DNA of 64,000 nucleotides, taken from the NCBI GenBank assembly GCA_002104905.1, contig MCFE01000002.1, positions 186,001-250,000 of the forward strand, in the 5' to 3' direction. The notes below the pieces were generated by a model, which was not told the origin of the DNA, did no database searches, and was given only the letters and a program-made list of their open reading frames with translations. Origin of the DNA: Basidiobolus meristosporus CBS 931.73. Its lineage: Eukaryota; Fungi; Basidiobolomycota. Made by a program: the position numbers and the translations under genes. Below, one piece after another: positions 1 through 64,000 of this stretch; position 1 is the first letter of the stretch; each line of letters starts with the position of its first letter.

Positions 1-64
1 CTTCTGTTGACCTCTTGGCTATTTGCCCACCCTTCATTATTGAACTCAGTGGCTTCACAGATCT

Positions 65-2450
65 TCAATGTCTTTTGATTTTTAGGCTTTGGTATAAACA
101 CCACATTGTGTCCCTCCCATGCAGTGATAGGTTCTTCTGTGGGCTTATATTTTGGCACTGTTGTTGTGCTTCAAAGACCGTACTGAGTTCCTCTGCTGCT
201 ACATTGGGCAGTGGCTCAATTCTTGGCTGTGACATTGAGCTATTTGAGTTCCTTCCTTGCAGCAAAGGTACTGCTTTCTCTACCTGGGATACTGATTGCT
301 CTACATGTATTATCTGCTCATCCTGTTTCTGGACTATTTCCTGATTTCTCTGGCACATTGCATCTATCCTATCAGCCACTGCACCTAATTGCTTCATTGA
401 TGCTTTGGTATGAGCTGACAACATACTTGCTAATATAGGTGGTGGTGATATTATGACAGACACTTGCTGGTCTTCAACTGAGCATACTGAGTTTGCTGCA
501 TTCTCATCTGCCTGGCATAACAGTCAGCTTGTGGCTCTACAGAGGTTCTCAATTGCCTACTTGACTGAGAGCCTGAGGAGTCTGCATTATTACATTCAGT
601 GGTAAACTGTCAACATGTCCTTTTTTGGATGTAGCCCTGCTTGTTGCACTGAATGTCAAAGCAAGCTGTTGTTAAACCATTCTTCTGTTGCCATCCGTGG
701 TGGGGTTTGGTTGAGAACCAGACAACTTTGCTCTATTTTCTGGCAGCATGTATATGGAAGTAAGTCCACCAAAGGGGAAATAGTGTAATACATATGTGTG
801 TATGTGGTGCCACAACTTTATTTATAATGCTTACTATGGCAGGTCATCATTGAATCTTATATTCATGAGGTGCAATGCCTCAAATACAAGACTGTCTTAA
901 GTTCACATGAGTATGGACCAAAAAGTGATATAATAGTATTATGTTGTTGAAGGCCAAACTGTTTGCCCTATGGACAAGACTACTTTGATGCAATGCTGCA
1001 AGAGAAGAGAAAAAAGACCATGTGACTATTGTAGCAAGCTGCTCAACCATGAAGCATGCAGACAGCATAGGAAGTATTACAAGCATCATGGCCAGTGTTT
1101 TGCCACACAAGTCATATTTGACCATTCATAGGTCACTACTATAACAACATTATCTTGCCATCCAGTTGATACTTCTATATTGGCACCTGGCTGTCTTTGT
1201 CACCTTGCATAAACAAGACTTGTTCCATCATACCATGCCAGGGTGCACGGAGCAATCTGTGGCCTCTAAGAACAATTGGGTGCAATATTATAGCTACCAG
1301 TAAGCAGGATTGCTCTTGGACAATTTTGCACCATGTGGGATGATCTTGCACACTATGGCACGATCTGACACAATGAGGTTGGCATGGATGATTGTGCCAG
1401 CTTGTGATGTTTGCATCATGTGCGCAATTGAATACTGCTATTATGGTAGGTAAAATCTGGTATTTGGATGTGTTTCTTTGATGTGTATGGAAATAAATGC
1501 ATATCACACTATAAGCTACAGAGATACTTACCATTTGGTTACCACCACTCCAATTGGATGGTATCTCAGCGGTTAATCAGTCCAAAAGTATCCTGAAGCT
1601 GTCAGCCCCCAATTGGCTCTTTAACCAATACACAAGCTACCTGCTTTGTCATCAAATATCCCATTTTGCCCATTGAGCAAGTAAATCCATGATGCTAGTG
1701 ATTGGACAAGATGTCATAGCTAGCAAGCAACAATTGAACAGGTGCAAAATAGATCAAATGTCTGCACTAGTGTAATAGATGGTGTATATGTACGCAGGGT
1801 GTTTGTTTATAGAGGTTCTGTCTGAAATGTGAGACAATCTTGATCCAGCTTATATCAAAAACTTGGTGATCCCTGATTTGTGGTGGCTCAAGTTGGATTG
1901 CAAAAAAAATGTATTGTTTGGATCATGACAAACAATAGCAATTCAGAGCAATTGCATCATCTTCTCCTAGGTTTTCTCTCACAGGGATTACTACTGAATC
2001 ATTTGGCAGTGATTTACTTTGCACACCTAAACTATTTCCTTGTTGACTATCCTTTTGGCTACTTGTGTACTTGTAGTCAGTATTTTGCCTCCTAGTTGAT
2101 GAGTGCAATGCTGCAGCTTGGCCACGCTTAATTGCTGTGTATGATGCTACTGAACCAGCCTGCAGTGCTATGTGCTGATGCATTCTTATACTTGCCAGAG
2201 GCTCTGGTGGTGCTGGCACTTCATGTGGGTCATCAGCAGTCAGTTCACCAAAAGAAACTAGCTGATGGTCAGGTGTAATGGCACACCCAGCACAATTTGA
2301 TGCGCTCGCATGGCCCTTGGCTGAGTTCAATGTGATGCTGCTTGTTGATGCAACTTGGCCCACTCCAATGGACTTGTGTCTAAATGAGCAGTTTGGCAAG
2401 CTCTGGTGGTTTTGCTCTGAAGCATGCATGTTGACCCAATACATGTTGAC
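65..2450 (-). other. Degenerate, CpG-poor coding remnant, probably a decayed transposable element of unidentified family
   Basis: Broken minus-strand ORFs (65-463 with a Q/E-rich coiled-coil-like stretch; 880-1125; 1175-1534; 1923-2444); same CpG-poor composition as the adjacent TEs; no introns or recognisable catalytic motif. Confidence 0.3.
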
Positions 2451-3482
2451 TCAATGTGGGGCACTCTTGTGAGGGGTATTGGCGTAGGTTGGACTGATGT
2501 GTGCCGGTGTGCTGAAGTTGCAAAGGATGGTAAGGAATCCAGCAAAGAGTGCTGGCGCAATCTAGACACTGTTGCTTGAGGTCTGTATTCTTCCTCTTGA
2601 AGCTCACCTTCTGATTCCTCAAGGTATTCACTTACCCTCTGTGTGATACTTTGGAACTGTTGTCTGGATGAGTCCTATGTATTTTGCTCTTGGAAGCCAC
2701 CCATCACTACTAATATATCACGTAATACATTAGTCATTTAAGGCAAAAACTCATTCCAAATCTATTTGGTTCTCAGTGATGAGGCACAAACAGACATGTC
2801 TGGCCTGTACTGTGCAAATTGCACGCAAAATTGTTCCCATGCAGCTCCCTCATCAAATCCCCTCACTCTCAGCTCATTCTTAATTTCAATACCTGTCTTG
2901 TTATATATCTTCTCACATACATCCACTGGCATCTTAATGTAGAACTTGTGCTACAGCTTTCTACTCAGGTTCTTCCATCTCTGTTAACTCTCTGAGGTAT
3001 TTAGTTCTTCTAGGTCAATGAGTAGTGCCCAAATATCTGTATGAAGGCTCATCATAGACACTTGGGCCATGCTAAAATCATTTGGCAGGAACTCAAACAG
3101 ATCCAACATTGACTTCCCTGATCTGGACCATGCTTTTGAGCTGGGGATGGGTTTTGTCTGGGTTGTACTAAAGATGAGTTGAGACTTGGTATAGGGACCA
3201 TAGTGATAGATTTGGATACTAGTATAGTATTGTATTGGCATCAACCTGGTCTTATATGAAATATATATGAAAACTAATGTGATTGTTGAGTTTTCCATAA
3301 ATTATGCTTGATGCATCTAGGATTGCATTGACATGGATTGGATCCCATCAATTGTAGATTTCCTATTTGATTACAGACTTGGGAGTAAAGCATCAGTAAA
3401 AATACTAAGTTGTTGTTTGAGGATGATTTTTGTGACATAATGATGGGATACATGTCAATTGATGGAGATTTAATCATGATGC

Positions 3483-4445
3483 ATGGAAAATCAGATAAAT
3501 ATAGTAGATTGCACCAAATTGAATCAATACGCCTCAGCCCAATCACCTACCAACTTTAATATGACTTACTCATCTGAATGGTCTTTTCTCATCAATCCCA
3601 TCACTACCACTGAATTTCCCATTGACACACTAAAGGAGATCTATACCAAGTACTATGGACCATCTACCCCAATCTACTCAAGGAGATCCCTTGTTAAGCT
3701 TCTCTGCTATTACAAGATATATTGCCCCACAAGGTTTCATCCCACCATCCATGGCAACAAAAGTCCTAAAAGCTTTCATTCGCAGCTGACAGCAATGGAG
3801 AACCACCTTGCAGAGGGTATGAATGACTTAGAGCAAGCTTGGAATACTTGGTTCAGAAGCTCCAATAAACTTCCATATCCCAGAGTGTTCAGCAACAGGT
3901 TTCATATAAGGAGTATCTTGGATACCCTCCCAGTCAGGATCAACAGACCTTCTAGAGGACAGAGGCACTTTTATTCTGTCAAGTACAAGGCACACTGTGT
4001 GAAGTTTCAAGTACTGTCTGACATTGAGGGTAACATCATCTGGTTTAGTGGACTATTTGCTGGGAGTAGGCATGACAAAGTACTCTGGGTAGAGAATCAT
4101 CCAGAATTCAGTAGAGGGGAGAAATTTATGGCAGTCTTAGCTTACATAGGAGAGGGTTATTGCAGATTAGGATGTATTACAGCATATAGGAAGCCAATAA
4201 ATGGTGTGCTTAGCAGGAAGCCGAAGCTCTAAAATGAGATATTTAATCATTTCAGAGTCAGGGTAGAGCATACATTTGGATATCTGAAGAGATTCCCCAT
4301 ATTGGCTGGTAAATACAGAGGAAAGTCACATACAGGAGAAAACAGCACAATAGGTAAAATAGTTAAAATACTTATTAATGCACAGTATATTCATACAAGA
4401 AGACATCCACTGAGAGAAATATGTCTGGAGCACTATGAAGAGTAA
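3483..4445 (+). pseudogene. DDE_Tnp_4 family (PIF/Harbinger/ISL2EU-like) transposase, disrupted
   Basis: Motifs ILDTLPVRINRP, HFYSVKYKAHCVKFQV, GSRHD, AVLAYIG (catalytic D apparently mutated to V). Past the TAA at 4230-4232 the same frame continues RVRVEHTFGYLKRF to TAA 4443-4445. Confidence 0.8.
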
Positions 4446-4519
4446 ATAAAGCAAGGAAAGCACTATTCTGAGAAACATAAGTAAGATTAAATAAAATTAC
4501 CAGTAACTATATCCTATTA

Positions 4520-4611
4520 CTGGCATTATAGTAGAAGTTATAGTGCCAGATGGTGCTGTAGAGTGCCAGATCAATCCAGCACTATACACAGGCTGGCACT
4601 ATGTGGCACTA
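4520..4611. repeat. Array of ~6 copies of a 9-bp motif (CTGGCACTA / TAGTGCCAG) in both orientations; candidate subterminal repeats of a DNA transposon
   Basis: ctggcatta 4520, tagtgccag 4541, gagtgccag 4561, ccagcacta 4576, ctggcacta 4593, gtggcacta 4603; lies immediately upstream of the CACTA transposase. Confidence 0.55.
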
Positions 4612-4649
4612 TCCAATGGAACAAGTCTACTGAGTCAGGGGAGTTTGTG

Positions 4650-6045
4650 ATGCCTTTGGGCTCTCCTCAGCCTCCTGAATATGGCATGCAGAGTGATAGC
4701 TCTGACAAAGAAGGTTCACCAATTGATTATGAGCCTATCTCCCCTAACAACAGTACCATGTATGAGCCCAGTCAAATCCCATATGCAATAAGAAAACACC
4801 CATTGAAACAAATGCCAATGATACTTTATGGAGCAAAGTGAGCCCAGAAATTCATCTACTGGTGAGTGATGTAATGTTATGGCTAGAGAAGTGGTGCGTT
4901 TCCACTAATATCAGTAATAGGGCTTTGAGGATTTATAACTACTTCTTGCCAAAATCATTGGGGATGCAACTTACCATTTACATGGTACAAGTGGACAACC
5001 CTCATGCAGCTGGTAACATATGATCCAGAGACTGTCCTGATTCCAGCATGTGTTAACAGTTGCATGGCATTTGCATCTAAAAATGCTACCATTGCAACAT
5101 GTCCAAATTGTCAGCAATCCACCGCCATTGAGGGAAAGTATTGTTCACACTCCAGATATATTCCGGTAATACCCCATCTGAGGAAGCTGATGCAGTCCAA
5201 CAAATATTGCAAAGCTATAGAGTATGGCACTCAGTATTAGTCAAGCGCAAACATATATGATATATTTGATGGCAAATATTACAAACAGCTAAGAAGCAAG
5301 GGCTACTTTGAAGGTATGTATGACCATGGGTTTGCCTTATCACTTGATGGACTCTCATTAAACAAGTACTCTACCAGCAAATCCTGCTGGCCACTGATTC
5401 TCATCAATCTGATTCTGCCACCCATCTTATGGTTTTAGAGCAATAATCTGATTGTAGTCTCACTGGTATCTGGGCCTAAATCACCATCCAACATGTATAA
5501 CTACAGGTATCCATTGCTGGATGAATTTTGTATGCTTTCCAGCAGGATAACAGTCAATGGTTGTCATGTAAAGGCACATATTTTATCTGCATTGGTGATG
5601 TCCTAGCCATAAGCAAGAGAGCAGGTTTATCCAGGCACAATGGACAGTATTGCTGTCAAATGTGTGAGATCCAGGTGATTTACTCCACAACTCACACGCA
5701 TTATTTTTGCCAAAACACCAGCATTAAGAACATCATCTTTCCACAGAGAGAACATACAGAAGTCAGCATGCAATTGCAGCAAAGTTGGCAAGCTATAAGC
5801 CATTGGCTAGAATATGGAATTAATTGGAAACCAGAGATACTTAAGATAGAGGGTATCTGTTGGAGTAAAGCTTTCCACTGGGAGTAATGCATTTTCTTTT
5901 CAGCAATATCCCCATACTAATGAACAAGTTGTACATGAGGTATTTGAAGCTAAATGAGCCCTTTCAGATACCAGAGAAATTTGAAAGAATTGGCAAGATA
6001 TTACAGAGTATCCACTACCCTAATTACTACTCATGGGCTGCAATC
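4650..6045 (+). pseudogene. CACTA/EnSpm (Transposase_21-like) transposase, 5' part, degenerate
   Basis: ACVNSCMAF...CPNC, then across stops YDIFDGKYY, FALSLDG, CWPLILINLILPP, GPKSPSN...PLLDE, GDVLAISKRAGLSRHNGQYCCQMC; ends at the CAATC target site of the copia insertion. Confidence 0.8.
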
Positions 6046-6394
6046 TGTTGTAAAAATTTGTAATTCCACCTAAATATTCACCTAACTTAGTCACTTAGAT
6101 CATAACCCTCAAATCCTAGAGAATACTGACCAAATTCCTTGTTGGGATTTACTTAGATTATTTTCACCAAAATACCAGGTACCCAGAACATAAAAATTCT
6201 CAAAGTTGCCCAAACAGCCCCAAACTTTGCACACATGTTCTTGGGACCTTTCTTAGCCTATTCTATGTGGTTGCAATGCCAAGACCAGGTAAAAGTATAA
6301 ATACTACTTTTACATTAAATTAATCATTAAGTGAAAACCACATAATCTACTTGTTCTCCAAATCATTTCCAATATCTCCAAGACTCTTACAACA
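6046..6394 (+). repeat. copia-1 5' LTR (349 bp)
   Basis: TGTTG...CAACA terminal inverted repeat; about 18 mismatches to 17161-17509 by manual alignment, mostly transitions. Confidence 0.95.
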
Positions 6395-6406
6395 GGTTAT
6401 GAGCCC
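6395..6406 (+). promoter_or_regulatory. Primer-binding site complementary to the anticodon arm of initiator tRNA-Met (half-tRNA priming)
   Basis: GGTTATGAGCCC directly after the LTR is the reverse complement of GGGCUCAUAACC in fungal tRNAiMet; the same site recurs inverted at 22414-22425. Confidence 0.9.
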
Positions 6407-8126
6407 CAAGCTGTCACTCTCTGCAATATCTACTACTGCTATTACTGGAATTTTTCCCTATGCTGAAAAGTTGGATGGCTCTAACTACCAAGTGTGGAAG
6501 GTGAAGATGAAGATGCTGCTACAAAAAAGAGGCCTTTAGGATATTGTCATGGGAGAAGAATGCCCTCCTAAAAACGTGGGAGAGGAAGCCTTGAAGTACC
6601 AGAAGAAAGAACAAAGTGCCTTTAACTGCATTTGCCTTAATGTTAAAGACAAATTGCTAATTCAATGCTCAAGAGCAAAAACGGCAAAGAATGCCTGGAA
6701 GGCATTAGAAGACACCTACCAGTCATGTTCAGCTGCCAAGAAAATGTATCTGAGACAAAAATTCTTGACTACAAAGATGCTGCCAGGAGAAGAAATGAAA
6801 AATCTATTTAGCAGAATTACCCTGCTGGTAGTTGAGATGGAATCTGTGGGCGTACCAACTACTGATGAGGATGTGATAGTTACCATCCTGAATAGCCTGA
6901 CAGACAAGTTTCAGGGCCTTGTATCAGCCCTAGAGTCCAGAATTGAAGATTTGACCTTAAATTACGTATATGGAAGGCTCCTGGATGAAGAATGAAGAAA
7001 ATCAAGCGCCAATAAGAAGTAAGAAGAAAATGCTTTAATAAGCAATGATAACCAACAAAGGAGGTACCAAAGACCCTACAAAGGCAACAGCAACCTATTT
7101 TGCAACTACTGCAAAAGGAAAGGACACACATCAGACTGGTGTCTCAAAAAGAAAGATAATCAGCAAAAGAAGCCTGAATATGGAAATGCTACAACAACTT
7201 AAGATAAACTATTCATATATTCACTAAATATGACCACAAACAAGGATTCTCAGTCGTGGTGTATTGGCTCTGGAGCATCTCAACACTTTACACACCAAAA
7301 AGAACTTTTTACTCAATATCAAGAAATTCCAATTAAGAAGGTTTTCATGGGTGATGATAGAACACTTGATGCAGTGGGAGAAGGAACTATCCAAGTAAAC
7401 CTAAGAAGCAGTGAAGGAAGCCATACACTGACCTTTAAAGAAGTACTCTATGTACCAGAAATAGCCAAGAACCTACTCTCTGTAAGCAAGGTCACAGCAG
7501 AAGGACTAAGTTTCAGTTTTGACAATTTTGGATGCAGGATCACTGATCAAAATGGTGCTCATATTGCTTTGGGCATCAGAGATCAGAATCTATACAAGTT
7601 GACTTATATTCCATCATATTTGGAAGCCAATATAAGTAACTTAAATGAAGAAACACCAATGCTTTGGCACAGGAGATTTGGGCACATCAATTTTGATTAT
7701 TTGCGCAAAATGATCAAAGATCAGCTAATTTCTGGAGTAAAAATTGATCACCCAACTAATTTGAAGCACTGTGAAGCCTGCATATATGGGAAACAAGCCA
7801 GACAACTGTTCAAGAGCTCTGGGTTAATCAAAATTAAGCAAAAATTAGATCTATTCACTCAGATCTGTGTGGACCTATGCAAAATTTATCCTTAGGCGGG
7901 ATGAAGTATTTAATCACTTTTATTGATGATTATACAAGATACACATGGGTCTACTTCATGAAGAGAAAGGAAGAAGCTCTGTCTAAGTTCAGGGAGCTTA
8001 AAGCCATGGCGGAGAGAGAAACTGGTGAAAAAATCAAGAACATACGCTCTGACAGTGGTGAAGAATATACCTTAAAGCTCTTCATCCACTTCTGCAAAAT
8101 TCATGGGATAAGGCAAGAGACTACTG
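6399..8126 (+). pseudogene. copia-1 gag-pol, 5' part (gag, Zn knuckle, protease, GAG-pre-integrase, integrase N-half)
   Basis: LDGSNYQVWKVKMKMLL, AKNAWKALEDTY, CNYCKRKGHTSDWC, WCIGSGASQH (D>G), LWHRRFGH, CEACIYGKQ, FIDDYTR, RSDSGEEY; stops and frameshifts present. Confidence 0.93.
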
Positions 8127-8514
8127 TGTGAGTACTCAATGTAGTACCCACTCTTTGCCCAAGAGTTCTCCCAAGAGTTCCCTCCAGAGTCCTACCCAAA
8201 GTCCTCCAGTACCCTCCCTATGATTCCCCCACGCGTCCTCCCCTCCTATCCCTGCCCTTATCTAGTTAGAACACTTACCATAACAGGAAGGTGCTCACAC
8301 CCCTATTTTATAACACATTGTCTATTGTCTAAGCCCCCCCCAAGTGATATATATATCTACCCAATTGAACCAGGAAGAACAACAAGATTTGGACGAAATA
8401 AACAGAAGTCTTTATTACCTTGCTACCTTCTATTGGAAGCTATTCTGAACCAAGTGGTACTGACTTGACCTACAAGCTCTCCCACTCACCAAGTACAGTC
8501 AGTAATAACCCACA
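8127..8514 (+). repeat. gypsy 5' LTR (388 bp)
   Basis: TGTG...CACA ends; internal TATATATAT and AATAAA; near-identical copy 6387 bp downstream. Confidence 0.97.
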
Positions 8515-8518
8515 TATT

Positions 8519-8530
8519 TGGTGCCGTCTC
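8519..8530 (+). promoter_or_regulatory. gypsy PBS, probably tRNA-His
   Basis: TGGTGCCGTCTC, 4 nt after the LTR; resembles the complement of a tRNA-His 3' end (yeast tRNA-His would give TGGTGCCATCTC). Confidence 0.6.
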
Positions 8531-8555
8531 TGCGGAAATAAGCACAAGTGAGGTA

Positions 8556-9428
8556 ATGACTACTACAATCAAACTAAAAACATACAAGGGAAAGAGAGAG
8601 AAAGCCCTTGAGTGGTTTGATAAGTTTGAGAGAGTTGCGGTTGATGCAGGATGGGACAATGATAAGAAAGTAAGAGAGTTTGCAAGACATATGGAAGGGT
8701 CAGCATGGTGATGGCATTATGGGTTGGAAGACGCAGTCAAAGACGACTGGGATGCACTAGAAGAAGCCTACAAGACACGCTTTCTATATGCCAAAGGATA
8801 CCACTACAAAGCCCTTCTACTGTCCTTGCAGAAGAAAAGCAGTGAAAGCTATGAAGCCTACACTGAACTGTTTCTCCAACAAGTTCGATGTCTCCCGAAG
8901 GACAAAATTGCCAAACAACAGCTCATGAGGTATTACATCATGGGCTTAGATGACAAAATAAGACGTAGGGCATCCAAAGTACAACAGGGATGTAAAACGT
9001 TGCAAGAGTTGGTCGAACAAGTACAAGGGGTCATCTTGCTATGGGGGCTACCCTATAGTGATACAAATGATCGAAGGACAGGGATCCCCCGTAAGAAAGG
9101 AAAAATTGCCTCCCCAAAAGACCGTGAGTTAGAGGAATTACGGCGAAAGGTCCAAGAACTCTTGATCAACAATGTCCAAGAAGTCCGCAAAGAAGGTGAT
9201 AAACTCTGGGAAGCTGTCGTAGATCTAAAGGCCCAGGTTCAAGTCCTGACCCAACAGATGGAACGACCGCAACGACAGTATCCGTGTTATGTGTGTGGAG
9301 AAGTAGGTCACCGGGCCCATGAATGTGAAAAACGGTACGGAAGAGAAGCCGTACCGGACACAAAAGAGAAGAAGGCATCAAAAGACAGAGTCCCTTGCCA
9401 GGAGTCCAATGGGACTCAGTCAATCTAA
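8556..9428 (+). pseudogene. gypsy gag with CCHC zinc knuckle (one in-frame TGA)
   Basis: ATG 8556 MTTTIKLKTYKG...EWFDKFERVAVDAGWD; TGA at 8709-8711; CYVCGEVGHRAHEC. Confidence 0.9.
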
Positions 9429-12400
9429 GCCCTCCGGTCAGGACAATTGAAGTGCGGAAGAAGAAGCGTCGACATGATGCTTCTAGAGAGGAGGCAAAGG
9501 AACCTGTAGTAGAGGTTCCGTCAAAAGGAAAGAGCGCGGAATTAGGTGAAGAAGTACGGAATGAACCTTGGGAAGAAGTGTTAAAGCAAACGAAGAACGC
9601 TAGCACGTCTTCCCATGGCCTATTCCCCATAATGAAGGTACTAGAGCAAACCAAGGCAACCCTCCCAATAACCAATTTACTGGGACTGGCCCCGGCTCTA
9701 GTCAAGGAACTGATAGAGGGATTGAAGGAGATAACGACCCTCCATGTCAACCAGACGGTCCTGCAAAAACCAAATAAAGGTACATACGTAAAGGTACGTA
9801 TAGAGAATAAGGAGATTCTTGCCCTTATCGACACAGGATCCTCTACATTGATCATGTCAGAGTCATTAGTGAAACGTCTAAAACTAAATATAGTCCCCAA
9901 TGACACCATTCAAGTATGGCTAGCAAATGACTAACTGGATACAACGGTAGGTGTGGTGCCTAATTGCCCCATTTGGCTAGGCAACTTGATAATATGCCAA
10001 GATGTCGTTGTCCTACCCGTTGCAGCCAACAACTTACTCATTGGCGAGAGTTGGTTTATCCAACATAAGATGGATATACTTTACAGTGCATCTGAACTCA
10101 GGTGGGATACCAAGAGTATCCCACTGATTCATATCACCAATGAGAGCAAGGCGCATAGCAACAGTGTGACGATTGAAGAGGTGAAACCGTTGCAGTCTCC
10201 AATCATCACACAAAAGGTGATAAAAATACCACCTGCCAGTGAGACGGTGATCTCATTAGAAACACCAATAGCTTATTCAACAAGCGGAAGAATGATAACC
10301 GCAGCAAAAGCATCCAAGCAACTGGAAGGAATCTTGATCCCTAAAGTATGGATACCACCAAAATTTGAAACGCAAAGCCTGAAATGCTTAGTGGTTAACA
10401 ACGGGCAACACACGGTGACATTGCCTAGAGGAGTGCCATTGTTAAACTTAGAGGAAGTCGATGGAAACAACCAAGGACCACCTCCAAACGAAGAACCAGA
10501 AGAAGAACTCCCCAAACTAGATGTGGAACCGGTCTACCGCCTACGTTACAAGACAAATTCCTAGAAGGAATACGTCCGCTGGCCCAAGTATTCTCTAAGA
10601 ACCAAGTAATTGGTCATATACCTGGGGTATATCACCAAATCCACCTTGCCAACAAATACCCCATCAAGCAAAAAGCCTATAGGAATTCGAAAATTGACAC
10701 AGACTGTATCAAAGAGACGATTGAAACTTTATTAAAAGACAACATCATTACAGAGAGCCAGTCTCTGTGGGCCTCCCCCGTAGTGATAGTCCCAAAGAAA
10801 GACGGAAAGCGACGCTTTTGCATTGACTACCGGAAATTGAACGCTGTCACCCGGAAGGACATGTATCCGCTACCGCAAATAGATGACCTCTTGGACAGAT
10901 TAATCGGAGCTAAATATTTTAGCTCTCTTGACTTAATCTCCGGGTATTGGCAAGTAGAAGTAGCCCCGGAAGATCAACCCAAAACCGCTTTTATAACATT
11001 GTTTGGATTATACAAATGGAACCGACTACCCTTTGGCTTGTGCAATGCCCCCGCTACGTTCCAAAGGATGATTGACAAGGTGCTAGGAAATCTACAATGG
11101 GAATGCGCCCTTGTGTATCTGGACGACATCACAATATATTCCCCCAATGTAGAAGAACATATACATGACGTGCAATGTATCCTGACATCCCTCCTCAAGA
11201 ACCAACTCAAACTACATCCCAAGAAGTGCCATTTCCTGTATACAAAATTGTTGTTCCTGGGCCACGAGATCTTGGCAGATGGAATATACCCATCTACGTC
11301 ACTCCTGAAAGCCGTTCAAAATGCACCTGCACCAAAGGACATTAATGCAGTGTTGGGATTCCTAGGATTAGCCGGCTACTATTGCCGCTTTGTAAAAAAC
11401 TTTGCAGCAATAGCAGCCCCCCTATACAAATTGACGCAAAAGGGCCAGTGTTTTGTATGGTTGGAGCCTCAAAAGAGAGCATTTGATCAGCTGAAACATT
11501 CCCTGATGTCACCGCCAGTGTTACAATTTCCCAATTGGGATGCGAGATTTTTTATTAACTGTGATGGAAGCCTCACCGGTATAGGCGCCGTACTGGGACA
11601 ATACCACCAACCCGGCAAATTCCACCCAATTGGTTACGTGAGCCGTTCGCTAAACAAACACAAACGCCACTACCCCGTTACCAAGATAGAATGTCTGGCT
11701 GTTGTTTATTCAATTAAACAATTCCATACATACATACATGGTTGCCAATTCACGATAGTAACGGACCACAGCGCACTGGTCTGGCTGATGAAAACTAAAG
11801 ACTTTACCGGCCAACTAGCACGTTGGGCCCTACAACTACAGCAATACAACTTTGAAATAATTCACCGCGCTGGCAAGAAACACCAGGACGCAGACTTCCT
11901 CAGTCGCTACCCCGTTTGCCAAATACGTGTCATTGATGAGTACAAGGACGTAATCTGCTTTAAAAAGAAAGGAAGGTATCCCAAACACGTCGTTACAAAC
12001 AAACAGAAGAGAGAATTTTGAAGGAAATGGTGTCAGTACAAAGTACAAGAAAATCGACTATGGTTCCTCCAAGGACAGTCCAGAGCCAAGGTACCCCCAC
12101 TAGCAGCCCGTGAAGAAATCATACAAGAAAGACATATGTCATTAGGACACGCTAACCCCCTAACGACATATAAGATGTTAAGAAAAACGTTTTATTGGCA
12201 AAAAATGATGACCGACGTTACAAATACATTACAAAGATGCACCACTTGCAAAAGATTCAACCGGAGTCAGAAGATAGGGACAACCGCACCAATACCGGTT
12301 GACCTTCCCTTCCACCAAGTAGGGATTGACTTTGTTGGCCCCTTTATGAAAATAAAGAAAGGAGAACAATACATAATAATTGCTACCAATTATTTCTCAA

Positions 12401-13170
12401 AGTGGGTAGAAGCCCAAGCCGTCTGCAATAAAGATCAGAAGACAACCGCCCAATTCATTCTAGAACACCTCATCTGCCGACACGGATATCCTCAGATACT
12501 CCTGTCCGACAATGGTGGTTCCTTCCTGAACAACACCATGGCCCACCTGTGCAAAATGATGGGCGTGAAACAAGTCTTCACGGCCGCGTATCACCCTCAG
12601 ACTAACGGATTAACTGAGAGGATGAACCAGACGTGTTGCTGCATACTGGAGAAGCTTCACTGGGAACTTCCCCAATCATGGGCCGAGCTGCTCCCACTGA
12701 CACTCCTAGCAATGCGCACCACACCAAATAAAACGACAGGTTTCTCCCCATATGAAATCCTATATGGACAAAGACCCAAGTGGCGGGAGGAAGCTGGATT
12801 GACAATGGAAGGTGTCCCCCTGACAACACATAACAACTATATAGAAAGGTTGATACACCGTATCGCCCACCTATACATAAAAGTATTCGAAAATGTTGAC
12901 AAGCACCTTCCCCCTCCACCCAAAAATGAGAAACTAACAAGACAAAAGTGGAAACCAGGCGATAAGGTGTGGTACGACCAAACTGTTGCAGGCCTCAAGT
13001 TCCGCCCACAATTTACACCCCAATGGATTGGCCCATGCACCGCTATCAGTTTGGACCACGGACCAAAGTACACCATCACCCTGAATAATAAGACAATCAG
13101 CAACGTAGCGCCAGCCCATCTGAAACTGTTTCATGATGATCCACCGATCATCACTGAGACCAAAGTGTGA
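9395..13170 (+). pseudogene. gypsy pol (protease, RT, RNase H, integrase; no chromodomain), disrupted
   Basis: [35 protein letters not shown]; CDGS...ECLAVV...TDHSAL; HHCC zinc finger; D-D(35)E; W.GP C-terminal motif. Stops at 9932 and 12019; frameshift near 10525. Confidence 0.96.
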
Positions 13171-13299
13171 TTAAACAATTATCAGGACAAGGATAGAGGA
13201 AGACACAGGATACATTTGAAGTTTATTAGAGGAGATTTTAGTCGATATAGGTACAAATAATATGCGCAAGGGAGTTTGCCCAAAGGGGAGAACAAAAGA

Positions 13300-14469
13300 A
13301 TGCATATGGAAAGCGCCAAAGGAAACAGTTCACCCAAAACTGGCGATACCCCTCCCACTAGCAAGAACCAAGATGATATCAAAAACGAAACCAACCTGCA
13401 AGTGTTAAGAGATATGGTACAAGCGTTACATACGACAAGAGCCACCTATGAAGAGTTGTTTGCCGGAGCAGTCATGCTAATACGAGACACAATCAGAGAG
13501 GGACGAGACAAGTTACCCACACCAATACAAAGCATGGAGATACTACCCGAGAAGACCGTGTACCACCTAAGAGGAGGTTCCTTGATCATTAAGGAGAAGG
13601 ATGCCACGCTGATTCCCATATCCATACTGGACACAGTCAGACAGAAGACACAAGGAATCAACTGTCGCGCCCTCACAAGACCTTGAGAGCCCCCCTGTTT
13701 TGTTGCATACTTGCCATTAATAGGTACCACGGTTGTTGAGGTATACACAGACCTGGTACGAGCTGCAAGAGCACCAGAAGTAGAACTCCCAATCAAAGGA
13801 CTCCTCCGAGAAATTTGCGAACATCTTGAACCACATTTCCAAGTAGGAACCATCTTAGAGAAGATACGCAAACGGATTAAATACACCGGCCAGTTAACCC
13901 ATGCAATCCACCGAGTTGCTGTGTTACAACTATTACAGTGGTTTACCATAGGACAACTCAGGAATCAGTACAAAGTCCAACTCCAAGAAGCCAAAGAAAC
14001 CGCCGCGGATTCTGTAGAAACCATGAGGCAAGTACAAAAGCGCCTCAATTGCGCCACAGTTTCTACGGAAGAACTACAATACGTCTCGGAAGAAGCAAAA
14101 ACTTGTTATCAACAACGGGTGACTGCCGACCAAGTGTACACCCTCTTCAAAAGGTCCCCCGCCGTCATATTGAACACAAAAAGGACAAGCCCCAATAACG
14201 TTTGCAAGATAAAGAAGCAAGACTTTATTGTGCTATTGCACCTTTTCTTGTTCTCCGACCCTCCCAAGGAACTTACCCAGAACCCTATGGTTTGCCAACT
14301 ATTTGGCTCTGTGGAAAACATCCCTCAAGCAACACAGGCCGCACCCCACTCTGCCGCCGAATGGTATCAGGTACTCGCCCACAATCCCCTTGCAAGTGAC
14401 AACCAGCAATGGTACTACGGTGACTCCCCATGCTCCGTAAACAAAATTGATCCTGGAGAAGCGAGTTAG
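13300..14469 (+). pseudogene. gypsy ORF3, unknown function (~389 codons, one in-frame TGA)
   Basis: ORFs 13276-13686 and 13711-14469 are in one frame, separated only by TGA 13684-13686; first ATG at 13300; ends 44 bp before the 3' LTR. Confidence 0.8.
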
Positions 14470-14513
14470 TCAAAGAACTTTGAGGATGAAGCTCCCACTT
14501 AACCCCCGGGATA

Positions 14514-14901
14514 TGTGAGTACTCAATGTAGTACCCACTCTTTGCCCAAGAGTTCTCCCAACAGTTCCCTCCAGAGTCCTACCCAAAGTCCTCCAGTACC
14601 CTCCCTATGATTCCCCCACGCGTCCTCCCCTCCTATCCCTGCCCTTATCTAGTTAGAACACTTACCATAACAGGAAGGTGCTCACACCCCTATTTTATAA
14701 CACATTGTCTATTGTCTAAGCCCCCCCCAAGTGATATATATATCTACCCAATTGAACCAGGAAGAACAACAAGATTTGGACGAAATAAACAGAAGTCTTT
14801 ATTACCTTGCTACCTTCTATTGGAAGCTATTCTGAACCAAGTGGTACTGACTTGACCTACAAGCTCTCCCACTCACCAAGTACAGTCAGTAATAACCCAC
14901 A
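14514..14901 (+). repeat. gypsy 3' LTR (388 bp)
   Basis: Matches 8127-8514 except one base; followed by TSD TACTG. Confidence 0.97.
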
Positions 14902-14906
14902 TACTG

Positions 14907-17149
14907 TACCATACTCCCTACAGCAAAATGGAGTAGCAGAACAAGCTAACAGATCAATAATTGATATGGCAAGATCTATGATCCATTATCAAAAATTATC
15001 ATATGATTTTTGGGCAGAATCAGTTGCCACTGCTGTATACCTTAAAAATAGGAGTTATAACAGAATACTTTGTGATTCTACTCCATTTGAAGCATGGCAT
15101 GGATACAGAGCAAGTGCAGAACATCTAAGAACATTTGGGTGTACAGCATATGCCAAAAAACTGGCCGGAAATCAGGCAAAATCTGAGCCAAAAAGTGTAA
15201 AATGCATATTTTTGGGCTACTGCAATGAGAGTAAGGCATACAGACTCTACAATACCAAAGCAAAGAAGCTGATCAAGTCCAGGGATGTGTTGTTTGATGA
15301 AAATTCAAGATTTTAACAAGAAATGACATCAGATGATGACAAAAATTTGATCTCAAGTCCACCAATTGTCAGGATTGAATCAGAGCAAAACAATGAAAAT
15401 TTTTTCACTCCAGTGGACTCTACAACCATGGTTCAGCCAGAATCAGTGCCCAGTAATATCCCAGAAGTGATCATTCCAGTATCAAATGCCGGGAGATCCA
15501 ATCAGACAAGAAATAGCCCAAATTACTATATCAATGAAGGTACAAACTTAGCCTATGCCTATTCAGTCCATATTGATGAACCCCAGACTGTAAAAGAGAC
15601 CCTAAATAGCCCTCAGGCAAAGTTTTGGAGATCTGCAATGACTGAGGAATATCAGGCTTTGATGGAAAATCAAACTTGGGACTTAGTCAAATTACCAATC
15701 AACCAGAAATCAATTGGATGCAGATGGGTCCTCAAGACAAAATACAAGGCTGATGATTCAATTGAAAGATACAAAGCAAGACTTGTAGCCAAAGGATACT
15801 CTCAAACAAAAGGACTTGACTATACTGAGACCTTTGCACCAGTAGCCAAGTTTAATTCCATCAGATTAATATTGGCTATTGCAGCCAAATATAAGTTTTT
15901 TATTCATCAAATGGATGTAAAAACTGCATTTTTGAATGGAGAACTTGATGAGGACATGTATATGAGCCGGCCTGATGGGCTTATCAACCAAGATACTCCC
16001 CATTTGGTCTGCAAGCTTAAAAAGTCAATATATGGTCTCAAACAATCACCAAGAGCCTGGAATTGCAAGATAGATTCTTATTTGGACTCTTAGAGTTTCA
16101 AAAGGAGTAATGCTGACTATAGTATATATTATAGGCCAGATAGAGCAAATCCAGTTCTATTAGCTCTATATGTGGATGATCTTATTATAGCCACCAATAA
16201 CCTAGCAACATTGGAAGAGACTAAATCCAGCCTATCTAAGGAGTTCAAGATGTCCAGTCTAGGAGAACTCAGTTACTACTTGGGGATTAAGTTCTCCACA
16301 GACAGAAGTACCCAGACTATCACCCTAAGCCAATCCAAGTATATTCAAGATATACTAAAGAAGTACCAAATGGAAGACTGTAAACCGGCAGCTACCCCAA
16401 TGGAGACAAACTTTAACTTGGTCAAAACTCAACCAAATCAAGAGAGCTTGGTGCCATCTGAAAGCCCTGACTTTCCTTATCAGTTCATGGTTGGCAGTCT
16501 GATGTATATCATGCTTGGAACACGTCCAGATATCTCATATTCAGTGGGAGTTGTCAGCCAACATAATCAGAATTATGGATCTGATCATATTGCAGCAGTT
16601 AAGTGGATTTTTAGATACCTAAAAGGAACTGCTGATATCTGCTTAAGATACACTTATAAGGATTCAGAACAGGATCTTGTGGGATACTCTGATGCTGATT
16701 GGGGACAAAATTTAGAAGACAGAAGATCCACCACAGGATACACCTTACTTTACTGTAAAGGAGCAACTTCATAGAACTCAAGAAAGCAACCAACCTTAGC
16801 ACTTTCCACCACAGAGGCAGAGTATATGGCAGCCGGTGAAGCTACAAAAGAAGCAATGTGGTTAAGAAAGCTTTTTACAGGTTTAGGCCTATGTCAAAAA
16901 ACACCTATTACTTTATTTCAAGATAATTAAAGATATATACAATTAGGTAGAAATCCAACTTTTCATGCCAGAACTAAGCACATAGATAGTAGATATCATT
17001 TCATATGTGAAGCTATAGAGAATAACTTAGTTAGCTTAGTTTACTGTCCTACAGATGAAATGATTGCAGACATATTTACCAAACCATTAGCTAGAGACAA
17101 GTTTGAGTATCTTAGGTCAAAATTAGGACTAGTCAGTATGAACCTTTAG
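14907..17149 (+). pseudogene. copia-1 pol, 3' part (integrase C-half, RT, RNase H)
   Basis: QQNGVAEQANR, KCIFLGY, RYKARLVAKGYSQ, QMDVKTAFLNG, LYGLKQSPR-like IYGLKQSPRAW, LYVDD, GYSDADW, EAEY, RTKHID, ADIFTKPL; several stops. Confidence 0.95.
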
Positions 17150-17160
17150 CTGAGTGGGAG

Positions 17161-17509
17161 TGTTGTAAAAATTTGTAATTCCACCTAAATATTCACCTAA
17201 CTTAGTCACTTAGATCATTACCCTCAAATCCTAGAGAATACTGACCAAATTCCTTGTTGGGATTTACTTGGATTATTTTCACCAAAATACCAGGTACCCA
17301 GAATATAAAAATTCTCAAAGTTGTCCAAACAGCCCCAAACTTTGCACACATGCTCTTGGGACCTTCCTTAGCCCAATCTATGTGTTTGTAGTGCCAAGAC
17401 CAGGTAAAAGTATAAGCACTACTCTTACATTCAATAAATCATTAGGTGAAAACCACATAATCTACTTGTTCTCCAAATCACTTCCAATATCTCCAAGACT
17501 CTTACAACA
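17161..17509 (+). repeat. copia-1 3' LTR (349 bp), preceded by PPT GAGTGGGAG (17152-17160)
   Basis: Aligned to the 5' LTR; followed by TSD CAATC. Confidence 0.95.
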
Positions 17510-17514
17510 CAATC

Positions 17515-18071
17515 AATATTTATATGCATATGCAACAATACAAATGCAAAGACTGGATGAACTAGATATGTGTTATTCAAGTGGCATTTTGAAGCCATTC
17601 CTACCAAGTGTGCATTGCAAGCATTGGGAGTCATATGTGGACATTGTAGGAATATTTATCCAGAAGCAGATCACCAATGCCAACTTGATGCATCTACAGC
17701 TATTGTGCAAGGAGTTTGTAATGGGATTTGAGCGGCTATACTGCTAATATTAAGCTGAACACATAGATCTCTGCTGCTACTGTATCCATTTTCTACTCCA
17801 TCTTGCATGGTGTGTGGAGAATATTTGGTCCTGCTTCACCTTTTGGGAGTTTCCTATGGAGCTGATGTGTGGGGAGATAGGAATACAAGTCAAGTTGCAG
17901 GTACTACCATATCCCAATCTCATCAAGAATATTACCTTCAAGTCCATCATGGATGTGATGAGTTGGCACATGGAGGGCAGCCAGAAAGAGTTGAAAAACA
18001 CTGAGGACAAGTGTTCACATGGAGACACCTATGCCTATGGCATTAAGATGCTAAGCAGCCCCAATGCATGA
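17515..18071 (+). pseudogene. CACTA/EnSpm transposase, 3' continuation after the copia insertion
   Basis: KHWESYVDIVGIFIQKQIT...EFVMGFERLY, IHFLLHLAWCVEN, FTFWEFPMELMCG, PYPNL: the H-L-H / W-FPMER / PY-NL pattern of CACTA transposase C-halves. Confidence 0.75.
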
Positions 18072-18896
18072 GTAATCAGTTAAGTAATGCAAAGTTGGGT
18101 TGGGTGCAACAAGCAACTAACTTTTATTAGGAAAACTCTACCAAGGTATGCCGGATTTCTCTTGGTCACAAGCTAACTTCTAGATCATTCAATACATAAT
18201 TCACACAGACAAGAGCCAGAGTGCACCTATAAAGGGGACTAGAATCCAGCAGGGAGAAGGAATATATTGGTTAAATACCATAAAGTTCCTTGCAAATGTT
18301 TGGGAGGTATTCATGGAAGAAGTGGTGGCAACCAAGCATATGTTTGCCAGATGTATATGTTACCAGCAATACAAGGTATATGGCAACTTTGCAAGCATCA
18401 CACTAAAAAGCCATAAAGTTGGGGTGATGGAAGTATGTCAATTGTGGCAGGTGTGCACATTTGTAGAGGTTAGTAAGCAGGAGGCCATATTTTTTTTGGA
18501 TTTCAACTATATATGTAATACCCAAGGTAGTAGTGGGTAAGCAAATAAAGAGGGGTGACTTTACAGTGGAATATATGAATTGCGCAAGGGGAGGTAGAAA
18601 AAGGAAACATCACTTGGTAAACTGGTGTGGTAGCATTATACAGAACTAGCTGTAGGCCACCATACTGCTATTATAATGACATCAGAGGCTTGCAAAGAGG
18701 CCATCAAACAATGTCAAGTTTTTGGCCATATAACACAATTGAATATACTGGCAAGTTAGATCCACTCCAATAATTGTAAAGTGCACTAAGACTGCAACAA
18801 TGCCATGCCACCCTTAGCAAAACACTGTGCAAACACTGTTATATTTTATCAACTTTATTTGGCTGTAAAATTAGCAAAGTGCTGTTGTGATCCCTG

Positions 18897-19716
18897 ACAG
18901 GATCTTGACATCTGATCTTGATTGGATCCACCCATGGGACCATACTATCTTTCATAGGGTACTGTAAAGGAGCAATTTCATGGAATTCAAGAAAGCAACC
19001 ATCCATAGCACTTTCTACCACAGAGGTGGAGTATATGGCAGCCTGTGAAGCTACAAAAGAAGCAATGTGGTTAAGCAAACTTTTTGAAGATTTAGGCTTA
19101 TATAAAAAAATGCCTATTACTTTATTTCAGGATATTCAAAGATGTATACAATTAGATAGAAATCCAGCTTTTTATGCTAGAACTAAGCACATAGATATTA
19201 CATATCATTTCATATATGAAGCTATAGTGAATTACTTAGTCAACTTAGCTTGCTGTCCTATAGATGATATGATTGCAGTCATATTCACCAAACCATTAGC
19301 TAGAGAGAAGTTCAAATATTTAAGTCAAGATTAGGACTGGTCAGTATGAACATTTAGATGAGTGGGGGTGTTGTAAAAATTTGTTATTCCACCTGAATAT
19401 TCACCTAGCTTAGTCACTTAGATCAATACCTCCAAATCCTAGAGAATACTGATCAAGATCCTTGTTGGGATTTGCTTAGATTATTTTCACCAAAATATCA
19501 GGTATCCCCAACATGAAAATTCTCAAAGTTGTTCAAAAGCCCCACACATTGCACACATGCTCTTGGGACCTTCCTAAACCTACTCTATGTGCTTGTTATG
19601 CCAAGCCCATGTAAATGTATAAATATTACCTTTGCAGTCAATAAATCATTAAGTAAAAAACACAAAATCTGCTTGTTCTCCCAATCACTTCCAGTATATC
19701 CAAGACTATTACAACA
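18897..19716 (+). mobile_element. 5'-truncated copy of the same copia family (RNase H end, PPT, LTR 19369-19716)
   Basis: SWNSRKQPSIALSTTEVEY, RTKHID, FTKPLAR; PPT GAGTGGGGG; 348-bp TGTTG...CAACA LTR homologous to the copia-1 LTRs. Confidence 0.9.
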
Positions 19717-21340
19717 TCTTCTACAGTCTGGGTCTCATCAATATGGACTGAATAGGCATAGGCTAAGTGTGTACCCTCATTGATGCAGTAATTTGGGCCA
19801 ATCTTGGTCCAGTTGGATCTCCTGGTTTAGGATACTGGAATGATCACTTCAGGGATATTCATGAGCACTGATTCAGGCTGAACCATAGTTGCAGAGCTCT
19901 CTGGAGTTAAATAGCTTGTATTGTTTTGCTCTGCCTCAATCCTGACTATTTGTGGACTTGAGATCAGATTTTTGTCATCAATTGATGACATTTTTTGTGA
20001 AAATTTTGCATATTCATCTAGCAACACATCCCTGACTTGCTCAGCTTCTTTTCTTTAGTATTGTAGAGTCTGCATGTCTTACTCTTATTGTAGTAGCCCA
20101 ACAATGTGGATTTACATTTTTTGGGCTCAGATTTTGACAGATTTCCAGGTAGTTTCTTTGCATATGCTGTACAACCAAATATCCTTTGATGTTCTGCACT
20201 TGGTCTGTATCCATACCTTTCTTCAAGTGGAGTAGAGTCTCAAAGTATTCTGTTATAACTCCTATTTTTAAGGTATACAGCTGTGTCAACAGATTCCACC
20301 TAAAAATCATAGAATGGCTTTTTCATCAGGCATCATTGATTATGACACATCAATTATTGATCTGTTTGCGCATTCTGCTACTACATTTTGCTGTGGGGAG
20401 TATGGTACAGTAGTCATATGCTTTATCCAATGAATTTGCAGCAGTGGATGAAGAGCTTTGAGGTGTATTCTCCACCATTGTCAGAGTGTGTTTTCTTGAT
20501 TTTTTCACCAGCTCCTCTCTCTGCCATTGCATAAGCTCCATGGATTTAGACAGAGCTGCTTTCTTTCTCTCCTTGAAGTAGACCTACATGTATCTAGTAT
20601 AATCATCAATAAAGTGATTGAACACTTCATCCCACCTAAGGATAAATTTTGCATAGGTGCACATAGATCTGAGTGAATTAGATCTAATTTTTCTTAGTTT
20701 TGATTAACCTACAGGTCTTGAACCATTGTCTGGCTTTTTCCCATCAATGCAAGTAATTAAAATTGATGTGTCCAAATCTCCTGTGCCATAGCATTGGTGC
20801 TTCTTCAATTAAGTTACATATATTGGCTTCTAGATATGATGGGATATATGTCAGCCTGTACAGATTCTGATCACTGATACCCAAAGCAATATGGGCTCTG
20901 TTTTGATTGGTGATCCTGCATCCAGAATTGTTAATGCTGAAACGGAGTCCTTCTGCTGTGACCTTGCTAACAGATAGTAGGTTCTTGGCTATTTCTTGTA
21001 CATAGAGTACTTCTTTAAAGGACAGTGTATGGCTTCCTTCACTGCTTCCAAGGTTTACTTGGATAGCTCCTTCTCCCTGCTGCATCAAGTATTCTATTGT
21101 TACCTATGAAAACATTCTTAATTGGAATTTCTTGATATTGAGTAAAAGTTCCTTTTGGTCTGTAAAGTGCTGAGATACTCCAGAGTCAATATACCACATA
21201 TGAGAAGCCTTGTTTATGACCATATTTAATGCAGATATGATTAGTCTATCTTCTGTTATTGCATTGTTTCCATATTCAGGCCTTTCCTGCTCACTATCTC
21301 TCTTTTTGGGGCATTAGTTGGATGTGTGTCCTTTCCTTTG

Positions 21341-22080
21341 GCAGTAGTTGCAGAACTGGTTGCTATTGCCTTTAAAGGGCTATGGGTATCTCCTTTGTTG
21401 GTTATTATTGCTTATTAAAGCATTTTCTTTTTCCTTCTTGTTGGTGCTTGACTTTGGTTAATTTTTCATCCAGCACCCTTGTATATATGTACTTGAGGTC
21501 AAATCTTCAGCTCTGAACTCTAGGGCAGATAAAAGGCCCTGAAACTTATCTGTCAGGCTATTCAAGATGGTAACTATCACATCCTCATCAGCAGTTGGTA
21601 TGCCACAGATTCCATCTCATCTACTAGCAGGGTAGTTCTCTTAACTAGATTTTTCATTTGTTCTCCTGGCAGCATCTTTGTAGTATATTTGTCTCAGATA
21701 CAATTTCTTACAGTAGTTTCAAAGCAGGTTGCTATTACCTTTAAAGGGTCATGGATACCTCCTTTGCTGGTCATCATCTCTTATTAAAGCATTTTCTTCT
21801 TCCTTCTTATTGGTGCTTGATTTTCTTGATTCTTCATCCAGGACCCTTCCATGTACATAATTTAAGGTCAAATCTTCAGTTCTGGACTCTAGAGCTGATA
21901 CAAGGCCCAGAAACCTGTCTGTCAGGCTATTCAGGATGATAACTATCACAACCTCATCAGTAGTTGGTATGCCCACTGATTCCATCTCATCCACCGGCAG
22001 GGTAATTCTGATAATTAGATTTTTCATTTGTACTCCTGGCAGCATCTCTGTAGTAAGGGACATTTGTCTAAGATACATTC
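21341..22080 (-). repeat. Diverged tandem duplication (~370 bp) of a gag segment
   Basis: ~21341-21708 and ~21709-22080 both encode the YLRQ...VSALESR...RRYP segment; the two copies differ at many positions. Confidence 0.85.
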
Positions 22081-22595
22081 TCTTAGCAGCTGAACATGGC
22101 TGGTAGTTGTCTTCTAATGCCTTCCATGCAATCTTTGTGGTTTTTGCTTGAACATTGAATTAGCAATTTGTCTTTAACATTGAGGCAAATGCAGTTAAAG
22201 GCACTTTATTCTTTCTTTTGGTACATGCAAGGCCACTGCTCCCGCATCTTTAGGAGGGCATTCTTCTCCTATGACAATATCTCAAAGCCCTCTTTCTTGT
22301 AGCAGCATCTTCATCTTCACCTTCCACACTTGATAGTTAGATACATCCAACTTTTCAGCAGAGGGAAAGTTTCAGTAATAGCAGTAGTAGACATTGCAGA
22401 GAGTAACAGCTTGGGGCTCATAACCTGTTGTAAGAGTCTTGGAGATATTGGAAGTGATTTGGAGAACAAGTAGATCATGTGGTTGTCACTTAATGATTTA
22501 TTGAATGTTAAAGTAGTATTTGTACTTTTACATGGCCTTGGCCTAACAAACATGTAGAATAGGCTTAGGAAGGTCACAAGAACATGTGTGCTGTG

Positions 22596-22610
22596 TAACC
22601 CTAACCCTAA
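22596..22610 (+). repeat. Telomeric-type repeat patch TAACCCTAACCCTAA inside a copia LTR
   Basis: Replaces ~30 bp that are present in the other three LTR copies. Confidence 0.7.
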
Positions 22611-22759
22611 GATTTTCATGTGCTGGGTACCTGATATTTTGGTGAAAATATTCTAAGTAAATCCCAACAAGGAATTTGGCCAGTATTCTCCAAGATTTGT
22701 TGGTAATGATCTAAGTGACCAAGGTGAATACTTAGGTGGAATTCCGAATTTTTGCAACA

Positions 22760-22844
22760 ACTATTACCTTCAATAAATCATTAAGTGAAAACCACACAAC
22801 CACTTCTTCCAATCATTACCAATATCTCTAATACTCTCACAGCA
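22760..22844 (+). repeat. Older 3'-end fragment of the same copia LTR
   Basis: caataaatcattaagtgaaaaccac...actctcacagca aligns to the LTR 3' end. Confidence 0.75.
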
Positions 22845-23670
22845 GATACATATTTTACAACAGCTTTCATTTGGTGCTTTACTGTGTATAAATATGACGT
22901 TTATGCTTTTACATGATTTAGGCAAAAGATGTCAATCAATAATCATAATTGGTAGAAGTCCCCGAGATCCTTCTGCTCTCAAGCCTGACCAACCATAACA
23001 TATTTTGCGCATGCGGTTCTGTATAAGTTGACTGGTATTTATATGACTTTGTAGATCAATGGGTGGAAACAATACCTCGATTTATTTGCTAGGCTTGGTA
23101 CTGCAGTGGGCTAGTGAAGAAGTTAAAAGGTTGGGTACCGAGTCAAGTTATAAGAAGTCTACATGCACAGAATGCCTATGAATAATCACTTGAAATCGTA
23201 CTTGCACCTGGACTTTTAAACGGATTTTTTAATGGTCGGCTGCATATGCGGTCCAAAGGAAATGATCCGGTGAAATTCAAAACAACCCCGCGACGTTATT
23301 GAGCCACGGTCCTGATTGGCCACCGCGGTTTGTTATGCTAACGCATGATTAAATTAGGAGCATTTAATCAATATGGTAACGCAAGTAACATTGCGACTCC
23401 AATGAGCATGAGCAGGAATAAGGGGTGAGGTCGAGAAGCACTGCCAAAAGAAGTGGATCCATGGATTACGCAGAACCATAGTCACATATCCTATTGAATC
23501 GGCCATTTTTGGGGGGCCTCTGTAAAGGCCGGGCGGTTGAGAAGAAGGGAGGGCACTGGATTTGGAAAATTCCCACTAAATGCACATATTACTATTAAGG
23601 TTTTAACGAACTCCATTGACTCCTATTTGCTATAATATTCCCCACGGCTTTGACTTGAAAGTAAGCAGAG

Positions 23671-26600
23671 ATGACGGACAAGTTATATACTTCTAGTCCA
23701 TTCTCACCTACTATTCCTGGCTCTCCATCCACCCCGGCCACCCCCTCAGGCCCACATCAGCTAGGTAGTAGGGTGATTGTTCAAAATAAGCCGGGTGTCA
23801 TCAGATTCATCGGAAACACTGCCTTTGCCAAAGGGAAGTGGATTGGTGTTGAGTTGGATGAGCCACTCGGTAAGAACGACGGTATCGTAGGGGGAAAGGT
23901 TTACTTTAAATGTCGACCGAAGCATGGTATGTTCGTAAGAGCTTCTCAACTGAAGTCTCTGAACGGGACTCCGGCTCGCCGACTTTTTTCTGACTCCGCC
24001 ACTCCTGAAACCTCTCGTACACCCGCCTCCCCCTCTACAAACCCTCGCCTTGCACGGTCACTTACACACAACGGACAGTCCAGTGCACAGGGAACCCCCA
24101 GCAGACTCCCTCACCCTTCGAAAATGGGCACCACTCCAACCCCGTCAAGGTCCATGTCTCAGAGGTCGGCCAGCGGTAGTGGAAGATTTACCACACCTCG
24201 ACCGCGTCGTAATATCCCCAGTTTCGATGCAAGCTCAGAATCTGCTGCCTCGACGATAGAAGGCTCCACTCTATCGCATGCTCCCGAAGAGACAGTAACG
24301 GAGGATGAACAGTCTTCTGAGCCCACTGTAGACGACGAACATAACAGTACCGAGAGCGACGAAACACCACCGACACCCACACATGAGCGAACCGGTAAGC
24401 CCGGCCAGGTTGTGCCAATCAAGGACTACGAGGAGCTTCGACTGAAATTGAAAGTGTTGGAAAACAAGCGACTGGAGGATAGAGAGAAATGGAAGGGGTT
24501 TGAAAAAGTACGCAACGAGGCGGAACAATTCATGACCATCCGGTCCAAGCTGGTTGTCAAGCTGAGCGAGTTGCAGCAGGAGCTGAGAGAAAATAGAAAG
24601 GCGTTGAAGCAGGCATTACTGGACCGAGAGAATTTTGAAAACAAGTACACGGATGCGTCCGAATCCTTAGAGTTGATGACTTTGGACAAGGAAATGGCGG
24701 AGGAAAAGGTTGAAAACCTCACGCAAGAGGTGGCTCTTTTAAAGGAAAGAATCGAGGAAATCACCATTGAGCTGGATGTATTCAAAAAGGCTGGAGAAGC
24801 AGATTTTGAGGGGGAGCAGCGATCCGAGATCGAGATAGTGCAGATTGAGCGGCAAAATGAGCGTTTAAAGGAAGCACTGGTTCGGCTTAGAGATGTTACT
24901 GTTGAGCAAGAAACAGAGCTTAATCGGAAGATCAAAGCCCTGGAGAAGGAGGTGTATTCGCTACAAGATCTTGAGCATACGACGAAGAAACTTCGGGAGC
25001 AATTGGAGCAGTCGGAGAATCAGGTTGAGGATTTGAAACTTCGCCTGGACGATGCCATCGGCTCTGAAGATATCATTGAACAACTGTCAGAAAAGAACCT
25101 AGCTCTCAATGAAAAGATCGAGGAGATGGCCCTTGTCATCGAAGACTTGGAGGCTCTGAAAGAACTCAACGACGAGCTGGAGGAAAACCATTGCGAAACT
25201 GAAAAGCAGCTCTTGGTCGAGATTGACATCAAGGATACTCATATCCGTGAATTGAAAAAGAGCTTCGAATCGACTGAGGAGACCATTGGAGATTACGAAA
25301 ATACAATTAACCAGTTCAGACAGCTGGTGAACAATCTACAAGGCGACTTGGAACAGTTGAAGCAAAAGGAGGCTGTACAAACAACCGAGTCTAAAGACTT
25401 GAATGTTCACTCGCAAGCCATGCTGAATTTGAATCTACAGCTTCAATCGACAGCAATGAAAGCCCAAGCGAAGCAGATCGATTTGGATTTGAGGAAACTC
25501 GAGGCTGACCAAGCTACCGAACTGCTCTCGTACATCAAATCGTACATGCCCGAATCGTTCTTCATCAACGAGTACGACTCTCTGAGATGTCTTTTCTTGA
25601 TGAAGAGGCTCTCGTTCAAAACCGAGCTCATCAACAAACACATAAGTCAGAATCATCATGTTATCGAGGGGCTTCCCAACGAAACGTCGGAGGAGCTGAT
25701 GTCCGTTTGTGAGATGCGTGAAAGACTTGCCTGGTTCTCGGATTTGGCTGCTAGGTTTGTAGTGCACATGAACAACTGTAGCCCCAAGGAATTCATCAAG
25801 CTCGGGCCTATCTACCACGAGCTTGTAGGGGCCGAGAGAAGACTCAACAACTTCACGGATCTATTGAAGAAGGAGGAGCTCAACGAATCCCAATGCCTTG
25901 CCGACCTCCACCGCGCAGTCTCTCAGTTGGAGCATCTCTCCGAAAGCCATTTATCCAGCCCCAGCGCGTTCAACTCGGAAATGTTCCACTCCCTGGTTCG
26001 CTCAGTAGAGTACAGTACCGACCATGTTATCTCTATACTCAGCCACATCGAAACCTTCTTCCAGTCCCCAGAGTTCTATGACGATTTTGGCGGATTTGAT
26101 AGTGTGAACAAGGAAACCGTTCAGGAAGAACTCCTGGAGCCCCTCTCCAACCTGGTTCACAAAACGAAAACCGTCAAGGTGGTGTCCAAGAAACTTCTAC
26201 GGTACTTTGACGGTTTGACCGAGCAATCGTTGAGCCTGAAGCCGGAGCTCATTGAGCAGTACAGAAAATTGTGGCGGGATACCCGTCTTCTGGTACAATT
26301 CTCTAGCGAGGCTTGGAAGAGAATGTACGCCTACGCATTGGACAAAAAGGACTCGAAAACCCTCACTCAGCTTTCATCGCTGCAACAGATCCTATTCAAA
26401 ACGACCGAGGAAGTGCTCAAGATCGGGGAGGTCACCCCTTGGCACTCAGCAAACAAAATGGTCGAAGGGATCTCACAGGAGCTAAATAGGTACTTCGATA
26501 TGGTTCATGATAACGCCAATCTTCACAAAGGTATAGTAGCTATTGTTGGGTTGCTGGTGATGATCCTGACTAACATTCTGTTTAGTTGAAGCCACCCCCG

Positions 26601-27785
26601 CTCCTTGGGTTAAAAGATCCCAAGTGTTCAAGTCCGAGATCGTACTAAGCTCAGAAATGGACCGCAAGGTTGCTGCCCTTAACGAGGAGATAGTCTCGCT
26701 TATCAGAGAAGGCAAAATCAAGGTTTGTCACCCCCCGGGCACGATGGAAGCCGGACGGGCAATCACTAATCGAGTCAACAGGATCAATCTTTGGAAGAAA
26801 CCGCAGTGAAAATCGAACTCTTGGAGAGACGCATGAGTCAAGTAAAGCAACATGTACGAAGAGCCGTTTGATTTGATGTTACCTGGGCCGAATCGCTAAC
26901 CCATTTATTCCCAGCTTGATCGTATCGGGGAACTCGAGAAAGAGCTGTCAAGAGCGAAAGAGCATGAGAAGATCTACGAGGAGGCGATAGAAAGTTTACA
27001 GAACGAACTCGACGCGACAAACCAAAGCTATGAACGTGCCATGGAGACACGCAAACAAGGTAAGCAGGGTCATCGTGGCTCTCGCAGAATCATACTAACC
27101 AGTTGCACTCGGTAGATCCCACGCTACTAGAGAATGCTCCCGAGTTGACCTCGGAGACGACATCGCATCCCCGCACGATTGTCGAGCACCTATCACAATC
27201 CCACCACAACTACTCCCAACAGGTACGTATGAATCCGCGGACGCACCCGTACGCCCAGACATAACCAACATTCGGATTTAGATGGAGTCCTTGAAAGAGG
27301 CCCTCCGGTACCTGCGCTCCGAAAACGCTTATCTGAAGAGTCAGAAGGCGCTGGACAACCTCGGTCTTGGCTTACACTCCAGAATGGCCGTGACGAGCCC
27401 CATACTGAACGGGAAAACCAAGACCGATGAGAAGCTCAAATCCATCACGGTACAAACCAAGAAACTGATGAAGGTAAAGTGACCCGATACCCCCCGCACC
27501 CTGACCCTGACCACAGCCCTCACCCTTGCCCACCTCACGAACCTGTAGGAGGTTCACACGGTCTGCTCCACCGCCAGGGTGATCGACATCAGCGGCACCA
27601 AACCGGTAAAGAAGTGGACCTCGACCAAGTCCGCCCCCCAGTACCGACACCAGATCCAGAAATCGGTCCTCCACACGCTCCACCATCGCAGCGACGAGCT
27701 CAAGGAGCAGCTGAAGAGGCTCCATGTGAACCAGTTCCATGGCCAGACGAACCACCACCCCCACACCATGGTTTATGCACGATGA
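23671..27785 (+). CDS. DCTN1: Dynactin p150Glued subunit (spliced)
   Basis: CAP-Gly domain (GKWIGVELDEPLGKNDG), long coiled coil, dynactin domain. 2.86-kb first exon, first intron 26531-26585 (GT..CTAAC..AG), four more short introns, stop at 27783-27785. Confidence 0.95.
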
Positions 27786-28387
27786 GCCATCACCACCACC
27801 ACCACCACCCCCGCACCGCAAAATCCACCCATCCTCTCGGCGATAATTTAATCTATTTGTTATATGTATAAACATATCGTATGAAATAAACCCGCACTCG
27901 GGCCGCGATTGGCCAGCCAGCATCCGCCCTACCTGCAACGCTACACACCCATGCATTTCATCAGTGCCGTGTAACGTGGGACATTCCCACAGGGGAGCCC
28001 CGGGAACTCAGCCGACCGGAGATCAAACACCGACACAAACAAGAAACTCTCACCAGCAACCGAATCTGGAGCATCAGGGTCCTTTTATTATTACCATTCT
28101 TTACGGCAACTCTATTCGTTATCACAGTATATACATACAAAGTCGGTCATTAGGTGGAGATGGTTACCAAGACTTGCGATACTAATTGATATAGATGGGG
28201 GGGAGATGCGAAGGGAAGTGAAGTGAGATGCTTGCGAAGGTGGGCTAGACCTCCCCGAATCTATAAAAAATATATATATGGTGGGTGGAGATTGGTGACA
28301 CGAGCGGGAGATAATACACAGAAGCTTATTCCCAATCTCTCTATCTACGGATCAACCGTATGGGCCCAACGCCCGATGCACTCTGCC

Positions 28388-29269
28388 TCAAATGGCGACG
28401 GAAGTGGCGGTTTGAGCGAGGGTGAGGACGTGGGTGTGCTCGATGTGGTACTTCAGTCCGTTGAGGTTCTTGTAACTCTTGCCACAATCGGGATACGAGC
28501 ACTTGTACGGTTTGATGGTAGGCTTGGTCCCATCGGAGTTCGAGCAATGACCGTGGAGTTTGTGATACTTCAGTCCGTTGGCGTTCTTGTAGGACTTCTC
28601 GCATCCGGGGACCGGACACTTGTAGGGCTTCTCAACGGGAGCCTTCTCGGCAGCGGGCTGCTCGAGCTGAAGAATGCCGGTGCTGGACTGAAGGAGATCA
28701 TCCACTCCGGTGACGAAATCGGGAGAGTAGACGGAAGGGATACCGGTGAACAGCTCCTCCTCAGTGTAGCTCTGGGTAAGGGTGCCGGCGAGATCGAAGT
28801 TGAAGGGAGCGATTCTCTTGGGGGAGGAAGCAAGGGGCTCGGGAGCGGAGCGCTTCTTGGAGGCCTGGGTATCCCTCAGAATGGCGTCATCGAAGGCCGA
28901 TGTGAAGGGGTTGTTCTGGAGAGCCAACTCTTCAGAGTAGATATCGGACAGGGCAATGATATCGTGGTGAAGAGCATTGGCGGAGATGTGATCGAGGACA
29001 GGGGAGGAGGGAGAGGTGTTGCTACAATCACTGGAGCCCGACCAGTTCTCGTCATAGCAGATGTTTTGAGTGTGATCGTCGTTTTCGAATCTGACATGGC
29101 ACTCCTCGAAGTGTTGGAGGAGGTCGTGGAGATCCTCGAGAATCAAACCACAGCATGAAAAATCCCGACAGAAGGAACCTTCAAGATCGCGGGACTGAAG
29201 GAAATCCTCTTCGACAGACACCGGGGCCTCGCAATTTGGAAACTGGAAATCAAATCTAAGGGAGCTCAT
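28388..29269 (-). CDS. SFP1: Sfp1-like C2H2 zinc-finger transcription factor
   Basis: FCRDFSCCGLILEDLHDLLQHFEECH; KPYKCPVPGCEKSYKNANGLKYHKLHGH; second KPYKC...NGLKYH. Confidence 0.9.
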   Translation of the reverse strand: MSSLRFDFQFPNCEAPVSVEEDFLQSRDLEGSFCRDFSCCGLILEDLHDLLQHFEECHVRFENDDHTQNICYDENWSGSSDCSNTSPSSPVLDHISANALHHDIIALSDIYSEELALQNNPFTSAFDDAILRDTQASKKRSAPEPLASSPKRIAPFNFDLAGTLTQSYTEEELFTGIPSVYSPDFVTGVDDLLQSSTGILQLEQPAAEKAPVEKPYKCPVPGCEKSYKNANGLKYHKLHGHCSNSDGTKPTIKPYKCSYPDCGKSYKNLNGLKYHIEHTHVLTLAQTATSVAI

Positions 29270-30873
29270 TAGAAGAGGAACCTTGACACACTCGGGGTGC
29301 GGGCTGACTTACTCGAAATTGGGATCCGCGTGCTCGACTTTGTGAGCCTTGTGGATGGTCTGGGAGGTCTGAGTGGAGTAATCGATTGGAGCGGGCATGA
29401 TGCTGAGATGAGAAATTCAACGACACTGAATCAAGCTCAGATATCTCACACCACGCACCCGCATTCGGTATTTATAGCGTTCTCCCTCGCCACTGACCGA
29501 ACTTAATTGGCCACGAGGGGGCCATCGGGGATTGGTAACTTCTTTCGAAGCGGTCCCCAACCAAGGGCAAGGTGGTAGAATTAGGAATAAAAAGTCCAAC
29601 GAATCACCAACGATGCTCCAATATGGGAAATCGCAATATGCTGATAAAAGTATATTTGTCATGAAGATAGTCCTTCGGGCTATGATCCAGATATCATGAT
29701 AGAGATCCCAACTCAGGTCGATAAGAAAATTCGATGCAGACGCAATGTTGAATGGACCCTTCTAGTGTCACGTCAAGGCCCCCTCGATCTCACCTGCGAG
29801 CTACCGTCCATCGGTGAGTGCTGCTTGGCTCTCTACGCATCCTCGTGGACTCGACTGGTCAATGGCCGCATTTCCGCGCGGGCGAGGAAGGTTCTGCTAG
29901 TCATTGCAAGGGCTGCTGCCTGACCTCGGGCCTTAGTACTGATTGGCCACATCCCCTTCCTATATATGTCATTGCTGGCAACAAGACTTATCAGACCCAA
30001 TCAAGTAAAGCGAGCAAATCAGGAATACCTGTTGCAAACACATTGCGCAAGTCCATTAGCAGTTAGTAGGCCTTTCCAATCATCTTGCGTAATTCCCGTT
30101 TCAACTCGACATGCCTCACTGTTGAATACCTACCAGCAATACTGTTACGAATGCTCTGAATGTGTCCGGATTTGGGGTGTAGCTGGTACGACTACGAGTG
30201 GGCAGCATCCTGGCCGCTGATTGGGCAGCATGGGAGCTGAGCGATGGAGCTCTTGAAAGAGGAAATGGCGTATCCGGGTAACGTTTCATGCATCGTTAGG
30301 CTTGGAGCATGCGATATACGCCGTGAGGACGAGGAGAGCCTTCGTGTGGTCGCTCCGCACCTAAAGTCGCGATTCCCTGGCAATCCCAACTTCACCAAGC
30401 CTGCGGTGAATTATGGATTTCCATTATACATAATGGTAATCAGTTCTGACCAATGACCTTGATACGTGTAATGCTTTTAAAGTAATAGATTAATATGGGT
30501 GATAAGTGCGATCCCATTGGGCCCCGTGCCACGATGACAAATATACGCATTGGTGAGTGGCATGAGTTTCCCAGATCAAATGCCATCGATTCTAGCCAAG
30601 GATAGAGCCATGTTATGCGCTCAGCCAGGTGTCATCGATGTGACTGGTAGCCATTCCAAGACAATCGAGTTAAACACCATGATTATTTTAGTTGGGATTT
30701 CACAAGACTTGTTTGCTACTCCTAACGCACTCCAAATCTCCACCTTCATCGAAGAGTGCACATACGTACGTCACTTTGTGTGATACGCGTCATCATGTAC
30801 CGTACTTCCACAGTATATAAGGTCTGAGCAATTTCGACGGGATTGGTACTTTACAAGCCAAGCCACATTTGCC

Positions 30874-31368
30874 ATGTCTAATCCTCGCGTGTACTTCGAC
30901 CTCTCTGCTGACGGACAGCCACTCGGTAGGGTTACCATGGAACTTCGCCATGATGTGGTTCCCAAGACCGCAGAAAACTTCCGTGCCCTTTGCACAGGCG
31001 AGAAAGGGTATGGTTACGCTGGTAGCACTTTCCATAGAGTGATCCCGGAATTCATGTGCCAAGGTGGGGATTTCACTCGTCACAACGGCACTGGTGGCAA
31101 ATCCATCTACGGTGAGAAGTTCGCTGATGAGAATTTCACCTTGAAGCACACTGGCCCTGGCATCTTGTCCATGGCCAATGCCGGTCCCAACACTAACGGC
31201 TCCCAGTTCTTCATCTGTACCGAAAAGACTAGCTGGTTGGATGGCAAACACGTTGTCTTTGGCTCAGTGGTTGAGGGAATGGATGTCATCAGACAGGTCG
31301 AGAAGTTCGGCTCTTCAACTGGCAAAACATCCAAAAAGATTACTGTCGATGCCAGTGGACAACTCTAA
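30874..31368 (+). CDS. CPR1: Cyclophilin A peptidyl-prolyl isomerase
   Basis: 164 aa, intronless; [58 protein letters not shown]. Confidence 0.98.
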
Positions 31369-31502
31369 TTTTACTTTTGTACACCTGAAGCGATAAATAA
31401 ACGAATTTATTGGTATCTTAGTTACGAAGCTGAGGCGTGTGGTACCTATTAGAATTATACTTGTGGGTGGTATTAGTGGTGGTAAGCCTATTAAACGGAC
31501 GC

Positions 31503-33181
31503 TTACAATTTGTATTGGATATTAAAAAACTGCTCTAACTGCTCCTTGGGTATATTTAGGAAGTAACTGGTCAAATCAGATGATTCGGAGTTGTTCGTTC
31601 TACGCAGTGGCATTGCTCGGACTCCCTCAACACCGATGGCGGTCGTATAGCATTCGAAGCCAGCGTCAACTAGGTTCTTTTCCACCGCCTCAATAACGGA
31701 TTTCGGCACATCTATACATTACTTTAGTGTTGCTCTTTGGGACCATAGTTTCACATGATAAACCATACCATCTCGAAGAAGAGTTAGGGCACAACCCCCT
31801 CCACCAGCTCCAGTTAGTTTGGAGTGTAACCCTTTAGCAGCAGTGATTTCTCGAACGAGCTCCAGGGAGGGGTGGCTGACCCCTGTAGCCCCAATCAGTT
31901 GATGATTAAGGTCAATCAATTCCTAAAACGAAAGAGTCAGAACCGTGAACATATCTTATCTACGCAACTTCGTAATTGGGCACCTCTATGGAGCGTAGGA
32001 TCTCATCGTTTGAGGCTGAAAAAGAACCATCTTAATGATACGCTAGGGAGACACCAAAGGCAAATGAAAGATACCTGAGCTGGCAAAGATTTCTTGACAA
32101 CTCTTACTGATGCCATGGATCGCGTCCATCAAATGGTCCACAACCATCGGATACTAGCATCGCCAGACCACGGGTAAGTAACCAGGTTTTGCTCTCTGCT
32201 ATTAATCACTAACCTGGTCCCGTAAGCTGCGCACATTCGCGACAAGTGTCCGAGTATTACGTGGAACCTTAGTGTTTGTAAGGAGGAATCTGAGTGACTT
32301 GAATCTAAATCGAAACACACCATGTTAGGGGCAGTTCCCCGATTACTATGGTAAATGTTGGCTAACTAACTCATGCAGTGTTTCGAATTGACCTTTGGTA
32401 TACATTTGAGCGCCGCCTAATCAACAAACGGTGAGTGGGTTTCACCGCAAAGTGGAAGGTACCCGCTGTTTACCATATGTGCTGACGGTATTATCGATTC
32501 CGGATGGGTTTCCGTGAATGACTTTCTCGGCCTGGAAAGCCCATTCGTTGATCTTGCCAGTAGTCTCCGGGTCTAATTTGGGGTTTCCACCCAGAAAAGA
32601 TATATGACCGTTCACTTGTAGCAAGCAGGTTGCTATGCAAACACTATACGAGGCTGAAGAACCGAGCCCAGCACTGACGGGAAGTGTTGACCTCACACAC
32701 AAAAGAAGCCCAGCGCTAAACTACCATTAGCTGGATTCAGAAAGCGAAAAGCAATAGGTCAAAACGTACGTCGAGTCTCTAGCCACCAAGCAGACATACA
32801 GATAGAAAAAGGCCAGAATGGCAGCTTTCTGTGAATCGGTGTATTCAGAGGCAAGAGAGTCCAACACCGACAACACCTCGCTCATCTCTGCTTTTCTTTC
32901 AACCAACTCTAGGGTGGAATTGTGAATATGTGATGGGGCCGATAGCGAGTATTGAGCTTACCGAAGGCCTCAGCGGGGATGTCCTTTACGTTCCATTCGG
33001 AGTTGACGTTCATTTCAGGAAGACATAAGGTGATCTTGTCATCAGTTGTCTTCTTTGCAACCAGGTAGCATCCGAGGCCTACACTAGCCGCGATGGCGGT
33101 TTTGCCGTATACAACAGCGTGCTCACCGAACAAAATAACCTTTCCAGGCGCGGAAATGACAATTTCTTCTGTACTGCTCAT
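31503..33181 (-). CDS. ERG12: Mevalonate kinase (spliced)
   Basis: [49 protein letters not shown] across short GT-AG introns. Confidence 0.95.
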
Positions 33182-33653
33182 TGACTATGAAACCAAAAAA
33201 AATGCTAGCTGAGAAGCCGTAGAAACCCTTGTGCTGGAAACTTAAGCTTATATTCGAATATCTGCTAATATCCAATACCCCTATGAAATGTGATCCTATT
33301 ATGAACCCACTTGAGAAAATTGGATTTGGTCGCCAATCTTCCTATGATACAGTTGATTATCTTCTATAAAGTAGGCGACCGTAGGCAAAAAATCACTTCA
33401 AGAAAAATCAGCGTAATCTACTTAAATAATCGAGAACAGGCATAAATTCACGTATAATTCACTCGTAGGCCGGAAACTTCCTGGAAGGTGGTGAGCAAAT
33501 ATAGAAGTTTTTCGAGAATCAAATTATCCAGTAAAAAATTGATCTTTTTCAGCAAAGTAGTGAAGCGTAAACATCTCTTCAAAGTTGGGAACTTTAGATT
33601 TTACTACCCTTTAGACGGATTTTTCTAAAGTAGATACAGTCGTCTTTACAACA

Positions 33654-34676
33654 ATGCAGGCCATCCGTGCTATTACTAGATTGTCCACCAAGTCCACCTT
33701 GGCCAGACCTGGCGCCCAAGTTATGCTTGTTCGAGGTTTCCGTTCCTCCCTCTTCAACAGAGAGAGCGAACCTATGGCTCCTGCCCAGGTTAAAAAAGAC
33801 TGGAGCAAACCAGAAGACAAATTGGAAATCAACATTTCTCCTGAGGAGTTTAGAAAAGGTGGGCCTTTTCCTTCGCTGGTCTTTTCGCTTCACCATTTAC
33901 TGATACCGTTCTTCCGGGGTAGCCAACGTTCGCGGAACACCCTCAAACATATTGGCCATCAAGAACCTTCCACTCTACACCACCCAAGCTGATATCATGA
34001 ACTTCATCACTAGTGTACAACATGTCGACGCAGAGTCGGTCAAGACTAGTAAGCCAACTTCGTCCTGCGTTGACCCCTGATATGTAGTTAATCATCCAAT
34101 ATTCTAGTGATATTCTATCGCTCCAGTGCTGGAGTTCTTAACGGAACCTGCTTTGTAGAGTTCGCCAAAGGATCCGATGCTCAAGTAGTGGCCATGGCAA
34201 ACAAGAAGCGCATGCTGGACGGGAGAAACATCACGGTGGAGTTCGTACGTATCGTTGCTACTTGCAATTCCCGCATATTGCCGAGCACTAACCACTGCTC
34301 TACCCTTTAGACCGATAAATTACCATACAGATCCCGCTTCATCGGATCCGCTTCCGGCCGTGCTGTTGTGTTCTCCGGCCTACCTGTCCTTTTCCCAGTC
34401 CCTGAAGTCAAGGAGCTTCTCCGTGGATTCAAAATCGCCGTGGACTCCACTGAGCGCCCTATCGAGAGTGTCCCGTAAGTCTATTCAGGCCATCCACCCC
34501 TTCTTTCCTCCGACTAACCGAGCATCTGCAGTGTGCCTAGAAACGGCTTGAGCGGGATGATCTTTGTCAAAATGATCAACGAGGCCGAAGCCCATCGTGT
34601 AGTTCGTAAATTCCACAACACCTCATTCAAGTACAACAACACCAACTACACCATCAAGGCACAAGTCGCCTACTAG
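33654..34676 (+). CDS. Putative mitochondrial RNA-binding protein with two RRM-like domains (spliced)
   Basis: R/S/L-rich, acid-free N-terminus (MQAIRAITRLSTK...); LAIKNLPLYTTQADIMNF, GTCFVEF, VVFSGLP, GMIFVKM...EAEAHRVVRKFH; four introns spliced in frame by hand. Confidence 0.75.
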
Positions 34677-34948
34677 TCGACTGGATATTTCAAGCCAACT
34701 TCTCATACAACCATGCATCCACATACAAAACTTTCTTTCATTGGTATTCTCGTTCAATAAAATCCCCGCGCGATTTTGGTTCCATGTTTGTGCAACAGAT
34801 CTCCATACTCCACAAAGCATTTTATTGTACATAAGATTTGCTTCGATGCCCAGGGTCTGGGCCGAGATAGAGGCGTTCGTCATGAGCTGAGATAAAAAAT
34901 AATAACTAGATCTACATTGGGGATTTTAAGGTCATGGTGATGAGAACT

Positions 34949-36045
34949 CTAATAAGGCAGGAAACGACGTGCGGTTTTGAGATGCTGGATCTTCTTCTTG
35001 TCTTCTTCGAACTTCTTACGGAGCTCCACCAGTTCTAAAATCAACGTTAGTAACCACACATGCAGGTGAACGCGATAACGGAATACGTACTGTCTCTCTT
35101 GGCTTCACGCATCTGGAATCTATAGAAGTCGACCAACTCTTTCTTCTTGGGTTTGAGGTTCTGAGCCTCCTCAGCCTTGATGGCGGTGACCGAAATTTTA
35201 CCGTCAGTGTTGTTGTTTCTACGACCCTTTCTGGTGACAGTAATGAACCCATCCTCATCGGGAACATTGTAAAGGGCTGCCTCGGCCTTCGCGGCTTCTT
35301 GCTGGGCTTCGTTGAACTTCTTCATGAAGTTGTCAATCCGGGTCTGAAGAGTCTCAGGATCCAGGCGATTCCGCTGATACAGATGTTCGTATTCTGACGA
35401 ATCAAAGGCAATGTCAATAAAAATTCACAAGCGTGGAGTTGAGGTGGAGAAAAGAGAATTACTTTCAAGTCCGACCAGATGCTTTTCTGCAGCGGGGGTC
35501 TCGGGCAAGCCCCAGACTCGCTTTTTCTTGGTCATATTCATAGCCTTGGTTAGTCCCAACTCTTCCAAAAATATGACATGTGCGAAAGAACCAGTAGGCA
35601 ATAGGGTGCAGTTGGGTTCGACCTCAGCTGGCTCCTCCTTGTCGCTCTTTTTTCCCTTCTTGCCGGAGGAAGCCTCGGAAGTATCATTCATTTGGAGCTC
35701 TAGAATTTTCTCCTCCATCTGACGTTCGGTCATGTTGAATGATACTCTCTCGATTTTTCCTACGTGGCGAAACAGATGTTTGATGTGATTCTCTGTGGTG
35801 TCGGCAGGCAAATTTAAAAGGAAGAGAGTTCTGTCCTCGGGTGTTAAGGGATTTTCCTGGCGAACGTTGTGCTTCTTGAAGTAGAAGTAATGCGTGACTG
35901 AAGAACTAACACTACTAGCAGGCATCTCTACAGGTAATATACTAAAGCCGGAAATCTGTTCTAAAGGAAGTGCCTCCTCCTTGGCTTTCTTGACTGACTC
36001 CTTTCCAGCCTTCTTGACTTTTTTCGATTTCACTTCCGCTGGCAT
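34949..36045 (-). CDS. RRP7: Ribosomal RNA-processing protein 7 (spliced)
   Basis: RTLFLLNLP, PDEDGFITVTR, KELVDFYRFQMRE, ELRKKFEEDK...RRFLPY; start codon assumed at 36045. Confidence 0.92.
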
Positions 36046-36327
36046 CTTCAGTAACGTCTCAAGGGTCGGGAACTCGCAGAAATCCGACCACTGGGCGAAT
36101 TTCTCATACACTTGTAATGGAGAAAAAAAAAACAAAAAAAAACGGAATCCAACTCATAATACTGACAATGTAGAGCGAGTTAAGAACTGATTCAGCGATT
36201 TGATTAATTTAATTATATGCCATTCTCTTTTAAGCACAGACTTGGTCAGTCTGAGAAATTAGACTCATATACATTTATGGTAAACACGATTAAATACAAG
36301 CAGCAAAGCAAAGGCTTTGACTGGCAA

Positions 36328-38611
36328 TTATACCATCTTGCGGAAAAAGGAGTCCGCCCGTAGTGCCATAGTAACGTCCTCTTCGGCAACATTCAGACGA
36401 ATGCGTTGGTGAAGGTCCAACCTTCCGGCCTCAACCAGTAGGCATCGTGCAGCCCCCAGGCTAGCGCAGATGGCAGCCAAGTCTGAGGTATTCGGTGGCT
36501 CCAGGTTGTTCATACGACAGATTTGGATATGCTGATTGGCTACCTCTCCGAACTCAACCTCGGGCAAACCGGCTTTTCGAAGTTGATGGTTGAGAGCAAC
36601 CAAAAACATCTTCTGATGTAACGAGGCATTCTGGATGAACTTCACATTGCTTGAGGCGTACATCTCTTTGATGGCTTTATCTACCATGCTCATGGTCACC
36701 TGGGTGATGGGCTGTCCATTTGCCGCGGCCTGGCCTCCCCTATGTGCGGTCTCGACCAACTCAACTGCGCGTCGACAAATATCCAAGGCTCTACGTGCGT
36801 CTCCAGAGACCGCACTTACCTTACGTGCACAGAATTCCATCGCGTCGCTGTCAAAGGTGTTGTTCCCTACAAGGCGTGACTGTATAATACTATACAGCTG
36901 TTGGTGTGAATAGGGCTGGAAGTTGATGCGCGTCAAGCCGAGACGACTAGAGATCTTATTCGATAGAATTCTTTCAGGAAGGTCCATCGTGTTGGCGACA
37001 GCGATAACAATCAACCGGGAGTTTGGACGATTGGGCCATTCAAAAAAGTTGTACATGACTGTTTGTTTGCGTGTCACCAGGAGATCCAACTCATCCATCA
37101 AAACGAGGCAAGGCTTACGATCATTTGATGGTGAAGTGAACATCTTCTCCAAAAGATCAGACGCATGTTTGGCGGTGACTCGCTCACCGGTAAGTGCCTC
37201 ATAGAGTAGGGTGTAGGCATAGGACGGCTCAGTCAGTTTCATACCATTGATTTCCACAAACTGGAACTCTGCAATATCTCCCTCCTCAGCCTTTCCCTGA
37301 AGATTACGGATCACCTCATGTACGGTGGCAGTTTTTCCGGTACCGGGGACTCCTGATATATAAACACAAGTGCCAGTCTCGTCTTCCAGGGAGCTTTCAA
37401 CATGGGCCAGAATTTCTGCGAACTCGTCCTCTCGGCAGGGAAGAGTGAGAGGAACAGCAGAGACGTGGAGATTCTGTCTCGCCTGCTCAAAGTGATTGTC
37501 GGTATCGAGTTGTTGTATTTGTCGCCGACGAAGAGGAGTGATTGGTGCAAGGGTCTTTAGCCTTCTCCTGCCTAAGACTGATTTCGGTGTCGCTGGTGGC
37601 TTGGGCTTTTTGCCACGTGGGGTGCGGGTCTGTTGGAATTCATCAGCACTTTCATCAGTAGAAGTCTCATCACGGGGTGTGGTAGGAAGGGCATCTTCGT
37701 CTTCACTTTCATTATTATCTTCGAATTCATCGCTAGATGGGTCTTGCTTGACTACACTTTTTCTACGAGTGCCTTTAGCTGATCTTGGAAGGGTCTTGTT
37801 TAACTCGGCTGTAGGTGTGGAGTCTTCCACTTTTACGAGTCTTGATGATTTTCTGGTAGCAGTCGCTGGCTCCTTCTTCACTTCTGTAGGCTGTTTACGA
37901 GGACGTCCTCTGGTTCGTGGGGTTTGCGGTATTGCTAGCTCATCACTCTCTATTGGTACTATTTTTCTTGGTCGACCTCTTCTAGATGGTGTAACCGGTA
38001 CATCAGTGGCTAATATATCTTGATTTTCTTCTTCCGCCTCGAGCTCACATTTTATCGCTTCAGTAGGGTCATCGGCTACTTCGTCCGCTTTGGATAAAGC
38101 TTTCTTCGGCCTTCCTCTCTTGGAAGTAGTTACTGGCTTAGATGCACTTTTCTGAGCAGCTTTTTCATTCTTTCGGGCCGTCGCAGGTGTTTGTGTCGAG
38201 GCTCCTACAGAGCGAGTAGGTCGCTGTGTGGAGCGACCTCGAGTTTTTGGTGTTTCTATGTTGTTGGTGATTGCGTTTTTCTCTTCTCGAGCAGCTGTTC
38301 TTGCACTTCTTCGTAATGGAGTACGCATAGACAACTCATCGTCTTGGATGACGGGCTACCGTGAAAGATTTTGGTCGTTAATATCTGAGGGTTAGGAACT
38401 GGTATTCAACTGAAGTGAGGGAAGCTTCATTTACCTCCGAACTTTTATCCGAGTTGTTCATATCCTTGGTCCACTCGAGGCGATAGACAATTCCAAGGTC
38501 TCTGTCGTCGATGGATGAGAATATCCTCTAGTTATCCAGCCAAGCGGTAAATCATCGGAGGTAAACAAACAATAGAATCGACGAGCCAATCACCAAGTAT
38601 ATTGGTAGCAT
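36328..38611 (-). CDS. ORC1: Origin recognition complex subunit 1 (5' end uncertain)
   Basis: LHVSAVPLTLPCREDEF, Walker A ISGVPGTGKT, Walker B VLMDELD, AVANTMDLPER, SGDARRALDICRRA, winged helix. Extra upstream exon at 38435-38527; start at 38611 is tentative. Confidence 0.9.
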
Positions 38612-39177
38612 TCATCCTGAGAGCACAGTAGATCAAACTGTCTATGTAAATCATGAATTTAACCAAGACATAACCACCCAAATTGGTTAGCCTCCGATTG
38701 GTGACCACAGAATCTTAATCAACTGACATTGCTGTGGCAGCCCCACAAATCTTAGCAACTGCCTAAACCCCAGTCATCTCATCAACTGATGATCAGACGG
38801 ATATCTTACAAAATGTGGTCGGAAGGTTCAGGTCGAGCGATGTACTAATCGGGAAGAAATACGCTCATTGGAAGTATAGATTAATTTCTATTCTAATAGT
38901 TGTATTGACAATCATTGATATTGATTTAAACATGGTAACTGAGATCTTGGTCCACAGTTAGCAGGCGCAGGCGGATACGGAATGTCTAAAATTTTGACAT
39001 TGAGAAAGTATAGTGGTTCTTTGTATTTCCCATCCATTCCATTCTTGCCTCAAGCACCCAAGACACCCAACGCTTCACTGCTAATATTGCCTCGAGGTCC
39101 ATCTTGTTGACAAAGAAAGGGATACATTACATTATTACAAACCCATTCGACTGAATCGAATTTATTAGCATAACCTA

Positions 39178-40467
39178 ATGTCTAAGCCCTCTTCTACTAT
39201 GCACCTTGCCGCCGGGGCTACTTCTGGTCTTGTTTCGTGTGTACTACTTCAGCCACTAGATTTGGTCAAGACCAGAATGCAGCAGCAACACCAAATCTCG
39301 CTGGTATCGAATGCGGCTCAGAACAGGCAAGTTTGGACATGTTTGTTTTCCAGGTGAATCCGTTTCACTCTTATCCTTACCCGTTCTTATTATGCTAGCT
39401 CACTCTTCGGTACGGTGAAGCAAATCATATTCAAAGACGGCCCTACCGGACTTTGGAGAGGGACGATCCCAACCATCTTCAGGTTTGAACATTTGTTTCC
39501 TATAACCACCGCTACGCGACTAATACAGTGTGTTTGAAATCAGAAACGTCCCAGGAAACGGCCTCTACTTTATGATGTTGAGCCACTGGCGGGAGTTTTA
39601 CCAAAAGGCGTTACCCTCGTTAACAGGAAAATCAGAAAACTCGTTGAAAAGCACTGCGAACTTATTGTCGGGCGCTTCTGCCAGGGCTCTCACCGGATTC
39701 ATAGCCATGCCTATCACCTTAATCAAAGTGCGATATGAGGTACACATATTGAAGTGGTTTTACTAGGAGCCGTTTAACTGATTTTTCGTGTAGAGTGATA
39801 TTTACCAATACAAGAGTATTCGTGAGGCGATCGTTTCCACCTCGAAAACTCACGGTCTTAGAGGTATCGCATGATTTTACCGAAAATGGTGATCGTTTTT
39901 CGAGGTTTTAAACTTCCGGTTGGATAGGATTCTTCGTGGGCTATGGTGCAACCGCCATGAGGGATGCCCCCCTTGCCGGGATCTACGTTGCTGCCTATGA
40001 GCAGTTTAAGGTCTCATTGATTGGTACGTTCTTTTCGATGAGTTCGATGAATGTGGCGTTTTCGACTAACGTATCGCTTGTATATAGCACTTGATTCTAA
40101 AAAGGGGACAAATATCCCAGTACAGATCATTCAATGGCGTGGCAGGCATCTTTGCTGGAGTTACTGCTACTACGTTAACCCATCCTTTTGACGTGTTGAA
40201 GACCCGTATGCAACTTCAACCCACAGAGTATCACAACTCCTTACAAGCGTCCATCAAAATCCTTCGCGTAATGGTTCTTTGTTGCCCTCTATTTTTCAGC
40301 ATCATTCTAACCAGATTCATCCTACACAGGAGGAGAAATTCAACGGGCTTTTCAAAGGCCTGTTGGTCCGTTTGATGAGAAAGCCGCTCAGCTCAGCTAT
40401 CACGTGGGTCGTATACGAGGAGTTCTTGCGTCTCACTACCCTCAAGAATAGTCACTTTACACACTAG
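39178..40467 (+). CDS. HEM25: Mitochondrial glycine carrier (SLC25A38/Hem25 type, spliced)
   Basis: Three carrier signatures: [33 protein letters not shown]; also RDAP.AG.Y and [14 protein letters not shown]. Confidence 0.88.
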
Positions 40468-40823
40468 TAGATATCAGGGGTGCACTGGTTAGCTCAATAC
40501 TATACCTGTGTAAATTGTTACCCATATTTTGAGCGCACTTAGGATCTATCCAATTTCCCTTTATGTATAGCCACTTGTATACCTCACCTTATCCACCTCT
40601 AGCATGCCACACGTATATTATCAACCCTCGACCACCAGACGTGTCCTCACCTTAACTCACATAATCTAAACCAATTGTACAATCCGCTATGGCCATGAAG
40701 GGTTGTATTGAATTTATTGAATGGTAATTATTCAAGTAGGTTGTGGTGTGACAGTCGAAGATTCATTAATAGCGAGGGTATATATATATATATGTATATG
40801 TATATCGAGAGTTGAGATGATGA

Positions 40824-43800
40824 TCAGCTCCTGTTCTCCCAGATTTGCTTCTTCTTACTTTTGAATTTCCCCACGGTTAGCCAAGTGTTGTATGCATCGT
40901 ATCTTTGCTTTTCAATGTTGGGGTTGGTAAATCTTGTCCCGCCAGATTTCAGCATTTCGCTTGGCATTTCAACATACGTGGTGTAAAGCATAAGGTCCGA
41001 GTTGGAAGTGTGTGGCTCAACGGGATGAACCTTGCTCTTGCCGACATAGGAGGCGTATATGGGATAGTCAGAGTGATTGGTGAGCAAATGTTCATCTTCT
41101 ACGGCGGTTGGGGTGGGGGCCATGAATGCCGAGTTGGACTTGAATTGGTTGACGTAGCTGGTGAGATTATCGAAGATGGAGTTAGTCCAGCGCATGAAAC
41201 GTGGTTCGTGAGGTAGGATTACCGTCGATATTCACGGGTTTCGTTGTTGGCTACTTCGGGGTGTAGCAAGCGGGAAACCAGCTCCGTAGTGGTTTTTCCG
41301 GAGGTGGATTTTTTGTTGACAGTGTTGGAATCTTCCGAGTCGTTGGGCTCCTTTTTCGACTGAATGGGGCTTGTGCTTGGGTTTTTTAAGGCTAACCAGC
41401 GTCGAAAACCACCTATATTCAATCTGTCCAGGCTGACGGGAAATGTTGGTGGATATCCCTCGACCACGTTGAACCTGTGTGACATACCTGGTACTCTGAG
41501 AGCTGGCTCTAACCGTGAATGGGCTGTAATCACTTTCATTAACCACCTCCTTCTGAACCTGGTCTTTAAATGACATTCTAACATTTCGAGGTGAGAAATA
41601 GGGATGGCTATGGTATACTGATGAGACCTACTTGAGAGTGGAATTCATGTTATACGCAAACAGGTTTGCGAAGGAGGTAAATAGCCTAGGCCGATAATAC
41701 TCAATCCAGTAGCCTCTAAACGGGTCATCACCATCGTCATCATACTGTTGTGGCCGTCTCACAAGCTGATACATTGACATGTCTGGCTCTTTGTCTTCTC
41801 TTTTTTGCAAAGAATCGGGGCTCCACCAATGAATATAGCTGGAAGAATTTGAGCATTGGTTAGGTATCCGGTACAAGTGGAAACTGCAGGAACTCACTTT
41901 CTTCTGGAGCCTCGATAGCGTGGATCCTCGTGATGTAAGTAGTAATCGGACTGAAGCTCCCATAGCATCGGCCCATCTCTTTCAGGTATAAAATTCCCCA
42001 AGAACAAGTTAATCGAGTCCTGTTTCTCAGCATCTGGTAGAGCGAAGAGGTTAAGTGGAAAGGTCACTGGGTCTGCCAAAAGCGGACTCACCAATAAACG
42101 AGTTATTGTAGTAGCGCTTTAAGGCCTCAATCATGTCTCTTGAATGACTTGACCATTGCTTGATCTTGCGATAGGTCTCCATGGTATTCACTAAATGCGA
42201 GCCGCCGTACTGTAGTGCGATGGTGTTTCCGTGGTCATGATACATTTCTGTAAGCATATTGACTGCGTCACAATCGAAAGGTATGAACGGCTCTGGAATG
42301 ACCCCCAATGCGTATAGCTACGAAGCAGTTAGTAGTGATCAAGAGGTGATAAAAGGCTTGAAGCTAACCTGGTGCGCCAATGCACATCTTCCGATCACAA
42401 ATTGAGCAGCATTGGTTCGATCCACGCAGTCAATACAGTTGGTCCGCACCACTCCATTCTGACGACGGGACATGATTCGATCAGCCTCTGTATTTGGCTC
42501 CCTGAGATACAGTACTTTAGCATATTAGTCACTATGTTGCGTCTCTAATAAGTCGTACTCTTGTTGTCGTTTCATGAAGTTGATGTAAGGCTCGGGTCCG
42601 CTATGAAAGAAATTGGTGTCTCGAAGTGCATCCTCAGCTATCTTCTCCAACGTTCCGATAACATCCTGATCCGGACTAGATAGCTAATGAGTATTGGGTA
42701 GGTGATCACGCTGCAGAAGGCGCTCTACCTCTTTGAAGCTCTAGACATATCCCAAGCAATGTACTGGATCTTCTTGTCATCTGGCAAGAACTGGTTCAGG
42801 TAGGCAATGTTTTGGGAATATTCATCCAACAATTTGGACTCTCGCTTGGTTTTCTCTTTCGCCTTCATATAGACGCTTGGTTCAGTGACTGTTGTACTCG
42901 GAGCACTCACCGTAAGGCCCTACCTTGATCAGATTCAATACAATCACGGGTGCTCCGTAACGTTTGTGCATGTTGTCGAAGTGCAGAGCGGCAGCGGAGA
43001 AGAATGGATCTCTATATTTCACTGGATGCATGAAACCTCGTTAGCGTCTAGAGAGCTTCCAAATTCAAGGAGAATCAGGGCACCTTCAATGGGTGGCTTT
43101 GGTGCCATTGAATTGGTATCTTGGGTCCAAAATAGAGGGATAGACCCACGATGCTGTGTATACGAAGTATAACCAGGGTTGTTGAACAGTCGTCCGCCAG
43201 GACAGTGGAACGAAGTTGTGTTCATGTCATGGACAATCTGTTCCGTCTCCACATCGTTGGCCACATATCCCTACTCCTCTTGTTAGCAGTGTCTTTGGCA
43301 ATAGCGAACAAACCAACATACCTGGTCGTTTACACCTCGCTTCAGAAACCGGGCCCCCGCAAAAAACCGAGATCGGCGTGCAATCAATGTGACAAATATA
43401 TTCCGCCCGAAGACATTCACGCCTGGTTGCTTACAATGAATACTCCTTGTTGCTGTAGGCAGACACAAATGGCCACTCACTTGCTTGATCTACAAATCCG
43501 TAAATGATCGGCAAAATCCAATCCGAGTTGCTTCGCAGACTCCGAAAACCGGTCTCCAGAAGATAGTGATTCCATACGAACATCTCGTTGTACGAAAAGT
43601 TCCTCCAGTTTGGCGGCCTGGTCATGTTATGTTGAAGTGTGTGGGTTATGTCATATGTATAGCTGAAGTAGAAGTTTCGACTAAGATCCACGTTCTGAAA
43701 GATATTGATGTATCTACCAGCATCAAACACATTAGATCATTAAGAGTTAAGTGGTCAACCACTGGAGTCTTACCGCGACTCGTCTGCTTTTCGATCGGAT

Positions 43801-44442
43801 TTACCAGCGTTCGTTATTGGTAGAAGCAACGTGTCGTCTATATGATAAATGTAGTGCCCACCGATCAATGCAACTGCACTTCGTTTCGTTATCAGTACTA
43901 CGTAGTATCCCTCCAGAAACTTTATAAACCCTAAATAGAGCTGTTGAGCATCTGTAGAAAAGCCCGTCCAGGTTTGCACTAACCAACTATTCCGTAAGCA
44001 GATATCACTTTGTTTAAGCCCCCTGTAGCTTTGTTTCCATCCTCTATCATAGGCTAGTAAATCCACTATTTCATCTCTTGAATAGACCACCTCATCCTCT
44101 ACTATGCTCAGCTCCTCTGTACAGGTACGGTCGATCTTCAATATTCTGAACCTATTGTCGCTTTGATTAGAGCCTACTATATAGAATCTCTATCAATACA
44201 AAAGTGTTAATGGCTTTCATAACGACGCTTTTCCCGGCATCCCGTACCGTCTTTGTTTCGTATAAGGTGAACTTGTTTAGGACCAGGCGCTTGGTTTCTT
44301 TACTGTCCGAGGACTCCTCTGTTAAGTTTAAGGGGGTTGATAAACGTTGGTTAGCGTTCAAGATGGTTGCCGAAGAGTGTCGAAAACTCGAAGTATCGGC
44401 AATAGTATTTCGAAAGTTCGGATTCCGCTTGTGAGCAGCCAT
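40824..44442 (-). CDS. FIG4: Polyphosphoinositide phosphatase Fig4 (SAC domain, spliced; one apparent 1-nt frameshift)
   Basis: [67 protein letters not shown], catalytic [23 protein letters not shown]. Confidence 0.94.
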
Positions 44443-44813
44443 ACTGTGGATATCTCAAGAGAGTCAAACCGCCTCTATGTATCATGCACAAGAGTTGTGG
44501 AATATATTCCAAAATTAATTTAACGCTGGGAGCATGGGTACTGGCAGATGTGACTGATCTGAATGGAATGCATTTATTAGAATTCATAGATCACAAAGTT
44601 CAACTCGAATAAAAAATAATGTCTATTACACTATCTATAACTGTGCATGTATCGGGAACTAAGAAACCAGCGGAGAACTACACTCGCACCAGTCGCACAC
44701 AAAAGATATCAAACAAGGTTAAGAGAGCTGGGAGGTCAACTCGAACTTAATTAAAAGGATAGGGAAGTGGCATGGTAAACACTAATTGGCATGCCTTGTG
44801 TGAAAGAAGTTGT

Positions 44814-47455
44814 CTAATCAAGCATACTAGCGTAATCTTCATAAGAAGCAAAGGTAGGTAGGTCCTTAGCCTTTCTTCTCTTCTTCCGTCCTTTGTTCGA
44901 TTCCTCCTCCTCGGGCTCAGCGACCGGCACCTCTTCGTCACTACCCACGAGATCCTCTTCGTCATCGCCGAAGGGCAGCTCGTCCTCGCCAAAGTCATCG
45001 CTATCCACATCCTCAGCCTCTTCTGCGCTGTCGGCATCCTCCATGTCTTCCGGCTCATCCTCAGACCCTTCGGCTTCCTCATCAGACTCAGATTCACTGA
45101 CACTGAGATCATCCAATTCAGAATCATCTTCATCGTCGTCGTCGTCCTCCACGTTTGGCATTCCAGCAGTCATCGCTTGCCAGATCTCGTCTTCGTCAGA
45201 ATCACCAAGTGGCTCACCTTCGTCTGAGTCGTCGTCGTGCTTTCTCTTCTTCTTCTTGTTATTAATTGTATCTTGCATACGAGATCTTTCGGAGAAGAAC
45301 TTGTGGAAGAAGACTTCATCTACTGGAACTTCAGCTGCCTTCTTTCTCCAGAAGGCTTCAGAGTTCACGGTAACATCACTGATACCAGCTCCTCTCTTCC
45401 AAACAACACCGCCAGTAGTATTGTAGTCCATAGGCTGGTGAATAGAAGCACCACGTAAAGTGGAGGACTTCTTCTTAGGATTACGGTACACGAAGCGGTC
45501 AAGGAAGTGCATGATAGTATGAAGATGAAGCTGTGGTTGGGTATGGATTCTGTCGCCCTTCAGAAGCTGGTTGGCAAACATAGCAACTGTGGGATGGAAA
45601 TGATCGGCAAATGGAACCAACTCCCAAAGACAGCTCTTCTCGGCACTGGTAAACCGGGGGTCTCTCTTGCGGCCATCGTAGCTAACCCTGGGTGTTTGCT
45701 CAGCCTTGCTAGCAACATCGCCATCCTCGCCTTCCTTCACATCCTCAAAATGCTCCTCTTCGTCGTCCGAGTCCTTAACGTCCTCGAAATGCTCCTCATC
45801 GTCATCGTTCTCGGGTTGGAAAATTAGGGCTCTGATGCCCTGGTTGGATTGTATGAGCTCAGATACCAAGAAAAGGGCACCGCAAATGAAAGGTGGTTGG
45901 TGATGTCCACAGATTTGCACGATACGCTTGACAAAGCCCATAACTCTTGGCAACGACACGTCAGCCTTAAGCGACTTGAAGATAAGGTTTAGGTACATTG
46001 CTTGCTTAGATGAGTTGGCGAGGCGTGGATCCAAGAGCGAATCGTACAAAGCACGATAGAATCGATCAGAGACTGCCTGCTTGGATGAGGAGACTTGGTA
46101 AATGAGCGAGAGAGCCTGGACGACTACATTAAAGGTACTAGTGTGGGTAATCTTGAAGAGGGTATCAAGGTTAGCGTCGAAAATATCATCCTCGACACGA
46201 GCAAAGGGAAAGGCTCTGTTGACACCGGTGAGAATAGCAGCAATGATTTTGGAAACCTCCGAGTCTTCGGTTGCTACGTCGTTGGGGCTCTCGTTCTTCT
46301 TCTTCTTTCCCTTGGCCTTCTTCTTTGCTGCCACCTGGGGAGTCTTTTCGCCCTTGGTGGGCTTTTGATCACTGAGAAGCTTCTTGAAAAAGGTGAAGTA
46401 GATGTCAATCAACTTATTGGCGGCAACGACATCGGCACTCGTCAAAATCATCTGATTCAGGGTGATGATACCAGAATACTGAGCCCGTCTGTGAATATTC
46501 GTACGGAAAAGCAACCCTTCGATTTCTCTAGCTACAATGAACTTCATATTGGGATGCTTCACCAGGAGCTGTAGAACCAAAAAGGAAACCTTTGAGGAGA
46601 GCTTTCTATCGGTATCTCCCTACTGAAACGTTAGTGGTGCAATGGGGAGTAGAGACGAGGTAGACTTGGCCTTACGAGCTTGTTGATCAGAAGTTTTAAA
46701 AGATTCTGCTCCTGCTCTGGCTTTTCGGATAGAAGCTCCGATATGTAAACTGCCATGTTGGTTTTCACGTTGCCAACTGGATCTTGTGATAAAACCTGAC
46801 GAAAAGATTAGCCACCAATCACGACTTGTCAGTCGCGGGAAAAACTAACCTCGATCAGCTGGATAATCTCGAAATAATACTGCTTGAGGAAGTCCTCGAA
46901 ATACCAAACAATCAAATGTGCAGGAGTGACTTTAGGGTGACCGATAGGCTGGTCTTGGAAGTGCTTGAGCTTTCTATCGGGTAGTAGGTTGTTAAGCATG
47001 AGATCCTTCAAACTAGCTACAGTCATCAAAGCTTCACGTCGATTCTTCTTCTTGGCCATGGCCAACAGAGAAGTCAAGGTTTTGTGTGAATGTATGGGAG
47101 ACTCTCCAACTAGCAAGGTCAATGCGGAGACTTTATCGTTCAAAGTACCAGTATTGATGACCGTTGACAAGAAAGTTTTGTCGGAACCAGACATTTGCTT
47201 TTTAGCCTCGTAATTGGTATTTTCGCGTTCAAACAACTCTCTTGCTTGTTCCTTCTTTTTCTCAATTGCATTCTCGGACATGGGATTCACGTTATTGTCC
47301 AAAGTTGGCAGAGGGATTTCAAACCACCGGTTGGAGGGCTTGAGTATCTAAACAAGTGTACCGTGTCAGCGAACAAGGCCGAGCATAGCATCGAGCACAG
47401 GGGATACTTACAGTGCGAGACTTGTCCTCGGGGCCTTTATTCTGCTTTCTCGCCA
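44814..47455 (-). CDS. MAK21: CBF/Mak21 (Noc1) ribosome-biogenesis protein (spliced; 5' exon has an apparent 1-nt indel)
   Basis: GTLNDKVSALTL, KPEQEQNLL.LL.NKLGD, AILTGVNRAFPF, YDGRKRDP, HFHPTV, FLDRFVYRNPK, acidic tail, TFASYEDY. Confidence 0.92.
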
Positions 47456-48308
47456 TACTAATCTATCTACTGAATATTACGTGTATTGGAGAAGTGAAAG
47501 GGATATAGCAGGCTTGTGATAACTCATAAACAATATGCTAAATATTCTCTAACAACGATATCATTTTCTCTTCGCTCCGAAAAAAAAAATTCGACATTTG
47601 CCAATACTAGCAGCGTTAACCATAAAAAAAAACCATTCATCCTGTCAGTCACATCATTACTCCGCGTTTAACATGGGAAATGGTGATTAAACTTAACCAG
47701 CTTTCATGGGCCCAAAAAAGGAATGTTTCCCATTTCTCATTGTTTATCAATGTTATGGGCATGATGCATCGCTCATATCATTCACAACAAATCAGATCGT
47801 TGTAAATCAAATCCATTTTAACCTCAATTACTGCTGGATTGATGTGGCTGCATCAGTTAGCGAAAATAAGCTACTCCCCCTTGTTAATTCCGGTGGATTT
47901 TGGCTTAAATTGGCCACTGGCCTTGTCCTAATTTCCAGCTCAAAAAATTTCGTTGACGTTGATCTGGGATCGGATTCAGGAAAAATCTGAAGTTAAGAAA
48001 TACGTGAAACTATGCATCTTATGGAGTGTTAGTTATATAGCTTTTTACCCGTAACCACTAGTGAGCTTTTCACCTGAAATACTGTTAGCGCGTCATCCCT
48101 ACTTAAAAGTAACAGGTCTCCAAGAGAAAGCATCTTAAGGCGTCTCTTCAAATACCTTTGTCTGTTTCTTGTTTATTATTTTGTAAGCGTTTCTTTCTTT
48201 CCAAGTGCTGAACGTATGTTTTTTCGATAGAGCTTTCAATCCAATTCACCACGAAAATAACCTCAACATACTATCCTATCGACAGCATCATCGAAGGCGA
48301 CACCAAAT

Positions 48309-51300
48309 ATGTCTGATCAGGAAGATTGGGATTGCCCCCTATGTATGGAGGAGCTGGACATTACTGAACGTAATTTCAAACCGTGCCCTTGTGGATACCA
48401 GGTGAGGAGATTCCGCCACATTAGACCTTGCTGAAAAGTTTTTAGTTGTCCGATTAGGAGCAAGCCCAGTCTATCTACCACGCATTAAATGTATTACTTG
48501 GTTATATATAGATTTGCCGTTTTTGCTGGCATCACATCAAAGAGGAGCTGAACGGTAAATGTCCAGCTTGCCGTCGTACTTATTCTGATGAAAATGTACA
48601 ATTCATCCCCATGACGCCATCTGAGTAAGTCTTAGCTTTTAGCCTAACCGAAATTCCCACCATCGTAACCTTATTTGTCCCCTAGGCTCAATCGCATGAA
48701 AGCGGAGAGTAAAGCAAAGGATCGGGCAAAGAAGGAAATCGAAAGTATGAGTCGTAAGCATTTGGCCAATGTGCGTGTTGTCCAGAAGAGTCTTGTTTAC
48801 GTAATTGGCCTTACTGCCAAAATTACTGAAGAGGTGATTGTTACACTTTACACAAGCTAGAGGGCTTATGAGTATCTTGAATCGCATTCTGAATGCCAAT
48901 TTTGTCAAATAATAGATGCTACGGTCATCGGAGTTCTTCGGACAATACGGAAGAATTAGCAAAGTGGTTATCAATCGTCGTCATGCTCAAAATTCAACTA
49001 GCACTCATCCTGGCCAAAGCCCTACCGTTGGTGTTTATATCACATATGCTCGACGGGAGGATGCTGCTAAGGCTATTAGTGCGGTGGATGGAAGTATGTA
49101 CAATGGCAGAATGCTAAGGTAATTGTTGTATTGATACAGCCAACAGAGATCCTGAGATCCCCAACTGATCAACTTGACTGTACACCAGAGCTGCTTATGG
49201 AACCACCAAATATTGCACATACTATTTGCGAAACCTACCTTGTCAGAATCCTAACTGCATGTATTTACACGAGCCTGGAGAAGAGGCCGACACTTTCACT
49301 AAGGAAGACCTAGCTTCAGGGTATTACGAGTCTCTTCGAGCTTTGACATTCAGGATATTAATTGAGAAATGTTCTATGCAGAAATCATTCATTCAGCGAC
49401 CAACATCAACAGCTTGAACACTCCCCTAAACCACCTACACTTAATGTCCATTCGAATGTGGCGTCAGCTCCGACCAACGGGTATCCATCACCACGAAAGA
49501 CCGAAGCTCCTGTGGCTATACATCGTTCTGAGAGTAAATCTAGTGACCATGACGGAGGTTTGAATGTTGAAAAAATCTCATCATTTACTAGCTACTAACC
49601 TTGGCTTTCAGGCTCTGCGTTACCCGCCACTGCTTCCTGGGCCAAGTTAGCAAACAAGCCTAAACCCGTTGTTCCAAAAGCTTCCATTTTGAGTCTAGAC
49701 CATTTCCCTCCACCTCTTTCATCTACGAATATCAAGCCCAAGTCAAAGGTGATCACCATCCCTGCCAAGAAACCAGTCAAGACAGAGGATAGCAAAGCTG
49801 AGGGCAAATCGGATCAGAAGAACGGTTCAACACCAAGTGCTCCATCTGAGGTGAAGGCACCCAACAAACGCGACCCCAAAGCTGAAGCACCAGGTGCCGA
49901 AAAAGCCACGAAATCGAAAGTCAAGGAGGAAACGAAGCAACCAGCTAAAACTGATACCAAATCAAATGCTGATATCAAGGAGGAGCCCAAGCAACCTACC
50001 AAAAACGATCCAAAAGCAAAGGCTAAACCAGAGGCATCCGTCGATTCTAAAGAACCAGTTAAGGCACCTAACAAAGCTGGGCCTAAAGAGCCATCCAAGG
50101 CGGATGCGAAGTCTAAAGCAACCAGTTCGGATGAAAAGGTTAAAGCAGTCAAAGCAGACCCTAAATCGAAAGCCAAGTCCGAGGCCCCAGTTAATATCAA
50201 GGATGCTGTTAAAGAGTCAAGTAATACTGGATCCAAAGAGTCCGGCAAAAGCGAAGCCCAAACAGAAGCCAAGTCCAGTATTACAGAAGATAAAGCTAAG
50301 GTTCAAAAACCAGCTGAGCCAGGAAGCTAAGAGCAAGAAGAAGTCTGACACTGGTAAATTGGGTCGGGTGCCTTCCCCTGAAGTTAACTCTGGCACTTTG
50401 AATGGAAAAGAGAATGAGAAGAAGGCTTCAAAAGCTAAACAAGAAGCTGAACCTGAAGATCCTCATTCCCCTCCCGCAGTCCCCAAAGCAAAAGAAAGCA
50501 ATGCTTCTAACAAAAAGAACTCACCAAACGACAAAGGAGAGCCTACGCCTGACTCAAAAACTGCTATCCGAAAGAGTAACAACAAGCCTAGTAAATCCGT
50601 TGAAAAGGTTTCGGACGAAGTTCCTAAGATTTCCGACAAAGATAAGACGAGCATAAAATCTGAAACCCAGCCTGAGCCTAAAGTTGAGCGTGAAAGGGAC
50701 AATGCAGTCAATGCTAAAATTGAAGTCGTACCTTCTACATTGGATAGTGTCGAAGTGAAGGATACGCCAAAGCTTGAAAACGAAGAAGCCAAGGCCAACG
50801 AAATACACACGAGCGAGCCTATAGCCATTGCTGATAATGAGAAGGAAGGACATTCCGTAGATCTCAAAGCGGAGAAGAATCAATCACGTGCTCCACACCC
50901 TATTGAGACTGTGCCAATAGCGAAAGTGCAGAGCCTTTGGCAATGGTTGAACCTGAAGCCATTCCAGTAGAAAAGAACTCACCCATCAAGGATGCTGCTA
51001 GCACTGCAGAAATAGGAACAGTTGAGCAACAACCCACGGAACCAACACCCGAGAGCAACCAAAGTGAACATGCCCAGATGTCTAGCGTGCTTGATGAGCG
51101 GATCTCCATGGATGCTTCTAACGTGGGAGTAGTTAAGGAGTTTGTTGAAGCTGTAGACGTGTTGCCTACCTCAAGTGAGCATGAGATTAAGTCAAGTATT
51201 GCTGACGAGGACTTCCAACCTCCTAGTGAAATGAAGCAACTTCCGAGAAGCGATAAAACTCCACTCATTCCTATTATCCAGCCTACCTTTACCCAAGGTA

Positions 51301-52888
51301 CAAACCTGGCTCACATGCGCACAATGGATATAAAGCAATCGCTCTTGGGGGCAATTACCGAAGGAAATCAATTGGTTCAGCATCACCCACCTTCTGATCT
51401 CCAAAGTGGGTTTGACCACATGAGACCAGAGCAACGTACACCACAGCGTAACCAACCTGGAGTATCTTTACCACCTGGCTTTTCGGAGGTATTCTCCGGA
51501 GCGTCACCCCAGCCACCTGAACACTTCATTCATACCCAGAAAGTTGAAGCGTTTGGCATGAGGCCTCTAGAAAACCCGGTCAGCCAGGATTTACTCTCAG
51601 TGCTACGAAATGGTAGACTTGGTGGACTCAATGAAAACCCGGCATCTCCTGAACCTAGCAGGAACGCATCTGGACCTTTGAAATCCGAGATATTCAGCTC
51701 TGGTCTTACACCGACACAAGCACAGAGAAACATTGCGTATGAACAAAGCCTGGCGCGCTCTTCTGAGCAAATGGCCAAGCCTAAGCAATACTCTAAATTT
51801 GGATTCGCCCTTAGTGATGATGAGTCAACTAGCGTCTCATCAAGTGGATTCAACCATTCCTTGGGACACCCAATGTCGCCAAACGCTACCAACAATGCCG
51901 GCAACTACTCCCCCTACACTATGCACCAGTTTAGAAACCAAAGCGGGGGTAATGTTGCCGCCATGCAAGAGGGCTTTCGCGCGTTGTTCCCTAACGTCAA
52001 TGTCAGCTTCAACGAGAAGACTGGGGAAACTAATTACAACCTTGGACCTATGATGAATCTGAATGATCACAGAGGCCCTCCGGGCGAAGACTGGCGATCC
52101 AACTCATTCATGGCACACGAACAACATTTCCCACCGTTTATGGGACAAGGTCAACAGAATCCCCAGTCTCCTATGAGAAATATACCTGGCGGAATGGCTC
52201 CTTCGGGGTACGGAATGTCCCCCATGGGACACCGACCACTCGGACATATGGGGTCATTTGGAATGGAGAACCAGCATCCGGATTACAACAGGCCCGATAT
52301 GGGCATGGCTTATGGACAAGGGATGCAAAGAGACATTCGCTCTCCTCCCCAATATTCTTATTCTAGTAATATACCTTCTTGGAATGACCCTCAGCATCGT
52401 CAAAACAATGACTTGAACCATCCTGAGTACCTGTCACGTCGCCAAGACAGCCATCGCTTTGATATGTCACAGCCAAACCATCAGCTCCATAGAGGCTCCT
52501 CCAGTGCATCGGACTTCTTCAGCGATTTTCTAAAGGCAGCCGCCGAAAAACGGTTAAACGATTCACAGGTCGAGCAATCACGAGGTATTTTATTTTACAG
52601 CAATGTACATCAGACCTTGAGGCTAACGATGTATCACAAGGCACCTCTCTGCCATTCGAAGACCCTGCCATCATGACTGCTCGTATCTCCGAACAGAATC
52701 CGGCGGCATACAACACACAGTCAGGCCAGCATTCGCTTCGGAACATGCGTTCACTCAACCCAAGCGTGAACCTCCTATCTGCCTTCCAGAATGGACCACA
52801 ATCTTCAATGAACTCTGTAAATTTCGGTAAGGGAAATGAAAGTGCAAATCCATTGACAGTCATCGTAGCTGACACATCTATCCCTTAG
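48309..52888 (+). CDS. NOT4: CCR4-NOT E3 ligase Not4/Mot2 (RING, RRM, CCCH zinc finger, long low-complexity tail)
   Basis: CPLCMEELD...FKPCPCGYQ|ICRFCWHHI...CPACRR, RVVQKSLVYVIGL, FGQYGRISK, TKYC...CMYLHEPG; two frame changes at ~50318 and ~50910. Confidence 0.9.
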
Positions 52889-53412
52889 CCCAACCCTCAC
52901 ATCCTCTGCCACAACACTTTGCTGGTTTTCACCAAGCACCCCCCTCATCCCTACCAAACGATTTCTCGCCCAACCATCCAATTCCACCCGCTGCATTCCA
53001 TGCCTCTCAATATCCGTGACAAATCCGGCGCCACTTATAGTCTCTTGGGAGAATTCAATGGAGTTTTTTAATTCGATTCTTATTTTTATTTTTCAGTGCC
53101 TTATCATACATAGATCAATATTTATGACGATGGCCTTTGTCTTCTACCTTAAATTTGCTTCTACATATTGTTTATTTTTTGGCTCCGTACGTTAGTGATG
53201 AATCCTCAACTTAAAATCAACATCTAGATCGTCAACATTAAAGTTCAACGAGAAGTTTATTGAGATATGATACAACTGCTGGGATTTATTACAATCTTTA
53301 AATCAAACAATTCACTCGGTTGAATTTGCTAATCTAAAGCACACTCATTTTGATATAACATACAGGATTATTAATGCGATACTATCGATGCAAGAGGTGA
53401 GTTTGATCAGAA

Positions 53413-53994
53413 TCAATTCCCTTTTCTGAATGGATCAGGGCCAACAATCTCGACTCTGGCCCCGAATCGGATGCCGGACTGATTGGCGCCCTTTGTGTAG
53501 CCCATCTGATGGGTATTGATCACTGACTTGCATCTGCTAAGCTGTTCAGGAGTGAAGTGCACCTCATGTTTGTCAGAGACCTTGGGTCCCAGCAACGGAG
53601 CATCCAGCCCATACTTGACGGCATATCTGGCGAAGGAAAATATGCCATCAACCACCTGACCAGGTGCTTTCTTCTCGTACAGATCGATTGTTTGGAACAG
53701 ATCTACTGAAGGACAGCCAAGTTTCGCAGCGGCGGTCAGAAACTTGTTGATATTTTCCATTTGCTTGAAGGCCAATCTGGAAGTGTTGTACTTTCCTTGG
53801 CCCGGAAATACCTTATCTACCAGTTTGCAAAGAATAACCCCGTCCTGAAGGGATTCCAAAAAGTTTTCGTGGGGCAAGGGTTCGTTGAGTACACCTTCTA
53901 TCCATTCTCGAGCTTGGCGTTCGCGCTCGGGATCGTATTTAGCGGCGATTTTGCGAGCGAGTTCTCTATCGATTCCGTATAAAGGCAAAGACAT
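53413..53994 (-). CDS. SCP1: Transgelin/calponin-like actin-binding protein
   Basis: CH domain (LQDGVILCKL, FKQMENINKFL, DLFQTIDLYE) plus a calponin repeat (QMGYTKGANQSG). Confidence 0.93.
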   Translation of the reverse strand: MSLPLYGIDRELARKIAAKYDPERERQAREWIEGVLNEPLPHENFLESLQDGVILCKLVDKVFPGQGKYNTSRLAFKQMENINKFLTAAAKLGCPSVDLFQTIDLYEKKAPGQVVDGIFSFARYAVKYGLDAPLLGPKVSDKHEVHFTPEQLSRCKSVINTHQMGYTKGANQSGIRFGARVEIVGPDPFRKGN

Positions 53995-54658
53995 GTCAAT
54001 GAGTTGTGAAAAGAGGGTGAAGATTAACGTCTAACAAATTCCATTGCTTATATATGAATGGAAATTGCTTCGCAATGACGCCAAGAACAGCAAAGACGCG
54101 ACTCAGTGGTAAACAAATTAATGATCTAGTAACAACAAATTGAGCCAATCGAAGTCAAATGATGAGGAGATCGACTCGTAAGTGATCATTTCCATTTCTG
54201 GTAACGGGTATCTATTGGCCAGTTTGAGCGATATTGACCACGGAAATAGAACATCACACATTCAGCTGGTTCTCATTTGGGCTCCGTAGTCGATATGCAA
54301 TCTATTAGTCATTGATTGATCCGACGCAATCTGACACTTATTGATGGAGTTTCTCGGCCAATAAATGCCACTCACTTGGTCAGATATTTATCCTGAACTC
54401 CCGGGTCTCCAAAAGGCTTAGCCTAACTAGTAATGCCATGTGTATGGGAAATGCTGTCCAATCGAGTGGATAGCAAGAATGGAAGAAGTTCAAAATGGAT
54501 AAAAACGCCATATCCGTAGGATGAATATATACATGTTCTGGTTCGTATGAGATTGACCATGAGTCGCGTATATTGTTGAAATTGGATGGTGGTATTCAAA
54601 TTCATGACACAATGAGGGTGTGAAGAAGCCATTATAAATTGTAAGTAAAATGAGCAGA

Positions 54659-55207
54659 TTAAATGATGTGATCTCTAGAGCTTAAGAGGACCAAAGTTAT
54701 GAAAGCAACAAACGAAATTCTGGTGTATATTTCCACTTGAATAGAGGGGGAAAGAGAGTGCGAACTGTTGGACCCTGTTGAGACGCCCTGTCCTGGTGCG
54801 GGTTTCGAAGGTGGGAAAGATGAGACGGGTGATTGTGACGCTGGGTTCCCTTGTTGGACAGGGAAAATTTGTGAGTTGTTGTATCCTTGGCAAAGGCTTG
54901 CGGCATCCGCTTCCGCCCTAGGGCGTTCTCCCGTGGAGGCGATATCGCTCTTGCAAAGGTCATAGCAAGTCACTACCGCTTGTTGGTATTGGCACTGACA
55001 AAGGCGTGAATCAGGGAAGGCTATACAGCCTGCTTGTTTCTCGGTATTGGTTCGAACGCATAGCTCCATCACGTTGAAAGCACCGCATAATGGCTTTGTG
55101 GTTCCGGCTGGGGCAACCCCGGTAGTACTGGACGAAGCTAGCTGCCCTTGAAGGCCCGGAACAAAGCAAATCAACGTTGAGATAAAAGCGAGTATTAGTA
55201 CGTACAT
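54659..55207 (-). CDS. Secreted, probably GPI-anchored Cys-rich protein
   Basis: Hydrophobic signal peptide, 8-Cys ectodomain, S/P-rich stalk, hydrophobic C-terminus. Confidence 0.8.
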   Translation of the reverse strand: MYVLILAFISTLICFVPGLQGQLASSSTTGVAPAGTTKPLCGAFNVMELCVRTNTEKQAGCIAFPDSRLCQCQYQQAVVTCYDLCKSDIASTGERPRAEADAASLCQGYNNSQIFPVQQGNPASQSPVSSFPPSKPAPGQGVSTGSNSSHSLSPSIQVEIYTRISFVAFITLVLLSSRDHII

Positions 55208-55753
55208 TTCGGAATAATATCTCGGAGATAAAAATGGGTATTGATGGCTTGAGAGAACAGCTCAAGCGTAGCGTGAGACAAGAGAAGAATGAAGGTGAAC
55301 AAAGTGTCTATCACTAGCTCCGTGCAAGATTATATAACTTCTCGACAAACGACTCGCTGAGCAACATCTCCCTACTTGCAACCCTACCTATGGTGATGAA
55401 CTCAGGGATGCAGCAAGCTAACCTAGCATAGATGAAAAAACGCGCGCAAATCCAAGGATGAGATCAACCAAAGGTGTGTATGCACTTCTTGGTGGTTGCA
55501 TACACTGTTTGCGCTGTTTGCAGATGATGGGTATTCTCCTGACAAGAGTGCCTGCCTATTGGTGTGCATTCATACAGTTAAGCTAATAGAGTTGCTATTC
55601 CTAATAAGGCATCTCGTGGTACCTTGCCCTATGCTGCCATTTCACACATCAAACCAGGTACTCAGCTGACCATACTCAGCTAGCCATGAATACCCTAAGC
55701 TCACCATCAGCTAACCATGAACGCTATGTAAACACAAACTTATTTCAATATAA

Positions 55754-55789
55754 CGCACCAATCCTCGCACCAATCCTCGCACCAATCCT
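55754..55789 (+). repeat. Tandem repeat (CGCACCAATCCT)x3
   Basis: Three exact 12-bp units, each containing CCAAT. Confidence 0.9.
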
Positions 55790-56188
55790 GGCATCAACCC
55801 AACGCCCTAAGTTTGGGGTGTTCAAATGAATGGCCAAAAGCTACACCGCAGATGCTACACTGTTGCCCGTTTATTGCTCCAGAGATTTTGTGATATCATT
55901 TGACCCCATGTTGAGGCCCTTTTCTATTGGTCTCAGTTGGCTTCAATCAATTGCCTCAATGCCCTAGGGGTGCATCTATCTCTCTTGGATTTCCTTTTTT
56001 ATGTATCTAATTCATCTCTACCATTGAAAATTTCTTATTAGAAAAAGCGGGTTCATTGTGATTTTATCTTCCTCTCCTCTCTCTTCGAGGCGAACTTTGG
56101 TCCTTATATATTTATATAGTTCTAATACTTTGTTGGTAACTTCTCCTCCCTGTTATCTTTTCACAGTATTGAACTATTTGGAGTCAGG

Positions 56189-59135
56189 ATGCACCATCCG
56201 AGCTCATCTTCAATCCTACCGACCGTGTGGAGAAATCCCGTCGGCTCCACCCTTCTTAGAAAACACTATCTCCCTTTGAAATTGCTTCGTGCCGCTAGTT
56301 TGGCACCAGGTCTATGCGGCTTTTTGTACAACTTGAAATGCATCTTTGCCACCGGAATGCTCACCTACAAAATCAGTTCTGTTGAATACATCGTCGCTGG
56401 GCTTTGGGTATACCTGGACTTTCTAAAAGATTTTTTGTATCTGGAGACTAAACTGCTTTCATCTCGCTTTACAGTGTTTGCTTACTGCCGCGCTGAACTT
56501 TCGCTTGGTTGAGGCAGTGATGGGCAGGTGGTTGTACAAAGACGAGATGCCCCGAATTGTAAGGAAGACCATCCTGCTGTATATTGCTCTGTGGGGTATA
56601 ACTGCATACGTCGCTTCCAAGCACGCCGCCACGGAGCCCATCTGGACTTGGGTATTGATATCGTTCTTGTCTGCGTTTGCCCTGGTTATAGAATGGTATA
56701 TTAGCTCCCGTGCTAAATCCCAAATATTTAACCAACCACCCGCTTCTTTGAAAACTCTGTTGTGGGCAGTGCTACCAACAATCGCGCTGTTATCGATGCT
56801 TAGTCTAGTGCTGCTGCTTCATGTGAATTCCAATATTCGTTACACCGTCCCTGAAAAGCTACCCGAACCTGCTTTTCACGGTAATCGTAATGTGTCGTCC
56901 TCCGAATATAACAAGAATGCTCAAGTCAGAATGGTGGTGGTGATCATCTCTTCTTGGAGTCAAAGAAGCTTCGAGAAACGCAAAGTGTTCCGTGAGACGA
57001 CGCTTAAGCTGGTGCCGAGAAACTCGCATAGGGTTTCTACGTTGTACAGATTTGTTATAGGACAACCACCGAATTCTGCGGTCCATCAGCAGATGACTAG
57101 TGCTATCGAGCAAGAAATGAAAGAGTACAATGATTTGTTGATCTTACCGTCATCGGATTTGTATGAGGATTTGAGTAAGAAATCTTATAGTGCGCTCGAG
57201 TGGGCGAACAAGGTCGACTTCGACTACTTCGTAAAGACGGACGACGACATTTTTGTTCGGTTTGACACTCTCTGGGAGGAGCTACAGGAACAGCCTCTTC
57301 AAGAATGGTATTGGAGTGGTTTAGCTTATCATGACATCCCACCCATTAAGGACCTGTCCAACAAAAACTCTGCCACCGATTATAACTTGGGCCGATTCCC
57401 ACCATACGTTGCTGGCGCACTCTATGTTTTATCCAAGGATCTGGTTACCCGCATTGTTAGTGATGGTCCCAGACTTTACACGAAAAACGAAGACCAGAAT
57501 CTGGGTTTGTGGCTATATCCCTATAATATTCAGCCTAAACATGATCGCCGTATCCAGCAGAATGATGTATGCGAAGACGATATGATTGCCAAGCACTTCA
57601 GTGACGCGTTTAAGGTTACTCCGGATATGTATGCCATGTACGATAACGTTATCAAAGGTCGCAGACTGTGCGAAGGGTTCAAGCAGTATTTCTGTGCTAT
57701 GTGCTACCCATGTACCGGTCGTGCCACTACCTGGCAGTCCTGGGGCTTCACTTGTGATCGTGTTAGAGGCATCTCTCTTGCCAACCAGCCCGACCCTCTG
57801 AAGATCGAAGATAGCAAGAGAGAGCTATTTGAAGATCCCAACACTATGAACTCCGACGTCAAAGAAACGTGGATCATCCCCGACTTACTGAGCACCAAGA
57901 CTTCTATTTATTCGGACACTCCCGACTGGAGCCTACTTCACTGGGTCATCTGGACTACACCTCCTGCTACTTTCCAAGATCGCCATTTCAAGTGCTTGGA
58001 GTTGGTGTTCGTTCACAACCCCAAAGCAGTGATCTTTGTTCTCTCCAACACGTTACCTCAAAGATTCTTCGATCAATACAGGAGCAACGGCTATCAAATC
58101 CACATTGTGGAGTTCAGCATGGACTTGGTGCTGTCTCGTGGATGGTACTTTGGCCCCAACAGTGAGGGTTGGGTCAAAACGTGGAACAAACCCGACGATA
58201 TGACGCCTATCCGCCAATCTGATTATTTGAGAGCCGTGTGCCTTTACAAGTATGGCGGTATGTACATGGATATGGACGCTCTATGGCTCCAATCTGTTGA
58301 AAATTCGCAAATGGAGTTTGTTGGGTCTGATCTTTCGAAGGTACAAAGCGACAATGAATGGACGCTCGATGACAACGGCAAATACCTTGCCAACGGTGTT
58401 ATGAGGTTCCGTCGTGGCCGTATTATGTTCCGTGAGATGATGGAGAGCGTGTTCAGAGATGAGATCCCGAAGGATTGCTACAACTGTCTCGGACCAAAGG
58501 CCCTTACTTCATATGTTCGTAATAATCGTTATCTGGAGACCAACGGGTTGAATATTTTGGATCGGGAGGTCCTGTATCCAGTCGGTTACTTGGCCGTGAG
58601 CAAGATGTTCAAAGCCGACCCCAATGCTAACCAGCAGATCCGGGATTGGTTCGATAAAACCTGGTCACTTCATTTGTTCGGTAAGATGACCAACATTTTG
58701 CCGATCAACGCGAATAGTGTGGTGGATATCATCTTCCAGAACTTCACTCTGAAAACTACAGAAAAGCTGCCCCATGTTGAGCTTATGGGCCCTAGTGAGC
58801 TCAACATCTCAAAGCCCCCCAAGACTGGAGTACCTTTCCATGGAATCAATGTGATCTTCTTGCGTGGCGGTGCCAATTCCGCCAAGAACTTCAACCTGAA
58901 AATTTCGGTCAATTATGGCACACTTTCCTGGGGGCCCGATCTTCCCAGATGGCTATCGAACTCCATCGACGTTCACAACGTTAACCAAGCGCAAATCAAC
59001 CAGCTTCTCTCGACCATCACGTATCACCCACCGCCCTCTATCTCCATAGCGCCCACGCACGATGTGATTCAAATGGATGTTACGTTTGATGATGTGCAGC
59101 TTCACAAGCAAATCGTCGCCAACGTTGTGGCATAA
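56189..59135 (+). CDS. Multi-domain membrane glycosyltransferase: EOS1-like TM domain + GT31 (Galactosyl_T) + GT32 (DXD) + C-terminal beta domain
   Basis: Intron 56408-56474 joins ...EYIVAGLW|CLLTAALNFRLVEAVMGRW. GT31: YFVKTDDDIFV, PPYVAGALYVLS, NEDQNLGLW. GT32: QSDYLRAVCLYKYGGMYMDMDA, GPKALT. Confidence 0.85.
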
Positions 59136-59712
59136 GATAACCATTCTTGTGTCCCCTTTGACTCTATCTAGCAAGTACCAACCCTACACGAATTTTATCT
59201 TAATGGAGCCGACCTCAATAATTTGAACAGGACTTTCATCATTCCTATTAGATGATCCCTCACCATCCATATATACACCATTTCCAATTATATCGACCTT
59301 TGTTCACTTCTTTATGTATTTTTCTTTCTTTTGAAGATGCTTGTCTCATCAACAATCCTCAAATAATCCATAATATTAACGTATTCTTCTGAATCACACC
59401 GGGATGCTACTCCAGTATTATTACGAATCCAAGCCCAATGATTAGGTAATCACCAGGAGTCGGTTAGTCGGTCATGGATATGTCACATGTACCGGAGATT
59501 CCTAGGCGAACACCCCAGTGCCCCTCGATGATGATGAACCATCGTTTGGTGGCGATATAAGCACTACGAACACAACACAAGACAGATTTTCTTGGGAAAA
59601 ATATCTATTCATAACATTGAACAAATTGAGGTGGAGGAGGGGTTAAACGAAGGAGTGACGAGATTGTGTGGAATATAAATAAACAACACAAAACAGCGAG
59701 ATCGTATGAACA

Positions 59713-60387
<675 letters not shown>

Positions 60388-61087
60388 ATTGTTATATTCA
60401 AAAGTGGGAAAAGATACACAAAAGACAAAAAGTCTAGTACAGACGAATTTGTTTGCTTAATACTGACCGAGAGCAGTGACCCTCGAGCATTCACCAGAGG
60501 TCACCCCTGTTTAAATTTTATTGAAGCCCCTATTGATCCGAACAAGGATAGCCATGATTGAATCGATTAATTTTATTGATATCAGACATCATCCGATATC
60601 GGACCCAACTCTCGGGAAAGTTACGCATGGAACAGGATTATTGGCTCAATACCTGAGATGCTTGGCCAAATCAATCGCCTACTTGACCAGGGAAGAATAC
60701 GTAGACAATTAGCAGGAGATAATCACGAACCCAGGCCATTCCGCTTAAATCCCAAATATCCGAATGCCAAACTGCTTAAATCCCAATTTGGTAAGGGGTC
60801 AGTTGCTGTTGATGAATATGGGATGCGATACGTATATGATTTAGTGACATTGTCAAGAACCAGTTTTACTGATTGGGTAGCCTCACAATTTCATATCATC
60901 TCTAATAGTGTGAGCGCATCGCTAGAAGTTTCTTCATATACCCAAGCATTTTCCCACTCTACTACAGCCTTCCATAAGTTACGCCCGGTGTTCTTAGCAA
61001 GTGTTTCCAATAGAATTCAACGTCACGCCCTAGGTCCACATCTCCAACGCTAAAAGATTAGACTCTAGTCTAGAGACAGTATTTATT

Positions 61088-64000
61088 ATGCCCGTCCGAC
61101 ATTTTGATAGTAAGTAGTTTGCTCGTATGTTAATTTCAGGGCCAAGTTTGTTGGTAGAGGTTTGGTGAGCATGTCCGCACTACCCCCATCTTCGGGGTTT
61201 AGCTCTGTCACCCTTGAGCAGCCGCATCTCACGCAATCTAAACCTCCCCGAGCTTGGTGCACAGGACTCGGATGAGTACTAATAAACCTGGTGAATTTGA
61301 TATACAGTCTTTACCGCAGAGCGTCGCCTGCTTCAACATTCGTCTTTAGCGTTGTTAAAAAATATCCGCCTGGGCATCGATGGAACTTACTGGTTGCGCA
61401 AACTACTCCAATCTACAGTACGCGAGGCAGCCCCTGCGGCCATGGGTGGAGTTCCATTTGGTATGAAGGCTGCTATCGAGCGAGAACTCGAGTTGTTCAA
61501 GTAAGTGGTTCATTCATGGGGGTGGAACAACATATCTTGGCTACTGAGATTATCACGGCACAAATCCTCAAAGAATATTGCATGTCTGGCATAGTTGTTG
61601 ACACAGCCCTAACTACCACTATACGTAGATCGCACGATATACAGCCATTCTTCGTATTCAACGGACTATCATTGATCCGCAAGGACAAGCCATTCTCCAG
61701 TGAAGACACTCGACCACAGAAACGTGCGAACGCATGGGACGCATACGAAAAGGGAAAATTGGACCAAGCGATGAGTGGTTGGATCAGTTCAGGCTCCGTC
61801 TTCCAACCAGACCTATTGAATATGGTCTTCGAGATATTGCATGCTCACAATGTTGAGTTCATCCGAGCCCCTTATTCCGCCTGGCCACAGGTAAGCAGAG
61901 GACAGTGGGCTCCGAGGGAATCTCGTATTAACCCCACGTAGTTGGTTTACTTCGAAAAGCACAGCAAAGAGTTCATCCATGCTATCTACGGAAGTTCAGA
62001 GTTGCTCATGTACGATGTGGACAAGGTGGTGATAGGCATGGACCTTGAGGTAATCGAACACCACACGCAGTGGCATTTGCTTCTAGTCACTGACTCGTTG
62101 GATAGAAAGGAAATTACACCTGGGTGAGCAAAAAAACGATCCTTCAGGATTTACAAGTCAATGATGAACAGTTCCTGGACATTTGTATTCTCGCTGGCTT
62201 CGAGTACAGTAGTACCTTCCCACCGCTGCAGAGTGATATGATGTCTTTCACGTTCAAGGGGGTCATTGATATGATCAAGCAATACAAGACTGGCTTCAAC
62301 GCAGTCCAAGGGTTTGCCGACCATGCCGAAGTATGGCCAGAGCTGAAATGCTTCTTCATAAGCCAAGCACTAAAGCTCTCCGACTGTAGGTTATCAAGAC
62401 TAAATATGTAGACCACTATTGTCGGATTCGCTGTGCCATCAAATATCATCCGATCCTTAACGAGGAGGGGCACGTTGAGCCTTTAAACATCGAAAACGCA
62501 CCTACAGATATCCATGAGTTCATGGGCTACCGTCTACCAGACGAAGTTTATTTTTATCTCACCCAGTGTCTGATCAACCCTCAGGTAGCATGCTTTTGAT
62601 GAGCTACTCCAGATCACTGCTAACGTAGTATTGTGCGAAAGGTGATCAACAACTTACAATCGGGAGTCTTGATTGAGCTTCCCCCTCTGTGTAACGGCGA
62701 AACTCAAGAGTACCACCAGTTCCTTTCCAAATTACTGAAGATAAGAGTCCAGAGTCTTGGTCTTCTGGTCGAGCCCCTACATCAGTTTTATCATTCTCGC
62801 AAAGTGGTAGCGTACACTAACAATCACAAATGCATCATTGAAGTTGTATGAAGATTTACTGGATAATGATCAGGTCTCTATCTTTTGGTTTGAGCCAAAC
62901 ACCGAGCATCCCATGAGCCACAAGGACCTCGTTAAAGCCAGCGAATGGTCCATTCCTCAAAATGTGATTCAGCAAGCACAGAGAGCAGAGAATGTAAGTA
63001 CTTACGTCCCGGGACACAAAGCTTGGGCTGACATTTGGATACATCCCTATAGGGGCAGTTGGATCTGGGCCTAGCTCTATCTTCCTTGGCTACCTTCACT
63101 CAATCTCATAGCGCTAGCACTGTAAGTCATCCTTGATTTGCTGCCAACTCCCTCGGGACTGATTTTTATCATCGCACATAGCTTCTCAAAACCAAAGACC
63201 AAATTGTCCTGAATATTTTGCTCAAGCTGCTAGAGAGACGTAGGTTTGTATCCCGAGGAATTCAATTACCGGCGGGTTGACTCTAAGATCCGTTCTATCA
63301 TAGCTTCATTGAGCCCAATCGTACGCTGAGCAAATATGGTCGGGCTTATTTAGATGGTCTTAGACTAGGAGCAAATCAAAGATCCGAAGAGCTTTATCTC
63401 GCTCTGGAATTGATTCGTATGGATATATTGCGTGCGGAGCCCTATAGCAAGACATATTTCGGAGCTCCTACGGTTGGCACTGAGGAGGAAAAGAAGCACA
63501 TTACTCTTATTTGTAGAGTGGCTGGCTTGCTACGTATCCAGGCCAAAGCCCAGCCATGGGTTGGTAACCTCAACCGGGATCTATTGGTAATCAACGGATT
63601 CATCAAGAACCTATCGAAAAGTTTAAGAAATTTGATTGAGATGTCGACCCTCAACCTCTTCCTGACCAACCGGTGCACCAAAAGCCGAGATGATTATCTT
63701 GAAATAGCCTTCAGGTAACACTCGGTCTGTATGCTTCAACAGAAGCCAACTGCTAATTGGTTCAACAAAACAGCTTGCCGTTCTTGCATGATACCAACAC
63801 CGCGTTCAGTATTGTCACCAAGGCTTTCTTAGAGAAGAGAATTCAACTCGGTGGTGCAAGTGCCTCCGAAGCATTAGCATCGTTAAAACAAACGTTCAGT
63901 TCATGTATAGATTTGGAATCCGATCTGAAGACACTGTTCAGCTTCTGGGATCAGGTACTAATTACTTGTTTCTGGACCCCGTGCTCTTTCCTCATTTTGA
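61088..64000 (+). CDS. MKT1: Mkt1 (XPG/FEN-like, Pbp1-associated post-transcriptional regulator), runs off the window
   Basis: MPVRHFD|..., IRLGIDGTYWLRKL, PFFVFNGL, VEFIRAPYSAWPQL, IHAIYGSSELLMY, FLDICILAG, PTDIHEFMGYRLPDEVYFYL; many short introns. Confidence 0.9.

Follow-up and report, generated by a model that had tools for sequence, protein, structure and literature searches.

An Orphan, Sense-Oriented Additional ORF Downstream of pol in a Ty3/gypsy Retrotransposon of Basidiobolus meristosporus

Introduction

Extra genes of LTR retrotransposons record the gain of new functions, as retroviruses and env illustrate. One recognized class of such genes is formed by the additional ORFs (aORFs) that lie in the interval from pol to the 3' LTR, and the sense-oriented ones of plants are often termed env-like (PMC7264820, PMC8365987). 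The sense aORFs of the plant Athila and Tat lineages (eORFs) have no known function and some of them contain a coiled coil (PMC7264820, PMC4408406). Antisense aORFs were described in plants and in fungal Boty elements, where the gene is named brtn (PMC7264820, PMC8365987). Bdelloid rotifers possess a range of non-env ORF3s, including types with coiled-coil features only and no env hallmarks; their conservation and transcription were shown, and as a rule the ORF3 of an LTR element forms a transcription unit of its own that is expressed by splicing (PMC5408684). In errantiviruses and other Ty3/gypsy elements, the same position is occupied by env genes (PMC13524379). Few extra genes are known from fungi, and the single example encountered in the part of the literature covered is antisense.

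Here, we describe an ORF, designated ORF3, in a Ty3/gypsy element of Basidiobolus meristosporus CBS 931.73. The window analyzed is the whole stretch of 64,000 nucleotides (64 kb) of the contig MCFE01000002.1. ORF3 is an orphan example of the known kind, namely the additional ORFs of LTR retrotransposons. Like the rotifer non-env ORF3s, including the "CC" type (PMC5408684), it is sense-oriented, apparently family-specific and located after pol within the LTRs. However, the hosts differ, no sequence similarity to the rotifer proteins was found in the protein-library searches, and the fungal ORF3 is known from the sequence of one broken copy. ORF3 shares its orientation and its location between pol and the 3' LTR with the Athila and Tat aORFs; the plant ORFs often contain transmembrane (TM) segments or recognizable domains such as PMD and Tr28, whereas ORF3 contains none of these and belongs to a different lineage of elements. 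The brtn gene of Boty-like elements from Botrytis and Sclerotinia (Zhao et al. 2011, cited in PMC7264820 and PMC8365987) is likewise an extra gene that fungal Ty3/gypsy elements carry between pol and the 3' LTR and that has no assigned function; it is set apart by its orientation. Identification of ORF3 as a brtn-type antisense aORF was rejected, since ORF3 lies on the sense strand. In view of brtn, although it is antisense, the statement of the first-pass annotation that fungal Ty3/gypsy elements normally encode only gag and pol is too strong.

The position of ORF3 is also that of the errantivirus env genes, and the named relatives of the integrase come mostly from animals; however, ORF3 lacks a signal peptide, a TM anchor and a cleavage site and matches no env family. 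The chromodomain tail of chromoviruses is likewise found downstream of the integrase core, in the usual place of the targeting module of fungal elements, but ORF3 is separated from the integrase by a non-coding spacer, and no Chromo match was obtained for either of the two. In the part of the literature covered, no sense-oriented non-env ORF3 was found described for a fungal Ty3/gypsy element.

Results

Structure of the Element and Its Insertion

Self-BLAST of the window revealed direct repeats at 8127-8516 and 14514-14903 (99.7% identity, one mismatch). Reading the repeat ends (TG..CA) set the LTRs proper at 8127-8514 and 14514-14901, i.e., two LTRs of 388 bp with TG..CA ends and a one-base difference between them. 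The element, both LTRs included, is 6,775 bp long (8127-14901). The order of its Pfam domains (gag, protease, RT, RNase H, integrase) is that of Ty3/gypsy (Metaviridae-type) elements, and the direct TG..CA LTRs, the target-site duplication and a putative primer-binding site, which begins with TGG 4 nt past the 5' LTR, are further features of this group. The features found are as follows:

6046-17509, + strand: Ty1/copia element hosting the Ty3/gypsy insertion (LTRs; RVT_2, gag_pre-integrs and Pol_BBD domains)
8122-8126, no strand: left target-site duplication, TACTG (read from sequence)
8127-8514, + strand: 5' LTR, 388 bp, TG..CA (self-BLAST, 99.7%; ends read)
8519-8536, + strand: putative primer-binding site, starting with TGG, 4 nt after the LTR (assigned by reading the sequence)
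8556-13170, + strand: gag-pro-pol, broken, with a minimum of three in-frame stops and two frame changes (Pfam, break count)
8742-8951, + strand: Retrotrans_gag (Pfam)
9282-9326, + strand: zinc knuckle (Pfam)
9788-9928, + strand: aspartyl protease (Pfam)
10789-11271, + strand: RT (Pfam)
11458-11847, + strand: RNase H (Pfam)
12142-12264, + strand: integrase H2C2 (Pfam)
12307-12597, + strand: integrase core (Pfam)
13171-13299, + strand: purine-rich, C-poor spacer from the integrase stop to the ORF3 ATG (composition, codon-model scores)
13300-14469, + strand: ORF3, a 389-codon sense frame of a family without match, with one in-frame stop (stop counts, codon usage, searches)
14470-14513, + strand: 3' untranslated stretch with short purine runs, putative polypurine tract region (assigned by reading the sequence)
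14514-14901, + strand: 3' LTR, 388 bp (self-BLAST; ends read)
14902-14906, no strand: right target-site duplication, TACTG (read from sequence)

The TACTG duplication is present on both flanks of the LTR-bounded unit, which means that the whole unit, including ORF3, was inserted in a single event. Together with the single-base difference between the LTRs, this bears out the earlier proposal that ORF3 moved with the element. No second copy of ORF3 was found in the 64-kb window when both pieces of the ORF were used as queries.

The element is part of a transposon nest (6046-22759), being located within the Ty1/copia element, which has LTRs at 6046-6394 and 17161-17509 with 94.8% identity to each other. 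Another copia copy, in inverted orientation, was found at approximately 18960-22759 and is 84-87% identical to the copia element at 6046-17509.

ORF3 as an Open Reading Frame

The integrase frame terminates at 13168-13170, and one further stop in the same frame is located within the following 129-bp spacer. ORF3, which is in the same frame as the integrase, starts with an ATG at 13300 that has A at position -3. A single stop interrupts it before the terminal stop at 14467-14469, and 44 bp separate its end from the 3' LTR. The remaining two sense frames of the region 13171-14513 contain 20 and 17 stops. Dinucleotide-preserving shuffles of ORF3 contained 19.2 stops on average and at least 6, and none of the 5000 shuffles had one stop or fewer. 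No inner boundaries of a nested insertion (repeats) were found around ORF3. Thus, the frame at 13300-14469 inside the LTR pair is confirmed as real and sense-oriented, and so is the third sense ORF in the env position, interrupted once, that the first-pass annotation had reported. It has the position expected of a sense aORF, i.e., beyond gag-pol and within the LTR pair, and is longer than expected by chance.

Codon Usage and Composition

For the codon statistics of ORF3, counts were summed over the two separate pieces on either side of the stop. In the larger C-terminal piece, the GC content of the codon positions decreased in the order GC1 > GC3 > GC2, as in gag and RT, and the N-terminal piece (GC1/GC2/GC3 of 0.48/0.41/0.51) showed the pattern of the integrase. 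The frequency of A in the third position was 0.34-0.35 in ORF3 versus 0.14-0.29 in four host genes, and the AT skew of ORF3 (+0.19 to +0.37) was similar to that of gag-pol. The RSCU values of ORF3 correlated with those of gag-pol at 0.65 and with those of the four host genes at 0.21; when ORF3 was read in the wrong frames, the correlation with gag-pol fell to 0.35-0.40.

A codon model was trained on the gag-pol pieces, with the coding frame set against the shifted frames. In the proposed frame, the two ORF3 pieces scored +0.16 and +0.23 bits per codon and the shifted frames were negative; the element's own genes, left out singly, scored +0.11 to +0.25 bits per codon with the same model. The spacer at 13171-13299 scored negatively in all three frames, and its composition (11% C, two-thirds purine) was sharply unlike that of both flanks. 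The avoidance of stops, the codon match to gag-pol, the non-coding spacer and the location of the integrase end show that ORF3 is a separate, element-adapted coding frame and neither a chance frame nor a tail of pol. For a presence of ORF3 in most copies of the family, the gag-pol-like codon usage is indirect evidence at most.

Two antisense ATG-ORFs were also observed, one beneath gag and protease (9166-9909, - strand, 247 aa) and one beneath ORF3 (13446-13949, - strand, 167 aa). The length of the former was reached in 3 of 1000 dinucleotide shuffles of the interior, and that of the latter in 0.8% of codon-order shuffles and 7% of dinucleotide shuffles. Neither had a Pfam match. They may represent the antisense shadow that coding frames commonly cast, or an antisense gene of the brtn type.

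Integrase and Its Relatives

No match to the chromodomain (PF00385) was found in the integrase or ORF3 with Pfam at E <= 1, in agreement with the first reading of the integrase, so the element does not carry the chromodomain at the integrase C-terminus that defines chromoviruses. Relatives of the integrase that bear a chromodomain were 25-31% identical to it, versus 36-42% for those without a chromodomain. The closest relatives (37-42% identity) were metagenome and Logan fragments; elements of sponges, cnidarians, arthropods and fish came next. Beyond the last aligned block, the integrase continues for 44 residues; the corresponding distances in the two closest relatives are 48 and 59 residues, and the ends of both are true stops inside contigs.

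The named relatives of the integrase (12136-13170) were all non-fungal and came from sponges, cnidarians, spiders, ticks, fish, a plant and Dictyostelium. This may indicate a lineage that is unusual for a fungus, or it may be an effect of the length filter of the search, which leaves out full-length fungal polyproteins and can bias the list.

Downstream of the integrase in its closest relative, a short, unrelated sense ORF starts 458 bp past the integrase and is cut by the contig end, and no sense ORF was found after the integrase in a 16-kb relative (30% identity). Relatives of the RT in metagenomes were 37-54% identical, on contigs too short to span the position of ORF3. No ORF3-like sequence was detected in the twelve fetched relative loci with both pieces as queries.

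Homology Searches with ORF3

The two pieces flanking the stop were queried separately. With both pieces, Pfam (E <= 1) gave only sub-threshold coiled-coil-type noise, and no homologue was found among PDB sequences or IMG/VR viral contigs. The C-terminal piece had no homologue in a library of 5.8 billion proteins, searched within a length window covering intact ORF3, in 1.84 billion representative proteins searched with phmmer without a length limit, or in JGI metagenome contigs. The N-terminal piece had no homologue in prokaryotic genomes. The absence of a known family noted in the first-pass annotation therefore held in the Pfam and PDB searches with both pieces and in the large protein-library searches with the C-terminal piece. 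A second gag- or capsid-like gene was considered and rejected: no Pfam gag family was matched, and tblastn against the element's own gag gave only E = 8.

Predicted Properties of the ORF3 Protein

ORF3 contains no signal peptide or hydrophobic N-terminus, no TM helix and no R-x-K/R-R (furin) site; its highest 19-residue Kyte-Doolittle mean is 1.32, under the level of a membrane helix. The N-terminus is polar and looks disordered. Two sequons, a pI that is near neutral to mildly basic and one basic cluster were found. With signal peptide, membrane anchor and protease cleavage site all absent, and with no above-threshold Pfam or PDB match of ORF3 to a viral fusion glycoprotein, the description of ORF3 as not env-like was upheld.

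A heptad pattern fits two windows of ORF3. Single-sequence AlphaFold modeling of the two pieces led to models with poor confidence (pLDDT of 37.6 and 45.0), which were all-helical except for a small strand region and included one long helix. A Foldseek search of the low-confidence model against the PDB gave a best E of 0.59, which is meaningless at such confidence. A coiled-coil middle, as had been claimed, is plausible, but the claim is weakly supported.

State of This Copy

Breaks in gag-pol were counted along the minimum-cost path that leads, with switching among the three frames, from the gag ATG at 8556 to the integrase stop; at least five were needed, namely three in-frame stops and two frame changes. 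The density of breaks in ORF3, with its one in-frame stop, is similar. Judged from these reading frames, both ORF3 and gag-pol are inactive in this copy. Both frame changes in gag-pol run in the same direction, and either or both could be programmed gag/pro/pol shifts of a three-frame layout rather than lesions.

One LTR mismatch per 388 bp implies about 8 substitutions in the 6-kb interior since insertion, which is too few for four stops to have arisen by chance. The stops may be explained by a copy that was already defective at insertion or by decay concentrated at CpG sites, which the LTRs almost lack; the observed/expected CpG ratio is 0.18 in the LTRs versus 0.64 in the interior. Since the copy has several disabling lesions, its near-identical LTRs show the co-mobility of ORF3 and not its function.

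Host Neighborhood

The observed/expected CpG ratio was 0.04-0.13 in the copia copies, 0.09 in the region 1-6045 and 0.79-0.85 in host gene regions; the CpG-depleted regions scored were 1-6045, 6046-8126 and 14902-22759. The depleted older transposons showed an excess of TpG/CpA. A Harbinger-like ORF (DDE_Tnp_4) was found at 3483-4232, within the region 1-6045. The pattern of depletion fits methylation-linked decay of transposons in the Basidiobolus host. The suggestion of the first-pass annotation that the host appears to methylate its transposons is in keeping with this strong CpG depletion of older elements in an early-diverging fungus.

A dynactin ORF (23671-26589) has its match in a Basidiobolus ranarum protein (88% identity). 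The corresponding locus of B. ranarum is collinear with the window, with a nucleotide identity of approximately 76%, so the window belongs to a different species of the genus. The B. ranarum contig JASJQH010000032.1 stops 2.5 kb upstream of dynactin and is uninformative on the Ty3/gypsy element. Its end (751-1449) is 71-74% identical to the copia element of the window, so transposons are located upstream of dynactin in both species. Elsewhere in the window, the A-rich region 49689-52676 contains sense ORFs that are long, overlap one another and have a low-complexity composition, dominated first by K, P, S and E and then by Q, N, G, M and P. They gave no match in Pfam, and the region probably encodes a disordered host protein and not a transposon.

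Discussion

Origin of ORF3

The reading that we prefer, at about even confidence, is that ORF3 is a genuine sense-oriented additional ORF carried by the retrotransposon and adapted to it, whose soluble, largely alpha-helical non-env product may act as a helical adaptor. Its main competitor is a transduced passenger, i.e., a fragment of a host gene or of a foreign one that was acquired by this copy, or by a small sub-lineage, and plays no part in the life cycle of the element. Only one copy of ORF3 is known, nothing similar occurs in the fetched relatives of the element, and plant LTR elements do show single-copy transductions (PMC7264820). However, the phmmer search with the C-terminal piece was blank against 1.84 billion proteins that included the annotated proteome of B. 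ranarum, and ORF3 fits neatly into the interval between pol and the LTR, with its own ATG and no insertion scars. Moreover, its codon usage, third-position A and strand skew are those of gag-pol and not of the host genes, which indicates long residence in the retroelement and argues against recent capture from the host. A passenger origin is therefore considered unlikely.

The other explanations are less probable still. That ORF3 is a decayed C-terminal extension of Pol, formerly continuous with the integrase and cut off by later stops, is suggested by the frame shared by the two and by the further in-frame stops of the same copy. It is very unlikely given that the distance from the core to the integrase end is like that in the closest relatives, whose stops are genuine, that the 129-bp spacer is non-coding in every frame and differs sharply in composition from its flanks, and that ORF3 begins with an ATG in a good context. 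We consider it highly improbable that ORF3 derives from an envelope gene by degeneration, with loss of the signal peptide and the membrane anchor. The env position, the coiled-coil-like heptads and a sub-threshold Pfam match to the main domain of herpesvirus glycoprotein H (E 0.011, 14.9 bits, cut-off 20) point in this direction. However, in 389 codons open but for one stop, lost hydrophobic segments should remain visible, and none were seen: hydropathy peaks at 1.32, the N-terminus is not hydrophobic, the furin site is missing, the sequons number two, and all env families remained under threshold in Pfam and PDB. Finally, the absence of a homologue, of a confident fold and of a second copy would also be expected of a chance open frame in A-rich untranslated sequence that is no gene; this can hardly be credited when none of 5000 dinucleotide shuffles was comparably open and when both the composition by codon position and the scores of the codon model depend on the frame and agree with those of the element's genes.

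Possible Mode of Action and Expression

On the preferred reading, ORF3 has been resident long enough to adopt the codon usage and the A-rich strand bias of the element. Its product, with a polar N-terminus, heptad-patterned helices and one basic cluster, would most likely self-associate via its helices and serve as an adaptor, acting intracellularly on RNA or particles of the element itself. A transcript distinct from the gag-pol message would serve for its expression. Donor-like GT motifs just 5' of the gag ATG and several AG sites in the spacer are candidate splice signals, but such motifs are frequent by chance. Fungal introns are generally short, and a multi-kilobase splice of the env type would be unusual in a fungus, so this is not an obvious route of expression for ORF3; an internal transcription start is equally possible as a spliced message.

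Anti-silencing, targeting, trafficking and RNA binding, as suggested in the first-pass annotation, are hypothetical roles of ORF3. A bolder proposal is that ORF3 is the first representative of a new family of accessory proteins of retroelements that is conserved across a non-chromodomain Ty3/gypsy lineage in zoopagomycetes and either replaces the chromodomain in the choice of insertion sites or blunts methylation-linked silencing. We regard this as quite unlikely.

Significance

The present evidence consists of one dead copy with an orphan ORF, and it is a lead and not a result. A conserved sense-oriented gene in an early-diverging fungus, if true, would add a protein family to the short list of extra genes of fungal LTR retrotransposons, and it might show how an element with no chromodomain manages in a host in which transposons are subject to heavy decay.
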